From: Vulcanimicrobiota bacterium
GTDB lineage: Bacteria > Vulcanimicrobiota > Vulcanimicrobiia > Vulcanimicrobiales > Vulcanimicrobiaceae
DNA: 64,000 nucleotides
Direction of reading: 5' to 3'
Assembly: GCA_963777315.1 (NCBI GenBank)
Contig: CAVZQC010000002.1
Span: forward strand, 224,001 to 288,000
Position numbers and translations under genes: made by a program. The notes beneath the pieces are model-generated. The model was not told where the DNA came from. It was given only the letters and a program-made list of their open reading frames with translations, and ran no database searches. Below are positions 1-64,000 of the stretch, one piece after another (position 1 is the first letter of the stretch; the number at the start of each line of letters is the position of its first letter).

Positions 1-706
1 GCATTACGCCGACGGAACCGTCGGGATCTACGTTCCGCCGCAGTATCGCGACCGCGGCGCGATCGACTTCGTCGTGCATTTTCACGGTTGGAACAACGAC
101 GTGCGCCGGGTGCTGGAGCGCTACAGGCTGCGCGAGCAGATCGATGCGAGCGCGCGCAACGCCGTTCTCATCGTGCCGCAAGGGCCCAAGGACGCACCCG
201 ACTCGGGTGACGGCAAGCTGGAACTGGACGCCGGCGGTTTTGCACGATTCATCGATGACGTCCTCGCTTGGCTGCGCGCAAACGGCGTGTCCGGTGCGGG
301 CCGTGTCGGGCAAATCGTGTTGACCGCGCACAGCGGCGGTTACGCAGGCGCCGGCGGCGCGCTGCAGCGCGGCGGAATGGATGCGAGCATCACCGACGTC
401 GTGCTGTTCGACGCAGCGTACGGCTATTACGACGCGTTTGCGAATTGGACGAACGGCGCGCCTTCACGACGATTGCTGAGCGTCTTCACCGACGACACCA
501 GCACGGGAAACACCGCGATCATGGGCATGGTGCAGGCTCCGCAGCCGAACATCTACGTGCGCTTGGGCGATTCGCTGTCGCAGACGCAGTTGGAAACGCG
601 CTCGCCGACGTTCGTTCTGACGACGAGCATCGCTCACGATGACTTGCTGACCGCTCGAAATTGGTACGCGATGTTTCTGCGAACCAGCGCGCTCACTCCG
701 GCTTGA
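1..706 (+). CDS. Alpha/beta-hydrolase-fold protein, 5'-truncated by the window edge
   Basis: Frame is open from base 2 (HYADGTVGIYVPPQY...VVHFHGW). Nucleophile-elbow-like LTAHSGG followed by VVLFDAAY. Confidence 0.6.
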   Translation, partial: HYADGTVGIYVPPQYRDRGAIDFVVHFHGWNNDVRRVLERYRLREQIDASARNAVLIVPQGPKDAPDSGDGKLELDAGGFARFIDDVLAWLRANGVSGAGRVGQIVLTAHSGGYAGAGGALQRGGMDASITDVVLFDAAYGYYDAFANWTNGAPSRRLLSVFTDDTSTGNTAIMGMVQAPQPNIYVRLGDSLSQTQLETRSPTFVLTTSIAHDDLLTARNWYAMFLRTSALTPA

Positions 707-1706
707 AGGGATCCATCCGATCGATGAAGTGGTTGAGCGTGCGCTTGAGCCAACTCTTTTTCGGCTTGGGCGGCGGCGTTTTCAGTACGACCTTGTGCGG
801 AACGGCCGCAGGCGGCGCGGTGACGACCGGCAGCGGTGTTGCGTCGGAGTACGCATCGGGCATGTCGCTCACGTCGTACGACGTGGGTTCGGTCGTGGGC
901 GCCGGCGTAGCGGCCGGTATCGCGATGGTCGCAATGCCTTGCGCGGGCTGCGGGGTAGGCGTGCTGCGCGCGGGACGCCGCACGCTAGGAGCAGGCGCGG
1001 CTAACACGCGGGCGCGCTCCACGTACGGCGCAGCAGCCGCTGCAGGCGTCGTCTGCCCGGTCGGTGCCGGAAGCGGCGTCGCAACGCGCGCCGCCGCTGC
1101 AGCGGGAGGCAGCGTCTTGACCAGCGCGGCCGTAGGCTTTTGCTCGCGCGGAAGGGGCGTCGCATAACCCGCGATCGGCATTGCGGCTTGCGGAAGCGGC
1201 GACGCGCCGTTTTGCGCGCGCACGCTGCTGAAGACTCGCTCGCCGGCCGCGCCCAACAACAGCAGCGCGACCGCCGCTATCGCGATTGCGACCGTCCGCG
1301 CACTGCCGCCATGCGATTCCTCACCGATGTCGATCGAGCGGTCCGCCGGAACGTGCTGGAGCACTGCGTTCGTAAACGTCGGGCCGAAAACCGGGATGGC
1401 GCGCAAATTGCTTTTGAGCAGCCGCGCGAACGCGTCCTTGAGCGCGCCTTCGCTGTGCGGCGCGCGCACGATCTGAACGAATTCTCGCCCGTCGAGCTCC
1501 TGCGCGCCGGAGCGCGGCGCCGTCGTGTCGTCCAACAGCAGCCGAACGAACTCGGCACGGTAGTACGCGCCCATACGCTCGCGCGCGTCGATGACGACCG
1601 ACCGGACGCGATCGGCCGACATGACGCCGACGTATCCGTCCAGCGCTTGAGCCAAAACAAACGGATCGGTCCTTGCAAGGACCCGGTCCAGACGGTGCGC
1701 GATCAC
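693..1706 (-). CDS. Hypothetical single-pass membrane protein with a Pro/Ala/Thr-rich C-terminal region
   Basis: Long ORF with hydrophobic segment TVAIAIAAVALLLLGAAG and a PAT-rich tail. GTG at 1706 chosen because TATACT lies 7 nt upstream. Confidence 0.6.
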   Translation of the reverse strand: MIAHRLDRVLARTDPFVLAQALDGYVGVMSADRVRSVVIDARERMGAYYRAEFVRLLLDDTTAPRSGAQELDGREFVQIVRAPHSEGALKDAFARLLKSNLRAIPVFGPTFTNAVLQHVPADRSIDIGEESHGGSARTVAIAIAAVALLLLGAAGERVFSSVRAQNGASPLPQAAMPIAGYATPLPREQKPTAALVKTLPPAAAAARVATPLPAPTGQTTPAAAAAPYVERARVLAAPAPSVRRPARSTPTPQPAQGIATIAIPAATPAPTTEPTSYDVSDMPDAYSDATPLPVVTAPPAAVPHKVVLKTPPPKPKKSWLKRTLNHFIDRMDPFKPE

Positions 1707-1821
1707 GACCGTAAGTATACCCGACCGGCGGCAAAATTCGCCAGGGCGAGCGGAACGGCCGCTGTTCGCCCGCTCGGCTTGGAAGCCAGGCCATCGTCGC
1801 GGCCGAACTGAAAACGCCGGT

Positions 1822-2964
1822 ATGATCGGCGCGTTGCACGTGTCATTGGAAGCGCTTGCCCGCAACGCGCGGACGCTGCGCGATCTCGTCGCGCCCTCGA
1901 AGGCCGCCTTCGTCGTCAAGGGCAACGCTTACGGGCACGGTCTAATCGCGGCGGCGCGCGCGCTGGAGCCGTTTGCGCATCGCTTGTGCGTTTACTCGCT
2001 CGATGAAGCGGCCGCGTTGCGCGATGCCGGCATCGCAAGCTCGATCTTGGTGATGGGCCCAATCGAAAGCGCGCACTTGGACGAAGCGTTTGCGCGCAAC
2101 GTCGAGATAGCGCTGTGGAACACCGGGCCGTACCTGGCTGCGGCCGCGCGCGTCGCAAACAAACGCCGCGGCCGCTTTCGCGTGCACGTGAAGATCGACA
2201 CGGGTACTGCCCGGCTTGGGCTCACGCCGGCCGACGCCGTCGACGCGATCGAGGACTACGCGCGCATGCCGGAGATCGAGATCGCCGGAGTGTTTTCGCA
2301 TTTGGCGGCCGCGGAAGAACTTGACACCGCATTCACATTCGCTCAACTCGAACGATTCCAGCACGTGTTACGAGCAGTGCACTCATCGTTGGATGCAAAG
2401 GGCGTTCGCCCGCTGCGCCACATCGCGTCCTCGGCAGCGGCGATGCTGTGGCCGCAGATGCGGCTGGACATGGCGCGCATCGGCATCGCAGCGTACGGGC
2501 TGTGGCCGTCGGCGCAGATCCGCTCGGCTGCCGGCGGAGAGCGAATCGAGCTGCAGCCGGCGCTCTCGTTCACGAGCAAACTCGCCGCGATACGCCACGT
2601 CGACGCCGGAACGCCCGTCGGCTACGGCGGCGCTTATCGCGCCGAGAAACCGACCCGAATCGGCACCGTACCGCTGGGCTACGCCGACGGAATACCGCGT
2701 CTGCTCTCCAATCGGGGCGAAATGCTCGTTTCAGGGGCCCGCTGCCCGATCGCCGGACGGGTATGTATGAACATGACGATGATCGATCTGGAGAACGCGC
2801 CGGATGCGGTTCCGGGCGACGCAGTGACGTTGACCGGCAGCCAAGATTCCGAACGCGTGGAAGCCGACGATTGGGCGCGCTGGGCGCAGACGATTGCATA
2901 CGAAATCGTCGCTCGTTTGCCCGCACACCTTCCCCGCTCGTTCGATCGAGAGCAAACGGCGTAG
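1822..2964 (+). CDS. alr: Alanine racemase
   Basis: VVKGNAYGHG PLP-lysine motif, HVKIDTG..RLG, FSHLA, GYADG, GRVCMN, TIAYEI. Confidence 0.95.
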   Translation: MIGALHVSLEALARNARTLRDLVAPSKAAFVVKGNAYGHGLIAAARALEPFAHRLCVYSLDEAAALRDAGIASSILVMGPIESAHLDEAFARNVEIALWNTGPYLAAAARVANKRRGRFRVHVKIDTGTARLGLTPADAVDAIEDYARMPEIEIAGVFSHLAAAEELDTAFTFAQLERFQHVLRAVHSSLDAKGVRPLRHIASSAAAMLWPQMRLDMARIGIAAYGLWPSAQIRSAAGGERIELQPALSFTSKLAAIRHVDAGTPVGYGGAYRAEKPTRIGTVPLGYADGIPRLLSNRGEMLVSGARCPIAGRVCMNMTMIDLENAPDAVPGDAVTLTGSQDSERVEADDWARWAQTIAYEIVARLPAHLPRSFDREQTA

Positions 2965-2967
2965 ACA

Positions 2968-4116
2968 GTGCTAGTCGTCAGCGTGAACGATCGTCCTCTC
3001 GACGTGCCTGCCGTCGTACGGCGCGGCCGCGCCATGGTTCCGACGCGCGCGACGTTCGGCGCGCTCGGCGCGACTGTATCGTACGATCCGAATTCCCGCG
3101 CAATCGTTGCGTACACCGCCGAGCACGCCGTGCGCATGACGATCGGCGTGAACGCCGCGCTCGTGGACGGGCGCGACGTGCGCTTGGACGCGCCGCCGCT
3201 AGTCCTCGGCGCGCGCACGTACGTGCCGTTGCGATTCGTTGCGCAGGCGATGGGAGCCGCAGTTGCGTTCGATTCCGGCATGGTAAGCGTTACGATGCAG
3301 CATGCGAGCGCGACTGCGCAGACCGTCCCGGTTTCTGCGTTGGATCCGCCGGCGGACGCGACAATCGCCACGGCCTATCCGACGATCTCCGCATCGCTGG
3401 GCAGCGCGAACGCCGCGCGCGCCGACGTCACGCTCACGCTCGATGGGCAAGACGTTACGGCGCCGGCTTCATTCGACGGCTCTACGATTACCTTCATGCC
3501 GCGAACGGGGCTCGCGCGCGGAACGCACCAGGTCGCGTTCACCGGACGCACCGATGCGGGCCGTTCTTTTTCCGCGAGCTGGTCGTTCGCGACAACCCTT
3601 GCAGCACCGCCGGATCCCGGACCCGACCTCTATACCGATTACGGCTACCGCTTTTACGTCGACGGCGCAAATGCGTTCTATCCCGGCGATTGGATGCATT
3701 TCGTGCTCGTCGCGCCGCCGGGCGGCAGTGCGGTGCTGCAGCTGTGCGGTTTGGGATATCAATACGGATTCTGGAACGGCGGCTACGGCGCGACATACCA
3801 AGCCGACGTGGCTGCGCCGCTGGGGTATTGGCTCCCGAGCTGTCAAGTGACGGCGATCTATACGTCGTGGAACGGGGCGCGCACGTACGTTCCGATTCCG
3901 CTGTTCGTCGGTCTCTACACGCATCCGCAATTTACGCCGCAGCCGGCGCGCACGCCGGCGCCGACGCCGACGCCCAAACGCACTGCCGCACCCATCGCGG
4001 CGCCTACGCCGACGATTGCGCCGATGCGTACGCCTGCGCCCACGCGAACGTACCGGCCGGTGCACCCGCCGCCGGTGCGCCCACCGCCTGCGCGTCCGCG
4101 GCCGACGCCCCGATAA
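2968..4116 (+). CDS. Copper amine oxidase N-terminal (stalk) domain surface protein with Pro-rich tail
   Basis: GRAMVPTRATFGALGATVSYD and ARTYVPLRFVAQAMGAAVAFD motifs, then Ig-like segments and a PT-rich C-terminus. Confidence 0.8.
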   Translation: MLVVSVNDRPLDVPAVVRRGRAMVPTRATFGALGATVSYDPNSRAIVAYTAEHAVRMTIGVNAALVDGRDVRLDAPPLVLGARTYVPLRFVAQAMGAAVAFDSGMVSVTMQHASATAQTVPVSALDPPADATIATAYPTISASLGSANAARADVTLTLDGQDVTAPASFDGSTITFMPRTGLARGTHQVAFTGRTDAGRSFSASWSFATTLAAPPDPGPDLYTDYGYRFYVDGANAFYPGDWMHFVLVAPPGGSAVLQLCGLGYQYGFWNGGYGATYQADVAAPLGYWLPSCQVTAIYTSWNGARTYVPIPLFVGLYTHPQFTPQPARTPAPTPTPKRTAAPIAAPTPTIAPMRTPAPTRTYRPVHPPPVRPPPARPRPTPR

Positions 4117-4126
4117 TCTTGGGCGA

Positions 4127-4873
4127 TCAGCTCAGCGCTGCAATCGCTTCCTTCAAATCCAGCGTCTGCTCGTACAACGCTCGTCCGATCACGCACGCAT
4201 CGACGTTCGCCGGAGCTCGTTCGCGCAGGGTGCGAAGATGGTCTATCGTCCGCGCGCCGCCGCTGACCGTTACCTTGAGTTCGGCAACGCCGGCGACTTC
4301 GCTCAGCGCCTGCAGATCGTAGCCTTCGCCCGTTCCGAATCGGCCGATTTCGGTAAAGATCACGCGGCCGACGCCCCATTGCGCCACGCGCCGCACCAGC
4401 GCATCCCGGTCGACGGGCGTGCCTTCTTGCCAGCCCCGAACGGCAACGCGATCGCCGCGCGCATCTATGCCGGCGAAGACCTTGTCGCCCAGCGATCCGA
4501 TGATGTTGCGCGCGGTGCGCTCGTCTTGTACCAGCAGCGTTCCGAGAATCAGATACGATGCACCCGCGTCCAGACGGGCTTGCGCGTGCGCGAGCGTGCG
4601 GATTCCACCGCCGGTCTGCACCGGCACGTCGACCGCGCGGCAAATGCGCGCGATGGCTTGATTGTTCTCGCCCGACCCGAACGCGCCGTCAAGATCGATC
4701 ACGTGCAGCTGGCGCGCGCCGTCGGCGACGAACGCTTTGGCCTGCTCGACCGGATCCGTACCGTACGCGCGTGCGCGGTCGGGATCGCCTTGCTGCGTGC
4801 GTACGCACTTGCCGCCGCGCAGATCGATGGCCGGTATGACGAGCAGGGGATGCCCCGGCTTGCCGTCGGTCAC
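4127..4873 (-). CDS. hisA: ProFAR isomerase HisA family
   Basis: VIPAIDLRGGKCVR, LHVIDLDGAF, VQTGGGIR, SGG, IGRALY. GTG start overlaps the gltA stop (GTGA). Confidence 0.88.
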   Translation of the reverse strand: MTDGKPGHPLLVIPAIDLRGGKCVRTQQGDPDRARAYGTDPVEQAKAFVADGARQLHVIDLDGAFGSGENNQAIARICRAVDVPVQTGGGIRTLAHAQARLDAGASYLILGTLLVQDERTARNIIGSLGDKVFAGIDARGDRVAVRGWQEGTPVDRDALVRRVAQWGVGRVIFTEIGRFGTGEGYDLQALSEVAGVAELKVTVSGGARTIDHLRTLRERAPANVDACVIGRALYEQTLDLKEAIAALS

Positions 4874-6081
4874 TCGTGGAGCGCCTGCGAAGTCCCGTTG
4901 CCCGATCGCCGTTCTATCGGTTCGAACGGATGCACGGCCGGTCCCGAGTACGTCGCTTGCGGGCGAATCAAACGGTTGTCGTGCAGCTGTTCGAGAATAT
5001 GCGCGGTCCAGCCGGCAATGCGGCCGCACGCGAAGATCGGCGTGAACTCTTCACCGGGAAAACCCAAACTGTAGAACAGCGGCGCACTGTAGAAATCGAC
5101 GTTGGCGTAGATGCTCTTGCCCGGTTTGGTTTCTTGCAGCACTTCGTTTGAAGCATCCTCGAGCGCCCGCGCTATCGCGTACCACTTGGGGTCGGTGATC
5201 TCACTGAGCTTCTTTGCAGCTGCTTCCAAATGTTTGGCGCGCGGATCGCGCACTTTGTATTCGCGATGGCCCATGCCCATGATCCGTTCGCCGCGAGCGA
5301 GAACTTCGCGCACGTACGGCTGCGCACGTTCGGGTTTGCCGATCTCGAGCAGCACGCGACCGACGGCGCTGGCCGCGCCCCCGTGAGCCTCTCCCTGAAG
5401 CGTCGCAATGGCTGCGGTTACTGCGGCATACAGATCGGCTTTGGTCGAAGCAGTTACGCGCGCCGAAAACGTGGACGCGTTATACGAATGATCCGCCAGC
5501 AGCACCAAATACGTGTCCATCGCTTCCTCGGCGATGACGGTCGGCACTTGTCCGCGACACATGTACAGAAAGTTGGACGCCTGCGAAAGGTCCGTGCGCG
5601 GTTCGATCGGATCCAGTCCGCGGCGAATGCGATCCCACATCGCCACGATCGTCGGCACTTTTGCAACGAGTTCGATCGCAACGTGCACGTCGGATTCATG
5701 CGCGCCCTTGGGATCCACCGGCACGAACAATCCCAAACCCGACAGAATGGTTCGCAGCACGTCCATGGGCCAAGCGTCTTTGGGCGCGCGCTCCATTGCG
5801 TTGATCAACGGCTCGGGAATCAGACGGTGAGCTCCGAGCTCTTTTTTGAGCAGTTCCAATTCGGCGCAAGTGGGCAGATGGCCGTAGAGCAGCAGGTGAA
5901 CGACTTCTTCGAAGCATGCGTGCGGCGCGAGATCGTCGATGTCGTAGCCGCGGTACGTCAGCCGGCCTTGCTTGCCTTCGACGTTGCTGAGCAGCGTGCT
6001 GCCGACGACGACGCCTTCGAGACCGCGATCGACGACAATGCCGGTGGTGGACAGTCTGCGTTCCTCCGGGTGGATGGTCAT
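4870..6081 (-). CDS. gltA: Citrate synthase / 2-methylcitrate synthase family
   Basis: GLEGVV, LTYRGYDI, ADHSYNASTF, HGGA, MGMGHREYK..DPR, NVDFYS, RLIRP. Confidence 0.92.
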   Translation of the reverse strand: MTIHPEERRLSTTGIVVDRGLEGVVVGSTLLSNVEGKQGRLTYRGYDIDDLAPHACFEEVVHLLLYGHLPTCAELELLKKELGAHRLIPEPLINAMERAPKDAWPMDVLRTILSGLGLFVPVDPKGAHESDVHVAIELVAKVPTIVAMWDRIRRGLDPIEPRTDLSQASNFLYMCRGQVPTVIAEEAMDTYLVLLADHSYNASTFSARVTASTKADLYAAVTAAIATLQGEAHGGAASAVGRVLLEIGKPERAQPYVREVLARGERIMGMGHREYKVRDPRAKHLEAAAKKLSEITDPKWYAIARALEDASNEVLQETKPGKSIYANVDFYSAPLFYSLGFPGEEFTPIFACGRIAGWTAHILEQLHDNRLIRPQATYSGPAVHPFEPIERRSGNGTSQALHE

Positions 6082-6121
6082 CCGGGCTTTCGGCGCGTCG
6101 CGCGAAGACCCCCGGTCGCGC

Positions 6122-7030
6122 CTAGGTTGGAGCCTGCTCCTTATTTTGCGCGTACTGCCGCGGATCGAAGTACCACGACGGCAGCGCACTGGGGAAGGAA
6201 ATGTCCTCGAAGCTGAAGTCCACGGTTCTGCCGTCGCCGCCGTAGACGGTTTGCGTGCCGTCGGCCTCTATGCGCGGCTCCACGATGCCGTGCAGCTTGG
6301 TAATCACCAAAACGCCTTGCAAATATCCCAGCGTGTACGTGAACGTTACCGGAAAGGTGCCCTGATCGTCGGTAAAGAGCCGGTCGTGCGCGACGATCTT
6401 ACGCAGCTCGTAGTTGTGCTTGTCCACCCAGATTTCGCGCAAGACGTTGCGCTCGGCATCGCGACGCGGTTTCAGAACTAAATCGAGGAGATTGCCTTCG
6501 ACCGTCATCTTGGGCACGTAATACTCCGATTCGCCGAAGGAGACGACCGAGGTGATCGTTTTGAGCGGTGCGGCGGACGGTTCGGGCGTGGGAACGTACG
6601 AGAGCGGATTGGGATGCTGCCTGATGGGCGCAGGAGCGAAGACGTCGACGGTCGGAGGGCCGGGATCCGTCGCCTCGTTCAGCTCCGGGCGCTGAAACGT
6701 CAAGTCGCCCTCATAATCGTCGCGAAAAAGCTTGCGCGTGAGCGCCGCGCGATCCACATTGCGCACCCAGTACTTCGTCGTGTACGAGTTGGCGTAATCG
6801 GGATAGCCGTAGTTCGTCATCTGGGTGCGCACCATGGTGTACACTTCGTACGGCGGCGGCGGCCGGTGCGACCGAAAGACGCGCCGGACGTACCCCAGCA
6901 CGCGCACCGGCGTTAACGTTTGATACGGCGGCAAGGTCGATGCCGGCGCCGGATCGGCCGCGCGCGTGGGCAGTACGGTATAGGGAACGGCAAGCGCAGC
7001 AATCAGCAACGCAACCCAGGCAAATCTCAT
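6122..7030 (-). CDS. Hypothetical secreted protein
   Basis: Signal-peptide-like N-terminus (MRFAWVALLIAALAVP...), protein-like composition, beta-rich C-terminal half. Confidence 0.7.
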   Translation of the reverse strand: MRFAWVALLIAALAVPYTVLPTRAADPAPASTLPPYQTLTPVRVLGYVRRVFRSHRPPPPYEVYTMVRTQMTNYGYPDYANSYTTKYWVRNVDRAALTRKLFRDDYEGDLTFQRPELNEATDPGPPTVDVFAPAPIRQHPNPLSYVPTPEPSAAPLKTITSVVSFGESEYYVPKMTVEGNLLDLVLKPRRDAERNVLREIWVDKHNYELRKIVAHDRLFTDDQGTFPVTFTYTLGYLQGVLVITKLHGIVEPRIEADGTQTVYGGDGRTVDFSFEDISFPSALPSWYFDPRQYAQNKEQAPT

Positions 7031-7118
7031 AAGCTCTCGTTACAACGTCGCGTATCTCGCTTAACGTTGCCTGAGCGCCGGCAGTGACACAAATTTAACC
7101 CGCCGTTCATCTGCGCTG

Positions 7119-8069
7119 CTACCGTGCGAGAACCGGCTCCCCGCTGCGTCCAAGCGCGTATCCGACGAGGCGCTCGACCAGTGCATCGTACGATATGCCG
7201 ACCGCACCGCAGGCATCCGGCAGCAGGCTGGTGGGCGTCAACCCCGGGAGCGCGTTGATCTCCAGCACGTAAGGACGCCCCTCGTTGCTCACGATGAAGT
7301 CGGTGCGCGAGTAATCGCGCAACCCGAGCAAGCGATGCGTGGAAAGCGCGAGCATTTGAAGCCGCGCGGCCAGATCCTCGCCGATCTTGGCGGGAACGAT
7401 GTGCGTGCTTCCGCCCGGTGCGTACTTGGCTTCGTACGTGTAAAACTCGTCGCGGTTGGCGACGATCTCGATGAGCGGGAGCGCTTCCTCGCCCAAAACG
7501 CCGCAGTGCAGCTCGCGTCCGGGAATGAACTCCTCGGCGACGATTTCGGTGTACTCTTCGGCCGCCTGGATCATTGCCTGCGTCCATTGTTCGTGCGTCC
7601 TGACGATCGAAACGCCCTTGCTGCTGCCTTCGTAACGCGGTTTGACGACCAGCGGCAGGTCGAGCGAACCGGGCAACAGCGGAAGCGTACCGCCCGTGAG
7701 ATCGAAGAGATCCCACGCCGCCGTCGGCAGGCCTTCGGCGGCGCAAAGTTTCTTGGTCAAATGCTTGTCCATCGCGAGCGCCGCGGATTCGATGCCGCTG
7801 CCCGTATACGGAATGCGCAGGTACTCCAGGATGCCTTGAATCTGGCCGTCCTCGCCGCCCGGACCGTGCAGCGCGTTGAACACGACGTCGGGCCGCATTT
7901 CCCGCAGCGCGTCGATAAAGCGGTGATCGTAGTCGATGGGCTGCGCATCGTATCCGAGATCGTGCAATGCGCGCATGACGCCCGAGCCGGTCTGAATCGA
8001 AACTTCCCGCTCGGCGCTGCTGCCGCCCATCGCGACGGCGACTTTGGCTTTCTGCTTACTCTTGGTCAT
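7119..8069 (-). CDS. ddl: D-alanine--D-alanine ligase
   Basis: GGSSAEREVS, LHGPGGEDG, MDKHLTK, GSSKG, YEAKY, LEINALPGLT. Confidence 0.95.
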   Translation of the reverse strand: MTKSKQKAKVAVAMGGSSAEREVSIQTGSGVMRALHDLGYDAQPIDYDHRFIDALREMRPDVVFNALHGPGGEDGQIQGILEYLRIPYTGSGIESAALAMDKHLTKKLCAAEGLPTAAWDLFDLTGGTLPLLPGSLDLPLVVKPRYEGSSKGVSIVRTHEQWTQAMIQAAEEYTEIVAEEFIPGRELHCGVLGEEALPLIEIVANRDEFYTYEAKYAPGGSTHIVPAKIGEDLAARLQMLALSTHRLLGLRDYSRTDFIVSNEGRPYVLEINALPGLTPTSLLPDACGAVGISYDALVERLVGYALGRSGEPVLAR

Positions 8070-9012
8070 CTACGAATACGCCGACCAGATGAACCTCCAT
8101 GGCAAGGTCTATGCCGAAACGATCGGCGACGGCGCGGTGCACGCGTGCGAGCAGCGTTGCGACGTCTTTTGCGCTCGCGCCGGCGACGTTGTTGATGAAA
8201 TTGGCGTGCAGCGGCGAAACTTCCGCGCCGCCTTCGCGCCATCCCTTGGCCCCGGCAGCTTCGATCAGACGCGCCGCCTTATCCCCCGGCGGATTGCGGA
8301 AACAGGAACCGGCATTGGGCAGCGCGATCGGCTGCGTATCCTTGCGGCGCACCAGGCGCCGCTGCAGCTCTGCGCGCACCTCTTTCGGATCCGCGCGCTC
8401 GAACCGCAACGTTACCCGCGAAACGACGGCGTCGCGAGAAAGCGACGTGTGGCGATAGTAGTACTGCACGGTCACCGGATGCGGATCGGGTTTCGCGGGC
8501 GATTGCACCCACACTTCGCGCACGAATTCGCCGATCTCTTTGTCGGTGCCCGCGTTCATTCGCAGCGAACCGCCCACGCTGCCCGGAATACCGGCCAGCG
8601 AAGCGATCCCAAGCGCGCCGGCGGAAGCGGCTTTTGCGGTGAGCAGCGCCATCGAGGCCGAAGCCCCCGCGCCGACGACTACCGCGCCGTTTTCAACAGC
8701 CGCCGCGATCTTTGCGAACTCCCCGGACAAACGCAGCACCAAACCGCGAATGCCGCCGTCTCCGACCAGCAAATTGCTTCCGCTTCCAAGCACCATCCAC
8801 GGCGTTTTACGCCGGGCGCAGAATCGCATCAGCGCGCCGAGCTGCAATTCGCTTTCGACGACGACCCATGCATCGGCGGCGCCCCCGATCTTCCACGACG
8901 TGTATGGCGCAAGCGGTTCGTCGAAACGAACGCCTCCAGGACAGATGCCTTCCAGCTCGCGGCGATCGCCGTCGGTCAAGGCGCTCGCGGCGCCGGCAAC
9001 CGCGCAGCTCAT
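8056..9012 (-). CDS. murB: UDP-N-acetylmuramate dehydrogenase
   Basis: WKIGGAAD, LGSGSNLL, GIPGSVGG..RMNAG, QP...PNAGSCFRNP, HANFI. Confidence 0.95.
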   Translation of the reverse strand: MSCAVAGAASALTDGDRRELEGICPGGVRFDEPLAPYTSWKIGGAADAWVVVESELQLGALMRFCARRKTPWMVLGSGSNLLVGDGGIRGLVLRLSGEFAKIAAAVENGAVVVGAGASASMALLTAKAASAGALGIASLAGIPGSVGGSLRMNAGTDKEIGEFVREVWVQSPAKPDPHPVTVQYYYRHTSLSRDAVVSRVTLRFERADPKEVRAELQRRLVRRKDTQPIALPNAGSCFRNPPGDKAARLIEAAGAKGWREGGAEVSPLHANFINNVAGASAKDVATLLARVHRAVADRFGIDLAMEVHLVGVFVDDQE

Positions 9013-10379
9013 ACCGGAGCGCTCTCACGCACGTCGCGCGCGAGATTGGCGGCCACGCACGTTATATCTCCGGCGCCCAGCATCAGGACGAGCGCGTTGG
9101 CGGGCGCCCGGCGCGGAAGAACCGCGCGCAGATCCTCGACGCGCGAAACGTACTCCACGCGCGTTCCCATTCGCTCGAGCGGTTCACCGATGCTGCGTTC
9201 GCTCACGCTTTCGATCGGCGCTTCGCTCGCGGCGTAGATTGGCGCCAGATACACGCAATCGGCCGCGCTCAACGCGCGCGCGAACCCCTGCGCGAGATAC
9301 GCCGTACGCGTATAGCGGTGGGGCTGAAACCCGACGACGATCGGACCCTTGTGATATTGCTTGGCGGCAACGATCGTGGCTCTGATCGCGGTAGGATGGT
9401 GCGCATAGTCGTCCACGACGATCATGCGCGGGGTCTTTGCCAGAATTTCGAATCTGCGGCGCACCCCGCGAAACCGCTCGAGTGCCTGGGCGACTGTCGA
9501 AAACGGTACGCCGAGCGTGCGCGCCACGCAAATTGCCGCGAGCGCGTTTTCGATGTTGATCGCTCCGGGCACGTTCAGATGCGCGGTTCCCGCGCGCTGC
9601 CCTTCAACCATGACGTCGAACGACGATCCCAGATCGGCAAAGCGAATGTCTTCGGCGCGCACGCCGGCGTCGCACGCGATGCCGAACGTGACGGTGGGCG
9701 CGCGGCGCTTCGACCCCGCAATCGATCCGCTCTGCGGGTTGTCGACTCCAACGATGGCCGCGCCGTCCTCGGGCAGCTTGGCCAAAAATCGATCGAACGA
9801 GCTCACGAGCTTCGGCAGCTCGGTATCAGACGACAAATGATCGTTCTCGATATTCGTGACCACGCCGATCGCCGGATCGAGCAGCGCGAAGGATCCGTCC
9901 GACTCGTCCGCCTCGCTCAAAAACCACGGCGCGCTGCCGTCACTGGCGTTCGTGCCGGTTGCCACGTCGATGCCGCCCAGCACCAAACCGGCGTCGATGC
10001 CCGCGCCCCGCAAAATCGTAGCGGTCATGGCGGTAGTCGTGGTCTTGCCGTGCGTACCGCACACCGCGATGCCGCGCCGTCCTTCCATGACGCGCCGCAG
10101 CATCTCTCCGCGCGCCACGATTGGAATGCCACGCTGCGCCGCTCGGATGCATTCCGGGTTGTGCGGATCGATTGCCGAGCTGACCACGACTGCGGCCGCG
10201 CCGTTGACGTTGCTTTCGTCGTGCCCGATTGCAATGGTCATGCCCAGCGCGCGCAGCTCCTCGACGAGCGCGGACTCGCTCACGTCCGAGCCGGTGATTC
10301 GCTCTCCGCGGGCCAGCAGCACGCGCGCGATCGCGCTCATGCCGATTCCTCCGATGCCCACGAAGTGAAAGGATCTCAT
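9009..10379 (-). CDS. murC: UDP-N-acetylmuramate--L-alanine ligase
   Basis: HFVGIGGIGMSAIA, GTHGKTTTT, EADESDGSF, DDYAHHPT, FQPHRYTR. ATG at 10379 overlaps the murG stop. Confidence 0.95.
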   Translation of the reverse strand: MRSFHFVGIGGIGMSAIARVLLARGERITGSDVSESALVEELRALGMTIAIGHDESNVNGAAAVVVSSAIDPHNPECIRAAQRGIPIVARGEMLRRVMEGRRGIAVCGTHGKTTTTAMTATILRGAGIDAGLVLGGIDVATGTNASDGSAPWFLSEADESDGSFALLDPAIGVVTNIENDHLSSDTELPKLVSSFDRFLAKLPEDGAAIVGVDNPQSGSIAGSKRRAPTVTFGIACDAGVRAEDIRFADLGSSFDVMVEGQRAGTAHLNVPGAINIENALAAICVARTLGVPFSTVAQALERFRGVRRRFEILAKTPRMIVVDDYAHHPTAIRATIVAAKQYHKGPIVVGFQPHRYTRTAYLAQGFARALSAADCVYLAPIYAASEAPIESVSERSIGEPLERMGTRVEYVSRVEDLRAVLPRRAPANALVLMLGAGDITCVAANLARDVRESAPV

Positions 10380-11491
10380 GTTTTGACGGCCTTTCGCGAC
10401 ACGAGCGCGTCTATCCGCGCGACGATTGTCGCGACGGGATCGCCCGGTGCAAGCGAGCGGGCAGCGCTGCTCATCGCGCTCAGGCGCTCGGGCTGCATGA
10501 TTGCCCGCAGCGACCACCACAGCGCATCGCCGTCGAGGTCGCGATCTTCGATGACCGCGCACGCTCCGGCGGTCTCGAACGCTCGCGCGTTGTGCGCCTG
10601 ATGATCGTCTGAAGCGAACGGATAGGGCACCAGAATCGAGGGGACGCCCAATGCGGCCAGCTCTCCTAGAGTCGAGGCTCCGGAACGCGCGATCGCCACG
10701 TCGGCAAGCGCGTACGCGTCGGCCATGTCGTGCACGTACGGCACCAACGTCACGCGGTTGCCGCCGAACGGCTCGCGCTCTTGCGCACGCACTTGCGCGT
10801 AATTGCGTTCGCCGCTCACGTGCAGGATCTGCCAGTCCGACGGGAGAGCGCGCCGCGACACCAAGGCTGAAACCGCAGCATTGATCGAACGCGCGCCTTG
10901 GCTGCCGCCCATCGCCAGGATCGTGCGGCGGCTAGGGTCCAGGCCTAAGCGCAGCGCCGCTTGCGTTCGTTCGGCCGGACGAAACAGCGATGAGCGCACC
11001 GGAATTCCCGTTTTGACGAACTTGCTCGCAAAGCGGGAATCGGGCGCGTCGAAAGCGCCCCACACTTCGTCGACGAGCGGCGCCAAAAGGCGGTTGGTCA
11101 AACCGGGACGCGCGTTGGGTTCGAGCAGCGCGAGAGCCGGACGCTTCGCGCGACCCCGCAGCAGCTTGGCAGCAGCCATGACCGGAAAACACACGTATCC
11201 GCCGGTTGCCACGACGGCGTCGGCAGAAAATCCACGCAGCAAGCGCATCGCCTGCGCGATGCCCAAGGCATTGGCGCCTATCGTTTGCAGCGCCGCGGGC
11301 GACAAGGTGCGCCGCAGCGAACGCGCCGAGATCGTTTCGAGCTCGTATCCGGCCGCCGGCACGATCGCCGTTTCCAAGCGATCCACCGTGCCGACAAAGC
11401 GGATCCGCGCACGCGGGGCGAGCGCGTCCGCCAGCGCGATTGCCGGATAGAGATGTCCCCCCGTCCCTCCTGCGGCAAAGAGCACGTTCAT
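10376..11491 (-). CDS. murG: Undecaprenyl-PP-MurNAc-pentapeptide GlcNAc transferase
   Basis: GGTGGHLYP, TGGYV, GIPVR, GGSQGA, RSGASTLGE, HQAHNA. Confidence 0.95.
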   Translation of the reverse strand: MNVLFAAGGTGGHLYPAIALADALAPRARIRFVGTVDRLETAIVPAAGYELETISARSLRRTLSPAALQTIGANALGIAQAMRLLRGFSADAVVATGGYVCFPVMAAAKLLRGRAKRPALALLEPNARPGLTNRLLAPLVDEVWGAFDAPDSRFASKFVKTGIPVRSSLFRPAERTQAALRLGLDPSRRTILAMGGSQGARSINAAVSALVSRRALPSDWQILHVSGERNYAQVRAQEREPFGGNRVTLVPYVHDMADAYALADVAIARSGASTLGELAALGVPSILVPYPFASDDHQAHNARAFETAGACAVIEDRDLDGDALWWSLRAIMQPERLSAMSSAARSLAPGDPVATIVARIDALVSRKAVKT

Positions 11492-11525
11492 GCAATCTAG
11501 CGTCCTGAGTCGGAAGTTGAGGACA

Positions 11526-12692
11526 CTAGGACAAATCGATGCGGCGGTGGCGGCCGACATTCATGATCAGCGCGACGGCGATGAGCGAAACGATCAGCGA
11601 GCTGCCTCCGAAGGAAATGAACGGCAGCGGCACGCCCGTTACGGGCCACGACGACGACACCACGCCGATATTGACGAACGCCTGAATGACGATCGTCGCC
11701 GCGCAGCCGATCGCGAGAAAGAATCCGAACCGGTCGGGCGACGCGACGGCAATGCGAACCGCGCGATAGGCAAACGCAACGAACAGCACGATCACGGTCA
11801 GCGTGCCCAGCAAACCGAGCTCTTCGCCCAGCACCGAGAAGATGAAGTCGGTGTACTGTTCGGGCAGATAAAAAAACTTCGCGCGCGATTCTCCCAGGCC
11901 GACGCCCAAAAGGCCGCCGCTTCCCAGCGCGAGCAGCGACTGCACGATGTGGAAGCCCGTGTTTTGCGGGTCTTTCCAGGGATCGACGAACGCAAAGATG
12001 CGCGCGCGCTTATACGGGCTGGCCAAAACGGTCAGCACGGCGGGCGGCACGGTGACCATCGCGATCAGAAGCAGATGCTCGATGCGGGCGCCTGCGGCGA
12101 ACAGCAGCACGAACGCGGTAAAGACCACCAAGGTCGCGGTCCCCATGTCCGGTTCCACCAGCACCAGCAGCGCCACGAACAGCACCAGCATGCACAGCGG
12201 AAACAACCCTCGCCCCAGCGACGTGATGCGATCGCCTCGCACCGACAGCACGGCGGACAGGTACACCACCAAGGCCAGTTTGGCGAACTCCGAAGGCTGC
12301 AGCGAAAGCATGCCGGCGCCGATCCAGCGCCGAGCGCCGTTCACCGCCACTCCGACGTGCGGGATCAGCACCGCCACCAATGCAAGGATGCATGCCAGCA
12401 GCGCATACGGTGCAACGGCTTTGAGCTTGCGGTAATCGATGCGATAGGCCATGTAAGCGAGCACCAAGCCGACGACCAAAAAAATCGTTTGATGCTTGAC
12501 GTAATAGGCGGTATCGCGATGGTCCGCATAAGCTTGCGCGCTCGATGCGCTAAAGATCATCACCAGGCCAATCGCGACCAAGATCGCCACCGCGGCAAAA
12601 AGTATGGTGTCCGGCGGCGCTGAAACGAAAGCGCGCGCTGCCTGAGCACGCGCGGGCTTGGGTTTTGACGCGAGCTGTGCGGCGGCTTTCAT
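11526..12692 (-). CDS. ftsW: SEDS peptidoglycan polymerase FtsW
   Basis: Multi-TM protein with NGARRWI, QPSEFAK, EPDMGT, LPEQYTDFIF, TGVPLPFISFGGSS, in dcw context. Confidence 0.93.
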   Translation of the reverse strand: MKAAAQLASKPKPARAQAARAFVSAPPDTILFAAVAILVAIGLVMIFSASSAQAYADHRDTAYYVKHQTIFLVVGLVLAYMAYRIDYRKLKAVAPYALLACILALVAVLIPHVGVAVNGARRWIGAGMLSLQPSEFAKLALVVYLSAVLSVRGDRITSLGRGLFPLCMLVLFVALLVLVEPDMGTATLVVFTAFVLLFAAGARIEHLLLIAMVTVPPAVLTVLASPYKRARIFAFVDPWKDPQNTGFHIVQSLLALGSGGLLGVGLGESRAKFFYLPEQYTDFIFSVLGEELGLLGTLTVIVLFVAFAYRAVRIAVASPDRFGFFLAIGCAATIVIQAFVNIGVVSSSWPVTGVPLPFISFGGSSLIVSLIAVALIMNVGRHRRIDLS

Positions 12693-14141
12693 CTACGCCG
12701 TCGTCCTGACCTTATCGGAAGGAGGCGCCCCCAGCGCGTTTACCGCCGCCGCGAATTTTGTGCCGCGGTCCTCGGCCGATTCGAACATGTCGAACGAGGC
12801 GCACGCCGGCGAAAGCAGCACGATCGATCCGGGCTTGGCCAGACACGCGGCGCGCCGCACTGCATCCTCCATCGAACCGGCGCGCTCGATCGGCGTGCGG
12901 TACACGTGCGCGGCCAAATCGTCCGCGGCTTGGCCGATTGTCACCAGCGCCTGCGCGCGCTGATCGATCGCGCGGCCCAGCTCGGTAAAATCGGTATTCT
13001 TGGCTTTGCCGCCCGCAATGAGCACGACGGGTTGCGCGTAAGCCGCCAGAGCGGCGATTGCGGAGCCGGGATTGGTGGACTTGGAATCGTCGACGTACAG
13101 TACGCCGTCCACCGTTCGCACCGGCTGCAGGCGGTGCGCCATGGCGGTAAAGCTCGCGACGGCCGCGCGAAGGCCGCGGTGATCGATGCCGGCGCCCAAG
13201 CTCGCGAGCATTGCAGCCATCACGTTGTGCACGTTGTGCCGACCGGCCAGCGGAATATCGCCGGTGCGCAGCAACTCCACGGGCCGCGGATCCCCCGTGA
13301 GCGGCGCGTACACGATCGTGTCGCCCTGCAGATACATCGATGCGTGCTCGTGCCTGGGACCCAGCGTATACCACAGTTGGCGCGCGTGAACGCGCGTTTC
13401 TCCGGTATGCCAGTGCAGCTCGCGCAGTCGCGGGTCATCGAAATTGCCCACGAACACGTCGGATTCGCTTTGATTGGCGAAAATCCGGTATTTGGCTTCG
13501 GCATACTCGTCCATCGAGTAATACCGGTCGAGATGATCCGGCGAGATGTTGAGAATGACTGCGACGCGAGGCCGGAACGCTCGAATCGCTTCCAGTTGAA
13601 AGGACGACACTTCGGCGACGACCCAATCTTGCGGCCGGGCTTGAATCGCTTCGCGAATGAGCGGGTTGCCGATGTTGCCTCCGACGTGCACCGTGCACGC
13701 ATCGCCCGGTGCGCCGCACTGCCGCAGCAGATGCCCGATCAGCGCCGTCGTCGTGGATTTGCCTTTGGTTCCGGTAACGGCGACAATCGGCGCTCGGCAT
13801 AAACGATAGGCGACCTCGATTTCGCTGTACACCGGAACGTTCGCATCCTGCACGCGGCGCACGAAGCCGCCGTTGAGCGGAACGCCCGGAGAAAGCACGG
13901 CTATCGTTATGCCCGGCAGCACGCTCTCGAGCTGGTCGGGCTCGACGAACGTCGCGCCGAACTCTTGCGCGCGCGCGAGCGCCTGCGCGAGCTGCTCGCG
14001 CGGTTTTTCGTCCACGGCGTACACGCGCGCGCCGCGCGCGCGCAGAATCTCCACGGTCGCCTGGCCGCTGCGGCCCAGCCCGATGACAAGCACCGTTTCG
14101 CCGGCCGAAAAAGAATGGTTTGCGCTGCCGTGCAGATTCAT
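12693..14141 (-). CDS. murD: UDP-MurNAc-L-Ala--D-glutamate ligase
   Basis: VIGLGRSG, SPGVP, TGTKGKSTTT, GGNIG, EVSSFQL, PDHLDRY, DDSKSTN, LLSPACASFD. Confidence 0.95.
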   Translation of the reverse strand: MNLHGSANHSFSAGETVLVIGLGRSGQATVEILRARGARVYAVDEKPREQLAQALARAQEFGATFVEPDQLESVLPGITIAVLSPGVPLNGGFVRRVQDANVPVYSEIEVAYRLCRAPIVAVTGTKGKSTTTALIGHLLRQCGAPGDACTVHVGGNIGNPLIREAIQARPQDWVVAEVSSFQLEAIRAFRPRVAVILNISPDHLDRYYSMDEYAEAKYRIFANQSESDVFVGNFDDPRLRELHWHTGETRVHARQLWYTLGPRHEHASMYLQGDTIVYAPLTGDPRPVELLRTGDIPLAGRHNVHNVMAAMLASLGAGIDHRGLRAAVASFTAMAHRLQPVRTVDGVLYVDDSKSTNPGSAIAALAAYAQPVVLIAGGKAKNTDFTELGRAIDQRAQALVTIGQAADDLAAHVYRTPIERAGSMEDAVRRAACLAKPGSIVLLSPACASFDMFESAEDRGTKFAAAVNALGAPPSDKVRTTA

Positions 14142-15106
14142 CGCACTATCGCCAGCCCCACGCCCGAGAGCACGGCGGACGCGAGCCAAAACCGTGCCGT
14201 TACTTTGGTTTCCGGCCAGCCGCCCAATTCGAAATGGTGATGCAGCGGGCTCATACGCAGCACGCGCTTGCCGTGCGTGCTCTTGAAGTAGGCAACTTGC
14301 ACGATCACCGACAACGCCTCGGCAACGAACACGCCGCCGATCAGGATGAGCAGCAGCATTTCACCGCTCAAAATTGCAAGCCCGGACAGCAGTGCGCCCA
14401 GCGCCAGCGACCCCGTGTCGCCCATGAACATCCGCGCCGGATACCGGTTGTAACTCAGAAAGCCGAAGCATCCGCCGATGCCCAAGACCGCAACGACCGG
14501 CCAAGTCGTCGCCGCAATTGCGCCCATGTCGAGCGCGACGATCAGCAAGACGATCAGCGGCGGAATCACCGTTCCCGTCACCAGACCGTCCAAGCCGTCC
14601 GTGAGGTTGACCGCGTGAACGCAGCCGGTAACGGCGAAAATTCCCAGCAGCAGCCAGAGCCAGTGGGGGACCGTAAGCGCGTACGCACCGGCGTGAAAGA
14701 TCGTATCGCGCGGGAAGATCGATGCCGAAGCCGTGATGAGGCGCAGAAAGATCACCGCCGCAAGCGCAGTCAGCAGGTATTTGGTGCTGGCGCGCAGCCC
14801 GGTGTTTCTTCCACGTTTGATCCCCAAGGCATCGTCGGCAAAGCCGATCGCCGCGCACGCGAAGACGAGCGCGAGCAGCCAGAGCGTGAGCGCGTCGAAA
14901 CGGGCAAACGCGGGCAGCAGCGCGGCCAGAATCGCAAGTCCACCCATTGTGGGCGTGCCGGTTTTTTGCCGGTGCGTCTGCGGCGCATCCTCGTAGGCGG
15001 TCTGCCGAACCTGCAGCCGCGGCAGCGTTGCAAGCAGCAGCGCACCGGTCGCAACGGCGATGAAGAATCCGATGAACAGCGTGACGATAACGGATACGGG
15101 CGTCAT
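14138..15106 (-). CDS. mraY: Phospho-MurNAc-pentapeptide transferase
   Basis: KTGTPTMGG, GFADD, AVNLTDGLDGL, MFMGDTGSLALG, MSPLHHHFEL. Confidence 0.95.
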   Translation of the reverse strand: MTPVSVIVTLFIGFFIAVATGALLLATLPRLQVRQTAYEDAPQTHRQKTGTPTMGGLAILAALLPAFARFDALTLWLLALVFACAAIGFADDALGIKRGRNTGLRASTKYLLTALAAVIFLRLITASASIFPRDTIFHAGAYALTVPHWLWLLLGIFAVTGCVHAVNLTDGLDGLVTGTVIPPLIVLLIVALDMGAIAATTWPVVAVLGIGGCFGFLSYNRYPARMFMGDTGSLALGALLSGLAILSGEMLLLILIGGVFVAEALSVIVQVAYFKSTHGKRVLRMSPLHHHFELGGWPETKVTARFWLASAVLSGVGLAIVR

Positions 15107-15807
15107 GCAGCGCCTTGCTCGAACAGCGGGTTCGACGCGTCGGCCCGCCATTTGAGCACGACGATGGGCGTCTGTTCGTCGCCGTTGCCGTGCGGGTTGG
15201 AAAGCAGCGCGCACTCGACGGCGCGGCGATTCACGCCGCGGGAGGCGCCCAGCACTTTGGCTTTTTCCAAATCGTTTGCATCGACCACGCACGCCGCGAT
15301 CCCTGTACGATCGCAGAGGACCTGCGCAAACGCGCCGGGATCTTGCGGCGCGAAAACGATCGTGCGCTCAAATGGCGGCAAGGTGCCGGTATAACCATCG
15401 ATTGCGGCGATCGATTCCCCCATGATCTCGTAAAAAACGCCGCGTTTGCCCAGCGCCCGCCCGGCGACGTGCGCGATCGACGCATACAGCACTTTGGCGG
15501 CGCCCGCACGATCGATCACGATCTGCAGCGACTCGGGTTGGTTGACGGTAGCCAGCGCGCCGGCGCGGCGCGAAAGAAAATACGCCATCGGCGAAGGGCG
15601 CACGTATTCGGCCGGCACCGATTGGCCCTGCGCTATCGCAACGGCCGTTTCCGAAATCGCCAGCACGTCGCCGGAGCGCGCAATACCTGCAGTCGCGCGC
15701 GCAACCAGCTCGACGAGATCGTCGCCGGGCTGCACGAGCCGCGTACGAACCGGAAGCGCGACGATGCCGGGCGGCACTTCGGTGCGCTCGACGCGCAAAC
15801 TTCTCAT
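15103..15807 (-). CDS. CofE / F420-0:gamma-glutamyl ligase-like protein embedded in the dcw operon
   Basis: LPVRT..VQPGDDL, DVLAISE.AVAIAQG, IDG..G.LPPF, VVDANDL, NPHGNGDEQTPIV resemble the F420_ligase (CofE-like) family. 4-nt ATGA overlaps with both murF and mraY. Confidence 0.72.
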   Translation of the reverse strand: MRSLRVERTEVPPGIVALPVRTRLVQPGDDLVELVARATAGIARSGDVLAISETAVAIAQGQSVPAEYVRPSPMAYFLSRRAGALATVNQPESLQIVIDRAGAAKVLYASIAHVAGRALGKRGVFYEIMGESIAAIDGYTGTLPPFERTIVFAPQDPGAFAQVLCDRTGIAACVVDANDLEKAKVLGASRGVNRRAVECALLSNPHGNGDEQTPIVVLKWRADASNPLFEQGAA

Positions 15808-17180
15808 GCGATCTCACTGGTCTCACGCAGCGCTGAAACGATCTCCTCCATCTTGTACTTGCGCGACCCTTTGAGCAGCACCACATCCGCAGCACGGGCA
15901 TGCCGGCGCAGCCAGCTCGCCGCTTCGGCGTTGCGGGCGTACGTGACGATGCGGTCCTGCGGCAAACCTGCGCAAACCGCTCCCCGCGCGAACGATCCGG
16001 CATACTCGCCGCCCGCGAGCAGAATGTCCACGCCGGTCCGCGCGGCGTGCGCCCCGACTCGCTCGTGCATCGCGGGCGCATCGGTTCCCAGTTCCGCCAT
16101 GCTCGCCAAGACCGCGATGCGCCGCTCGGCGGCTTCGCCGGCAAAAGCGTCCAGCGCCGCGATCATGCCGGTCGCGTTTGCATTGTATGCATCGAAGATC
16201 AGCTGCATGCCTCCGGCCACGGCAACGCGCTCGTAACGCCCAGGGGGCAGCGTGAGAGCCGGCACGGCGCCGATCAAATCTTCGGGTTCGATACCCAACG
16301 CGAGCGCTGCAGCCAGAGCGGCGGCCAGATTCGCCCGATTGTACGATCCGGGGACGCGCACGTCGATCGCAAACTCGCGCGGGGTGCGCCCATAGGTGAG
16401 CATCAGCGTACCCGAGCCACTCAGGAGGACCCCGTGTTCGACCGCTTCGCCGGTGCCGAACCACAGCGGCGGAGCGGAAAGCGACGCCGCGCGCGCGACC
16501 GATTCCGGATCGCCGGCATTGAGAACGGCCTGCGCGCCCTGGGAAAACAATCCCCATTTCGTGCGCGCCAAGCGTTCACGCGATCGGAAGATCTCCAGGT
16601 GCGCTTCGCCGATGTTCGTGAGCACGCCGATATGCGGGCGCGCGATCCGCACGAGCGCGGCAATCTCGCCGTCGTGGCGGGCACCCATTTCGACGACGAG
16701 CACGCGCTGATCCGGTCCCGCGTTCAGCAGCAGCTTGCTCACGCCGATCTCGTTGTTCTCGTTTGCCGGCGAGGCGAGCACGCTATCCACCCCGTACTGC
16801 ACCGCCAGAAGCTGCGCTAAAAAGTGCTTGGTCGTCGTTTTGCCCGTGCTGCCCGTGATCCCGACGACCGAACCTTCGTACGCGTCGCGTGCGGCGGCCG
16901 CCAGCTCCATGTAGGCGCGTTTCGTGTCGGCGACCAGCAGAGCCGGAACGCCTTCCAGCGCGGCGCGCGCGTCGTCGATGACGATGGCTGCCGCGCCTTT
17001 GTCCACGGCGTCGCGCACGTAGTCGTGTCCGTCGAAGCGCTCGCCGCGCAGGGCCAAAAACGTATCGCCTGCTGCAATCTCGCGCGTGTCGGTGGTAACG
17101 TGCAATTGCGAGGGGAACCGGTGCGCGCTCAGCAGTCGGCCCGCCGTCGCGCGGACGGCCGTCTCAAGCGCGAGGCTCAT
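15804..17180 (-). CDS. murF: UDP-MurNAc-tripeptide--D-Ala-D-Ala ligase
   Basis: FLALRGERFDGHDY, GITGSTGKTTTK, NENNEIG, EMGA, DAYNAN, LLKGSR. Confidence 0.95.
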   Translation of the reverse strand: MSLALETAVRATAGRLLSAHRFPSQLHVTTDTREIAAGDTFLALRGERFDGHDYVRDAVDKGAAAIVIDDARAALEGVPALLVADTKRAYMELAAAARDAYEGSVVGITGSTGKTTTKHFLAQLLAVQYGVDSVLASPANENNEIGVSKLLLNAGPDQRVLVVEMGARHDGEIAALVRIARPHIGVLTNIGEAHLEIFRSRERLARTKWGLFSQGAQAVLNAGDPESVARAASLSAPPLWFGTGEAVEHGVLLSGSGTLMLTYGRTPREFAIDVRVPGSYNRANLAAALAAALALGIEPEDLIGAVPALTLPPGRYERVAVAGGMQLIFDAYNANATGMIAALDAFAGEAAERRIAVLASMAELGTDAPAMHERVGAHAARTGVDILLAGGEYAGSFARGAVCAGLPQDRIVTYARNAEAASWLRRHARAADVVLLKGSRKYKMEEIVSALRETSEIA

Positions 17181-18643
17181 CGACGGGCCGCCTGCCGTTG
17201 CGCGAGCGCTTGGCGCGCTTGCGCCAGATCGTCGAACGGCAGAACCTCGCCGCTCACGATTTGATAGTTTTCGTGACCCTTGCCCGCGATCAGCACGACG
17301 TCGCCCTCCCGGGCCGCGTCGATCGCCGCTTCGATTGCCTCGCGGCGATCGACGCGCACCGCGTGCGGCGCGTTACCTATTCCGGGAAGAATCTGATCGA
17401 TGATGCTCTGCGGATCTTCGCCGCGAGGATTGTCCGACGTCACGTAACTGAAGTCCGCATAGCGCGCCGCAGCGGAACCCATCTGCGGGCGTTTGCCCGA
17501 ATCACGATCTCCGCCGCAGCCGAATACGGCAATCAGCCGGCGCGCCGCCGTTTCGCGAAGCGTGCGCAGCGCGTTTTCGAGCGCATCGGGCGTGTGCGCG
17601 TAATCGACGACCACGTCGATGCCGTCTGCACGCACGTGTTCCATTCTTCCGGGGATGCGCTCCAGGTCCGCAAGTCCTTCAGCGGCGAGTTCGTCGCTCA
17701 CCCCGAGCGTTTTTGCCGCGCCGATCGCGCACAGCGCATTGGCGACGTTGAACCTGCCGGGGATCCGAACTTCGAAGCGGCGTCCTTGCAAGTAAAAGAT
17801 GCTTGCGTCCGGCCGCAGGTCGATGCTTTCCGGCCGCAGGTCGGCCTGCGCTCGCAGCGCGTACGTCGTGACTGGCTTGTGCGCGCGCAACTGCAGCGCC
17901 CATCGGTTGCCCAACTCGTCGTCGGCGTTGAACACGCAGCACTGCGCGAGATCGAACAGTTTACGCTTTGCCGACGCATACGATTCAAAACGCTTGTGGA
18001 AATCCAAATGGTCGCGCGTCACGTTCGTGAGCGCGCCCACGCGTATGCGCACGTCGGAAACCCGCTGCAGCGCAAGCGCGTGCGAGCTCACCTCCATTGC
18101 CGCGGCCCGGGCGCCGGAATCACGCATTTGCGCGAGCAGATCCTGCAGCTGCGGGGCAGGCGGCGTCGTATTCTCGAGCGGCCAGGTTTGCCGGTCGAAG
18201 GCGGCGCCGATCGTGCCGATGAGTCCGCACGGCATGCCCGCCGCGTTCAGGATTGCCGCAATCATGTGCGTTGCCGTCGTTTTGCCGTTCGTTCCCGTAA
18301 CGCCGGCAACGGCGATGTCGTCGGAGGGCCTGCCGTAGAACGCGGCGGCGAGTTGCGAAAGCGCGCGCGCGGAATCGCGCACGACGATCGACGTTACCGC
18401 CGGCGGCACTTCGCACGGCTCTTCGGTCACCACCGCAGTTGCACCGCGCTCGACGGCCTGCGCGACGAACCGGTGGCCGTCGGTCTGCAGGCCGCGCAAT
18501 GCGACGAACATGCTTCCTCGTCCGGCCCGGCGCGAATCCGCGACGACGGCGTGAACCATGCTGCTCGCCGGACCATCCACGCTCAGAACGTCGTCGAGCG
18601 CCTGCAGCAGCAACTCCAATGCGACGCTTCGCCGGCCTTCCAT
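17177..18643 (-). CDS. murE: UDP-MurNAc-dipeptide--meso-diaminopimelate ligase
   Basis: GVTGTNGKTT, TTP, MEVSSHAL, RDHLDFH, DYAHTPDAL, GCGGDRD, SDNPR (meso-DAP specificity motif), AGKGHE. Confidence 0.95.
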   Translation of the reverse strand: MEGRRSVALELLLQALDDVLSVDGPASSMVHAVVADSRRAGRGSMFVALRGLQTDGHRFVAQAVERGATAVVTEEPCEVPPAVTSIVVRDSARALSQLAAAFYGRPSDDIAVAGVTGTNGKTTATHMIAAILNAAGMPCGLIGTIGAAFDRQTWPLENTTPPAPQLQDLLAQMRDSGARAAAMEVSSHALALQRVSDVRIRVGALTNVTRDHLDFHKRFESYASAKRKLFDLAQCCVFNADDELGNRWALQLRAHKPVTTYALRAQADLRPESIDLRPDASIFYLQGRRFEVRIPGRFNVANALCAIGAAKTLGVSDELAAEGLADLERIPGRMEHVRADGIDVVVDYAHTPDALENALRTLRETAARRLIAVFGCGGDRDSGKRPQMGSAAARYADFSYVTSDNPRGEDPQSIIDQILPGIGNAPHAVRVDRREAIEAAIDAAREGDVVLIAGKGHENYQIVSGEVLPFDDLAQARQALAQRQAARR

Positions 18644-18647
18644 ATCG

Positions 18648-20414
18648 TCAACGAATATTCGCCGCGGGCACCGCTTTTGCCGCCCGGCCGGCTGCGACGG
18701 TGCTCGGCAACACGCCCGCGTGCAGCATTGCCGCTTTGGCGATTTGAACGAAAGCCGGCGCAGCGACTATCGACCCGTAAATGGCTCCCTGCGGCTGCTC
18801 GACTTTGACGTAGATGACGTAGCGCGGATGTTCGTACGGGACCATGCCGATGAAGGACGCTACGTACGACCCCGGATCGTATTGGCCGTTCACGACCATT
18901 TGCGCGGTCCCGGTCTTTCCGGCGGTCGCGTAGCCCGGAATCTGCGCGGACGGATTGCCGGTGCCGCGCACCACCACTGCGCGCAAAAAACTGCGCAGCA
19001 CGGCTGCGGTATGCCGCGAGAAGACGCGGCGCTCGATCTGCGGCGGATATGTATAGATTGGACGACCGCTTGCGTCGAGGATGGACCGAACGATCTGCGG
19101 GCGCATGACGAGTCCGCCATTGGCAATGGCGCAGTAGTAGCGAGCCATCTCGATCGGCGTTACCGAAACCCCTTGCCCGAACGCCATCGTGGCCAGCGAG
19201 CTTCCGCTCCACTCTGCCGGAGGCGGAACGATTCCGGGGCTTTCACCTGCCAGGCCGATTTGCGTAGCCTCCCCGAATCCGGCGCGCCGCTCCATGGCGT
19301 AGAACGTGCGGCCTCCGACGAACCGCCCGACGTTGGCGATGCCGACGTTGAGCGAATCGGCAATAATCGTTTCCAGCGTATCGCCGGCGGGATTGGGCGT
19401 CAGACCGTCGACCGCGTTGTAAATTCGCCGGCCTCCCACTTCGAGCGGGCCGACCGCATCGAAGCGCCGCGTAAGCGAAACTTTTCCGCTGTCGATTGCC
19501 GCCGCTGCCGTAACCAATTTGAACGTGGACCCCGGTTCGTACGCATCCTGAACCGCGCGGTCGCGATAATCGTCGGCGGGGAATTTCCAGTACGCGTTCG
19601 GATCGAAGTGCGGCGCATTGGCCATCGCCAGCACTTCGCCGGTCGAGGGGTCCATGACGATCGCCGTTCCGCTGCGCGCGTGATACGTCTTGACCTGCTT
19701 TTCGAGCGCGGCTTCGGTAACGAATTGCAAATAGGAATCCAGCGTGAGCTGCAGCGATAGTCCGGGCTTTGCCGGTTTGACGACGCGCTCGTGGCCGAAC
19801 GGAATGGGCATTCCGAATTCATCGGCTTCGATCGTGACGCGCCCAGACGATCCTTTCAGGAGATCGTCGAACGTATATTCCAGACCGCTCAGGCCGTTCT
19901 CGTCGATGCCGACGAAGCCCAAAATCGTCGAAGCGCTGCGGCCCGCGAGGTCGACGCGCCTGCCCGTGTCTTCCTCCATCAGCGCTATGCCGGGCAAATT
20001 CAGCGCCTGCACCTTGTCGGCTTGGTCGTGCGGAATCTTGCGCGCGATCCAAACGAACTGCAGATGGCGATCGTGCAGCAGGCTCGCCGTCGCCGTGTCG
20101 ATCTTGCCGACGATACGATCGAGCTGCGCAATAGCGCTATCGGGGTTGGTCAAGTCGTGCGGTACGGCATAGACGCTTTCGGACGGAAGCGAACGAACCA
20201 GCACGGTGCCGTAGCGGTCCAGGATGCTGCCGCGGCGAGCAAAAACTTCAATCGTATCGCTGCGCTGCGCGAGCGCCTCTTTTGCGTAGACCGGCCCTTT
20301 GACCAGCTGCACGTACGAAAGCCGCCACGACAGGAACGCGGCGATCGCGAACAGTCCGTAAAAGAAAGCTTTGGCGCGGCGGGGGCCGACGCGCGCGAAC
20401 GTGCGCTTGTGCAA
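18648..20414 (-). CDS. ftsI: Class B penicillin-binding protein (FtsI/PBP3-type)
   Basis: N-terminal TM, RRGSILDR, GLSGLEY, EPGSTFK (SxxK), SLN (SxN), KTGTAQ. TTG start inferred just after the ftsL stop. Confidence 0.9.
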   Translation of the reverse strand: MHKRTFARVGPRRAKAFFYGLFAIAAFLSWRLSYVQLVKGPVYAKEALAQRSDTIEVFARRGSILDRYGTVLVRSLPSESVYAVPHDLTNPDSAIAQLDRIVGKIDTATASLLHDRHLQFVWIARKIPHDQADKVQALNLPGIALMEEDTGRRVDLAGRSASTILGFVGIDENGLSGLEYTFDDLLKGSSGRVTIEADEFGMPIPFGHERVVKPAKPGLSLQLTLDSYLQFVTEAALEKQVKTYHARSGTAIVMDPSTGEVLAMANAPHFDPNAYWKFPADDYRDRAVQDAYEPGSTFKLVTAAAAIDSGKVSLTRRFDAVGPLEVGGRRIYNAVDGLTPNPAGDTLETIIADSLNVGIANVGRFVGGRTFYAMERRAGFGEATQIGLAGESPGIVPPPAEWSGSSLATMAFGQGVSVTPIEMARYYCAIANGGLVMRPQIVRSILDASGRPIYTYPPQIERRVFSRHTAAVLRSFLRAVVVRGTGNPSAQIPGYATAGKTGTAQMVVNGQYDPGSYVASFIGMVPYEHPRYVIYVKVEQPQGAIYGSIVAAPAFVQIAKAAMLHAGVLPSTVAAGRAAKAVPAANIR

Positions 20415-20419
20415 GGGCC

Positions 20420-20854
20420 TTACTTCGCGCCGAACAGAGTCGCGAGATTCGAGAGAAACGCCAAATGGGAGCGATCGGGCGCGCGCACCGTCGCCGGAAG
20501 CGTGACGACCGCAAACTGCTGCGGATCCTGCATGTGCAAGCGCGCCGCTACGGTCGCCAGACGATCGTCCGAGCGCAGCGCCGCGAGCCGGTTGTCCAGG
20601 ACCGCGCTTTCGGCGGCAAGCGTGGCGCGTTCGTGCTGCGCCTTTGCGACGGCATAATTCAAGCTGGTCAGGCGCGCCATCAGCATGACGTAGACCATGA
20701 CCAAACAAAGCGATATCGCGAGCACCGCGCAAAAGCGCGACAGGCCCGCGTATCGCGCGCGCTCTTTGCGCGTGATGCGGCGCAGCGTTGCGGATTTTGC
20801 CGTGCGCACGTTGGAGGGACGCGGCTTGGTACGTTCCTTGGGTTGGGCGATCAT
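20420..20854 (-). CDS. ftsL: Cell division protein FtsL-like
   Basis: Basic N-terminus, single TM, heptad coiled coil. Lies between rsmH and ftsI. Confidence 0.75.
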   Translation of the reverse strand: MIAQPKERTKPRPSNVRTAKSATLRRITRKERARYAGLSRFCAVLAISLCLVMVYVMLMARLTSLNYAVAKAQHERATLAAESAVLDNRLAALRSDDRLATVAARLHMQDPQQFAVVTLPATVRAPDRSHLAFLSNLATLFGAK

Positions 20855-21730
20855 TCAGCTTGCCTTACGCTGGGCGGCGCGCAGTTTCGCGCTGCGGGCC
20901 CGTGGATTGCTTGCGCTTTCGGCTTCGCCCGGCACGATCGGTTTGCGGGTGAGCACCTCCAAGCGTTCGTCGTCGCGAAACGCATGTTTGACGATTCTGT
21001 CTTCAAGCGAGTGAAAGCTGATTGCCACGATGCGTCCCGCCGTGCGCAAACGGCCGGCCGCCGTGTCGACGCTTTCGCGCAGCGCGTCCAATTCGTCGTT
21101 GACCGCTATGCGCAGCGCTTGAAAGACCCGGGTGGCGGGATGAATGCGTTCGCGCCGGCCGGGGCGATGCAAAAGCCCGCTGATCATTTGCGCGAATTCC
21201 ACGGTCGTATCCGGCAACGTCCCTTGGCTGCGGCGGTGCACGATCGCGCGCGCTATCTTTCTCGCGCCGCGTTCCTGTCCATACTGAAAGAAGATGTCGG
21301 CGAGTTCGCCTTCGCTCGCGTTCATCAGCACGTCGTAGGCGCTGCGTCCGCAGCTCGGGTTCATGCGCATGTCCAGCGGTGCGGATTGGCGGAACGAAAA
21401 GCCCCGCGAAGCGTCATCAAGTTGCATCGACGAAACTCCCAAGTCGTAAAGCACGCCGTCGACCGAATCGATGCCAAGCCGGTCCAGCGCCGCCGACAGC
21501 TGCCGGAAGTTGGAAGGCACGAAGGTGAATGCGGACTCGCAAACGGCGAGCGCCCGCGCCTGCGCCTGCGGATCGGCATCGAGCGCAATGAGCCGGCCGC
21601 CCCGTAAGCGCTCCAAGATTCCCCGGCTGTGGCCGCCCGCACCGAAGGTCGCATCGACGTAGACCCCATCCGGCCGGATCGCCAAGCAGCTCAAAGCCGC
21701 TTCGTACAGGACCGGGACATGCTGCTCCAT
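20855..21730 (-). CDS. rsmH: 16S rRNA m4C1402 methyltransferase
   Basis: HVPVL, DATFGAGGHS, DLGVSSMQLD, PLDMRM, FQALRIAVNDEL, SFHSLEDRIVK, NPRARSAKLR. Confidence 0.96.
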   Translation of the reverse strand: MEQHVPVLYEAALSCLAIRPDGVYVDATFGAGGHSRGILERLRGGRLIALDADPQAQARALAVCESAFTFVPSNFRQLSAALDRLGIDSVDGVLYDLGVSSMQLDDASRGFSFRQSAPLDMRMNPSCGRSAYDVLMNASEGELADIFFQYGQERGARKIARAIVHRRSQGTLPDTTVEFAQMISGLLHRPGRRERIHPATRVFQALRIAVNDELDALRESVDTAAGRLRTAGRIVAISFHSLEDRIVKHAFRDDERLEVLTRKPIVPGEAESASNPRARSAKLRAAQRKAS

Positions 21731-21745
21731 CCGTCCACCCCGGCA

Positions 21746-22189
21746 TCAGTAGAGTCCCAAATCCGCCATAAAGTCGGCCATCTCGCCCTCCGGCGCCGCG
21801 TGCTCGGCGTACCGTTCCTTGGCCCATACCTCGACGCGGCTTAAGGTGCCCACCGAAACCACGTCGCGTTCGATCCCGGCGTAGGTCCGCAGCGCGCCCG
21901 GCACGAGCAGGCGGCCTTGGGCGTCGCACGCCACGTCTTCGGTGCGCGCGAAGAGGTGACGCACGAACCGCCGGAACGCGACGTCCTTCACGGGCGCCGT
22001 TTCCAAGCGGGCGCAAAACTCGCCCCAGGTCGCCTGGGGGTAGAGCGCCAAGCACGGCTCGGGCGGCGCGATCGTTAAGATGAAGCCATTGCCGAGCCGC
22101 TCGCGGAACCGCGCAGGTACGATGAGGCGGCCCTTATCGTCAAGAGCATGCTCCACCGAACCGGAAAAGCGCGGTAGGTCCGCGTGCAA
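21746..22189 (-). CDS. mraZ: Division/cell-wall cluster transcriptional repressor MraZ
   Basis: DDKGRLIVPARFR and DAQGRLLVP repeats, VEVW. SD GGAGG upstream of the TTG start. Confidence 0.95.
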   Translation of the reverse strand: MHADLPRFSGSVEHALDDKGRLIVPARFRERLGNGFILTIAPPEPCLALYPQATWGEFCARLETAPVKDVAFRRFVRHLFARTEDVACDAQGRLLVPGALRTYAGIERDVVSVGTLSRVEVWAKERYAEHAAPEGEMADFMADLGLY

Positions 22190-22205
22190 ACTCGCCTCCC
22201 CTGGT

Positions 22206-22258
22206 CACCACTACGCACCACTTTGCACCACTATACGCCCCCGCACAGGCGGTGGCAA
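22206..22258 (-). promoter_or_regulatory. dcw promoter (TTGCCA-N17-TATAGT) with three MraZ-box direct repeats
   Basis: On the minus strand, -35 TTGCCA at 22253-22258 and -10 TATAGT at 22230-22235. GTGGTG occurs three times at 10-bp period (22226-31, 22216-21, 22206-11). Confidence 0.85.
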
Positions 22259-22325
22259 GGTGTGGCCGGGTGGACGACTCCATAAGAAAGGTGAGTTAGA
22301 TTCCAATTGGCGCGCGAGGGTCCAA

Positions 22326-22423
22326 TGACGCGATTAGTGCGACCTAATCGCGTCAGTGTGTGGCGCGATTATTGGCAAGACGCGATCGTTCCGGTATAAT
22401 TGCGTCAAAATATGACGCGATTA
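22326..22423 (+). promoter_or_regulatory. Fic gene promoter (TTGGCA-N17-TATAAT) overlaid by six copies of a TGACGCGATTA-like motif
   Basis: -35 at 22372-22377, -10 at 22395-22400. Motif copies start at 22326(+), 22345(-), 22361(+), 22378(+), 22397(-), 22413(+). Confidence 0.75.
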
Positions 22424-23500
22424 TACATATGGGAACAGGCAGACTGGCCGACTTTTTCGTATGACGCTGCCCGCTTGCTAACTGCCGTGGGAAACGCCCG
22501 AAGGGCGCAAGGGCGCCTCGCTGAGGCAATGGCGCGAGTCGGGTTCGCGGAGCGAGAAGAAGCCTTTCTTGAGACGCTCACAACAGACGCGGTTGAAACA
22601 AGCAAAATTGAGGGCGAGAACCTCGACTACGCCGCGGTACGCTCCTCGGTAGCGGCGCGTCTAGGAATGCCGCATGCCGCGATCGCCCCCACCGACGCAC
22701 GTACTGAAGGGATCGCCGTCATGGTGCTTGACGCAGTCGAGAATTACGATAAGCCGCTTACGGCGGAGCGGATTTTCAGTTGGCATGTCGAGCTGTTCCC
22801 CGGCAAACGCGAAGCCGTCATTGGCAATTGGCGCCCGGGCCCTGTCGGCGTTTACCGCTACGGCCGCGTGGACCAACCGCCAACTACCGAGTACATGGCC
22901 CCGCCTGCGGAGCGTGTCGCCACCGAAATGCAGCGCTTCTTTGATTGGTTCAACGCGCGAAGCGATACCGACGGCATCATGCGCAGTGCGCTTGCGCACC
23001 TATGGTTCGTAACGATCCATCCATTTGAGGACGGCAACGGTCGCATTGCGCGCGCTATAGCAGATATGGCATTGGCCCAAGACGAACACTCAGCTCGCCG
23101 CTTCTTCAGTATGTCTCGCCAAATCCGTGAGGAGCGCAAACACTACCACGCCATACTCAAAGAAACGCAGCACGGGCAGCTGGACGTTACGTCATGGCTT
23201 GAATGGTTCTTGCAGTGTTACGAAAGGGCGGTGCGGAGCGCTATGGACACGCTTGGGCGCGTGCTTGATGTGAATACATTTTGGGCCCGCCACGGTTCCG
23301 TAACGTTTACCGATCGCCAGCGTAAGGCGCTGACACATGTATTACACGGGTTCAAAGGCGCCATTACGACAAAGAATTGGCAACGCCTGGCGCAAACCTC
23401 ACGCGAAAGCGCCACACGCGACTTAAGCGATCTCGTGCAAAAAGGCGTGCTGCGCTCCGAAGGTGCTGGAAGGTCGACCCGTTATCAATTGCTTGAGTGA
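22412..23500 (+). CDS. Fic family protein (DUF4172-type N-terminus + Fic + C-terminal winged HTH)
   Basis: YIWEQADWP N-terminus, SKIEG inhibitory-type motif, HPFEDGNGRIAR catalytic motif, SRESATRDLSDLVQKGVL..GAGRSTRY wHTH. Codon usage is more A/T-rich than its neighbours. Confidence 0.92.
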   Translation: MTRLYIWEQADWPTFSYDAARLLTAVGNARRAQGRLAEAMARVGFAEREEAFLETLTTDAVETSKIEGENLDYAAVRSSVAARLGMPHAAIAPTDARTEGIAVMVLDAVENYDKPLTAERIFSWHVELFPGKREAVIGNWRPGPVGVYRYGRVDQPPTTEYMAPPAERVATEMQRFFDWFNARSDTDGIMRSALAHLWFVTIHPFEDGNGRIARAIADMALAQDEHSARRFFSMSRQIREERKHYHAILKETQHGQLDVTSWLEWFLQCYERAVRSAMDTLGRVLDVNTFWARHGSVTFTDRQRKALTHVLHGFKGAITTKNWQRLAQTSRESATRDLSDLVQKGVLRSEGAGRSTRYQLLE

Positions 23501-23644
23501 GTCCCGACCCGGCCTATTCATCGCGCAGTCAAGCGCCCCGGATAGACTTTAGTCCGTAGTTAAACTGCACCGCGCAATATACGGCCTGACCGCCGGATAA
23601 GGAGGCGCTGAATCAGCATCCGAGACAGGTTTTCCAAGCCGGCG

Positions 23645-24130
23645 GTGTCACTGCGTCGCGCGGTGGCTTGCGAGGCTGCTGCCTTATCGGACTTGGCGTT
23701 CCGATCGAAGGCCCGCTGGGGCTACGACGAGAGGTTCATGAATCAGGTGAAAGACGCTCTATCGGTGTCTCCGCAATACCTCGAGCAGGATCCGGTATAC
23801 GTTCTACTGCGCGGTGGAATGATTGTCGGCTTTTTTGGGTTCCTGTCGCAGCCCAGCGAAACGCTTCTCAACGATTTCTGGCTCGAGCCGGAAGTCATTG
23901 GAACTGGTGTCGGGCGCGTAATGTGGGAACACGCCGTCCGGCACGCGCGCGCCAATGGTTGTCGCGCCTTTGCTATCCACAGTGATCCAAACGCTGAAGG
24001 GTTCTACCTTCATATGGGAGCGCGCCGTATCGGTACGAGAATTGCACTAGAAACAGGACGCGAATTGCCGTTGCTAGAGTACGACGTACTTCCGGAGCGG
24101 CACGAGTCCACGTCGCAAACGATAGTCTAG
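23645..24130 (+). CDS. GNAT family N-acetyltransferase
   Basis: RSKARWGYD, LEPEVIGTGVGR (acetyl-CoA motif A), SDPNAEGFYLHMG. Confidence 0.85.
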   Translation: MSLRRAVACEAAALSDLAFRSKARWGYDERFMNQVKDALSVSPQYLEQDPVYVLLRGGMIVGFFGFLSQPSETLLNDFWLEPEVIGTGVGRVMWEHAVRHARANGCRAFAIHSDPNAEGFYLHMGARRIGTRIALETGRELPLLEYDVLPERHESTSQTIV

Positions 24131-26310
24131 ATTCTGCGGCGCAGCAGCAGCGAATTGCCTACCACGAACAGGCTGGACATGCCCATCGCCGCCGCTGCAA
24201 ATATCGGATGCACGATTCCGAGAGCTGCGAGCGGAATGAGAACGACGTTGTAGGCGAACGCCCAAAACAGGTTCATGCGGATCGTTCGCATCGTCGCGCG
24301 TGAGAGCAGAATCGCCGACGCAACCGCGGCCGGATCGTTGGACACGATCGCCGCCTTCGCGGTCTCCATCGCGACGTCGGTTCCGCCGCCCATCGCGATA
24401 CCGACGTCGGCCGTAGCCAGCGCCGGCGCGTCGTTGATGCCGTCGCCGACGAAGGCCACTTGGCGTCCGGTGCTTTGCAATTCGCGCACGAAATGCGCCT
24501 TGTCTTCGGGCAACATCTGCGCCGTCGCGTTGGCGAGCGGAATGCCTATGCGTTCGGCCAGCATGCGTACAGGCGACTGCGCATCGCCGCTGACTACGTA
24601 CGATTCCACACCGAGACTTGCAAGAGCGGCGATTCCCTCCGCGGCACCGGCGCGAGCGGCGTCGTGCACCGCGATTACACCAATTAACTCACCGCCGTGG
24701 GCGACGAAAATCGCCGTCGAATCGGACGAGTCGCGCAGGGCCGGAGGAACCGAAACGCCTGCGTCCGCCACGAAGTCCGCGTTTCCGGCGACGGCGGGCT
24801 TGCCGAGCACCGTTCCCGTAAGACCTTTGCCGCGCACCGCGTTCACGTCCGTAGCCGCAATGGCCGCAAGCGGCTGCGCGGCGCGCACGACCGCGCCCGC
24901 TAACGGATGCGACGAGTTACGTTCCAGAGCGGCGGCGATTGCCAGCACGGCGTTTTCGTCGACGCGCTGCGTGCATCCGGTCACGCGCGCAACTTGCGGA
25001 TGGCCCTGCGTGAGCGTTCCGGTTTTGTCGAAGACCACTGCGCCGACCGAGCGCAGTTTTTCCAGAGCCTCTGCATCCTTGAACAGCATTCCGTGTTTTG
25101 CGCCCAGTCCGACGCCGACGATCACGGCCATCGGCGTAGCCAAGCCGAGCGCGCACGGACATGCAACCACCAGCACGGCAACTGCAACGGGCAGCGCTAC
25201 CGACCACGCGTGGCCGCTCAGCAACCACGCCGCAAACGTCACAGCGGTAATCGCGAGGATGACCGGCACGAAGACCCCGGCGACGCGATCGGCCAAGCGC
25301 TGAACGGGCGGCGTCGAACCTTGCGCGTGCCGAACGATTTCGATGATGTGCGCGAGCGTCGTGTTCGCACCCACGGCGCTTGCTCTCACGACCACTGCGC
25401 CGTCACCATTGATCGTTCCGGTGCGCACCGCCATCCCGGGCTCGACTTCTTGCGGCAACGATTCTCCGGTCAGCGCTGAAACGTTGACGGCGCTGCGGCC
25501 CTGTAACACGATGCCGTCGACGGGCAGGCGTTCGCCCGGAGGAACCAGCACTTCGTCACCGACTTCAACGGCGTCCGACGGCACTTCGCGCACCGCCCCG
25601 TCGCGATCGCGGATCCGCGCGATATCGGGGCGCAAGTGCAACAGCGCGCGAATCGCGCTGTTGCTTTTTCCTTTGGCCGCGGTCTCCAAGTACTTGCCCA
25701 AGAAGATGAGCGTAACGATTGCGCTTGCCGTTTCGTAGTATGCGGGCCGCATGGCGATCGTCGCATAGATCGAGTACGCCATGGCCGCGCTCGATCCGAG
25801 CGATACCAGCGTATCCATGTTGGCCGCCCCATGCATCGCTTTGACGATCGCGCCGCGATGAAAGCTCCATCCCACGATCGCCCAGACCGGAACGGTGAGC
25901 GCAAACATGACCCAGTCTTTATTCGCAAAGTCCGGCACCGCCATGCCGACGATCATCGCCGGCACGAACAACACGATGGCGAAGACCAACAGACGCCGTT
26001 TGCGCAGCAGCTCCGCGTCGCGCCGCTGCGCGTCGACGTCGTGGAAAGAATCACCGGCCGGCGCGGGAGCAGCGCCGTATCCGGCGTGCCGGACGGCGGC
26101 AATGAGATCCTGCGCGCTGATTGCAGCGGCATGATCGACGCGAGCGCGCTCCGTGGCCAGATTGACCTGCACGTCCGCAACGCCGGGGACTTCCGCCAGT
26201 GCGCGCGTCACGTGGGCGACGCACGACGCGCACGTCATCCCTTCCACGGCCAGTTCGGTCGTAGCGTCGGCTGGTTTGTTGGGCGCGGTATCTTGGGCTA
26301 AAGCCGGCAT
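24127..26310 (-). CDS. copA: Cu(I)-translocating P1B-type ATPase
   Basis: GMTCASC HMA domain, TGES, CPCALGLATP, DKTGTLT, HPL, GDGINDAPAL, YN and MxxSS TM motifs. Confidence 0.92.
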   Translation of the reverse strand: MPALAQDTAPNKPADATTELAVEGMTCASCVAHVTRALAEVPGVADVQVNLATERARVDHAAAISAQDLIAAVRHAGYGAAPAPAGDSFHDVDAQRRDAELLRKRRLLVFAIVLFVPAMIVGMAVPDFANKDWVMFALTVPVWAIVGWSFHRGAIVKAMHGAANMDTLVSLGSSAAMAYSIYATIAMRPAYYETASAIVTLIFLGKYLETAAKGKSNSAIRALLHLRPDIARIRDRDGAVREVPSDAVEVGDEVLVPPGERLPVDGIVLQGRSAVNVSALTGESLPQEVEPGMAVRTGTINGDGAVVVRASAVGANTTLAHIIEIVRHAQGSTPPVQRLADRVAGVFVPVILAITAVTFAAWLLSGHAWSVALPVAVAVLVVACPCALGLATPMAVIVGVGLGAKHGMLFKDAEALEKLRSVGAVVFDKTGTLTQGHPQVARVTGCTQRVDENAVLAIAAALERNSSHPLAGAVVRAAQPLAAIAATDVNAVRGKGLTGTVLGKPAVAGNADFVADAGVSVPPALRDSSDSTAIFVAHGGELIGVIAVHDAARAGAAEGIAALASLGVESYVVSGDAQSPVRMLAERIGIPLANATAQMLPEDKAHFVRELQSTGRQVAFVGDGINDAPALATADVGIAMGGGTDVAMETAKAAIVSNDPAAVASAILLSRATMRTIRMNLFWAFAYNVVLIPLAALGIVHPIFAAAAMGMSSLFVVGNSLLLRRRI

Positions 26311-26379
26311 ATTCTGGTGCCGCCGTATCTTTTGATAACGGCGGGTACGCACCTCGCCGGCCGCGGCTTAACGGGCTGG

Positions 26380-26631
26380 CTAAGCGGGAGTCTTACGAAA
26401 GTACTCGGCGTTGAGCTCGGTGAAGTCGGACCATTTTTCCGGCAGATCGCTGTCGGCGAATATGGCTTCGACGGGGCAGGCCGACACGCAGGCTCCGCAG
26501 TCGATGCACACTTCGGGATCGATGTACAACTGCGGATCTTCGTCCTTGCCATGAATGCAATCCACCGGACACACGTCCACGCATGATTTGTCTTTGGTTC
26601 CCACGCAGGGTTCGGCGATAATGTAAGCCAT
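26380..26631 (-). CDS. 7Fe ([3Fe-4S]+[4Fe-4S]) ferredoxin
   Basis: MAYIIAEPCVGTKDKSCVDVCPVDCI ... CIDCGACVSACPVEAI. Confidence 0.92.
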   Translation of the reverse strand: MAYIIAEPCVGTKDKSCVDVCPVDCIHGKDEDPQLYIDPEVCIDCGACVSACPVEAIFADSDLPEKWSDFTELNAEYFRKTPA

Positions 26632-26707
26632 AGCACCATTAGCGTAGCGCCGGAGCGCCGGCGCCCGGAACGACTGGGGTGGCCATAAAACTGCGACTTT
26701 TCCGTCA

Positions 26708-27631
26708 ATGCAGACGATAGAGCGCCGAATGGACGTGCGAACCATGCCGCCGCCGCAGCGGCATGCGGGGATATTGCGCGCTTTCGACGGCCTCGCCGAC
26801 GGTCAAAACCTCGTGGTCGTCACGGACCACGACGCCCGCCCGCTGCACATCGAGCTCGAGCAAACCCGCCGTTCGACGTATGCCTGGTCACAGCGGCGGT
26901 TAGGCGAGCACCACTGGGAAATCGTGCTGCGCAAAATGCGCCCGCCGCTGGGCGACAGCGCATCGTGCATGGATCGCTCGCCGGTGTTTGCGCACGGTTC
27001 GCCGGCTTCGATAGCCGCGCTCGCGCCGCAAGCTCGGCGCGCGATCATCAAACGCGATCGCGCCGTGGTCGAACAAGGCATCGCGTGGCCGTACGTCGGT
27101 CTGGTTGAAGCGGGAATCGTGCAAGCCGTTCTGGCCAGCGACAGCGGGCGCGAGCAGGTGCTGTTCGATGCGCTTCCCGGCGACGTGTTCGGTGAAGCGG
27201 CGCTGATCGACCGCGGGCCCACGCTGGTGCGTTACATCGCGCAAACTGCGGGCACTACGGTGCTGCTGTTTCCGGTAGAGGCGGTGCGCCGGCAGTTCCA
27301 AGCGGATCCCGCGCTGTTTGGCGCGCTGGCGGATCTGAACGCACAGCACACGCGCGCAATTCTTGATCGCTTCGCGCTTTTGCTCGCTCAGCCGGCGGCT
27401 GCGCGCATCGCCAGCGTTTTGCTTTCGTATGCGGCACCGGCGCAGGGTCTTTCACCCGCATTGCCGCCGCTTCCGACGATGACGCAGACCGAAATCGCCA
27501 GACTCGCCGGCACGATAAAAGAGATCGTCCAGCGGCTGCTTCCCAAATTCGAAGCGGAAGGCGCGCTGCGCCGCCAAGGCGGACGCATCGTCGAAGTCGA
27601 CCGCGGCAAACTCGTGCAGCTGGCTTCTTAA
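26708..27631 (+). CDS. DUF2249 domain fused to a Crp/Fnr family transcriptional regulator
   Basis: DVR.MPPPQRH..I..AFD.L..G....VVTDHD.RPL (DUF2249-like), PGDVFGE cNMP fold, MTQTEIARLAGTIKEIVQRLL HTH. Confidence 0.8.
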   Translation: MQTIERRMDVRTMPPPQRHAGILRAFDGLADGQNLVVVTDHDARPLHIELEQTRRSTYAWSQRRLGEHHWEIVLRKMRPPLGDSASCMDRSPVFAHGSPASIAALAPQARRAIIKRDRAVVEQGIAWPYVGLVEAGIVQAVLASDSGREQVLFDALPGDVFGEAALIDRGPTLVRYIAQTAGTTVLLFPVEAVRRQFQADPALFGALADLNAQHTRAILDRFALLLAQPAAARIASVLLSYAAPAQGLSPALPPLPTMTQTEIARLAGTIKEIVQRLLPKFEAEGALRRQGGRIVEVDRGKLVQLAS

Positions 27632-28077
27632 AGCGCAGGCTCGTGCTCGCGCCGCTCGATCTCCCACTCGCGCTCGACGTAGCTTTTCACTTCGTCCAAA
27701 AAACGCTCGACCGTGCGCTGAGCGATGTGCCTGCCGACGATCGCGTCGAATATTCGTCCGAGCAGGCCCAGCGGGGCCGCATACCTGCCCTCCATGCGCA
27801 GCTCCGTCACGGGTCCATTCGGACGCACCGTAATCAAGCCCGTCATCGCCGGCAACGGGAACCACGAGCGGGCTTTCCAGCGAAGCAAGGCGGCTTCGTG
27901 AAGGCGCGTCGTATCGGTGTGGTCCGGAACTTCGACCAGTTCGCACTGCACGCCGGCGCGCAGATGCTCGGATGGACCCACGCTGTGGCGGGCACCCTTG
28001 GCGTGAAAGCGTTGAACCATTTCGATAGCGGCGCTGAACGGGCAGCGCACGTCGCGCTTGGCAAAAATCGCGGTCAC
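27628..28077 (-). CDS. Hypothetical protein, possibly SRPBCC-like fold
   Basis: ORF with C-terminal GRY.APLGLLGRIFDAIVGRHIAQRTVERFL helix. Start uncertain (28077, 28086 or 28113). Confidence 0.6.
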   Translation of the reverse strand: MTAIFAKRDVRCPFSAAIEMVQRFHAKGARHSVGPSEHLRAGVQCELVEVPDHTDTTRLHEAALLRWKARSWFPLPAMTGLITVRPNGPVTELRMEGRYAAPLGLLGRIFDAIVGRHIAQRTVERFLDEVKSYVEREWEIERREHEPAL

Positions 28078-28447
28078 GGCGTCCACTCTACCCCCAAAGC
28101 GGCCTGCCGCCAACGACTGCGGTGGCCGCCGCCTGCCGTTGGGCCTAACGACCTATCGCGGGGGCGATAGGCCTGCCCCAAACGGGTATAATAGCCAGTC
28201 CTGGGGGTGTTTCCATGAACGCGCAGCGACCCGGCATAGTCGTTTCGGGCTCTATCCAAACCGCACTGGCCGCACATCGGCGGATACATGTGGCGGTCTT
28301 TGACTGTTCCCCGCGCTTTCGCATCTTTCGCGGCCTGCGCATCGTTGCGCGTCCGGTCTGCTTAAAGCACCGGCGGTTGAGTCTGATCCTGCGCTGTCAT
28401 TGGCACATCACGCGCTCGCACAGCTCTTACAGCCGCGCCTCACTCCA

Positions 28448-28480
28448 AGAACGGGCCGGCGCATCGCGCCGGCCCGTTCT
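28448..28480. terminator. GC-rich hairpin, probable terminator for the S53 gene and possibly bidirectional
   Basis: AGAACGGGCCGGCGC-ATC-GCGCCGGCCCGTTCT, a perfect 15-bp stem. Confidence 0.65.
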
Positions 28481-28499
28481 GCATGGGACCGATTGCGCG

Positions 28500-30870
28500 T
28501 TAGAGCGCGTTTGCCAGCGTCCAGCCTTTGGGCGCGCCGATCCCGGTCACCAGATCGTAGCCGGTAACCGCGTTGTACGCACCGTTGGTGCCGGACGTGA
28601 CGTCGGTGTAGTCGGAGTAGGCTGCGTTTTTGAACGCCGTGTACAGATTCGGATTGACGAATCCGTAGTGCGTGTTGCGTAGCTGGTTGACTTCGGCCAT
28701 GAAGGCGACGAATTCGGGCGACGACCACGACGTGCCGTCGACCTCCAACCATCCGCCTTGCCCGGCCGCGTATACCGCGACGCCGACGCCCGGGAGGGAA
28801 ACGTCGGGCTGATTGCGTCCGGACGAATGCACGCCCGAAACGCCCGACTGGTAACTCGGCAGCGCGAACACCGTCGAAACGCCGCCGCCGGATTGGAAGC
28901 CGTTGCCCGAATCGCTGCCGGCGGTGATGCTGGTGAGCGCACCGGTAGAGCTGTTGCTCGTGAAGTTCACCGCGCCGACCGAGACGAAATACGGGCCGCC
29001 CGCCGGAGCGCTTACGCCCAGCGAACCGCTGCATTCGTTGCTTCCCGAGTCGCCCGAAGAAGCCGAAAACGTCATCCCCTTGGATGCGGCTTGCTGCGCG
29101 ATCGAATTCGTCGTGTTGGCGAACGACGTGTCGCCCGATTCGCAGCCTCCGAACGAGGAGTTGACCACCGTCGCGATACCGTCGGAAACGGCCGTGTTGT
29201 ATCCGTCTTCGATGCTTTGATCGCTCAGATCGGGGAAGTTGTAGACGCGAATGTTCGCGCCCGGCGCAAGACCCGCTATCGTTTCCACGTCCAGCGCAGT
29301 TTCGACGTAGTCGCTGCTCGAGGAGTTGCCTCCGCCGTCAACGGCGACGTTGGTGATGGTGCCCGTATGCGAAACGCCTGCGGAGCTCAAATACGTGCTC
29401 ACGTCGCCGGTGTTGATCGGCGTGTCGATCTCGACCGCTACCGTTTGGCCCGCACCGTTGCAGCCGTGCTGCACGGGATAGTCGAACGCTTTGGCTACGC
29501 CGGTAGCGTACCAGCCGTGCGAACCGCTCAGCGGACCGCCCAGTGCAGCCGCGCCGTTACAGCCGCCCGGCGCCGGTGTCGGGCTGTTGGTCGGTTTGGG
29601 CGTGGGGCTTGGCGAGCCCGACGGTTTGGGTGTAGGAGACGGAGAGTTCGTCGGCTTGGGCGTGGGCGTTGACGTGGGCGAAGGCGTCGGCGTCGAGGTG
29701 GCGCCCGAAAGGCTGACGTCGTCGACGAACTGCTGGGTGTACAGATAACGGTAGCCGTCGCCGTGCACGCCGAAATACAGATAGTAGGTTTGACCGGCGT
29801 AGGCGCTCACGTTGTAGACTCTTTTGCACCCAGCCGGCCTGATTGTTGACGCTGTAGTAGAAGTTCTGCACGACGTTGCCGCTGCCGTCGAGCAGGTCGG
29901 CTTCCTGCCACGCGTACGTCGTGTCGGTTTCGTCGGAGAGCTGATAGACGTAGAAGGTGAGCACGCCGCTAGCGGGGATCGTGACCTGCTGGCAGACGCC
30001 CGTGTCGCCGTTCGGCTCGCTGCTGCCGTTTCCTGATTTTTCGTCGTAGCGGCCGGTGTGCGGATGCGCCGTCGTCACCGACGCGTTAATGTTGCCGCAT
30101 TGGATCCAGCCGCCGTTGACGCGGCCGGTTTCGAAGCCCGGATTGAGCAATACGTTCCCGGCCGAGGGATGCACGGCCGTCGTACGCCGCGCAGAAAACG
30201 CCGGAACGCTGATGCGCGAATCGACGGCATGCCGGGCGGAATCCGCGCCGGTATGCACGACGATGAGGTCGTTGAGCGAGACGTCTTTGATGTAGTCCGC
30301 GATGCGCGAGGGAATCGTGGGCGCTTTGACGTTCATGTAGCGGCGCCCGAATTTCCCTTGGCTGACCGTATGCATCTGCGTGCTGAAGAACCGTTCGACC
30401 GCCGAACTGGGCGCAGTTGCATCGACGATGGTGCGATTGTCGAAGCGGTGCGTGATCGTAAAGCCCGCAGCGCGCAACGCATCGACGACCGCGGTTTCCT
30501 GCGCTGCCGTAGGCGCGTAGTAGCCGTTGAATTGAGCGGTCGTCAGATAATGATGGTACATGCCGGAAAGCCGGTCGCTTTGTTCGCGTACCAGCTCGTC
30601 CAGTTGCGATTGATGATTATAGCGCAACGTCACGGCGACGTTGACGGGTTCGTTCGCTGAACGCCGGCCGAGATCGCTGATGGCCAAACGTCCGGTGGGA
30701 TGCGGGACGGCGCCGATGACCGCTTGGGCCTGGCTTTCGGTGGTCGGGCCCGAAGAATTGCCGGAAGGCCCAGCGCCGGCGATAGGCGGGACGGAAGAGT
30801 GCCCTCCGCATGCGGACAGCGCCATACCGATGCATAGCAAGGAAGCTGCCGCCCTAAAGGTTGATCGCAT
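28500..30870 (-). CDS. S53 (sedolisin/kumamolisin-like) peptidase: lipoprotein-like signal, propeptide, CBM-like domain, PT linker, catalytic domain; one frameshift near 29818
   Basis: ALSAC lipobox-like motif, propeptide (SGMYHHYLTTAQFNGYYAPT), NPGFETG...FVDDVSL module, ETALD, SSGDSG, GTSWSSP, GYDLVTGIGAP. ORFs 29557..30960 and 28500..29810 join at WVQK/YNVSAY. Confidence 0.85.
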
Positions 30871-31026
30871 AAGACTCCTCGCGTGGGTGCAGTGCAACAA
30901 CGGAAAAGACCAACGTTTTCTGGAGCCGCCTTCAGCGCCTGCAGCCTGCTCCAGGGTCAAGCAAATCCGTGCCCGGTACTACTGCGCAGGCCGCTAAAGT
31001 CCGATACAAGAACTGTGCGATTTGCA

Positions 31027-31500
31027 ATGAGGAAGCTGCTGGGTTCGGTTATGCTTCTCGGGCTGCTCTACGGATGCAGCGGAAGCGGCTATTTGCCGTA
31101 CGCGCCCAACGCGCTTACGCCCGGCCAGCTGCAGAGTTTGATAGATTCGGCCTCGGACCGCAACGACGTGGCGCCGGGACTGGTCAACGCCGTCGTCATG
31201 GCCGAGTCCGCAGGCGATCCTTCCGCTGTCAGCGTCGCGGGCGCGCAAGGGCTCATGCAGCTCATGCCGGGCACGGCAGCGTCGTGCGGCATCAGCAATC
31301 CCTTCGATCCCGTGCAAAACGTGGACTGCGGAACGCGCTACCTGCACGAACTGCTGCAGCGCTACAAGCAAAATGCGACGCTGGCGGTCGCGGCATACAA
31401 CGCCGGCCCGGGTGCGGTCGATCAGTATCACGGCGTTCCTCCGTACGCGGAGACGCGCGCGTACGTTTCGCGCGTTTTGACCGCATACCGGGACTACTAG
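31027..31500 (+). CDS. SLT-domain lytic transglycosylase, probable lipoprotein
   Basis: LYGC lipobox, AES, GAQGLMQLMPGTA, AAYNAGPG, PPYAETRAYV. Confidence 0.9.
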   Translation: MRKLLGSVMLLGLLYGCSGSGYLPYAPNALTPGQLQSLIDSASDRNDVAPGLVNAVVMAESAGDPSAVSVAGAQGLMQLMPGTAASCGISNPFDPVQNVDCGTRYLHELLQRYKQNATLAVAAYNAGPGAVDQYHGVPPYAETRAYVSRVLTAYRDY

Positions 31501-31520
31501 GCTCAGCGAAAGCCGGAGCA

Positions 31521-32675
31521 ATGGCCTCCGTACCCGGAACTCGCGCGGCGCCCATCGGCCTGCTGCGCCAACTGCGCTTGCCGATTCTGGATTCCTACGT
31601 CCTGCGCGAATTTTTGGCGCCGTTCGTATTCGCATTTCTGGCGTTCTTTTTGTTCTGGGCGTTCAACATATTTTTTCTGGCGGCAAAATACCTCATCACG
31701 CAGAACGCCCCGTTCTTTCTGGTCATGCGCTTCGTCGTGTTTCGGATTCCGCAGTCGATTCCGATGGCGTTCCCGTTCGCGACCCTGTTCGCAACGCTGC
31801 TGGGCATGGGGCGCCTCATGGCCGATAACGAGGTCAACGCCATCCGCACGTCGGGAGTGTCGCTCTGGCGTTTGTCGCTTACGCCGTTCATCTTCGGCGC
31901 GTGCGCGTTTCTTCTGGCTTACGGCATGAACGAGTACATCGCGCCCAAGGCAGTCGATCTCTCTACGCGCACGTTCTATCAGATCATCTATCACACCGCG
32001 TCGCTGCCAGTCGAGCCGCAATTCTTCCGCAAGGATCCCGATACCGGCAACGTATTCTTCGTCAGTCAAGTGCTGCCCGACGGCAAAACGATGGCCGGCG
32101 TACAGATATTCAAACCCGGACGCAACGGCTTTTGGAACCAAACGATTCAAGCCCAGACGGCGCGAGTCGACGGTGCGACGCTGGTGATGACCAATGCCGT
32201 CATCACGTATTACAACGGCGAAGGCTACATGACGACGCAGGCAAAGCAGCCCGAGGTGCGCATCGGTCTGCCGCTGGCCGAAAGCGCGGCGCAGTTCATG
32301 AGCACCGCCAACAGCGACGCATGGACGATGAATTCCAAACAGCTGTCGGCTCAAGTCAACGCGCTGCGCTCGCAGGGCATCGGCGGCGAAGCGCTGGGCA
32401 ATCTCGAGGTCAATCTGGCCGACAAGCTCGCCTTTCCGTTCGCCGCTTTCATCGGCGTGCTCATCGCGCTTCCGATGGCGATCAAGTTCGGCAAGAAAGG
32501 GCGAGCCACCGGAATGGCTTTGGCCGTCGTGGCGTTCTTTGTGTATTACGTCATGACCGAAGCGGCATCGGCATTCGGAAGCACGGATCGCCTCAACCCC
32601 TACGTTGCGTCGTGGCTGCCGAATATCGTGTTCGGTGTCGCCGGCTTGGTCTTGCTCTGGAGTGAAGAGCACTAA
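31521..32675 (+). CDS. LptF/LptG family permease
   Basis: ILDSYVLREFLAPF, GRLMADNEVNAIRTSGVSL, three TMs + beta-jellyroll + three TMs, SWLPNIVF. Confidence 0.88.
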   Translation: MASVPGTRAAPIGLLRQLRLPILDSYVLREFLAPFVFAFLAFFLFWAFNIFFLAAKYLITQNAPFFLVMRFVVFRIPQSIPMAFPFATLFATLLGMGRLMADNEVNAIRTSGVSLWRLSLTPFIFGACAFLLAYGMNEYIAPKAVDLSTRTFYQIIYHTASLPVEPQFFRKDPDTGNVFFVSQVLPDGKTMAGVQIFKPGRNGFWNQTIQAQTARVDGATLVMTNAVITYYNGEGYMTTQAKQPEVRIGLPLAESAAQFMSTANSDAWTMNSKQLSAQVNALRSQGIGGEALGNLEVNLADKLAFPFAAFIGVLIALPMAIKFGKKGRATGMALAVVAFFVYYVMTEAASAFGSTDRLNPYVASWLPNIVFGVAGLVLLWSEEH

Positions 32676-35115
32676 TTTGACCTGCGCGCGCAAAGAACGG
32701 CGCGCATGGCGCGCCGCGGCGTGTTTGTTCGCACTGGGCGCAGGCGTGCTTGGACCGCAGCTCTCCGGTGCGCAGACGTTCGACGATCCGCAGTCCCAAC
32801 GCGTGCTCAAACTGCTGCACGGTCAAAGCTGCGCCGCCCGCATGCAGCACGTCTACGTCGCGCAGGCCGCTACCGCGCCTGCAACCCCCGTTCCCGGAGC
32901 GCAAGGCGGCCCCGGACTGCTGTACGCCACGCCTTTTCCGACCTCGGTGCCGCTCACGCCGCCACCGGTTCCCACGATGACGCCGCTGCCTGCCGGCACG
33001 GCGGGACCGGTGTTCCTGGAGCGCCATACCGGCGCGCCGTCCATCGGTGCCCGTCCCAACGAGAGCCCGTCGCCCTCGCCCACCGGCGTTCCGACCTTGC
33101 GGCCCGGATATGTCGCGGTGCTCGCCGATAAACTGGCCGGCAGCACTAAGCCCGGCGTACCCGGCGATGCCACGGGCAACGTGCACATCTTTTATCAGGA
33201 CGAAGTGCTCGTCGGCGACCGCGCACACTACGACGGCGTGCGAACGATCACCGTCACCGGCAATCCCTACATCATCAACCGCACCAAGGACTCGGTGCTG
33301 TACGGCGACTCGATCACCTTCGACACCGTTGCGCAAAAGGCGTCGCTGTACCACGGGCGCGGAGAGAGCTCGCAAGGCGTCGAACAGGGACTGCTGTATT
33401 TCGGCGCGCGCGACCTGCGAACCGATCAGCACGGCGTGGCGCACGGAAACTTCGCGACGCTGACGACCTGCGAACGCCCGCGTTCGGGCTATCACGTAAC
33501 GGGCCGTTCGATCGACGTCATTCCCGGCGACAAAATCGTCATCTCCAAAGCGGTGCTTTGGCTCGGGGCGGTGGCCGTCTTCTTTCTGCCGCGCGTTATC
33601 ATTCCGCTGCGCAGCGTGAGCGACGACCGGCAGCGCTCGCAGTTTTTTCCCGATTTAGGCTACAACTCGTATCAGGGCTACTACGCGCGTTCGCGCCTGA
33701 GCTTCGGGCACGATCAGTATTATTACGGGTATTACACGATCGAGTTCTACAGCAAGCAGGGCGTGACGCTGGGCTACACCGGTACGATCAACAAAAAGAA
33801 CGGACGGCGTTCGACCAACATCGCGGTCGAGCGCGTTCAGGACCGCATCGCGCAGAACACCAACTACAACTTCGGGCTGCAGGACACCGAGAATTTCTCA
33901 CAAGCGCTGCACGGGCAGCTGCAGTACAGCTACCAGAGCGCGTACGGGCCGTTCACGCAATTCCCGCCCACGCAGGGATTGAGCGCGCAAGTGATCCACA
34001 GCGGACCGACCGAATCGCAAACGTACAACTTCACGCGCCAGTCGACGGGCTCGCAGGCCAGCTCCGACAGCTTCGGCTTTGCCGACACGCGTCAGTTCGG
34101 AACGACGATGCAGAACAGCTTCAGTGCGAACCTGAGCCGCTCGCAGACCGACTACGGTTACGGCACGTTCTTTTCGAATTCGACCGCCAGCGTGAACGAT
34201 CTGCTGCATTGGAGCACGCACGCCGCCGACTACGAGCTGACCTATCAAAAAACGTTTGCGCAGACGCCGTACGGCATCAACAAGGAACCCGAACTGCAGA
34301 TCAGGCCGTACACGTTCCTCTCGCATTTTCTCTTTCCCATTGCGCCCACGCTGACCATCGGCGAGTACAACGAGCCTTCCACGCCGGAAACCACGGCGCG
34401 GGCGGACTTGGCGCTGAACGTGGGACCGGCGCTGTATAAGGTCTTCGGCAGCGATTTCAGCGCCAACGTCAACCTCGAGCAGTTCGCGTACGGAACCGGC
34501 GACCTCAAGGCGAGCATTCAGCAGCAGATGACGCTCACCACGCAGATCGGATCGCATCTCAACAACGTGATCTCGTACAACGCGCAGAGTTACAACGGCC
34601 CTGCAGCGGTGCCGTTCTCCACGATGGACCTGCAGAACAGCGAGAACACGAAGTTCGCAACCGACAGCCTGCGTATCTACAACGGCGACGCGTACAATCT
34701 GGCGCTGAACTTTTCAACCGCGTTCAACGCAATGGCGCAGCCCGTGGCCTATCAACTGACTGCCCGTCCGACCTCGCAGTCGTACGTCGTTCTGACCGGC
34801 GCTTTCAGTCCGGGACCCGGACAGGGCTTCTACTCCACGAATGCCCAGTTCTCGACGCCGTTCGGGCGCAACGCGTGGCTGCAGTTTCAAGGCGACGTCG
34901 ACTGGAAGTCCGGCGCGCGCATCGAGAACAAATCCATTTACTACAGCCGCATCATCGGCGACTGTTACGAGATTCAGCTCAGCTACAACCAGAACGCGCG
35001 CGAGCTCAACGCGACGATCAACCTGCTGGCGTTTCCCTCACACGCGGCCAGCTTCGGCTTGACCAGCCGCGGCTCGATGATCCCCTCGAGCTTCAACGGC
35101 TTCGGCTATCCGTAA
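32662..35115 (+). CDS. lptD: LptD-like outer-membrane assembly protein
   Basis: OstA-like N-domain (ATGNVHIFY, TTCERPRSGYHV, AVLWLGAVAVFFLP), PDLGYNS..G, long Tyr/Ser/Gln-rich beta-barrel-like C-terminus. Follows lptF/G. Confidence 0.7.
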   Translation: MKSTNLTCARKERRAWRAAACLFALGAGVLGPQLSGAQTFDDPQSQRVLKLLHGQSCAARMQHVYVAQAATAPATPVPGAQGGPGLLYATPFPTSVPLTPPPVPTMTPLPAGTAGPVFLERHTGAPSIGARPNESPSPSPTGVPTLRPGYVAVLADKLAGSTKPGVPGDATGNVHIFYQDEVLVGDRAHYDGVRTITVTGNPYIINRTKDSVLYGDSITFDTVAQKASLYHGRGESSQGVEQGLLYFGARDLRTDQHGVAHGNFATLTTCERPRSGYHVTGRSIDVIPGDKIVISKAVLWLGAVAVFFLPRVIIPLRSVSDDRQRSQFFPDLGYNSYQGYYARSRLSFGHDQYYYGYYTIEFYSKQGVTLGYTGTINKKNGRRSTNIAVERVQDRIAQNTNYNFGLQDTENFSQALHGQLQYSYQSAYGPFTQFPPTQGLSAQVIHSGPTESQTYNFTRQSTGSQASSDSFGFADTRQFGTTMQNSFSANLSRSQTDYGYGTFFSNSTASVNDLLHWSTHAADYELTYQKTFAQTPYGINKEPELQIRPYTFLSHFLFPIAPTLTIGEYNEPSTPETTARADLALNVGPALYKVFGSDFSANVNLEQFAYGTGDLKASIQQQMTLTTQIGSHLNNVISYNAQSYNGPAAVPFSTMDLQNSENTKFATDSLRIYNGDAYNLALNFSTAFNAMAQPVAYQLTARPTSQSYVVLTGAFSPGPGQGFYSTNAQFSTPFGRNAWLQFQGDVDWKSGARIENKSIYYSRIIGDCYEIQLSYNQNARELNATINLLAFPSHAASFGLTSRGSMIPSSFNGFGYP

Positions 35116-35136
35116 ATTCGATACCAAGAACCGCAA

Positions 35137-35298
35137 TCACGGTACGTCACACTGCGGATGACCGCAGTCGCAGGTTTCGGTTTCTATCCCGTTCTCCGCG
35201 GAATTCTTGCAGGCTTGACTGCAGTACTGCTCGGTTTGCATTTCCGCGGTGAGGACGCAGTTGCACTCCTCGTGCGCGCATTCGATCGTCTCGTGCAT
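35137..35298 (-). CDS. Small Cys/His-rich metallothionein-like protein (53 aa)
   Basis: MHETIECAHEECNC...YCSQAC...CDCGHPQCDVP with 8 Cys and 3 His. Resembles the SmtA/BmtA CxxxxCxC...YCSxxC...CGHxxC pattern. Confidence 0.7.
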   Translation of the reverse strand: MHETIECAHEECNCVLTAEMQTEQYCSQACKNSAENGIETETCDCGHPQCDVP

Positions 35299-35315
35299 GA
35301 CGGGCTTTTTCCCGC

Positions 35316-36098
35316 TTACGGGCTGTTCAGCACCTCGCCGCCGACGATTTGGGAAGAGGGGCTCGGCGCGCTCGGCACGACGGGCGGCAGCCCCTGAGTC
35401 CACGGGCTGTCGAACGCGGTCGTCATGTCGTATTGCTGGATGAACGTCGTATCGGTCACGCCGAACGGTCCCGCGGCCGAAATCACTTGCCCGGACGGAT
35501 TGCCGTTGGGCGAGGCGACGAACCAATTGACGAACCACGTCGACGCCGGTCCGTTGATGGGCGAGGAGGTGGGGGCTGCGGAGGCGGTGGCGCCGGCCGT
35601 CGGGGATGCCGACGGAGCCGCGGTCGCGGTGATGCCGTTGAATACATGGCGGTAAATCGTCAGGCAGAACTGCGTTTGCGTCCCGTTGCAGTTGGGATTG
35701 AGCACGATGTCCTGCGGGTTGTACTGAATGCGGTACGGCTGCTTGATCGTGCCGCCGTTGGTGCTCTGGGTGGTCACGAACTGCCAGAGCGCGACCTGAA
35801 CCTGGCTGGCGAAGTTGGGCTGGCCGACGACGATTTCAAACGAGTAATTCAGCCAGTTCTGCTGTTGGCTGCCGTTCTGCGCGTACGGTTCGGTTCCGGT
35901 ACCGCTCGTATTGAAGGCAAGGACGTAGAAGTTGTTGACGAAGTCGAGCGGGCCTTGGGTCGCGAATTTGATCTGCATTTGGCCGGAAACCAGGCCCGCT
36001 TCACCCCCGCCCGGACCGCGATCGGGCGTAACCTGACGACCGCACGAGGCCAGCGTGAGCGCTACGGCACAGACCACAAAAATTAGTTTGCGTAGCAT
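35316..36098 (-). CDS. Hypothetical lipoprotein
   Basis: MLRKLIFVVCAVALTLASC lipobox, SD GGAGGT upstream, beta-rich with a PSAT linker. Confidence 0.75.
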   Translation of the reverse strand: MLRKLIFVVCAVALTLASCGRQVTPDRGPGGGEAGLVSGQMQIKFATQGPLDFVNNFYVLAFNTSGTGTEPYAQNGSQQQNWLNYSFEIVVGQPNFASQVQVALWQFVTTQSTNGGTIKQPYRIQYNPQDIVLNPNCNGTQTQFCLTIYRHVFNGITATAAPSASPTAGATASAAPTSSPINGPASTWFVNWFVASPNGNPSGQVISAAGPFGVTDTTFIQQYDMTTAFDSPWTQGLPPVVPSAPSPSSQIVGGEVLNSP

Positions 36099-36108
36099 CG
36101 GCACCTCC

Positions 36109-37677
36109 GTGCGTGCGCTCGAGCTCTTCGCTTCGCTGCTCGGCGCGGTTGCGCTCGCGTTAGCATTCCCCAAAACCGGTCAGGCATGGCTTGCGCCGCT
36201 CGGGGCGGCGGCGCTGTTCTGGGCATGGGGACGCCTCTCCTGGAAACGCGCCTTCTTTGCCGGATGGTTCGCCGGGACGGTTTTTTTCGCGATCAACTTT
36301 TCGTGGTTTACCTATACGGTGGGCAGCTACGTCGGTCCGCTGGCCTTCGCCATCGTGCTGATCCCTGCCGTAGTCGATGCGCTGTCGTTCGCGCTCACGG
36401 CGTTGTGCGCGCAGGCCGCGCTGCGCTGGGCGCCGGCATGGGCGGCTCCGGCGGCAGCCGCCGCTGCGTTCGCGGTCTTGGAATGGCTGCGATCGGTCGG
36501 CGTAACCGGTATTCCGTTCGCGCAGATCGGCTACACTCAAACCGATACGCCGCTGGCAGTCTTTGCCGCGTACGCCGGATGTTACGGCGTCACGTTCGTC
36601 GTCATGCTGCTCGGCGCGTATGCCGCGCAGGCGCTCGAGCGGCGCGTCGCAGGTACCTTCGCGGTGGTCGTTGCGGCGATTGCCCTCGCATGGACGGGAT
36701 GCTTTTTCGCCTGGCCCGCGCGCCACGCCGCCGCACCGGACATGCGCGTCGCCGCCGTGCAGGGCAATATTTCGCAATCGATCAAGTGGGATCCGCAGAC
36801 GCTGCCGCATAGCGTTGCGCGCTATACGTCGTTGACCAAAACGCTCGCGGCACTGCATCCCCAGCTCGTGGTTTGGCCCGAAACCGTGATCACCGCCGAC
36901 TTGGACGATGCGCCGTTCTATTGGGATTGGAACGCGGCAACCCCGCAGCAGCGCGCACAGCTGCATGCGCTGCTGGCCACCGACGGCAGCTTGCGCGCCC
37001 GGTTCGGCCGGCTGGCGAAATCGTTGAACGCGACGCTCTCCGTGGGGAGTTTGGATCGCCACTGGGCAAGCGAAGGCCTCAAAGAGTACAACGCGCTCTA
37101 CACCTACGGACCGCAGGGATATTTGATCGACATCTACGACAAGCGTCAGCTCGTGCCGTTCGCCGAATCGCTTCCTGCGCCGGCCCTGTTCGCATGGCTG
37201 CCGTATGCCGGCCTCATCGGCCGCTTCGGGCACGGCACTACCGACACGGTGATTCCCGCAGGCGGGATGCTGTTTGCGCCGCTGATCTGCTGGGAATCCG
37301 CGTTCGCCGATTTGGTCCACGCGCAGATCCGCAACGGCGCGCAGTTTTTAGTGATCCCGACCGACGACGCGTGGTTCGGCCCCAGCTCGGGAACGTATCA
37401 GCATGCGCAGATCGCGCAAATGCGAGCGATCGAGTCCGGTGAGTGGGTAGTTCAAGCGGCGTCTACGGGAATCAGCGGCATCGTCGCTCCGAACGGCGCG
37501 TGGACGCAACGCACCGATTTGAATCGCGAGGCGGTCGTGTTCGGACGAATCGGCATGCCGCCGGGATCGGTGTTTGCCCGAATCGGACCCAATCCCGTCA
37601 TCTATGCACTCGCGGCGGTGTACGCGGCGATCCTCTGTTTTGGGTTCGCTCGCAAACGCGGACGTGAAAGCGTTTAA
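36109..37677 (+). CDS. lnt: Apolipoprotein N-acyltransferase
   Basis: TM N-domain, VQGNI, VVWPET, YDKRQLVPFAE, LICWES, DDAWFG, RAIESG, STGISG (nitrilase E-K-C triad). Start codon uncertain. Confidence 0.92.
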   Translation: MRALELFASLLGAVALALAFPKTGQAWLAPLGAAALFWAWGRLSWKRAFFAGWFAGTVFFAINFSWFTYTVGSYVGPLAFAIVLIPAVVDALSFALTALCAQAALRWAPAWAAPAAAAAAFAVLEWLRSVGVTGIPFAQIGYTQTDTPLAVFAAYAGCYGVTFVVMLLGAYAAQALERRVAGTFAVVVAAIALAWTGCFFAWPARHAAAPDMRVAAVQGNISQSIKWDPQTLPHSVARYTSLTKTLAALHPQLVVWPETVITADLDDAPFYWDWNAATPQQRAQLHALLATDGSLRARFGRLAKSLNATLSVGSLDRHWASEGLKEYNALYTYGPQGYLIDIYDKRQLVPFAESLPAPALFAWLPYAGLIGRFGHGTTDTVIPAGGMLFAPLICWESAFADLVHAQIRNGAQFLVIPTDDAWFGPSSGTYQHAQIAQMRAIESGEWVVQAASTGISGIVAPNGAWTQRTDLNREAVVFGRIGMPPGSVFARIGPNPVIYALAAVYAAILCFGFARKRGRESV

Positions 37678-38227
37678 CGTTCGCGCCGTTGCGCTGATTG
37701 CGGGCGCGATCCTGGTGATCTGGTTCGTCGTCGGGATAATTCTAGCCGGCCGCGAGAGTGCGCCGCTGCCTCCGGGAACGCAGCCCATCACGCTTCGCGG
37801 CGGCCGCGTGAACGGCAACCGCTTCAGCACGCATTCCTGGACCTTCGAATACCAGCGCGCGCAAATGTCGCCGGACGGAACGTTTGCTACAGTCGACGGC
37901 GTGCGCAACGGCATACTCTACAAAAAGGGAAAGCCGTATTTGAGCATTGCGGCCGAGCACGCTTCCATCAACACGCAGACGCTGGATTTCACTGCGATGG
38001 GTCAAGTCCACATCGCGGCACTGGACTCCAAGGACGGCGTGCGCAGATCGTTCGATACGGATCTGGTGCAGTGGACCAATGCGACCAAAATTCTCTCGCT
38101 CTCGCATCAGTCGCTGCTGCGCACGGGCGACGAAACGCTGCGGGTCGCGTCGATCACGGTCAACTTCAACACGAGCGACATTCACCTTGGCCGAGTGGAA
38201 GGCGCCGTACAGGCTCCGGGGCCGTGA
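37664..38227 (+). CDS. LptC-like protein
   Basis: Single N-terminal TM plus a beta-jellyroll-like periplasmic domain. Overlaps lnt and lies near lptF/G and lptD. Confidence 0.55.
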   Translation: MKAFNVRAVALIAGAILVIWFVVGIILAGRESAPLPPGTQPITLRGGRVNGNRFSTHSWTFEYQRAQMSPDGTFATVDGVRNGILYKKGKPYLSIAAEHASINTQTLDFTAMGQVHIAALDSKDGVRRSFDTDLVQWTNATKILSLSHQSLLRTGDETLRVASITVNFNTSDIHLGRVEGAVQAPGP

Positions 38228-38748
38228 TCGAACTCGTCCAAAGCGACATCACGCTGCTGCACGCGGATGCCATCGTCAACGCTGCCAACGAGCAGCTTGC
38301 CGGGGGCGCCGGCGTGGACGGCGCGATCCATCGCGCGGGCGGCCGTGCGATTATGGAGCAGTGCCGCGCGATCGGCTCGTGCCCTACCGGGAGCGCCGTC
38401 ATCACCGGCGCGGGCGATTTGCACGCGCGGTACGTCATTCACGCCGTCGCGCCGATCTACCGCGGAATGGAAACGGATGCGCAATTGCTGGCAAGCGCGT
38501 ATCGGCGCGCGCTTGCGCTGGCCGACGAACACGCGCTGCGCAGCATCGCGTTTCCTTCGCTGGGCACCGGCGCGTACGGTTATCCAATCGAGCAGGCCGC
38601 GCGCATTGCGCTTGCGACGGTAATGGATCACCTCACGCGGAGCGATACGGCGATGCGTAGGGCGATCTTTGCGCTGTTCAGCGCGCGGGATTTTTCAGTG
38701 TACGATCGGACGCTGCGCTCGTTGCAGCGCCCCAGGCCGGCGAGCTAG
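38224..38748 (+). CDS. Macrodomain protein (O-acetyl-ADP-ribose deacetylase, YmdB-like)
   Basis: DIT...DAIVNAAN..LAGGAGVDGAIHRAGG, VIHAVAP, SIAFPSLGTGAYGYP. Confidence 0.93.
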   Translation: MIELVQSDITLLHADAIVNAANEQLAGGAGVDGAIHRAGGRAIMEQCRAIGSCPTGSAVITGAGDLHARYVIHAVAPIYRGMETDAQLLASAYRRALALADEHALRSIAFPSLGTGAYGYPIEQAARIALATVMDHLTRSDTAMRRAIFALFSARDFSVYDRTLRSLQRPRPAS

Positions 38749-39083
38749 GACTCCTCGCCCTTTTCGGGCTCGGTCCCGAGCTGCTTTTTCGCTTCGGCAA
38801 TCAGCTTTTTGACCTTCTGACCGCCCTTGTGGCCGATCTCTTCATAAAAATCGGCGCCGTATTTTTCCTTGACGACCTTGCCGCCTTTTTGGCCGATGGA
38901 TTCGTAAAACTCGACACCGTGCCGCTGGCGGGTCGCTTGGCCCCCTTTGCGGCCGATCTCCTCGTAAAAACCAGAGCCGTAACGGTCCCGAACGGTGTTG
39001 CCGCCCTTCTTGCCGGCCTCGCGCACGGACATCTCGCCACCCGGCTGCTTGTCGTCAGACTCGCCTTTGGTGGGTTTTGCCAT
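38745..39083 (-). CDS. KGG-repeat general stress protein (GsiB/Em-like)
   Basis: MSVREAGKKGG followed by 20-aa repeats FYEEIGRKGG / FYESIGQKGG / FYEEIGHKGG. Confidence 0.88.
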   Translation of the reverse strand: MAKPTKGESDDKQPGGEMSVREAGKKGGNTVRDRYGSGFYEEIGRKGGQATRQRHGVEFYESIGQKGGKVVKEKYGADFYEEIGHKGGQKVKKLIAEAKKQLGTEPEKGEES

Positions 39084-39115
39084 TGGTTACCCCGGTGGGA
39101 AAGAAAAAGAGGAGT

Positions 39116-39334
39116 TTAGGACGTCTTGCGTTTGAGCTTCTGTCCGCCCTTTTGACCGATCACCTCATAGAACGAGGGGCCGTACTTTTCCTTGGTCGCT
39201 TCCCCACCCTTGCGGCCAATGGCCTCGTAGAACTCGGTACCATACTTGGCCTTCACGCGTTCACCGCCACGCTTGCCTGCTTCGCGAACGGTCATGCCGC
39301 CTCCGGGCCCCTGCGTTTGTTCTTGCATTGCCAT
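39116..39334 (-). CDS. KGG-repeat general stress protein (GsiB/Em-like)
   Basis: MTVREAGKRGG, FYEAIGRKGG, FYEVIGQKGG. SD GAGGT upstream. Confidence 0.85.
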   Translation of the reverse strand: MAMQEQTQGPGGGMTVREAGKRGGERVKAKYGTEFYEAIGRKGGEATKEKYGPSFYEVIGQKGGQKLKRKTS

Positions 39335-39375
39335 ACTGGATTCGCACCTCGAAGTGAGAAAGTTTCAGGGAGTAA

Positions 39376-39400
39376 ATACCCACTCGACCGCCTGTTAAAC
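39376..39400 (-). promoter_or_regulatory. SigmaB-type stress promoter GTTTAA-N13-GGGTAT
   Basis: Minus strand reads GTTTAA CAGGCGGTCGAGT GGGTAT, about 40 nt upstream of the first KGG gene. Confidence 0.8.
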
Positions 39401-39426
39401 GAAGCAGCAGACAGGACTATCGCTCG

Positions 39427-41007
39427 ATGATATCGACGGTGCTCGAAAACGCAACGATAATCGACGGCACTGGTCGATTACCTTATACCACCGATGTCGG
39501 AATTTTCAACGATCGCATCGCATTGATAGGCGATTTGCGCGATCGCGACGCGATTGCGCGAATCGACTGCACCGCAAAGACGCTCGCGCCCGGCTTCATC
39601 GACGTACATTCGCATTCGGACGAATCGTGGCTGGCGCTTCCGCGCTGCGACGGCAAGATCGCGCAGGGCGTAACGACGGAAATCGGCGGCAACTGCGGCA
39701 TGTCGGTTGCGCCGCTGCACGGACCCGGCCTGCAGCGCGTGCAGCGCAGCGCGCAACTGCTCGGCATCGACGTCGCCTGGCGTACGTTGGACGAATTTTT
39801 CTCGCTGGTCGAACGCAGCGGCGTGGCTCTCAACGTCGCAACGCTCGTGGGGCTGGGTACGACGCGCCAAACGATCGCGGATGATTCCGAGCGGCGTTTG
39901 GAAGCCGGCGAGATCGAGGCGCAGGCTCAGACCGTGCGCGAGGCGTGCGAACAAGGCGCCTTGGGCGTATCCAGCGGTCTAATCTATCCTCCTTCGATGT
40001 ACGCCGATCGACGCGAATTGACGGCAATGGCGGCGGCGGCGCGCCATGCCGGAGCGCCGCGATATGCCTCGCACGTCCGCAACGAGGGCGACGAGCTGGT
40101 GACGGCGATCGAAGAAGCGCTCGAAGTGGGGCGGATTGCGGACGTCATCGTGCAGTGCTCGCATCACAAGGCCGCCGGCAAGAACAACTGGGGTAAGGTG
40201 CACCGCACGCTTGAAATGATCGACGCCGCGCGGGCGAGTGGACTGCATGCGTTCTGCGACGTGTATCCTTACGTCGCCAGTTGGACGGAGCTGGCAACGA
40301 TTTTACCGGCGCAAAGCCGTTTCGGCGGCGTGCAGGCGACGCTCGACCGGCTCGCGGATCCGCAACAGTCGAGCTCTCTGGCGCTCTACCTGGATCTCAA
40401 ACACGGGCACGCATGGGGCGACATGCTGATCACCGACGTTGCTTCGGATAAAAACGGCGAACTGGCGGGCATGCTCGTAAGCCAAATTGCGCGCATGTGG
40501 GCAATGACGCCGGCGCGCGCCGCCATTCGGCTTCTGCTCGAAGAAGGGTTGCAAGTCGGAGCCGTTTTTTTCACGATGAACGAGGACGACGTCGCAGCGG
40601 TGCTGTCGGCGGATTTCTGTTGCGTCGGCAGCGATGCGTCGATTCGCGCCTTGAACGGACCGACCGCGCGCGGCGTTCCGCACCCGCGAACGTTCGGTAC
40701 GTTTCCACGCGTGTTCGGACGATTCGTGCGCGGCCGCGGCACGCTCGACATCGTCCAGGCCGTTCATCGCATGACCGGTCTGCCGGCCGCGATTTTCGGC
40801 CTAGCGAATCGGGGCGCCATCGCGGTAGGGCATTTCGCCGACGTGGTCGTGTTCGACGCGGCGGGCATCCGGGATACGGCTACTTACGAACGCCCGTACA
40901 GCTTTCCGGACGGCGTCGATCACGTGTTCGTAAACGGGCGGCCCGTACTGCTGCGCGGGCAGTTTACGGCCGAACGCCCGGGACGCGTGTTGCGCGGGGG
41001 CCGCTGA
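39427..41007 (+). CDS. N-acyl-D-amino-acid deacylase (amidohydrolase family)
   Basis: APGFIDVHSHSD, QGVTTEIGGNCG, SHVRNE, SHHK, DVYPY, GSD, PHPRTFGTFPR, VNG...RPGRVLR. Confidence 0.9.
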   Translation: MISTVLENATIIDGTGRLPYTTDVGIFNDRIALIGDLRDRDAIARIDCTAKTLAPGFIDVHSHSDESWLALPRCDGKIAQGVTTEIGGNCGMSVAPLHGPGLQRVQRSAQLLGIDVAWRTLDEFFSLVERSGVALNVATLVGLGTTRQTIADDSERRLEAGEIEAQAQTVREACEQGALGVSSGLIYPPSMYADRRELTAMAAAARHAGAPRYASHVRNEGDELVTAIEEALEVGRIADVIVQCSHHKAAGKNNWGKVHRTLEMIDAARASGLHAFCDVYPYVASWTELATILPAQSRFGGVQATLDRLADPQQSSSLALYLDLKHGHAWGDMLITDVASDKNGELAGMLVSQIARMWAMTPARAAIRLLLEEGLQVGAVFFTMNEDDVAAVLSADFCCVGSDASIRALNGPTARGVPHPRTFGTFPRVFGRFVRGRGTLDIVQAVHRMTGLPAAIFGLANRGAIAVGHFADVVVFDAAGIRDTATYERPYSFPDGVDHVFVNGRPVLLRGQFTAERPGRVLRGGR

Positions 41008-41103
41008 CGCACAAGCCGGGCGAGCGCGTTTGGCTCGCGCCGGATGGTGGCATAATGGCAGCGTCAAGTAAAGCTAGAGGAGTAGTCCATTGGCGTAGCT
41101 TGA

Positions 41104-41133
41104 AAAGGGGCCGGTGCTTCACCGGGCCCCTTT
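41104..41133. terminator. Bidirectional intrinsic terminator between the aminoacylase gene and coaE
   Basis: AAAGGGGCCGGTG-CTT-CACCGGGCCCCTTT, a stem with A/T tracts on both sides. Confidence 0.7.
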
Positions 41134-41156
41134 GCTGTTTGCCGCGTTCGGCGCAG

Positions 41157-41741
41157 CTATTTGCCGGTCAGCTGCTCGTACAGCGCGTGCACGCGCTGTT
41201 TAAGATGCAGAAAGTCGCCGTCGTTGTCGATCACGTAGTCCGCTCGAAGGCGAGCCTGCTCGGGTTCGATTTGGGAGGCCATGCGCGACTGCGCCTGCTC
41301 CTGCGTCATACGATCGCGGCGAGCGATGCGCTGCAGCCGCTGCGCGATTGGAGCGACGACCACGATGCTGGCATCGACCCGGCGGTCGTAACCGGTTTCG
41401 AACAACAGCGGAACCACGTGCACGACGAGCTGACCCGGAGCGGCATAGCGGTCGCGTTCGTCGGCCAAACGGCGGACGTGCGGATGGACGATGGAGTTCA
41501 AGCGCTCGCGCGCCGGCGGGTCGTGGAAGACGATGTGCGCCAGAGCGGCACGGTCCAGATGTCCGTCGCGCACGACGGAGGGCCACGTGCGCGCAATTTC
41601 ACGCAAACCGTCGCTGCCCGGAGCAACCGCTTCGCGCGCGAGCCCGTCGGTGTCGACGATGTACGCGCCGAGCGATTCGAACAGCCGCGCTACTTCACTT
41701 TTTCCGGCGCCGATGCCGCCGGTCAGTCCGATTCTCCTCAA
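41157..41741 (-). CDS. coaE: Dephospho-CoA kinase
   Basis: IGLTGGIGAGKS P-loop, D.D.LAREAV, LDRAALA..VF, LNSIVHP.VR, VPLLFE, ADYVIDN. Confidence 0.95.
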   Translation of the reverse strand: MRRIGLTGGIGAGKSEVARLFESLGAYIVDTDGLAREAVAPGSDGLREIARTWPSVVRDGHLDRAALAHIVFHDPPARERLNSIVHPHVRRLADERDRYAAPGQLVVHVVPLLFETGYDRRVDASIVVVAPIAQRLQRIARRDRMTQEQAQSRMASQIEPEQARLRADYVIDNDGDFLHLKQRVHALYEQLTGK

Positions 41742-42453
41742 CCGCGGAGCCTCAAAGCCAATGGCACATCAGGCACACGTCCATCGCACATCCTGTGCGA
41801 GCGGCAAATGCTCGCATCCCGCTCGCTATGCCGCCGGTCAGTCCGATCCTCGCCACCCGCCGACCTCAAACTATCAATCGCACATCAAGCACAAACGCTA
41901 TCGCACGTCCTGTGCGAGCGGCAAATGCTCGCATCCCGCTCGCTATGCCGCCGGTCAGTCCGATCCTCGCCACCCGCCGACCTCAAACTATCAATCGCAC
42001 ATCAAGCACAAACGCTATCGCACGTCCTGTGCGAGCGGCAAATGCTCGCATCCCGCTCGCTATGCCGCCGGTCAGTCCGATCCTCGCCACCCGCCGACCT
42101 CAAACTATCAATCGCACATCAAGCACAAACGCTATCGCACGTCCTGTGCGAGCGGCAAATGCTCGCATCCCGCTCGCTATGCCGCCGGTCAGTCCGATCC
42201 TCGCCACCCGCCGACCTCAAACTATCAATCGCACATCAAGCACAAACGCTATCGCACGTCCTGTGCGAGCGGCAAATGCTCGCATCCCGCTCGCTATGCC
42301 GCCGGTCAGTCCGATCCTCGCCACCCGCCGACCTCAAACTATCAATCGCACATCAAGCACAAACGCTATCGCACATCCTGTGCGAGCGGCAAATGCTCGC
42401 ATCCCGCTCGCTATGCCGCCGGTCAGTCCGATCCTCGTCACCCGCCGACCTCA
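41713..42453 (-). repeat. 117-bp tandem repeat array (about 5.7 near-identical units at 41783-42453 plus a degenerate copy running into coaE); each unit is SD + GTG + mini-ORF
   Basis: Marker TCCTGTG at 41791, 41908, 42025, 42142, 42259, 42376 (exact 117 period). Minus-strand GTG starts at 42441, 42324, 42207, 42090, 41973, 41856. Confidence 0.95.
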
Positions 42454-42470
42454 CACTACCGTCGGGTTCC

Positions 42471-43625
42471 TTATTCCGGTTTGACCTCGGCGGCCTCCGG
42501 TGCCGGCGGCGCGCCGACTTCCTCGTCGATGGCGTACTTCTCGATCTCTTCGGGTGGAACGTCCGCGACGTGCTGAATCGATGCAGTGATCCGTCGCGTC
42601 GAGTGATTGATCGTCAGGAGCGTCACTTCGACTTCCTGGCCGGGGCTGAACTGCGCCGAAGGATCGAACTCGCCCTTGGGCACCATCGCCAAAACGCCCG
42701 GAACGATTTCCACGAGCAGATAGTTCGGCGTCACCTTGACGATCTGCGCGGACAGCTTGTTGGTCTCGTACAGCTTGTCGGCGTGCTCGTCCCATGGATC
42801 GGGCAGCGTGTGCTTGAGCGACAAGCTGACCTTCTTTGCGTCCGGGTCGAATTTCATGATTTCGACGTTGACGACGTCGCCGATCTTCACGACTTCGGAG
42901 GGATGTTTGATGCGGGCGTAGCTCGAGCTCGCTGTTGTGGATGAGCCCGTCGATGCCGCCCAGATCCACGAATGCTCCGAACTCTGCCAGCCGCACGACC
43001 ACGCCTTCGCGGATCTGTCCGACCTCGAGCGTGCCGAGCAGCTCCTGTTTCTTCGCGTTCAACTCCTCTTCCAGAACCAGACGCTGAGAGAGAACTACGC
43101 GATGCCGTTTGTGGTCGAGATCGATGACCTTGAGGCGCAGCTTTTGCCGATCAGCTCGTCGAGATTGCCGACCGGCTGACGGCGGATCTGCGAAGCCGGA
43201 ACGAAGCCGCGCATGCCGAGATCGACCAGGACGCCGCCTTTGACGACCTGCGTGACGGTCGCCTCGATCACTTCGTCGCGATCGTGCGCTTCGATGACCT
43301 TCTCCCAGGTCTTGAGCGCGCGGGCGCGGCGTTCGGACAGAAACAGCGTACCGTCCATGTCGTCGATGCGATGGATCATCACCTCGAGCGTGTCGCCGAC
43401 CTTTAAGTCTTTTGGTTCGATCGCCAGAGAAAGTTCGCGAAACGGCAGCGCGCCCTCGGACTTGCCGCCGATGTCGACCAGGAGCTCGTCCTGATATTTG
43501 GCCACAATGACGCCGTTGAGAACTTGTCCTTCGTCCAGGACCTTGAGCGATTCTTCGTAGAGTCGTTGCTCGAGCGCGTGCTGGTCTTCTTCTTCGTGCA
43601 CGGGAGCGATGTTGGTCGTAGTGAT
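42471..43625 (-). CDS. rpsA: 30S ribosomal protein S1 (four S1 domains); two compensating frameshifts near 43143 and 42925
   Basis: LVDIGGKSEG, VKGGVLVDLGMRGFVPASQI, FGAFVDLGGIDGLIHNSEL, KVSLSLK..PDPW, spread over three ORFs. Start is GTG 43601 or possibly ATC 43625. Confidence 0.9.
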
Positions 43626-43656
43626 TGTTTGAGTTCCTACCTTCGTTTATTTTGCA

Positions 43657-44469
43657 TTATTTCTGACACTTGCGGCACCACCAGGTTCCGCGTTGCGCAA
43701 TGACGGTCCGCACGATTTCGCTGCGGCAGCGAGAGCACGGAGCCCCCGTTCTGCCATAGACCGAAAGCGCGTTTTGAAAGCCGCCCTTCAATCCATCTGC
43801 ATCGACGTAGTCGTCCACGCTGCTGCCGCGCATGTCGATAGCGCGCTGCAGAACGTCGACGAGGGCATGATGCAATCGGCGAATCGCCGGTTTGGTCAGC
43901 GTTCCGGCGGGCCTGCCGGGACGAATCCCGGCCTGCCAGAGCGCTTCGCACGCATAGATATTGCCGATGCCCGCGATGCGCCGCTGATCGAGCAGAAACG
44001 CCTTTATGGGCGTTGTCCGCCCCGACAGCATAGCGATAAAGCCCTCCGGAGTAAAGTCCCCGGAAAGCGGCTCGACGCCCAAGGCGCGATCCCACGCCTC
44101 GCCGGGCCGGACCAAGCGCATGCGTCCGAACTGGCGCACGTCGGCAAACGCGAGCTCCGTCCCGTCCGAGAAGGTCAGAACGACGTGGACGTACGGATAG
44201 TCGCGTCCTTTCGCCTCAAGGGCTACCAGGCGCCCGGTCATTCGCAAGCTGACCACGAGCGCCTCGCCCGAGTGCAGCCCGATGACGGCGTATTTTCCCC
44301 GGCGGTCAACTCCGCAGATACGCCGGCCGCGCACCGCCTGTTCGAACGAAACGCCGGCGGGCGCCACCGCAATTTTTTTCATCGTGACGCGCGCGCGGGC
44401 GATCGTTTTGCCGACGATGGCGCGGCGCAACCCCCGCACGATCGTTTCGACTTCGGGCAATTCCGGCAT
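43657..44469 (-). CDS. mutM: Formamidopyrimidine-DNA glycosylase
   Basis: MPELPEVET, RRGKY, LRMTG, DVRQFG, LLDQRRIAGIGNIYACEAL, C-terminal CxxC...CxxCQ zinc finger. Confidence 0.96.
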   Translation of the reverse strand: MPELPEVETIVRGLRRAIVGKTIARARVTMKKIAVAPAGVSFEQAVRGRRICGVDRRGKYAVIGLHSGEALVVSLRMTGRLVALEAKGRDYPYVHVVLTFSDGTELAFADVRQFGRMRLVRPGEAWDRALGVEPLSGDFTPEGFIAMLSGRTTPIKAFLLDQRRIAGIGNIYACEALWQAGIRPGRPAGTLTKPAIRRLHHALVDVLQRAIDMRGSSVDDYVDADGLKGGFQNALSVYGRTGAPCSRCRSEIVRTVIAQRGTWWCRKCQK

Positions 44470-44484
44470 GCCAGTTTCCGGCTG

Positions 44485-44931
44485 TTAGCGGGGCAGGCCC
44501 AACACGCGCGCCCCTGCATGCAATCCGTCAGCCGGTGCTTCGCCCGCCGGAAGCTCGATGACGTATTTGGCGCGGGCCTGCTCGAGCGGAATGTCGCCGT
44601 CGGCCATGCTCGCGGGTACCACCGGCACGTTTGCGTACACTTGGCGCACGATGCCCTGCGCGGAAATGAAAACCATGTCCAGCGGGACCAGCGTATCCTT
44701 CATCCAGAACGCGACCGGCTCGTCGGTTTCGAACACGAACAGCATTCCGGTCCGGCGAGGCAAATGCGCCACGCCCATGAGGCCTCGCGCGCGCTGCTCG
44801 TCCGTGTCCGCAACTTGAACGCGGACGACTGCGCGCGGCAGGTGCAGGGCGATCCGGGGCAAGGATTGCGCAGTCGGAACCGGCGCCGGATTGGCCGCCA
44901 GAACGAGTGCGAGGACGAAGTTACAAATCAT
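44485..44931 (-). CDS. DUF192 family protein
   Basis: VADT.EQRARGLM, GMLFVF, FWMKDTLVPLDMVFI, YVIELPAG. Confidence 0.9.
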   Translation of the reverse strand: MICNFVLALVLAANPAPVPTAQSLPRIALHLPRAVVRVQVADTDEQRARGLMGVAHLPRRTGMLFVFETDEPVAFWMKDTLVPLDMVFISAQGIVRQVYANVPVVPASMADGDIPLEQARAKYVIELPAGEAPADGLHAGARVLGLPR

Positions 44932-47541
44932 CCGTTTGCTCCACGTCGTACCAATTCGTTCCGACCTTTGCCGTAGCGACCAGCGGAACGTCCAGCTCGA
45001 CGACCCCTTCCATCTCCGAGCGCACCAGCTGCGCCGTCTGCCGCAGCTGCGAGCGGTGCACTTCAAAGATCACTTCGTCGTGTATCTGCAGCAGCATGCG
45101 CGCGTCCAACCCCTCACGGGAGAGCCCCGCCGCAATTCGAACCATCGCCAGTTTCATGATGTCCGCGGCGCTGCCTTGCAGAGGGGCGTTGGTCGCCTCG
45201 CGTTCGGCAGCCGAGCGCAGCATGTAATTGCTGGAACGCAGCGCAGGCATGTATCGTCGCCGGCCCAGCAGCGTGCTGACGTAGCCCAGATCGCGTCCGC
45301 CGGCAATCACGCTCTCGATGTACGCGCGCACCTTGGGAAAACGCGCGAAATACGCTTGCGTCATCGCTTTGGCCAGCGCCCTGTCGATCTCCAGCCGTTG
45401 CGCCAGACCAAAATCCGACATGCCGTACAGCAATCCGAAATTCACCGATTTGGCCATGCGTCGCTGATTGCCGTCGACGTGCGCGCCGGCGGGCACGTTG
45501 AATATTTGGCGCGCCGTGAAGTCGTGGATGTCCTGACCTTCTTCGAAGGCTCGGCGCATCGCTTCGTCGCCCGAAAGATGCGCCATCAAGCGAAGTTCGA
45601 TTTGGCTGTAGTCCGCGGCCAGCAGCACGTACTGCTCTGCGGGAGCTGACGAACGCGCGCCGGATCCGCCGTCCGAGATCGCTGCGCACGGGAATATTCT
45701 GCAGATTCGGATTGGTCGAACTCAGCCTGCCCGTCGCCGTGGCGGTTTGGTTGAAAATCGTGCGCAGCCGCCCGTCGCTCTTGTCGGTCAGCGCCGGAAT
45801 GACGTCGACATACGTGTTCTTCAGACTTCGTGACTTCGCGATATTCCAAAACCTTGGCGCAGATCGGGTAATCGCGGGCCAATCCCTGAAGCACTTCGAC
45901 GCCCGTTGCCCATCCCGTCTTGGTTTTTTTACCGCCCGGAATACAGAGTTTGCCGAAAAGCACGTTGCCCAGCTGCATCGGCGAACCGATGTTGAACTGC
46001 TCGCCGGCAAAATCGTAGATCTCTTTTTGCAGCCGCTCTACCGCCGAGTCGATCTCTTTGGCTAAAACGTGCAGCTCCTTTGGATCGACCAGGACTCCGG
46101 TCCATTCCATTTGCGCCAAAACCGGCGCGAGCGGAACTTCGACTACTTCATACAGGCGAAGCTGGCTGCGCGCCTGTAATGCCTCGCGCTCCGCCTGAGC
46201 GAGGCGCAGCACGGCGTCGGCATGCGCGGCAACGTCGTCGCCGGCCGAGAGCGCCAGCACTTCCTGCGCCGCTTCCTCGATCCGGGCGAACGTGCGCGAC
46301 GGATTGAGCAAATGCGCCCCGATCATTGTGTCGTCGGCGAAGGGCTTGGGCGAAAAACCGTGCGTGTGCAGCAGGTGCAACAGGCTTTTGACGTCGTGGG
46401 CGGCAAAGCGCGCCGCGCTTTCCCACAGCGCTGCAAATGCCGCAGCAACCGGTTCGTGAGCGAGCGCTCCGGCGGTAAATCCCAGTCCGGTGCCCGACTG
46501 CGCGCTCACGCCGAGCTCGCCGCCGGCTTTGACGGCAAACGCAATCGTACCGGCGCCGACGAGCTCTTCCAGCTCGCGCGCAAGTTGCGTGAATTCCGGC
46601 GGGTCGGTTGCGGCGACGTACGAGCGGTACCGCCCTTTGAGGCGCTCCTGCGTTTCCAGCAGCGGCATCTCCAGCGGCACGTCCAGCTTGCTCAGCAGCG
46701 TTTTGAATTCGAGATCGCTGTAAAGACGGTACAGCTCGTCGTTGCCCGGCGGCGTATAGCGCGACTGCTCCCAATCCAGCGCGATATCCAGATTCTTGCG
46801 CGCAACCGATACGTCGCGGCACACTTGTGCCTGTTTGCCGTGCTCTTCGACGAGCGCGCGCAATTTGGCCGAGCCGGCCAAAGCCGGATCGCTTACGAGC
46901 GCATCGAGAGAACCCGCTGCTTTAATCAGCTTTATCGCGGTCTTTTCCCCGACACCGGGAATGCCGGGCAGGTTGTCGGATGGATCGCCCTTGAGCCCGC
47001 GGTAGTCGGGAAGTTGCACGGGTTCCAGGCCGTCGTAGCGCTCGCGAACCGCCGCAACGTCGTATCGCCCGAGCTCGGTGATTCCGCGCCGCGTCATCAG
47101 TATCGTGGTGTTGGCGTCGACCAGTTGAAAGAGATCGGTGTCTCCGGTGACGATCACCGTTTCTTGACCGTCCCGTTCGGCCTGTCGAGCGAGCGTGGCG
47201 ATGATGTCGTCGGCCTCTTCGCCTTCAATCTCGACGATCGGAATCCGGTTCACGTCGAGAATCCGTCGAACGAGGGCAAATTGCGGACGCAAGTCGTCGG
47301 GCATCCGATCGCGCTGGGCTTTGTACTGACGGTACAGCGCCACCCGGTGCGCGGGCATGCCTTTGTCGAACGCCGCGACGATGTGCGTGGGCTTTTCGTC
47401 CGCGGCGATCTTGTTGAGCATCTGCGTAAAGCCGTAGGCGGCATTGATCGGCACGCCGCGCGTGGTCGTCAGCGGCGGCAGCGCGAAAAACGCACGGTAC
47501 ACCAGTCCGTACGTGTCCAGCAGCATGAGTTTGTCGCTCAC
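44921..47541 (-). CDS. polA: DNA polymerase I; two frameshifts near 45825 and 45640
   Basis: LLDTYGLVYRAFFA, EADDIIATL, GDPSDNLPGIPGVGEKTA, TATGRLSS.NPNLQNIP, ADYSQIELR, AKSVNFGLLYG, QIHDE, spread over three ORFs. Confidence 0.93.
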
Positions 47542-49907
47542 TGCACGATCAAATCGCTCGATGCCGCCGTCACGCGGCCGTCGTCGTCGACTTTGAGCAG
47601 CGACAGCACGTACTTGCCCGGCTTGGCGGGGACGAGCAGCTGCACCGAATCGCCGGAACGGCGTTCGACCTTCCAATAGTAGCTGGCCGTATCGGCCTGC
47701 GTCATCGTGAGGTCGGCCGGCGGATTCGTTCGCCGCACGAAGGTTTGAATGATCGCGTGATCGCCGGTGAAATCGACCCATGGGTGCCACAACGCGCCGT
47801 CGCCGGCCGTGTCCTGCGTGGCGGTCGTGCCGATCGCCAGCAGATCGGGCGCACCGGCGAACAGCGCAGAGCCGGTGGGAGCGCTTTTGGTCACGCGAAC
47901 GATCACCGTGCCTGCGCCGGGCCGCACGTCGCCGATCCGCGCCGTTGCCGTGGCGCCTGCGGCGTACGACGCGCGATCGAGCAGCAGCGGCGCACTCAAG
48001 GGTCGTCCCGGAGCATCCAGAACCAGCGGAGCATCTGCCCACAGCAGCGCGCCGTCACGCACGAACGCCGCGCCTATCGCCAAGGCGCCCGGAGCATCGT
48101 CGATCCGCAATGCGGCCGCCGCATGCCCGTGCTGCGTGGGAACGACGCGCACTTGCGTCCCGGCAGCGCTGTCCAGAGTGATGAAGGCATTGCCGTATGC
48201 GCCTGGCGCAAACGCATCGACGCGCACCTGCTGGCCTGCCAAATAGCGCTTGCGATCGACCGAAATTGCAACGTTCGCACTAGCCGCGGCTTGCGCGCGC
48301 ATCGTCTGCGGTTCAACCTGCAGCTGCGCTGCATCCATCGCAGGCTGCGCGCCGTCCGTGCGCGCAACCAGCAGATTAGAACCCACTTGCGGCAAGCTGA
48401 ACGACCCGTGCGCGTGGCCGCCTGCGTCGAGTGAAACGGTCTGCTGCTGCGCGGAAGAACCGTGGATCAGCTGCACGCGCACCGTAATCCCGGCGATCGG
48501 TTTGCCGGTTGCGGCATCGGTCGCGTAAACGTCGAAGGCCGCGGGCGTACCGCTGCCGACATCGTCACGGTCCAGCGAAACGCGCAGCGCGATGCGCGAC
48601 GTCGGAACGACGATGCGCGTGTCGGCGGTTGCACCGCCGGATCGGGCGCGCACTCCGTACGTCGAAGCCAACCCGTCAGTCGGGTGCGGAATCTCGATCA
48701 ATGCGCGGCCGTCTGCGCCGGTCGTCACCGTGGAGGAAAACCATCGCGCCACGCCCCACGGCTGCGCCGCCGATTGCTCGACGTAAGCGTGCGGCGAGCG
48801 AATGACCGTCGCGGTGACGTTCACGCCGGCGGCCGGCATGCCGCCGCGCAAAGCTCGCACGATCAGCGGAACGTCAGATCCGGGATCGCAACCGCCTTCG
48901 CACTGCTGCGCGAGCGACAGCGACAGTCCGTTCGCATCGGCATCCACGTGCACGGCGGTCCCGGCCGCCGTACCGGCGACGGTGGCGATCGCCGCGTATT
49001 CCCCTGCCGCGCTGGATTGCGGCACGCGCAGCGCCGTTGCAAACGCGCCGGACGAGTCCAAGCGCACCGACGTTTGCGCCGCTACGCCGTACGGCGATCG
49101 TAAAACGATCGTTGCCGTCCCGTATCCGGCCCGCAAACGTCCGCCGCTGCGCGAACGCGCGAAGCCGACGATCTGCAGTTCGTCGCCTGCATGCACCACT
49201 GCCGAAGCGGTTTTGATGCCGACGATCGTCGGCGGCAACGGCGCCTGAGGCAGGAATGAAACGAATGCCGAGCTGCTTGCCCATTGCGCCAGCGCGAAAA
49301 CGGGACGCGGGCGCGTCCGCCACGCCAGCACTCCGCTGCCGTCGGTGTACCGGTCGGTAAAACGGCCGTTCACGATCAGCGACACGCGCATGTGCGCGAG
49401 CGGACGTCCCGTGCCCAAGTCGGCTCCGTAGAGCGTTATCGAGCTCGGCGTTTCTTTCGTCAGCAGCGCAATGCGCGTGCGATCGATCCACACCTGCTCG
49501 CCGACGCTGCCGCGCCGCGCCTGCACGACGAAAAATCCTTCGCGCGATCCAAGCGGCACCTGCACGTCGTTGCTTTGAAAGCGGTAGCCTCCCGGCGGCG
49601 CGTACTGCCAACGCGCCAGCGGCCGCAAACGGCGCGTGTCTATCGCGCGCGGCCGCATCGTCGATCCGGCAACCAGAACGTCGGCGGGATCGACTTGATA
49701 CACTGAAAACGCGACCGGCGCGCTGGTATAAGTGTCCAACCTGACGGCCGTGGGTTTCCAAGGAACGTTTGAGTCGCGCGCGTACAGCGCGAAGTACGCG
49801 TCCAAGCGATGGTAGTCCAACAGCGGCCGAGCGGCGTGTGCGGGCAGTGCCGCGGCAATAAGCGCAAGCACCGGCCCTGCGAGCAGCACACGGTTACGAC
49901 GGAGCAT
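47538..49907 (-). CDS. Secreted protein resembling the N-terminal (MG-domain) half of bacterial alpha-2-macroglobulin
   Basis: Signal peptide, ADLGTGRPL...TDGSG, VHAGDELQIVGFAR..LDSSGAF..GEY, VDRKRYLAGQQVRV, LDRASYAAGATA. No CxEQ thioester motif seen. Confidence 0.6.
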   Translation of the reverse strand: MLRRNRVLLAGPVLALIAAALPAHAARPLLDYHRLDAYFALYARDSNVPWKPTAVRLDTYTSAPVAFSVYQVDPADVLVAGSTMRPRAIDTRRLRPLARWQYAPPGGYRFQSNDVQVPLGSREGFFVVQARRGSVGEQVWIDRTRIALLTKETPSSITLYGADLGTGRPLAHMRVSLIVNGRFTDRYTDGSGVLAWRTRPRPVFALAQWASSSAFVSFLPQAPLPPTIVGIKTASAVVHAGDELQIVGFARSRSGGRLRAGYGTATIVLRSPYGVAAQTSVRLDSSGAFATALRVPQSSAAGEYAAIATVAGTAAGTAVHVDADANGLSLSLAQQCEGGCDPGSDVPLIVRALRGGMPAAGVNVTATVIRSPHAYVEQSAAQPWGVARWFSSTVTTGADGRALIEIPHPTDGLASTYGVRARSGGATADTRIVVPTSRIALRVSLDRDDVGSGTPAAFDVYATDAATGKPIAGITVRVQLIHGSSAQQQTVSLDAGGHAHGSFSLPQVGSNLLVARTDGAQPAMDAAQLQVEPQTMRAQAAASANVAISVDRKRYLAGQQVRVDAFAPGAYGNAFITLDSAAGTQVRVVPTQHGHAAAALRIDDAPGALAIGAAFVRDGALLWADAPLVLDAPGRPLSAPLLLDRASYAAGATATARIGDVRPGAGTVIVRVTKSAPTGSALFAGAPDLLAIGTTATQDTAGDGALWHPWVDFTGDHAIIQTFVRRTNPPADLTMTQADTASYYWKVERRSGDSVQLLVPAKPGKYVLSLLKVDDDGRVTAASSDLIVQ

Positions 49908-50001
49908 CGGTGTCTGCGCTTCGACGGTGCATTTGTGCGGCCTTGTGCAGGCAGGGTTCGCTCGCGTTCGGGCGTATGCGACATCGCGTAACTGGAGATC
50001 G

Positions 50002-50544
50002 ATGTTGAATGTGTTTCGCTGCGCGGGTGCGCTCGCAGCCGCGGTTTGCCTGATTCCGCTGGCGGTGCCCGCCGCGACGGTGCCCAAGCCCGTGCCGCTG
50101 CCCAGTCCGAACTGGCCCGCCAAGCCGCTGCACGTGCAGCTCCTCGTCGAGGTGAACAAGCACGGGCAGGTCGTACGCGTCGCGCACGGCACGCTGTCGG
50201 GAAACCGTCCGTTCGATACGATGACTCTGGGCAACGCCATGCAAATGTGGATTCGCCGCCCCGACGGCAGCGCGCAGACGGGCCTGTATCGCGTGAGTTA
50301 CGATTACAATCCCAAGAGCCATCACGTTGCACGGGTTCCGGCGCTTGTAAAAACCGGCGGCAATTGGGCCGACAAACCGGGTGCGGCCACGCTGATCATT
50401 CAGGACGCGCGCCGTCAGGTGCAGCAAGCCGAGGCGCGCATTCGCGCAGAGCAGGCGCGCAATCGTAAAAGGAACGAAAAGAATCTGCCCGACATCAACG
50501 CCGCTGTACGACGGGCCGAGGCCCGCCCCACGCATAAGCCGTAG
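50002..50544 (+). CDS. Hypothetical secreted protein, TonB C-terminal-like domain possible
   Basis: Signal peptide, Pro-rich stretch, VQLLVEVNKHGQVVRV....SGNRPFD, C-terminal coiled coil. Confidence 0.6.
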   Translation: MLNVFRCAGALAAAVCLIPLAVPAATVPKPVPLPSPNWPAKPLHVQLLVEVNKHGQVVRVAHGTLSGNRPFDTMTLGNAMQMWIRRPDGSAQTGLYRVSYDYNPKSHHVARVPALVKTGGNWADKPGAATLIIQDARRQVQQAEARIRAEQARNRKRNEKNLPDINAAVRRAEARPTHKP

Positions 50545-50547
50545 CGC

Positions 50548-50775
50548 GTGCCCCATAAACGCGCGCGAAAGCCCAAGCCGCGCATTGCGTTGTTCAACGA
50601 TCCGGGCGCGAACGTGGAACGCTCCTGCCGCAGCAAAGATGCCTACCCGAGCCCGGAGCACGCGCGGGCGATAGCGGTCATGCAGGGCAAAGGCGGCGCG
50701 CTGGCCGTCTACAGGTGCGCGCATTGCGGGTCGTGGCACTTGACGCACCGCAAGGAGCCGCCGTGCGATACGTGA
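50548..50775 (+). CDS. Small basic putative zinc-binding protein
   Basis: C..K..Y.S...A ... VYRCAHCGSWHLT. Fills the gap between two same-strand genes. Confidence 0.65.
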   Translation: MPHKRARKPKPRIALFNDPGANVERSCRSKDAYPSPEHARAIAVMQGKGGALAVYRCAHCGSWHLTHRKEPPCDT

Positions 50776-51604
50776 GTTTCCATCGAGACGGCGCGGTCGT
50801 GCCCGGAATCGTTGAAGACGATCGCATTCGCGCTCTTTCGTGCGATTCGCTGGTCGAATACATTGCGCTCGACGAACGCCGGCGCGACGCGTGCCGGACC
50901 GCGCGAACGTATCCGCTGGACGGAGCGCAGCTCGCCGCACCCGTTCGTCCGAATAAGAACGTGTACTGCGTGGGACGCAACTATCTCGAGCACGCCAGGG
51001 AAGGAGCTCGCGCAGCCGGCCGCGATCTCAAGTTGCCCGAAGTTCCGACGTTCTTTTCAAAAGCGCCGACGGCAATCGCCGATCCGGACTCGCAGCTGCC
51101 CCTTGCAGCGCGCATTTCGAGCGAATACGACTGGGAAGGCGAGCTGGCCGTCGTCATCGGCCGCCGGATCAAAGACGTCGCCGAAGAACGCGCCATGGAG
51201 GCGATTTTCGGATACACGTGCCTGAACGACGTCACGGCGCGCGATCTGCAGCGCGCGCATCTGCAGTGGCTCAAGGGCAAGAGCCTGGATCACACCTGCC
51301 CGCTGGGCCCGTGGATCGTCGGAACCGACGAGATCGCCGATCCGCACAAGCTGCACTCACCACGCGCGTGAACGGGCGCAAGAAGCAGGAATCCAACACG
51401 GGCCACATGATCTTTCGCATTCCCCGGCTGCTCGCCGAACTGAGTAAAGGCATGACGCTCGAACCCGGCGATGTACTCGCTACGGGAACTCCCGACGGTG
51501 TGGGCTTTGCCAGAACGCCGCCGGAATTTTTTGCGCACGGCGACGTCGTTGAAGTCGCGATCCAGAAGATCGGCGTTCTGCGCAACACCATCCTCATCGA
51601 GTGA
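50763..51604 (+). CDS. Fumarylacetoacetate hydrolase family protein; one frameshift near 51356
   Basis: CVGRNYLEH, PTFFSK, DWEGEL, NDVTARDLQ, KGKSLD..CPLGP, then in the next frame TLEPGDVLATGTPDGVG. Confidence 0.9.
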
Positions 51605-51662
51605 CGCGCCGAACCGGTAAACAGCGCAGGTTTCGCTTTGCCGGTGCTGAACGAGCGACGCC

Positions 51663-52804
<1,142 letters not shown>

Positions 52805-52808
<4 letters not shown>

Positions 52809-53131
52809 CGGCTTTGGCATTCATCCGCGATCTGTTCGAGCTGCTGCTGGTTTTCGCGCTGGCGATTTTCGTGGGTTTCGAGGTGATTTCCAAAGTCCCC
52901 ACGACCTTGCACACGCCGCTGATGTCGGCGACCAACGCCATTCACGGCGTCGTGCTCGTCGGCGCGATTTTCGTCGTTTCGGCGGTGTTCGGCGCGCACA
53001 TGAACGGTGCGCTGCTCACGGCGCTGGCGATTGCAGCGGTCACGTTGGGAACGATCAACGTGGTCGGCGGCTTCGCCGTGACCGAACGCATGCTGCAGAT
53101 GTTCAAGAAGAAGGAGCCCGTCAAGAAGTGA
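52805..53131 (+). CDS. NAD(P) transhydrogenase alpha subunit, membrane part (alpha2)
   Basis: KVPTTLHTPLMSATNAIHG, INVVGGFAVTERMLQMF. Confidence 0.93.
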
Positions 53132-54567
53132 CGTCGCTCGGATCGTATCTGGAGGCGCGCGAGATATTCTTCTATGCGGCCACTCTAGCCGCGGTCGTGC
53201 TCTTCATCGTCGGCCTCAAAAAACTCAGCTCGCCTGCGACGGCACGTATCGGCAATCGTTATGCCGCAGCCGGAATGCTGCTGGCGATCTGCGCATCGAT
53301 CTGGCAGATCGATGCGATCGGCTGGTGGGCGATCCTCGTCGGCATCGTCATCGGCGGCGCGATCGGCCTGTTCTCGGCGATGAAGGTCAAGATGACCGCC
53401 ATGCCTCAGATGGTGGCCTTGTTCAACGGCGCAGGCGGCGGCGCGGCCGCGCTGATTTCGACCGCGGAGTTTTTCGTCAACGCGTTCGCCAACGGAACAG
53501 CTCCGGCGGTCACGTTCAACTTGCTCGTCGTCGTTTCGCTGGTGGTAAGCGCGATCATCGGCGCGGTCAGTTTCTCGGGTTCCATCGTAGCGTTCTTGAA
53601 GCTGCAGGAGTGGATGACGGGCCGCCCCGTGACGTACAAGGGACAGCAGGCGGTAAACGCGCTGCTCGCGCTGGCGATCTGCGCGCTGGCACTGATCGTC
53701 ATGGTAACGGTCGGCGCCGTCCCGTGGTACTGGTACGTCGCCATGCTTGCCGGCGCGCTGATCTTCGGCGTGCTGTTCGTGCTGCCCATCGGGGGCGCGG
53801 ACATGCCGGTAGTGATCTCGCTGCTCAATTCCTTCACCGGCGTCGCCGTCGCGATCACTGGGTTCGAGCTCAACTACGAGCTGCTGATCGTCAGCGGCGC
53901 GCTCGTCGGCGCTTCGGGTACGCTGCTTACGATCCTGATGGGCAAAGCGATGAACCGCCCACTCACGAACGTGCTGTTCGGCGCGTTCGGCGCAACGAGC
54001 GCAGAGCAAGCGGGAGTATCCGGCGGAGCGGCACAAAACGTGCGATCCGCTACCGTCGACGACGTCGCGGTCATGCTCGCATACGCGCATCAAGTGGTCG
54101 TGGTTCCCGGCTACGGAATGGCCGTCGCGCAGGCGCAGCATAGCGTGAGAGAGCTGGCCGACCAGCTCGAAAAGCGCGGCGTTTCGGTGAAATACGCCAT
54201 CCATCCGGTGGCGGGGCGCATGCCCGGACACATGAACGTGCTGCTCGCCGAAGCCAACGTTCCGTACAATCAACTGTACGACATGGACGACATCAACCCC
54301 GAATTCGCGCGCACCGACGTATCGCTCGTCATCGGCGCGAACGACGTGGTCAATCCCGCCGCGCGCAACGTGCCGTCCTCGCCGATTTACGGGATGCCGA
54401 TTCTCGACGTCGACAAATCCTCCAACGTCATCGTGCTCAAGCGCTCGATGCGCTCCGGATTCGCCGGCATCGACAACCCGCTGTTCGAGAGTCCGAATTG
54501 CGCGCTGCTGTTCGGCGATGCAAAAGCGACGGTCGACACGCTTACGTCGGCGGTAAAAGCGCTTTAG
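53128..54567 (+). CDS. pntB: NAD(P) transhydrogenase beta subunit
   Basis: MTAMPQMVALFNG, IGGADMPVVISLLNS, VPGYGMAVAQAQ, IHPVAGRMPGHMNVLLAEA, FGDAK. Confidence 0.95.
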   Translation: MTSLGSYLEAREIFFYAATLAAVVLFIVGLKKLSSPATARIGNRYAAAGMLLAICASIWQIDAIGWWAILVGIVIGGAIGLFSAMKVKMTAMPQMVALFNGAGGGAAALISTAEFFVNAFANGTAPAVTFNLLVVVSLVVSAIIGAVSFSGSIVAFLKLQEWMTGRPVTYKGQQAVNALLALAICALALIVMVTVGAVPWYWYVAMLAGALIFGVLFVLPIGGADMPVVISLLNSFTGVAVAITGFELNYELLIVSGALVGASGTLLTILMGKAMNRPLTNVLFGAFGATSAEQAGVSGGAAQNVRSATVDDVAVMLAYAHQVVVVPGYGMAVAQAQHSVRELADQLEKRGVSVKYAIHPVAGRMPGHMNVLLAEANVPYNQLYDMDDINPEFARTDVSLVIGANDVVNPAARNVPSSPIYGMPILDVDKSSNVIVLKRSMRSGFAGIDNPLFESPNCALLFGDAKATVDTLTSAVKAL

Positions 54568-54580
54568 CGCAGGCTTGGTC

Positions 54581-56137
54581 ATGCCGGCCGTCAGGCGGGC
54601 CGGCATAGCCGCGGTGTTGTGCCTGGCAGTAAGCGCGTCGTGTTCGGGATCGCACGGCGGCTCCAAGGCGCACGTGCTGCGCATCGCCACCCTCGCCGAC
54701 CCCTCTTCGCTCAACCCGCTGCTCGCGCACGATCAGGAAACGATCGGCAACGATTTGCTCGTATGCCAGACGCTGATCGGCTTGGACGCGCGAAATCGCT
54801 CGATCCCCATTTTGCTTACGCGCATACCCACGACCGGGAACGGCGACCTGTCGCGGGACGGCTTGAGCATCACGTATCATCTGCGCCGCGGCGTGCGATT
54901 TGCCGACGGCGCGGAGCTCACGTCGCACGACGTGGCGTTCACGTATCGCGCCATCCTGGACTCACGCAACAATGTCCTTTCGTCCGATGCGTACCGGCGC
55001 ATCGCCCGGCTTCAGACGCCCGATCCGTATACGGTCGCGATCCGGCTCAAGCGGCGCTGGAACGCCGCCGTGAGCGACCTCTTTGCGCAATCCGATTTCG
55101 CGTTCGGCATTTTGCCGGAGCACGCGTTCGCGAGCACGCTGCTGGCTCGTTCGAGCTGGGAAGATCATGCGTTCGGCAGCGGCCCATTCCGAGTGCTGCA
55201 ATGGCGGCGCGGCGACCGCATCGTTCTCGTGCGCAATCCCTATTACGTGCCCAGACCCAAGCTCGACCGGATCGAACTGCAGATGATTCCCGACGGCAAC
55301 TCGGCCTTCGTCGCGTTGCGCACGCACGACGTCGACGTGGCCGCTCTGACGACCCCGCAAATGCTCGCCCAAGCACGCGGCATTGCCGGCATCCGGGTCA
55401 TGCGTACCCCGGAAAACGGCACGGAGTGGCTCAGCCTGCAGACGACGCATCCGCCGCTCTCACAGCTGCGGTTTCGACGTGCGCTGGCGTACGCGCTCGA
55501 CATGGGACCCATTCGCAAGACGTTCGAAAGCGTCTATCCGCAGGCCGGCTCGTTCTTGCCGTCCGTGATGCGCCGCTGGCACGTCGCCGGGGTGTCTCCT
55601 CATCCGCACGATTTGGCCCGCGCTCGAGCGCTTCTGCGCGGAAAAACACTCGACGCCACGCTGGTCACCACGGCGGAATATCCCTTGTGGTCGCGCATCG
55701 CCGCCGTCGTGCAGCAAGAGCTGGCGGCGGCCGGCATCCGCGCGAGCATCAAGAAATACCCCACCACCCTCTTCAACGCGCCCGACGGTCCCATACGAAA
55801 CGGCCGCTTCACGATCGCGATCGACGGCTGGCTCGGCGGCGCCGATCCGGAACAATCCATTGTGTTCACGTGCTCGCAGGCTACCGTCGACGGCGACAAC
55901 ATTTCGCGATACTGCGACCCGCGTTTCGACGCGCTATTCGCCGATCAGGCCATTACTTCGAGCAGCTCCGGACGCGTTGCGGACTTCGCGCGGATGCAGA
56001 GGATGATTCATGCGGCCATTCCGGTCGTGCCGATCTTTTACTGGACGTGGTACGACGGGGTCGCTTCGCGCGTGCACGGTTTTGCGCGAAACATGCTGCA
56101 GTATCCGGTCAGCCCCGAACGCTGGGACGCATATTGA
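54581..56137 (+). CDS. ABC transporter substrate-binding protein, family 5 (peptide/nickel)
   Basis: Lipoprotein-like signal, DPSSLNP, YHLRRGVRFADG.ELTSHDVAFT, GSGPF, NPYY. Confidence 0.88.
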   Translation: MPAVRRAGIAAVLCLAVSASCSGSHGGSKAHVLRIATLADPSSLNPLLAHDQETIGNDLLVCQTLIGLDARNRSIPILLTRIPTTGNGDLSRDGLSITYHLRRGVRFADGAELTSHDVAFTYRAILDSRNNVLSSDAYRRIARLQTPDPYTVAIRLKRRWNAAVSDLFAQSDFAFGILPEHAFASTLLARSSWEDHAFGSGPFRVLQWRRGDRIVLVRNPYYVPRPKLDRIELQMIPDGNSAFVALRTHDVDVAALTTPQMLAQARGIAGIRVMRTPENGTEWLSLQTTHPPLSQLRFRRALAYALDMGPIRKTFESVYPQAGSFLPSVMRRWHVAGVSPHPHDLARARALLRGKTLDATLVTTAEYPLWSRIAAVVQQELAAAGIRASIKKYPTTLFNAPDGPIRNGRFTIAIDGWLGGADPEQSIVFTCSQATVDGDNISRYCDPRFDALFADQAITSSSSGRVADFARMQRMIHAAIPVVPIFYWTWYDGVASRVHGFARNMLQYPVSPERWDAY

Positions 56138-57746
56138 CGCGAAGCCGCCACTGCCACGCGTTCCATGTCGGCAAGAACGCATTCGGTGCGAAACCCCGCA
56201 GGGCCGTTCGATATGCGTACAGGTAGTCGGCGTTGAACAAATACACGATCGGCACGTCGGCAGCGACGATGCGCCCAATTCGAGCGTATATGGCCTTACG
56301 GACGTTTTGCGAGGTCGCGGAAAGCGCCCGAGCCTCCAGCGCATCAACCTGCGAATTGCAATACCGCATGTAGTTTGACGGACCGCGACAGGAAAGGATC
56401 GACGAATCATCCGGATCGGAGCCCATCGTGAACGGGACGTACGCCATGTCGAACTGCCCGCTCGCCAGCGTACCGCCGCGCGAAGACGGCAAAAACAACT
56501 GCGCGTTGCTGACCGATTTGATCTCCACGGAAATGCCTCGCTCGCGCAGCTGCGCCTGCACCGCCGTCGCAACGCGCACGCCCGTCATCGACTCCGGAAA
56601 CTGCACGTAGACCAGCGATAGCGGCGTGCCGTTCTTGCGGCGCAGAGCGTGAGTCGAGGCGCGGTGCCAGCCGGCTGCGTCCAGCAATGCGTCCGCCGCG
56701 GGCGGATCGTATGCCGGTTCGCGAACCGCCGGATCGTACGCCCACGAGAATTGCGGCTGAATCATGTTCGTGACGGGATAGCGCCCCAACGTGATTTTTC
56801 TGCTGATGCCCGCGCGGTCGATCGCCATCGCGAGCGCGCGCCGCACGCGCACGTCGTTGAGCGGAGAATGCGCCACATTGAGCACCAGGCCCGCCACGAC
56901 CGCGGTCGGCACGGCGCGCAACGCGACGTCACGCGCACCGCGCAGTGCGGCTTGCTGCGCGGGAGCGATCAGGTTCCAATCGAGCTGGCCCGATCGCAGC
57001 ATCACGAGGTTGGTTTGCGGATCCGGAATGACGCGAATGTCGAGCTGGAGCACCTTTGGCGGGCCGCGCCAATACCGCGGATTGGCGCGATACGTCAGCG
57101 ATTCGCCCCGCTGCCAGGAAACGAACGTAAACGGCCCATCGCCGACGGAGGGTGCGGCGTTGAACGGCGCCTGCGCGAGCGGCGCTTGCCGTTCGAGAAC
57201 GTGCTTGGGCAGCACGAATTGCGGGCGGAACCCGTAAGAAAACAACGTCGTGACGGCCGGCGCCCAAGCGTGCTCGAGATGGAACACGACGGTGTGCGGG
57301 CCGCGCGCGTACGCGCGGTCGATCAAATCGTAGCCTTCGCGCGAAGGCACCGGGTTACGCGGGTCCAAAATGGCGCGCAGCGTCCATAACACGTCATCCG
57401 AAGTTACGGCAACGCCGTCGCTCCAGCGCACTTGCGGACGCAGGCGGTACACGATCGTGCGCCCGTCGGGCGAGACGTCGCCGTTGGAAAGGCTGGGGAT
57501 GCGGCTGATAAGCTCCGGTCTCGGGCGCCCGCGCTCGTCCAGATCGATGAACGGCTCGAAGGCCAGCCGGGCCACCTGCTGCTCTACTGAAGCGGAGTCC
57601 TGATGCAGGAAGAGCGGGTTGAGGTTCGCCGGGTCCGCTGCCAAATCGAAGTGGACCTCCTGAATGCCGGCCCGACGCGTCGCGGTCGGGTGCGAGCAAG
57701 CGGCAAGCAGCATGGCGGCCAGTGCGCAGGCGCGGCGGGAGCGCAT
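56109..57746 (-). CDS. ABC transporter substrate-binding protein, family 5 (peptide/nickel)
   Basis: LLAAC lipobox, DPANLNP, YRLRPQVRWSDG..VTSDDV, GDGPF, NPRYW, RRALAMAIDR. Confidence 0.88.
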   Translation of the reverse strand: MRSRRACALAAMLLAACSHPTATRRAGIQEVHFDLAADPANLNPLFLHQDSASVEQQVARLAFEPFIDLDERGRPRPELISRIPSLSNGDVSPDGRTIVYRLRPQVRWSDGVAVTSDDVLWTLRAILDPRNPVPSREGYDLIDRAYARGPHTVVFHLEHAWAPAVTTLFSYGFRPQFVLPKHVLERQAPLAQAPFNAAPSVGDGPFTFVSWQRGESLTYRANPRYWRGPPKVLQLDIRVIPDPQTNLVMLRSGQLDWNLIAPAQQAALRGARDVALRAVPTAVVAGLVLNVAHSPLNDVRVRRALAMAIDRAGISRKITLGRYPVTNMIQPQFSWAYDPAVREPAYDPPAADALLDAAGWHRASTHALRRKNGTPLSLVYVQFPESMTGVRVATAVQAQLRERGISVEIKSVSNAQLFLPSSRGGTLASGQFDMAYVPFTMGSDPDDSSILSCRGPSNYMRYCNSQVDALEARALSATSQNVRKAIYARIGRIVAADVPIVYLFNADYLYAYRTALRGFAPNAFLPTWNAWQWRLRVNMRPSVRG

Positions 57747-57795
57747 TCCGGCCGGGTTTCGCTGCCCGCGCGCCGGCTCTTCGGTCAAGGGCCTC

Positions 57796-57824
57796 TTGCC
57801 CGAACAAAAGCATGGTGTTATAGT
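57796..57824 (+). promoter_or_regulatory. Sigma70-type promoter of the lrp-kdd-kamA operon
   Basis: TTGCCC (57796-57801)-N17-TATAGT (57819-57824) with extended -10 TG. Confidence 0.7.
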
Positions 57825-57851
57825 CAAAGGACCGAATAGAACTCGGTTGAT

Positions 57852-58337
57852 ATGGATAGAAAGACGAATATTGCGGGCGAACCGAACGAACTCGACGAGC
57901 TGGACTTGCGCCTGCTGGATGCCCTGCAGCGCAATGCGCGTTCGACGTTTGCCGAATTGGGGTCCGTCGTCGGGCTCAAGCCGCCCGCCGTTCACGACCG
58001 CGTCAAGCGCCTGGAGAGCAAAGGCTACGTGCGCGGATATTCCGCACAGCTGGACAGCAAACTGCTGGGGCTCGAGCTGGTGGCATTCGTCAGCTGCTAC
58101 ACTGCACCGGACTGCAGCTACGACGCCTTCACGTCTTCGCTTTCGCGCATGCCCGAAGTGCTCGAAGTGCACAGCGTCGCCGGCGAAGAGTCGTTCGTCC
58201 TCAAGGTCATGACGCGTTCGACCGTTCATCTGGACGAATTGCTTTCGCGTCTCAAATCCGTATCCGGCATGGCGCGCACGAAAACGACGATCGTATTGTC
58301 GACTCCTTTTCAGCGCGGGGGAATTTCGGTTCAGTGA
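57852..58337 (+). CDS. Lrp/AsnC family transcriptional regulator
   Basis: LDELDLRLLDALQRNAR.TFAELG..VGL.PPAVHDRVKRLE..GYVRGY, EVHSVAGE. Confidence 0.93.
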   Translation: MDRKTNIAGEPNELDELDLRLLDALQRNARSTFAELGSVVGLKPPAVHDRVKRLESKGYVRGYSAQLDSKLLGLELVAFVSCYTAPDCSYDAFTSSLSRMPEVLEVHSVAGEESFVLKVMTRSTVHLDELLSRLKSVSGMARTKTTIVLSTPFQRGGISVQ

Positions 58338-59416
58338 ACGAGCTGTTGCCGGCAGGCGTCAACATGCGCCGCGCCCATCGGCTGGGAACGCACCGCGTGA
58401 TCGATCCGCCGGGCGCGATGCCGCAAACCGCGCGAGTGCTCGATAATACGCCGGCTGTTTTCGAAAACGAGATCCTGTGCCGCGTCGAAACGCTGAACAT
58501 CGACTCCGCATCGTTCAAGCAGATTCACGACCACTGCGGCGGCGATGCGGGACGCATCGCCGACCATATCGCGCAGACCGTGCGCGAGCGGGGTAAGCAG
58601 CACAACCCGGTGACGGGAAGCGGCGGGATGTTCATCGGCCGCGTGCTCGAGATAGGATGCGAGCTGCGCGACTCGATCGACCTGCGGCCGGATGACCGCA
58701 TCGCGTCGCTCGTGTCGCTGACGCTCACGCCGCTGTATCTGGAATCCGTACGCAGCGTCGACGCCGCAACCGGCCGCGTTGCAGTCGACGGCACGGCGAT
58801 CCTGTTCGCGTCCGGACTGTGGGCAAAGTTGCCGCCGGATATCCATGACGACGTCGCGCTGGCGGCTTTCGACGTCGCGGGTGCGCCCGCACAGGTGCGG
58901 CGCATGGTCAAACCCGGGATGACCGTCGTCATCATCGGCGCCGACGGAAAATCCGGCATGCTCGCGTGCGCCCAGGCCAAAGCGCAAGCCGGGCGCGGCG
59001 GACGCGTCATCGGCGTAGCGCCCGATGCGCGCACCGCCGCTGCGCAATTGCTCGCGCGCACCGGCCTGGTGGATGCCTTCATCGAGGCCGACGCGCGCGA
59101 TACGCTCGACCTGGCGCAGAAAGTGGCGCACGCCGCGCCGCAGCTGGCCGATTTGACGGTCAATTGCGTCAACGTGCCGGGGACCGAGCTCGCGTCGATC
59201 CTTTGCACCAAAGATGAGGGCGTCGTCTACTTCTTCTCGATGTCGACTTCGTTCACCGCGGCCGCACTGGGCGCCGAGGGCGTGGGTAAGGACGTCACGA
59301 TGATCGTCGGCAACGGGTACGCCAAGGGCCATGCCGACGTCGCGCTGCAGACGCTGCGCGACAATCCCGACATCCACGAATATTTCCGCACGACGTATGC
59401 TGGGAGCCGTTCATGA
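58334..59416 (+). CDS. kdd: L-erythro-3,5-diaminohexanoate dehydrogenase
   Basis: GTHRVIDP.G.MPQ.A, LNIDSASF.QI, RGKQHNPVTGSGGM, LVSLTLTPL, DVAGAPAQ, FFSMSTSFTAAALGAEGVGKD. Confidence 0.9.
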   Translation: MNELLPAGVNMRRAHRLGTHRVIDPPGAMPQTARVLDNTPAVFENEILCRVETLNIDSASFKQIHDHCGGDAGRIADHIAQTVRERGKQHNPVTGSGGMFIGRVLEIGCELRDSIDLRPDDRIASLVSLTLTPLYLESVRSVDAATGRVAVDGTAILFASGLWAKLPPDIHDDVALAAFDVAGAPAQVRRMVKPGMTVVIIGADGKSGMLACAQAKAQAGRGGRVIGVAPDARTAAAQLLARTGLVDAFIEADARDTLDLAQKVAHAAPQLADLTVNCVNVPGTELASILCTKDEGVVYFFSMSTSFTAAALGAEGVGKDVTMIVGNGYAKGHADVALQTLRDNPDIHEYFRTTYAGSRS

Positions 59417-60786
59417 TAGAGATCGTTCATAAAAAACCGCCTGTTGCGCCCGAAACGCTCGAATACAAAAATCTCAAGCAAGGCGAGTTCTGGCGTCACG
59501 TTCCGGCGTACAGAGAAGTCGACGAGACCACGTTCCTCGACCACCTTTGGCAGCAAAAAAATGCGGTCAAAACGCCCGAAGAGCTGCTCCGCACGATCGA
59601 AGGGCTGGCGGCCCCTTCGTTCATTCAGGATGCCGCCGAAGGTTTCCGGCGCGCGCCCATGGCGGTGCGCGTGTCGCCGTACGCGCTCTCGCTGATCGAT
59701 TGGAACGAACCGTACAACGATCCGATTCGCCGGCAGTTCATCCCGGTTGCCAGTACGCTGCTGCCCGACCATCCGCGTCTGACGTTGGATTCTCTGCACG
59801 AACAAGACGATTCGCCGGTCCCGGGCCTGGTGCACCGCTACGTCGACAAAGCGCTGTTTCTGCCGCTGAACACGTGCCCGGTCTACTGCCGGTTCTGCAC
59901 GCGCTCGTATGCGATCGGCCCCGACACGGAAAGCGTCGACAAAGCATCGCTGGCCAAGACGCCCAAGCAGTGGGAAGATGCGTTCAAATACATCGCCGAG
60001 CGCCCGGAGTTGGAAGACATCGTAATCTCCGGCGGCGACACCTATCAGTTACCGCCCAAGAACATCGAGCTGATCGGAAACGCGCTGCTCGACATTCCGC
60101 ACGTACGGCGCATGCGCTTTGCCACCAAAGGGCCGGCCATCATGCCGATGAAGATCATCACGCACATGGAATGGCTCGACGCGCTCACGTCGGTCGTCCA
60201 GCGAGGGCGCACGCTTGGCAAAGACGTCGTTCTGCACACGCACTATAACGCTCCGGAAGAGATCACTTGGATCAGCGAGCGCGCGATGGCCATGCTGTTC
60301 GAACGCGGAATCTTCGTGCGCAACCAGTCGGTCCTCATCCGCGGCGTCAACGATACTCCCGAGCGCATGCAGCTGCTGGTCAAGCGCCTCGGCCACGTGA
60401 ACGTTCATCCCTATTACGTGTACATGCACGACATGGTCAAGGGCGTAGAAGAGCTGCGCACCACCGTGCAGACCGCGGTCGACATCGAGAAATTCGTGCG
60501 CGGGAGCACGGCGGGTTTCAATTGCCCCACCTTCGTGTGCGACGCACCGGGCGGCGGCGGCAAGCGCGACGTGCACAGCTACGAATATTACGACCGCGAG
60601 AACGGCATCGCGGTGTATGCGGCGCCGAGCGTCAAGCCCGGCAAAGCCTTCGTCTATTTCGATCCCATCGACAAGCTCTCTGCTGAGGCCCAGGCGCGCT
60701 GGGCGGTCAAGGAAATCGCGGAGCGCATGGTGCACGAAGCGCTGAGCAAAGCCGGCGCCGGAGACGAGCAGCTCGTCCTGGCCTAG
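59413..60786 (+). CDS. kamA: Lysine 2,3-aminomutase-like radical SAM enzyme
   Basis: DPIRRQF, HRY.DK.LFL, CPVYCRFCTR (CxxxCxxC), ISGGD, NQSVLIRGVND, PYY, DAPGGGGK (PLP lysine). Confidence 0.9.
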   Translation: MIEIVHKKPPVAPETLEYKNLKQGEFWRHVPAYREVDETTFLDHLWQQKNAVKTPEELLRTIEGLAAPSFIQDAAEGFRRAPMAVRVSPYALSLIDWNEPYNDPIRRQFIPVASTLLPDHPRLTLDSLHEQDDSPVPGLVHRYVDKALFLPLNTCPVYCRFCTRSYAIGPDTESVDKASLAKTPKQWEDAFKYIAERPELEDIVISGGDTYQLPPKNIELIGNALLDIPHVRRMRFATKGPAIMPMKIITHMEWLDALTSVVQRGRTLGKDVVLHTHYNAPEEITWISERAMAMLFERGIFVRNQSVLIRGVNDTPERMQLLVKRLGHVNVHPYYVYMHDMVKGVEELRTTVQTAVDIEKFVRGSTAGFNCPTFVCDAPGGGGKRDVHSYEYYDRENGIAVYAAPSVKPGKAFVYFDPIDKLSAEAQARWAVKEIAERMVHEALSKAGAGDEQLVLA

Positions 60787-60867
60787 CCCGCTAAGGACCC
60801 TTGGCCGCGGCAGCCGCCTTTGCTATCGTAGGCAAAGAGCGCGCCATGCAGGCGCGCAGAGGTGGTT

Positions 60868-62139
60868 ATGGCACTCGACCTGTCGGCGGTTCAAGCGCAG
60901 CGCAACGTGTGGGACATGGCTCAAGAACAGCTCGACGGGGCCGCGCGCCTCATCGGACTGGCCGACTCCATTGCGGGCTTTTTACGCGAGCCCAAGCGCA
61001 TCTTAGAAGTTTCGGTGCCGGTGCGCATGGACGACGGCACGTTTCGCATGTTCAAAGGCTACCGCGTGCAGCACAACCTGTCGCGCGGGCCGTCCAAAGG
61101 CGGAATTCGATTTCATCCGGACGTGACGCTGGACGAAGTCAAGGCGCTGGCAATGTGGATGACGTGGAAATGCGCACTGGTCAACATTCCGTTCGGCGGC
61201 GCCAAGGGTGGTGTGATCTGCGATCCCAAGTCGCTGTCCATGCAGGAACTGGAAAATCTCACGCGCCGCTTCACCAGCGAGATTTCGATCATCATCGGTC
61301 CGGAGAAAGACATTCCGGCGCCGGACGTTTACACCACGCCGCAGATCATGGCGTGGATCATGGACACGTATTCCATGCAGCGCGGCTACTCGGTTCCCGG
61401 CGTGGTTACGGGTAAGCCCGTATCGATCGGCGGATCGCTCGGGCGCGACAAAGCGACGGCGCGCGGCTGTTTGTACGTCGTCGAAGAGGCGATGCAGGTG
61501 CTCGGCATGCGGGTTGAGGGCGCGCGCGTTGCCATTCAAGGCTTCGGCAACGCGGGCATGTATGCCGCCGAGCTGATGGCAGAGCGCGGCTTTGCGATCG
61601 TCGCCGTTTCGGATTCGCGAGGCGGAATCGCCAACCCCGGCGGCCTCGACGTTGCCGGCGTGGTCGCGCACAAAAACGAAACGGGGTCGGTTGCGGGGTT
61701 TTCGGGAGGCGATGCGATCAGCAACGCCGATCTGCTGGAAGTCGACTGCGAAGTGCTCGTACCGGCTGCACTCGAGAAGGTCATTACCGGGGACAACGCG
61801 CCGCGCATTCGCGCGAAGATCATCGCCGAAGCCGCGAACGGTCCGACCATTCCGCAAGCCGACCGCATCCTGGAGGATCGCGGCGTCATGGTGCTGCCCG
61901 ACATTCTCGCGAACGCGGGCGGCGTAACCGTGTCGTACTTCGAATGGGTACAAGACCTTCAGGAGAACTTCTGGGAAGAGCACGAGATCAACGACCGGCT
62001 CAAACGCAAGATGACGCGAGCGTTCCGCGAAACGCACGAGATCGCGCAGCGCATGAATATCGACATGCGGCGCGCAGCGTACGTCGTTGCCGTCGGCCGG
62101 GTCGCCGACGCCACCAAACTGCGCGGGCTCTACCCCTAA
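60868..62139 (+). CDS. gdhA: Glu/Leu/Phe/Val dehydrogenase (glutamate dehydrogenase-like)
   Basis: GYRVQHN..RGPSKGGIRFHP, GGAKGG, DIPAPDV, GKP...GGSLGR, QGFGNAG, EAANGP, NAGGVTVSYFEW. Confidence 0.92.
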   Translation: MALDLSAVQAQRNVWDMAQEQLDGAARLIGLADSIAGFLREPKRILEVSVPVRMDDGTFRMFKGYRVQHNLSRGPSKGGIRFHPDVTLDEVKALAMWMTWKCALVNIPFGGAKGGVICDPKSLSMQELENLTRRFTSEISIIIGPEKDIPAPDVYTTPQIMAWIMDTYSMQRGYSVPGVVTGKPVSIGGSLGRDKATARGCLYVVEEAMQVLGMRVEGARVAIQGFGNAGMYAAELMAERGFAIVAVSDSRGGIANPGGLDVAGVVAHKNETGSVAGFSGGDAISNADLLEVDCEVLVPAALEKVITGDNAPRIRAKIIAEAANGPTIPQADRILEDRGVMVLPDILANAGGVTVSYFEWVQDLQENFWEEHEINDRLKRKMTRAFRETHEIAQRMNIDMRRAAYVVAVGRVADATKLRGLYP

Positions 62140-63431
62140 ACCCCGGCACCAGCTGCTGCGCTGCGCATAAGCACCGGACCGCGCGGCCGAAGCGTAATGA
62201 CCGGATCGGGCAATACCGCTTCGTCGGGCGAAGCGAGCTCGAAGCGAAACCGCGTTGCCAAGGCCGCAATTTCGATGCGGGCTTCATTCCAGGCGAATTG
62301 ATCGCCTAGGCACTTTCGCGAACCGGCTCCGAACGGGAAATACGCCATCGGCGGCAGCTCGGGAGCGCTCAGCCATCGCTCCGGATCGAAGCGCTCGGGC
62401 CGATCGAAATACTGCGCCGAGCGATGCATGACCAGCTGGCTCATCAGAACGGTGCCGCCTTTGCGAATTCTCCAACCCGCGGCGTCGACATCGCGCAGTG
62501 CGTCGCGCCCCAGGATCCACGCCGGCGGGTAAAGTCGCAGCGTTTCGCTCAGCAGCGCGTCCAGATACGCCGAGTCCCGGCCGGCGCGCAGCTCGTCGCG
62601 CAAACGGCGTGCGACGTGCGGATGCCGCGCGAGCTGATACCACGTCCAGGTCAGAGCATTTGCGGTGGTTTCGTGTCCCGCCACGAAAAGCGTCATCACT
62701 TCGTCGCGCACCTGAGCGTCGCTCAGGCGCTTTCCGTCGTCGTCCCGGCACGCCAGCAGCATGGACAGCGCGTCGCCGCGATCTTCGCCGCTGCGGCGGC
62801 GTTGCGCGATCAGGCGCAGTACGATTTCGTCCAGGACCGCGCGTGCGCGACGAAACCGCCGCATCGGCCCGAAGGGCAGCACGCGCGTGAGCGCGCCGAA
62901 AGGCCCGAGCACGTCGGGAAAAATCGTAACCACCTCGTGCAGTGCGCCCGCCACCCGGTCTGCTTCTTCGCCGGCGTCGGCACCGAACAGCGTCTTTGAC
63001 GCGATGCGCAGCGTGAGTTCCATCATCTCGGCGTGCATGTCGAAAACGCCTTCGGGCGGGTTCCAGCTTTGCGCGTACTCGAGCATGGTCTGCGCGTATG
63101 CGGCAATGCGCTGCTTGTGAAACGCCGGCTGCACGATGCGCCGCATACGTTTGTGCAGCGGCTCTTCACTCGTGACCAGGCCTTGGCCCAGCAGCGCGCG
63201 CATGGCGCGCGTGCCCTCCGATTTGACGAAATCGTGCTGACGGTTCACGAGCACGTCTTTGACGGCGGCGGGGTCGTTGAGAAAATAGAACCGACGCCAG
63301 GGCACGCGGAACGTAACGACCGGTCCGTATTCGCGCTCGACTTCGGCAAGGAATACGGGAAACTCGCGCAGCGGCGTGCTGCGCAGGCGGCGATACGTGC
63401 GCCACATGCTCGGACCCGGCGGCTCGCGCAT
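62136..63431 (-). CDS. Cytochrome P450
   Basis: AGHETT (I-helix), ETLR (ExxR), FDPERW, FPFGAGSRKCLG (heme Cys). Confidence 0.95.
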   Translation of the reverse strand: MREPPGPSMWRTYRRLRSTPLREFPVFLAEVEREYGPVVTFRVPWRRFYFLNDPAAVKDVLVNRQHDFVKSEGTRAMRALLGQGLVTSEEPLHKRMRRIVQPAFHKQRIAAYAQTMLEYAQSWNPPEGVFDMHAEMMELTLRIASKTLFGADAGEEADRVAGALHEVVTIFPDVLGPFGALTRVLPFGPMRRFRRARAVLDEIVLRLIAQRRRSGEDRGDALSMLLACRDDDGKRLSDAQVRDEVMTLFVAGHETTANALTWTWYQLARHPHVARRLRDELRAGRDSAYLDALLSETLRLYPPAWILGRDALRDVDAAGWRIRKGGTVLMSQLVMHRSAQYFDRPERFDPERWLSAPELPPMAYFPFGAGSRKCLGDQFAWNEARIEIAALATRFRFELASPDEAVLPDPVITLRPRGPVLMRSAAAGAGV

Positions 63432-63865
63432 CAGAGGTCGATGAGCGGGATGCCGACGTCCGGGCAATCGGAACGGCGCAGCGGCACGCGTACCTCTTGA
63501 ACGAACAGTTCCAGCGTGGGGCGCACCGTTGCCGACAGAAGATGTCCGCCGGCGGCGGTGCCGTCACGGCGCCCGACCACGCAATGCGCGTGAATTTTCG
63601 GCTTGCCCCGATATTGCGTCACGTTGCCTAAAAACGACAGCAGCTCCACTTGATCGTCGATTTCGATCGGCACGTACCGTTTTTCGCCCATGTCGTAATA
63701 TCCGACGGTCGCACGCCGCAGACCACCGATTCCCGACAAGCTCGCGCATAACACGTCTTCTGCGATGCAAAACTGCTCGAGCACGTCGAGCACGTCGTCG
63801 CCGATTCCCAGGACCAGCGCAAACATGCGCGCGCCGGTATCCTCTGCGAGCAGCGCGTACTTCAT
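63431..63865 (-). CDS. PPC / DUF296 domain protein
   Basis: GIGGL, ELLSFLGNV, HAHCVVG..DG...GGHL, PTLEL. Confidence 0.88.
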   Translation of the reverse strand: MKYALLAEDTGARMFALVLGIGDDVLDVLEQFCIAEDVLCASLSGIGGLRRATVGYYDMGEKRYVPIEIDDQVELLSFLGNVTQYRGKPKIHAHCVVGRRDGTAAGGHLLSATVRPTLELFVQEVRVPLRRSDCPDVGIPLIDL

Positions 63866-63870
63866 CCGCG

Positions 63871-64000
63871 CTATCCTCCGGCTTTTTTAACGGTGTGTCC
63901 GAGATTTTGGACGAATGCGACGATCTTGTCGCGGTGATCGCCTTGGATTTCGACAACGCCGTTTTTCGACGTTCCGCCCGTACCGCACAGCCGCTTGAGC
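63871..64000 (-). CDS. yciH: SUI1/YciH translation initiation factor, 5'-truncated by the window edge
   Basis: Minus strand reads LKRLCGTGGTSKNGVVEIQGDHRDKIVAFVQNLGHTVKKAGG*. Not in the supplied ORF track. Confidence 0.88.
   Translation of the reverse strand, partial: LKRLCGTGGTSKNGVVEIQGDHRDKIVAFVQNLGHTVKKAGG

Follow-up and report, generated by a model that had tools for sequence, protein, structure and literature searches.

A conserved CofE-fold gene between murF and mraY of Vulcanimicrobiota as a candidate peptidoglycan-precursor ligase

The murF-X-mraY locus and its conservation

The window (the whole stretch of 64,000 nucleotides that was analysed) carries on its minus strand a dcw cluster with the order mraZ-rsmH-ftsL-ftsI-murE-murF-X-mraY-murD-ftsW-murG-murC-murB-ddl (7119..22189, from open reading frames). 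The genes murE, murF, mraY and ddl were assigned by HMM; the others, named from sequence, are presumably what their names say. Gene X (P0002; 15103..15807, minus strand) is a single open frame of 234 amino acids from ATG to stop, and its open reading frame, Pfam match, model and structure search indicate a putative NTP-dependent amide ligase of the CofE fold. The upstream partner murF (15804..17180, minus strand; TIGR01143, 356 bits against a cut-off of 288.6), which is fused to X in relatives, shares a 4 nt ATGA with it that joins the murF stop to the X start (15804..15807, minus strand). A second 4 nt ATGA joins the X stop to the start of the downstream partner mraY (15103..15106, minus strand; mraY at 14138..15106, minus strand, with its ATG at 15106; TIGR00445, 249.6 against a cut-off of 192). 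An earlier note on this DNA had described a 234-residue gene overlapping both neighbours by 4 nt and a murE with a DNPR motif, and both descriptions are confirmed: ATGA stands at both ends of X, and murE (17177..18643, minus strand; HMM and sequence) contains SDNPR. We take the DNPR motif of MurE to be of the meso-DAP type. The plus-strand frame over 15103-15807 is also open, but it lacks a start and was rejected as a shadow.

Among the best 80 related loci, mraY lies downstream of X in 80/80 and murF upstream of it in all 78 that have sequence at that position. With the nearest in-frame start taken, the -4 overlap recurs at 60 of the 78 murF-X junctions and at 61 of the 80 X-mraY junctions, and one of these loci (L078) encodes a MurF-X fusion. 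Comparison with 10 close loci gave pN 0.154 and pS 0.584 for X, 0.223 and 0.600 for murF, and 0.222 and 0.641 for mraY, so that the pN of X is below that of both partners at similar pS, a comparison biased in favour of X because the loci were picked by their likeness to X. The recurrence of the -4 overlaps together with the low pN of X indicates that the arrangement is not due to chance.

The close homologs of X belong to Vulcanimicrobiota (Eremiobacterota) genomes, and the order murF-X-mraY is also found in both sister-family loci (2/2). In other classes of the phylum X is located outside the dcw cluster in 18/18 loci, as a longer membrane-anchored protein of ~400 amino acids whose neighbours are mostly unrelated genes. 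The conservation of the dcw linkage therefore holds within the window's class, but not in the other classes.

Fold, active site and membrane features

Pfam PF01996 (F420_ligase) matches only residues 20-101 of X, with a score of 47.3 bits where the cut-off is 25. The AlphaFold2 model of X, based on a 56-sequence alignment, has a pLDDT of 94.2 and a pTM of 0.90, and a Foldseek search with it returned only chains of A. fulgidus CofE (5 matches, E ~1e-9, TM ~0.6). VIA-align against 48,161 chains gave CofE at Z 15.1 (rmsd 3.2 over 185 residues) and the next match at 4.4. The CofE/F420_ligase fold that had been suggested is thus singled out by both HMM and structure search; no match of X to a Mur-ligase or AsnB fold was found by HMM, Foldseek or VIA-align. 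On the CofE equivalog TIGR01916 X scores 32.7 bits, where 180.65 is required and a canonical CofE paralog reaches 261, and on NF009809 it scores 29.4 where 274 bits are required. TIGR04132 (FolC2, folate gamma-glutamate ligase) gave no match to X at E 0.1, yet matches canonical CofE at 71.8 bits. In a tree of 60 rows, comprising a chosen subset of 224 domains and 5 CofE paralogs, 55 X rows are split from the 5 CofE rows at 100/100 by a long branch. X is a conserved, uncharacterised branch of the CofE fold that is misnamed in databases as an F420 ligase.

The window's genome (G000, 89.9% complete) holds one PF01996 gene. A search for cofC, cofD and an F420-dependent LLM gene found none of the three in this 89.9% complete genome, and tblastn with the cofD, cofC and LLM proteins of a relative gave no match to it. 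A PF01933 match in the same genome, considered as cofD, is YvcK/GlmR, which lies beside rapZ. cofD occurs in 0/99 other genomes of the window's class and in 31 of 151 genomes overall. Full-length canonical CofE (184-241 bits) was found in 14 of the 36 genomes searched for PF01996, 13 of which also hold X, and canonical CofE lies in a cofD-cofC-cofE run in the four cofD-bearing regions examined. An F420 role of X is largely refuted by this genome content.

Residues were mapped by alignments to 2G9I/2PHN and counted over 224 domains. In the D-A-N-D motif of X (codons 176-179; 15271..15282, minus strand), D176 aligns with D150 of A. fulgidus CofE and D179 replaces the F420-contacting G153. The equivalent of D150 is kept in 222/224 domains and that of N152 in 217 of 224; G153 is changed to Asp in 215/224 and S40 to Glu in 207/224, and the invariant K45 of CofE is Ile or Val in X. 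We take S40, K45 and D150 of CofE to bind nucleotide and metal. On balance X has lost one Lys and gained two acids, which would fit a cationic amine rather than glutamate. The distance from the conserved Asp to the last conserved Pro is 38 residues in X versus 63 in CofE, 25 shorter at the site of the CofE hairpin, and CofE aligns to the X model only up to residue 226. For CofE itself, PMC10861534 describes acyl-phosphate chemistry on two Mn ions, an oxyanion-type glutamate pocket, and contacts to F420 via G153-C155, F92, R234 and a domain-swapped hairpin. The profile alignment did not reproduce a pairing of D137 with CofE D109 and of N208 with E208, which was therefore dropped as evidence.

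The model also contains a hydrophobic helix with basic flanks (codons 103-123; 15439..15501, minus strand), which is absent from CofE. These properties are found across the X family, with a median peak hydropathy of 1.77 as against 0.65-0.89 in CofE. The helix is a candidate membrane contact, but it could instead be a dimer interface. In the long forms of X, which occur in classes outside the window's, the ligase domain is preceded by a membrane helix at the N-terminus and an Ig-like sandwich. The membrane helix is present in 42/46 bacterial long forms, and Lys/Arg are richer after than before it in 35 of these 42, which by the positive-inside rule would place the long-form enzyme in the cytoplasm. 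For the Ig-like domain, fold matches are generic beta-sandwiches only (Z 7 or less), the Atlas gave no usable match, and a stand-alone copy was not found in the window's genome.

Fusions, neighbours and distribution of the X family

Fusions of X to AsnB/glutamine-amidotransferase proteins account for 54 of 115 long homologs (protein clusters), MurF-X single polypeptides for 25, and MraY-bearing homologs for 5. The X-MraY fusions and the MurF fusion P0274 are not relied on; P0297 and P0274 were set aside because stretches of them look like frameshifted sequence. Amidase_3-X fusions make up 6 of the 58 proteins that were scanned among the 150 listed representatives, and the same scan gave single fusions to GNAT, polysaccharide deacetylase, M20 peptidase, CDP-alcohol phosphatidyltransferase, HD and adenylate kinase. 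Several fusions to TPR proteins were also seen. A cell-wall role, as the earlier note had supposed, is likely in view of the MurF, amidase and AsnB fusions. Among the neighbourhoods, the order in L108 is murB-ftsQ-ftsA-ftsZ-mreB-mreC-X, and the next ORF there has the size of mreD but no HMM match; ddl lies upstream of X in L095, and in L118 an AsnB-X gene stands directly before a dapA-like ORF, with dapB nearby. Other loci place X next to folate genes: X is immediately followed by folD in L085 and L100, and with one ORF in between in L094; the gene after X in L086 is a fusion of homocysteine methyltransferase and MTHFR, and fhs-fchA precedes X in L117.

X is a core gene of the phylum. An X-family match was found in 298 of 301 phylum genomes, one of them (G068) via canonical CofE only, which gives 297-298, and in 237 of the 238 that are at least 90% complete; seven of the matching genomes are unpublished and entered the tallies only. 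Beyond the phylum, a phmmer search of 1.84 billion representatives returned 703 relatives, of which 150 were listed; names were obtained for 30 looked-up proteins and the top matches. Among the matches listed are Negativicutes (Sporomusa, Pelosinus, Propionispora, Thermosinus, Anaerospora and a Veillonellaceae bacterium), other bacteria (Thermodesulfobium, Caldisericia, Oscillospiraceae, Actinomycetota, Roizmanbacteria and Synechococcus/Thermostichus) and eukaryotes (Marchantia, Chlorokybus, Closterium, Chloropicon, Pycnococcus and Pseudoscourfieldia); monoderm lineages carry the family as well. The named matches, for which the best 120 were listed, did not include Selenomonas ruminantium, Veillonella parvula or Cyanophora. 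No match on plasmids was found in 72,556 records (two queries) and no relative in viral contigs; the 2 records of a phage set that hold X relatives are both bacterial-looking DNA.

The plant and algal X rows group with the named cyanobacterial row at 99/95 in the 60-row tree. Their X forms have no N-terminal membrane helix, and 3 of 5 carry Ser/Thr- and Arg-rich, acid-poor N-termini like those of transit peptides. A plastid peptidoglycan toolkit is reported to be kept by Marchantia and Chloropicon primus (PMC10784329) and by class VII prasinophytes (PMC4815162).

Proposed function and comparison with known systems

That X performs some ligation on a peptidoglycan precursor is probable. A more specific role is proposed tentatively from the sequence, and we give it a little under an even chance: X may be a membrane-face, NTP-dependent ligase that amidates the stem D-Glu of the precursor with a polyamine. 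As a metal- and NTP-dependent carboxylate-amine ligase of the CofE fold, X would be located at the cytoplasmic side of the membrane, where it would act between MurF and the flippase. With lipid I/II or UDP-MurNAc-pentapeptide as substrate, it would use NTP to phosphorylate one of the free carboxylates of the stem peptide, with the D-Glu alpha-carboxyl as the likeliest target, and would condense the activated carboxylate with a cationic amine, for example putrescine, cadaverine, spermidine or an acetylated diamine. The fold, conserved acidic motifs, gene context, fusions and distribution are supports that come from data; NTP use and acyl-phosphate chemistry are assumed by analogy with CofE, and the membrane contact, substrate, acceptor site and amine are those that we infer.

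The window's genome contains a Lys/Arg/Orn decarboxylase and a spermidine-synthase-family gene, as well as an agmatinase-like match below its cut-off; PF02784 (LysA/ODC/SpeA fold) was not found in it. We know of no peptidoglycan chemistry for Vulcanimicrobiota and of no sequence for the peptidoglycan-polyaminating enzyme of Selenomonas, Veillonella or Cyanophora. No paper that names the polyaminating enzyme or links the X family to peptidoglycan came up in a literature search outside subscription journals and bioRxiv supplements, and the passages of PMC12826042 and 10.1101/2020.06.11.147165 that were read contain nothing on this enzyme; the gene could still be named in the genome paper on Selenomonas or in the review by Kojima and Kamio, both beyond the reach of the search.

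Polyamines on the D-Glu alpha-carboxyl are established in Negativicutes (PMC10628300, PMC5020339): S. ruminantium carries cadaverine at this position (PMC5020339), and the peptidoglycan of Veillonella carries putrescine/cadaverine, which is required for OmpM binding (PMC10628300). Cyanophora attaches putrescine to D-Glu once the precursor is membrane-bound, and does so more readily with lipid II (PMC3266927, citing Pfanzagl 1999). The UDP-linked precursors of moss are reported to be ordinary pentapeptide, which argues against X acting on a soluble precursor there, and the same source proposes a later modification of chloroplast peptidoglycan (PMC9434261).

Several observations run against the polyamine reading. 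Folate genes adjoin X in 5 distant records and some X-bearing lineages have no folC; the loci of the other classes have X outside dcw throughout; and the organisms in which the modification is proven (S. ruminantium, V. parvula and Cyanophora) are not among the X matches listed.

A link of X to outer-membrane tethering, also raised by the earlier note, finds mixed evidence. Both proposed polyamine-binding tyrosines are present in 7/7 OmpM-like SLH copies from the window's family, and the equivalents of Y36 and Y65 occur together in 2/8 SLH copies of two sister families and 0/9 of distant classes, all of which have X; these counts come from 24 SLH copies, in which Y36 and Y65 were placed by their spacing from W34 and TRYE and kin are not independent. 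Y36 taken singly is likewise present in 2/8 and 0/9 of the latter two groups. SLH domains were found in 23 of 34 genomes overall and in 7 of 17 sampled members of the window's family. Against the link, the search of the window's genome turned up neither an SLH domain nor a full OmpM, the same holds for 10 of those 17 family members, the window's genome has a csaB-like pyruvyl transferase gene, and X occurs in monoderms. Cyanobacterial OmpM/SLH is reported to bind pyruvylated polymers in place of polyamines (10.1101/2021.05.31.446380), although cyanobacteria have X. The tie between X and tethering is weak.

We consider it rather unlikely that X instead modifies the precursor with ammonia or an amino acid, on a D-Glu or meso-DAP carboxyl. 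The dcw and fusion evidence fits this equally well, and the AsnB fusions (54 of the 115 long homologs) point to ammonia, not polyamine, with the ammonia coming from the fused or a free AsnB glutaminase; one AsnB-X gene also adjoins a dapA-like gene. AsnB/LtsA catalyses the ATP-dependent amidation of a stem-peptide carboxyl, and X would stand in for it or for MurT/GatD in the window's genome, in which MurT (MurT_C) and full-length AsnB were not found. However, AsnB has its own synthetase domain, which would make a second ammonia ligase redundant, the window's genome has X without an AsnB partner, and ammonia or amino-acid addition by itself leaves the retention of X across Negativicutes unexplained.

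It is quite unlikely that X acts on another envelope molecule made at the inner-membrane face, be it a lipid, a protein or a secondary wall polymer carried on a lipid, so that the place of X in dcw reflects co-regulation only. The single fusions to polysaccharide deacetylase, CDP-alcohol phosphatidyltransferase, GNAT and M20 peptidase, the several TPR fusions, the csaB-like gene, and the membrane anchor and Ig-like domain of the long forms would suit such a role, and AsnB-like enzymes also amidate sugars. However, it is to stem-peptide enzymes (MurF, amidase) that X is repeatedly fused and closely coupled, and X is retained in plastids with peptidoglycan, for which we know of no secondary wall polymer.

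Nor do we think it any likelier that X is an alternative gamma-glutamyl ligase for folate or another cofactor, in the manner of Chlamydia FolC2/CT611, although COG1478 members act as folate ligases in Chlamydia (PMC4161248) and this reading has some support. Five distant records have folate genes (folD, MTHFR or fhs-fchA) beside X, a search for folC came up empty in 37 of 151 genomes, each of them from a distant class (0/14 in f5, 0/4 in f12, 0/3 in f17, 0/13 in f18, 0/1 in f8 and 0/1 in f15), and G027, G009, G015, G032 and G006 have neither folC nor canonical CofE. Most folC-less genomes, however, have a canonical CofE that could serve, and a single inherited block may account for the folD linkages. 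All 99 genomes of the dcw-linked class have folC, as does the window's genome, TIGR04132 fails to match X yet matches canonical CofE, and a soluble cofactor has no need of a membrane anchor.

That X is a true CofE which glutamylates F420-0 would account for its fold, Pfam match and automatic database names but is highly improbable, and X almost certainly does not make F420, as the earlier note had also supposed, given its low TIGR01916 score, the missing cofC of the window's genome and the missing cofD of its class, the separate canonical CofE that genomes with an F420 operon keep in it alongside X (13/14), the long, fully supported branch between the two, and the altered or missing F420-contacting parts.

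If X is the proposed polyamine ligase, the X branch might be the family responsible for peptidoglycan polyamination, a lipid II ligase of the CofE fold that is ancient in Terrabacteria, common to Negativicutes, Vulcanimicrobiota and cyanobacteria and inherited by peptidoglycan-keeping plastids; this extension is possible, but speculative. Stem-peptide amine modification would then be far wider than known and would include an undescribed modification of plant chloroplast peptidoglycan. The known peptidoglycan-modifying ligases would gain a new fold, and X would give a handle on the chloroplast peptidoglycan modification proposed in PMC9434261. That peptidoglycan can carry polyamines has been known since 1981, and OmpM needs them to hold the outer membrane in Negativicutes (PMC10628300). 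The enzyme that adds amines like putrescine and cadaverine to the peptidoglycan precursor still has no name; X is a candidate for it, and a single small family makes this four-decade-old missing enzyme directly testable.

Compared with known systems, X is alike in fold to A. fulgidus CofE, with ~21% identity, and keeps the equivalents of D150 and N152. It differs in the changes of S40 to Glu, K45 to a hydrophobic residue and G153 to Asp, and in its added hydrophobic helix, which CofE lacks, and the R234 region of CofE falls outside the part aligned with X. FolC2/CT611 of Chlamydia (COG1478) belongs to the same superfamily and has been repurposed for a non-F420 substrate (PMC4161248), but its model TIGR04132 is unmatched by X, and X in the window's class is not among folate genes and coexists with canonical folC in all 99 genomes. 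QimC of Streptococcus pyogenes, compared by its description in PMC12803152, is a CofE-fold protein in an operon for cell-wall modification, although this operon differs from that of X. MurT/GatD (PMC3266927) and AsnB/LtsA resemble the proposed reaction of X in that they use ATP to amidate a carboxyl of the stem peptide on lipid II, but their folds are unrelated to X and neither was found in the window's genome; in other phyla AsnB-type proteins occur as fusions with X. The polyamination in Selenomonas and Veillonella and the N-acetylputrescine addition in Cyanophora (PMC5020339, PMC10628300, PMC3266927) proceed in the way proposed for X, by joining an amine to the D-Glu alpha-carboxyl as an amide at a membrane-bound stage.

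Genes around X in the dcw cluster and in other loci

The block murF-X-mraY, where X encodes the 234-aa CofE-fold putative ligase, recurs at 64–72% identity in six loci (L047, L057, L050, L065, L073 and L076) labelled Verrucomicrobiia, Binatia, Acidiferrales or Rhodospirillales, which are probably Vulcanimicrobiota under the wrong taxon label. After ddl in the window, at the usual place of ftsQ-ftsA-ftsZ, lies a 302-aa gene (6122-7030, minus strand) whose start resembles a signal peptide and which gave no match in Pfam and NCBIfam searches. Upstream of mraZ, the minus-strand genes at 22400-23500 and 24127-27631, named by sequence alone, would comprise a Fic-like gene, a heavy-metal P-type ATPase, a small ferredoxin and a CRP/FNR-like regulator.

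In about 10 of the 18 loci from other classes of the phylum, a gene of 480-830 aa adjoins X, mostly divergently. Its product starts with an S-N-S-R-Y-F-like motif (L087, L090, L092, L093, L094, L096, L099, L100, L101 and L102; for example L090:4118-6385), and the copies scanned against Pfam and NCBIfam returned no matches.

A possible split arrangement in L105

In the Thermodesulfobium-like locus L105 (L105:5544-6023 and L105:6001-6624), X is short and overlaps a gene lying upstream, whose 159-aa product has a membrane helix at its N-terminus. This upstream gene is possibly the split-off N-terminal module of the long, membrane-anchored form of X; a profile of that module did not match it.

Envelope and glutamyl ligase genes in the genomes

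A search of the whole source genome, G000, did not find PF02784, the LysA-type decarboxylase, despite a MurE of the meso-DAP type; controls were positive in 13 of 14 cases, and the gap may lie in the lysine route or in the assembly. A 377-codon frame in the same genome (G000:C2:335268-336398) resembles the OmpM-like SLH-porin of related genomes in its C-terminal barrel alone and lacks SLH.

Searches for folC found none in families f5 (0 of 14 genomes), f17 (0 of 3) and f18 (0 of 13), all from distant classes. Most of these genomes carry cofD-cofC-cofE together with an LLM oxidoreductase, and their canonical CofE, the F420-0 glutamate ligase, may double as a folate glutamyl ligase.

Follow-up and report, generated by a model that had tools for sequence, protein, structure and literature searches.

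Tandem two-hairpin modules and duplicated gene starts between rpsA and coaE in a Vulcanimicrobiaceae genome

The tandem array between rpsA and coaE

The window analysed is a stretch of 64 kb from a soil-type Vulcanimicrobiaceae bacterium whose 2.83-Mb source assembly is 89.9% complete (G000; other G numbers denote further Vulcanimicrobiaceae genomes). On its minus strand, the interval between rpsA and coaE carries a tandem array of six head-to-tail 117-bp units (Table 1), which TRF reported at 41713-42458 with 6.4 copies, 96% matches, 0% indels and a score of 1348; the remaining two TRF rows of the window score just 52-53. The array itself is real, with six units in the assembly, and both TRF and unit comparison bear out the initial annotation, made from the letters of the window, which had described six units at this place. 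It had also named CoaE and RpsA correctly, as shown by the PF01121 match of the former and the S1 domains of the latter. As that annotation had left to be checked, the 117-bp unit is confined to one locus of the source genome: BLAST found no second copy in the assembly and a best off-locus E of 0.23. No promoter- or terminator-like sites were found in 41000-43800. Elsewhere in the window, at 38745-39334 (-) and 38071-38748 (+), two small KGG-repeat stress proteins are encoded side by side, together with a macro-domain gene; these are ordinary.

Table 1. Features of the rpsA-coaE interval (positions in the window)
Feature	Position	Strand	Basis or remark
Upstream gene rpsA (ribosomal protein S1), interrupted in this assembly by two single-base indels	42471..43601	-	S1 domains
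rpsA-to-unit-1 spacer, 17 nt	42454..42470	-	array dissection
Unit 1 start module, displaced coaE initiation region (GAGG, GTG, codons to GGC GGC A)	42414..42453	-	
Unit 1 core, 44-bp two-hairpin module	42370..42413	-	covariance model E 5e-20 (a near-identical unit was in the model's training), pair counts
Unit 1 tail, 33 bp, AT-richer, no kinship to tails of other genomes	42337..42369	-	
Units 2-5, four identical 117-bp copies	41869..42336	-	sequence comparison
Cores of units 2-5	42253-42296, 42136-42179, 42019-42062, 41902-41945	-	
Unit 6, core 41785-41828	41755..41868	-	tail with substitutions and indels, net loss 3 nt
Seventh start module, runs on into coaE	41714..41754	-	
coaE (dephospho-CoA kinase), 194 aa, intact, TTG start	41157..41741	-	PF01121 E 1.2e-51
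False-start ORF 1, 35 aa	42334..42441	-	frame listing
False-start ORFs 2-5	42217-42324, 42100-42207, 41983-42090, 41866-41973	-	
False-start ORF 6, 34 aa, stop 10 nt ahead of real coaE start	41752..41856	-	
Predicted alternative-frame ORF, 43 aa	41738..41869	-	frame listing

Each 117-bp unit begins with 40 bp copied from the coaE start, followed by a two-hairpin core of 44 bp and a tail of 33 bp, and the start module of unit 1 can be aligned with the real one at the head of coaE. Units 2-5 are identical, and unit 1 differs from them by two substitutions. The tail of unit 6 has diverged, but its stop is still at the common TGAGG, just as first described. In the core of unit 1, hairpin 1 shows a tandem GA and a GGGAU loop, hairpin 2 shows an AGGAU loop, and an arm is complementary to a coaE heptamer.

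All six GTG starts and TGA stops listed in the initial annotation were found. Its single 35-aa peptide, MARIG...GRAIAF, does not apply to unit 1, which encodes MTRIG...GCAIAF on the minus strand. False-start ORFs 1-5 each stop 9 nt ahead of the next GTG, and the predicted alternative-frame ORF starts at the ORF 5 stop, while its own stop has a 4-nt overlap with the real coaE TTG. The part of the unit that derives from coaE ends after GGC GGC A, and free copies of the module in other genomes start with the same bases which encode IASG in the G000 peptide. Therefore, GGIASG is not the second CoaE-like sequence for which it had been taken; its ASG codons form the left end of the module that was inserted.

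A dispersed family of two-hairpin modules

On sequence comparison, the 44-bp core is not derived from coaE and is a member of a repeat family dispersed among Vulcanimicrobiaceae. Its two hairpins are backed by pair counts in an alignment of 13 cores. Hairpin 1 contains a compensatory change (GC in 7, CG in 5 and AU in 1 of the 13 rows) and covariation lies above all 500 shuffles; since the rows are kin and also served to derive the structure, this is support and not proof. In the coaE copies alone, covariation was not beyond shuffles (62 of 500 were as high), and the whole 117-bp unit folds no better than shuffles (z-score -0.16) and shows no end-to-end stem. The loops of G000 are GGGAU and AGGAY, those of the family are mostly AGGAY, and exact AYGGAY loops are found in some copies (G081 and G046). 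In G000, hairpin 2 is predicted to be unfolded in units 1-5 (probability 0.02-0.03, local span) and folded in unit 6 only.

Among 150 family genomes, a covariance model of the module matched 97 at E 0.01 and 20 at E 1e-8 or better, matches weaker than about E 1e-8 not being trusted; 10 of these 20 strong-match genomes lie outside the training set of the model. One relative reached a maximum of 16 matches, with 35 candidates scored per genome. The model found none in the 68 genomes from other families of the phylum at E 1e-5, and an exact core pattern gave no hits in metagenome contigs and none in viral contigs. Unpublished genomes enter only the search denominators, apart from G067 among the 20 strong matches. 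The G000-type core also occurs in named records titled Candidatus Baltobacteraceae or Vulcanimicrobiaceae (one NCBI family), which were kept out of the genome counts because they may duplicate genomes already counted. Core scans with 1.5-4-kb flanks did not reveal any long form of the element. Two sets of candidates were thinned out: a 15-nt hairpin pattern had matches in 72 of 201 genomes, many of which proved on inspection to be coding sequence and were discarded, and seven of the ten loci of one core scan were chance coding matches.

Besides coaE, the module lies within tRNA-Gln fragments ahead of intact tRNA genes and in front of other genes' start codons, and it is found nested inside two further repeat families; in G160 it lies at coupled junctions of a mur operon, with a 10-bp duplication. 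Given its copies in tRNA-Gln fragments, at start codons and in other repeats, the module needs no coding target. In L227 (G001 C1:1327902-1328088), L088 and L218, it occupies the anticodon arm of a tRNA-Gln 5' fragment which is followed by an intact tRNA-Gln, and the copy in L227 is a 124-bp tandem array. Other GGAU-loop hairpins sit on long inverted repeats, which gives Y-shaped ends (L089-L094, L096, L098, L100-L102).

A second repeat family of G000 combines a G-run/C-run hairpin with a purine-rich end and is often present in two to four tandem copies at gene junctions (C4:364212-364464, C4:366898-367296, C2:510865-511283, C2:905382-905579, C4:112150-112330, C4:490620-490760 and C4:792270-792444). 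Its copies adjoin the starts of rplV, rplN, alaS, a DUF1501 gene, flbD, a guanylate kinase gene and a rod-binding gene, and in relatives the two-hairpin module is nested within this G-run/C-run family. Furthermore, two G000 arrays repeat tRNA-Ser 3' ends and have a short core in common (C4:609807-610121, 135 bp; C4:683878-684195, 111 bp), and C5:5438-5826 shows intergenic nested tandem repeats of 106 and 68 bp.

Filled, empty and scarred sites at coaE and fabD

Of 29 coaE loci collected from relatives, a set in which one locus was unread and another had only 29 nt upstream, two (G001 and G007) show a single false start followed by the G000-type core. A pattern search placed this core in four of 301 family genomes and added G133, where a contig end carries the core twice at a distance of 116 bp. 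G071 has a near-identical core after the same coaE codons, and variant cores were found at coaE in G102 and G081 starting from rpsA loci (27 of 30 genomes matched). G173 and G156 show scars, in which a short false start is left and the core is gone; G002, counted as empty, is possibly a scar as well. A filled coaE site is thus present in at least seven of 348 family genomes, a lower bound because most coaE loci were unread. The initial annotation had pointed to related genomes for empty sites and variable copy number, and filled, empty and scarred sites do occur there, with one versus two copies. None of the filled sites and none of the rows of the tree or the alignment come from unpublished genomes. 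In the rpsA-coaE spacer of G001 (L118), the false start is additionally preceded by a REP-like hairpin and a tandem repeat of 21 bp.

In an rpsA tree of 28 genomes, seven filled versus 15 empty sites require six changes, a count that omits four rows without adjacent coaE and the two scars. A single clade of filled sites was rejected (AU p 2.6e-7, and 2e-73 for the five near-identical cores alone), and G102 and G081 each have an empty sister with full support. The tree fits repeated gain and one old gain with many losses alike. However, the cores of G071 and G007 are near-identical across about 80% rpsA identity, which favours repeated insertion at coaE over one gain as the probable history.

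The coaE architecture is repeated at fabD (PF00698) in G046, G005 and G109, where the gene start, the module and the gene start again follow each other. G005 shows two tandem units, and G046 a perfect duplication of 50 bp. At both genes, the insertion point lies about 25-45 nt within the coding sequence and 16-50 bp of the gene start are duplicated; the ten coaE/fabD sites have periods of 80-119 bp. The duplicate differs from the host's own start by 0-2 mismatches in the best-preserved cases (G046, G081, G102 and G001). Several others have diverged, with 16-27 bp recognisable and 1-6 mismatches, so not all insertion events are recent.

The arm before hairpin 2 has its partner downstream, in the module's own right arm, in all 26 other (free) copies. 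In the ten coaE/fabD copies, the partner lies upstream in the gene in seven, downstream in none, and three are tied. This count takes Watson-Crick pairs, and its pattern missed G081 and some other copies; the arm of G081 does pair in a separate pair count. A count that also permitted G-U pairs was dropped as noisy, given that 15 of 39 other copies scored upstream as well. Copies at coaE and fabD have lost their own right arm or show it decayed, and a gene heptamer just upstream of the junction takes its place. The arm partly follows its target, since coaE copies end in CC or CT and fabD copies in AC in two of three. We infer that the site may be chosen through the match of the gene heptamer to the module's own arm, perhaps by way of a circle, a single strand or an RNA.

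In eight of nine genomes, the stop of the false-start ORF falls no more than 10 nt from the next or real start, against 1.7 expected under a shuffle null (P 7e-6, a value that overstates because kin genomes are not independent). In G109, outside the set of nine, the ORF ends at -4. An exact overlap of -4 or -1 is found in G133, G071, G081, G046, G005 and G109, and G000 shows spacings of +9/+10 plus a second frame at -4. G007 is the exception to the 10-nt limit and has an 8-codon relay ORF ending at -4. Among the scars, G156 has an 8-codon relay ORF at -4 and the false start of G173 ends at -4. Five of the six empty coaE sites checked are without a relay-type ORF; the sixth shows a frame of 5 codons at -10. 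The coupled leader ORFs proposed in the initial annotation are hence retained as a sequence pattern, but translational coupling is supported as a condition which would let an insertion survive, rather than as a means of tuning CoA synthesis.

Origin of the array and competing explanations

We consider it likely that the array arose from a selfish two-hairpin insertion that duplicates the start of its target, is tolerated via translational coupling and was then amplified in tandem. This agrees with one suggestion of the initial annotation, a small non-autonomous element regenerating the coaE 5' end, which is favoured by the filled, empty and scarred sites, the second target in fabD and the dispersed family. 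A non-autonomous module would have entered coaE right after the P-loop Gly-Gly codons, where the gene heptamer resembles the right arm of the module, and a circular or single-stranded copy could pair or recombine there. The coaE gene is required for CoA synthesis, so only events leaving a second gene start would survive. Because the real start is moved from its native initiation site, selection would keep those inserts whose ORF delivers ribosomes to it, a coupling step modelled on the MIRUs described below. Unequal recombination or slippage between start modules may then have produced an older two-unit state, seen as unit 6 versus the rest, and a later, recent expansion the identical units 2-5. 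The step from two units to six may well have been neutral.

A Y1 transposase was found in none of five carrier genomes and then in one of 24 (70-97% complete), with no module beside its two matches. A reverse transcriptase was present in one of five carriers and IS110 in two of five; all three are absent from G000. Across 31 loci searched, the only neighbours of modules were a small GIY-YIG gene and an IS110 end, each of them in G107, where two modules are located just upstream of the GIY-YIG gene. G000 shows one long GIY-YIG frame only. The small GIY-YIG genes of G107 are a lead only for a mobilising enzyme. In G107 and G160, tandem REP-like repeats were also noted on the flanks of small stand-alone GIY-YIG genes (L262, L263, L267, L271). 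The reverse strand of hairpin 2 may resemble relaxase nick sites, a likeness which loop variants break. A more specific version is possible, if doubtful: a TwoGGAY-like family in which a 6-7-nt stem arm would pick the target and an enzyme-driven event would write a start duplication of 30-50 bp, with the small GIY-YIG protein as candidate enzyme.

No published description of the module or of the coaE architecture was found in open-licence PubMed Central and bioRxiv. MIRUs are short, apparently mobile operon repeats with filled and empty sites and tandem occurrence (PMC12548453, PMC3184786); they insert at start codons with 4-nt direct repeats, as 40-100-bp units in 40-50 dispersed copies (PMC12548453, PMC3184786), and their ORF is coupled to the downstream gene, typically at -4 nt, so that insertion is tolerated (PMC12548453). 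The module resembles them in the predicted coupling of its false ORF, within 10 nt in the eight genomes and G109, and the G160 copies at coupled junctions with a 10-bp duplication are the closest case. However, the coaE and fabD junctions lie within coding sequence with 16-50 bp duplicated, the 117-bp unit of G000 occurs at one locus, and the likeness crosses phyla and is drawn from architecture.

TwoAYGGAY (TwoGGAY, RF01731) consists of two adjacent hairpins with GGAY-type loops and a tandem GA in one stem (PMC4333381), with variable copy number, mobile-like spread and structural variants which may bear on the comparison (bioRxiv 10.64898/2026.09.22.753630). The module may share the two hairpins and the loop type, its loops in G000 being GGGAU and AGGAY and hairpin 2 being predicted unfolded in units 1-5, and it shows a tandem GA, a variable copy number and a mobile-like spread. 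In contrast, at coaE it shows no common basal stem, its basal stem closing hairpin 1 only and using coaE codons, and neither insertion into a coding 5' end nor start duplication is among the TwoAYGGAY features cited here. RF01731 gave no match on the array or on 20 family loci at E up to 5 or 10, nor did any other Rfam family match the array or the 20 related loci.

REP/BIME/REPIN sequences and MITEs are likewise small non-autonomous hairpin repeats, found in tandem with flanking DNA (PMC3733652, PMC3184786). The module differs from the former in that the Y1 (RAYT-type) transposase is missing from most carriers, and from the latter in its long start duplications of 16-50 bp and a unit without terminal inverted repeats. 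Some integrative elements carry a replacement fragment of their target gene and leave the displaced fragment on one side and the restored gene on the other. The displaced gene fragment and restored gene are alike here, but the ten module sites contain no integrase or cargo, and in the best-preserved cases the module duplicates match the host's own start instead of a foreign homologue.

Another explanation is that the array is a domesticated regulatory leader, in which the GGA-loop hairpins bind CsrA or the copy number tunes ribosome flow from rpsA to coaE; we judge this unlikely. The core is better conserved than rpsA DNA among distant carriers (about 80% in rpsA for G071 versus G007), the GGA hairpin loop is the CsrA motif, TwoAYGGAY RNAs have been proposed as CsrA binders (PMC4333381), and CsrA is encoded in G000. 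However, csrA is present in 17 of the 20 strong-module genomes versus 126 of 150 overall, so that carriers are not enriched in it, and csrA gave no match in G081 (91% complete), which carries the module at coaE. The predicted unfolding of hairpin 2 in five of the six units counts against a CsrA sponge in G000, and most relatives manage without the module, as the low count of G000-type cores indicates.

It appears very improbable that the array is a neutral VNTR which arose by local duplication of the coaE start alone and without a mobile element. G000 does have other tandem arrays of 66-135 bp, and unrelated inserts accompany coaE false starts in Streptomyces, an Acetobacteraceae MAG, Motiliproteus and Syntrophomonas. 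Across all GTDB representatives, a doubled coaE start was found at 38 loci: four in Vulcanimicrobiaceae, 19 in Streptomyces, which have a single unrelated insert in common, one in each of the other three taxa, and 12 unrelated or unclear. The loci elsewhere include L140-L176 (the 19 Streptomyces), L146, L150 and L156/L188, and L146 has three tandem starts. Given such unrelated inserts in other phyla, a tendency to local duplication at coaE may contribute; however, the same 44-bp core at unrelated loci and in non-sister lineages means that local duplication cannot be the origin of the unit.

There is also little chance that the copy number is an artefact of error-prone long-read assembly. The rpsA indels near 42925 and 43144 (one base inserted, one missing) are absent from three relatives, and polA (44921-48042) is broken into several frames; these frame breaks are probably consensus errors, and units 2-5 show no difference. 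Against this, units 1, 2-5 and 6 are three distinct sequence types, and tandem copies of the same module family are found in four other assemblies (G133, G005, G001 at tRNA-Gln, and G160). The doubt is therefore limited to the number of identical middle units, and the copy number given here is an assembly consensus figure, not read-based. One DNA sequencing run (share 0.06) yielded contigs over rpsA and coaE of relatives and none across the array.

The amplified gene for a small hydrophobic peptide, also raised in the initial annotation, is scarcely credible, in spite of six open frames each with GAGG and GTG and a weakly hydrophobic C-terminus (best 19-residue hydropathy 1.26), because the C-terminal halves show no relation from genome to genome, the core is translated in a different frame in G102 and G081, other peptides are encoded at fabD sites, and unit 6 changes frame within its tail with the stop preserved, so that the peptide sequence is not the conserved thing and we propose that the false-start peptides are by-products.

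The start-duplicating insertion bears on an open question, how MIRU- and TwoAYGGAY-like repeats move and enter housekeeping operons without being lethal to the host; for TwoAYGGAY, the link between mobility and regulation has been called unresolved (bioRxiv 10.64898/2026.09.22.753630). In the module family, filled sites can be compared with scarred and empty counterparts at two defined coding targets, and the arm-target match predicts new insertion targets. It also gives a warning for annotation, since such arrays yield false small genes and mis-set start codons. If the sequence-guided route were true, TwoAYGGAY-type RNAs would gain a mobility mechanism, and the element could set GGA-loop hairpins and ribosome-relay ORFs, in variable copy number, before housekeeping genes.
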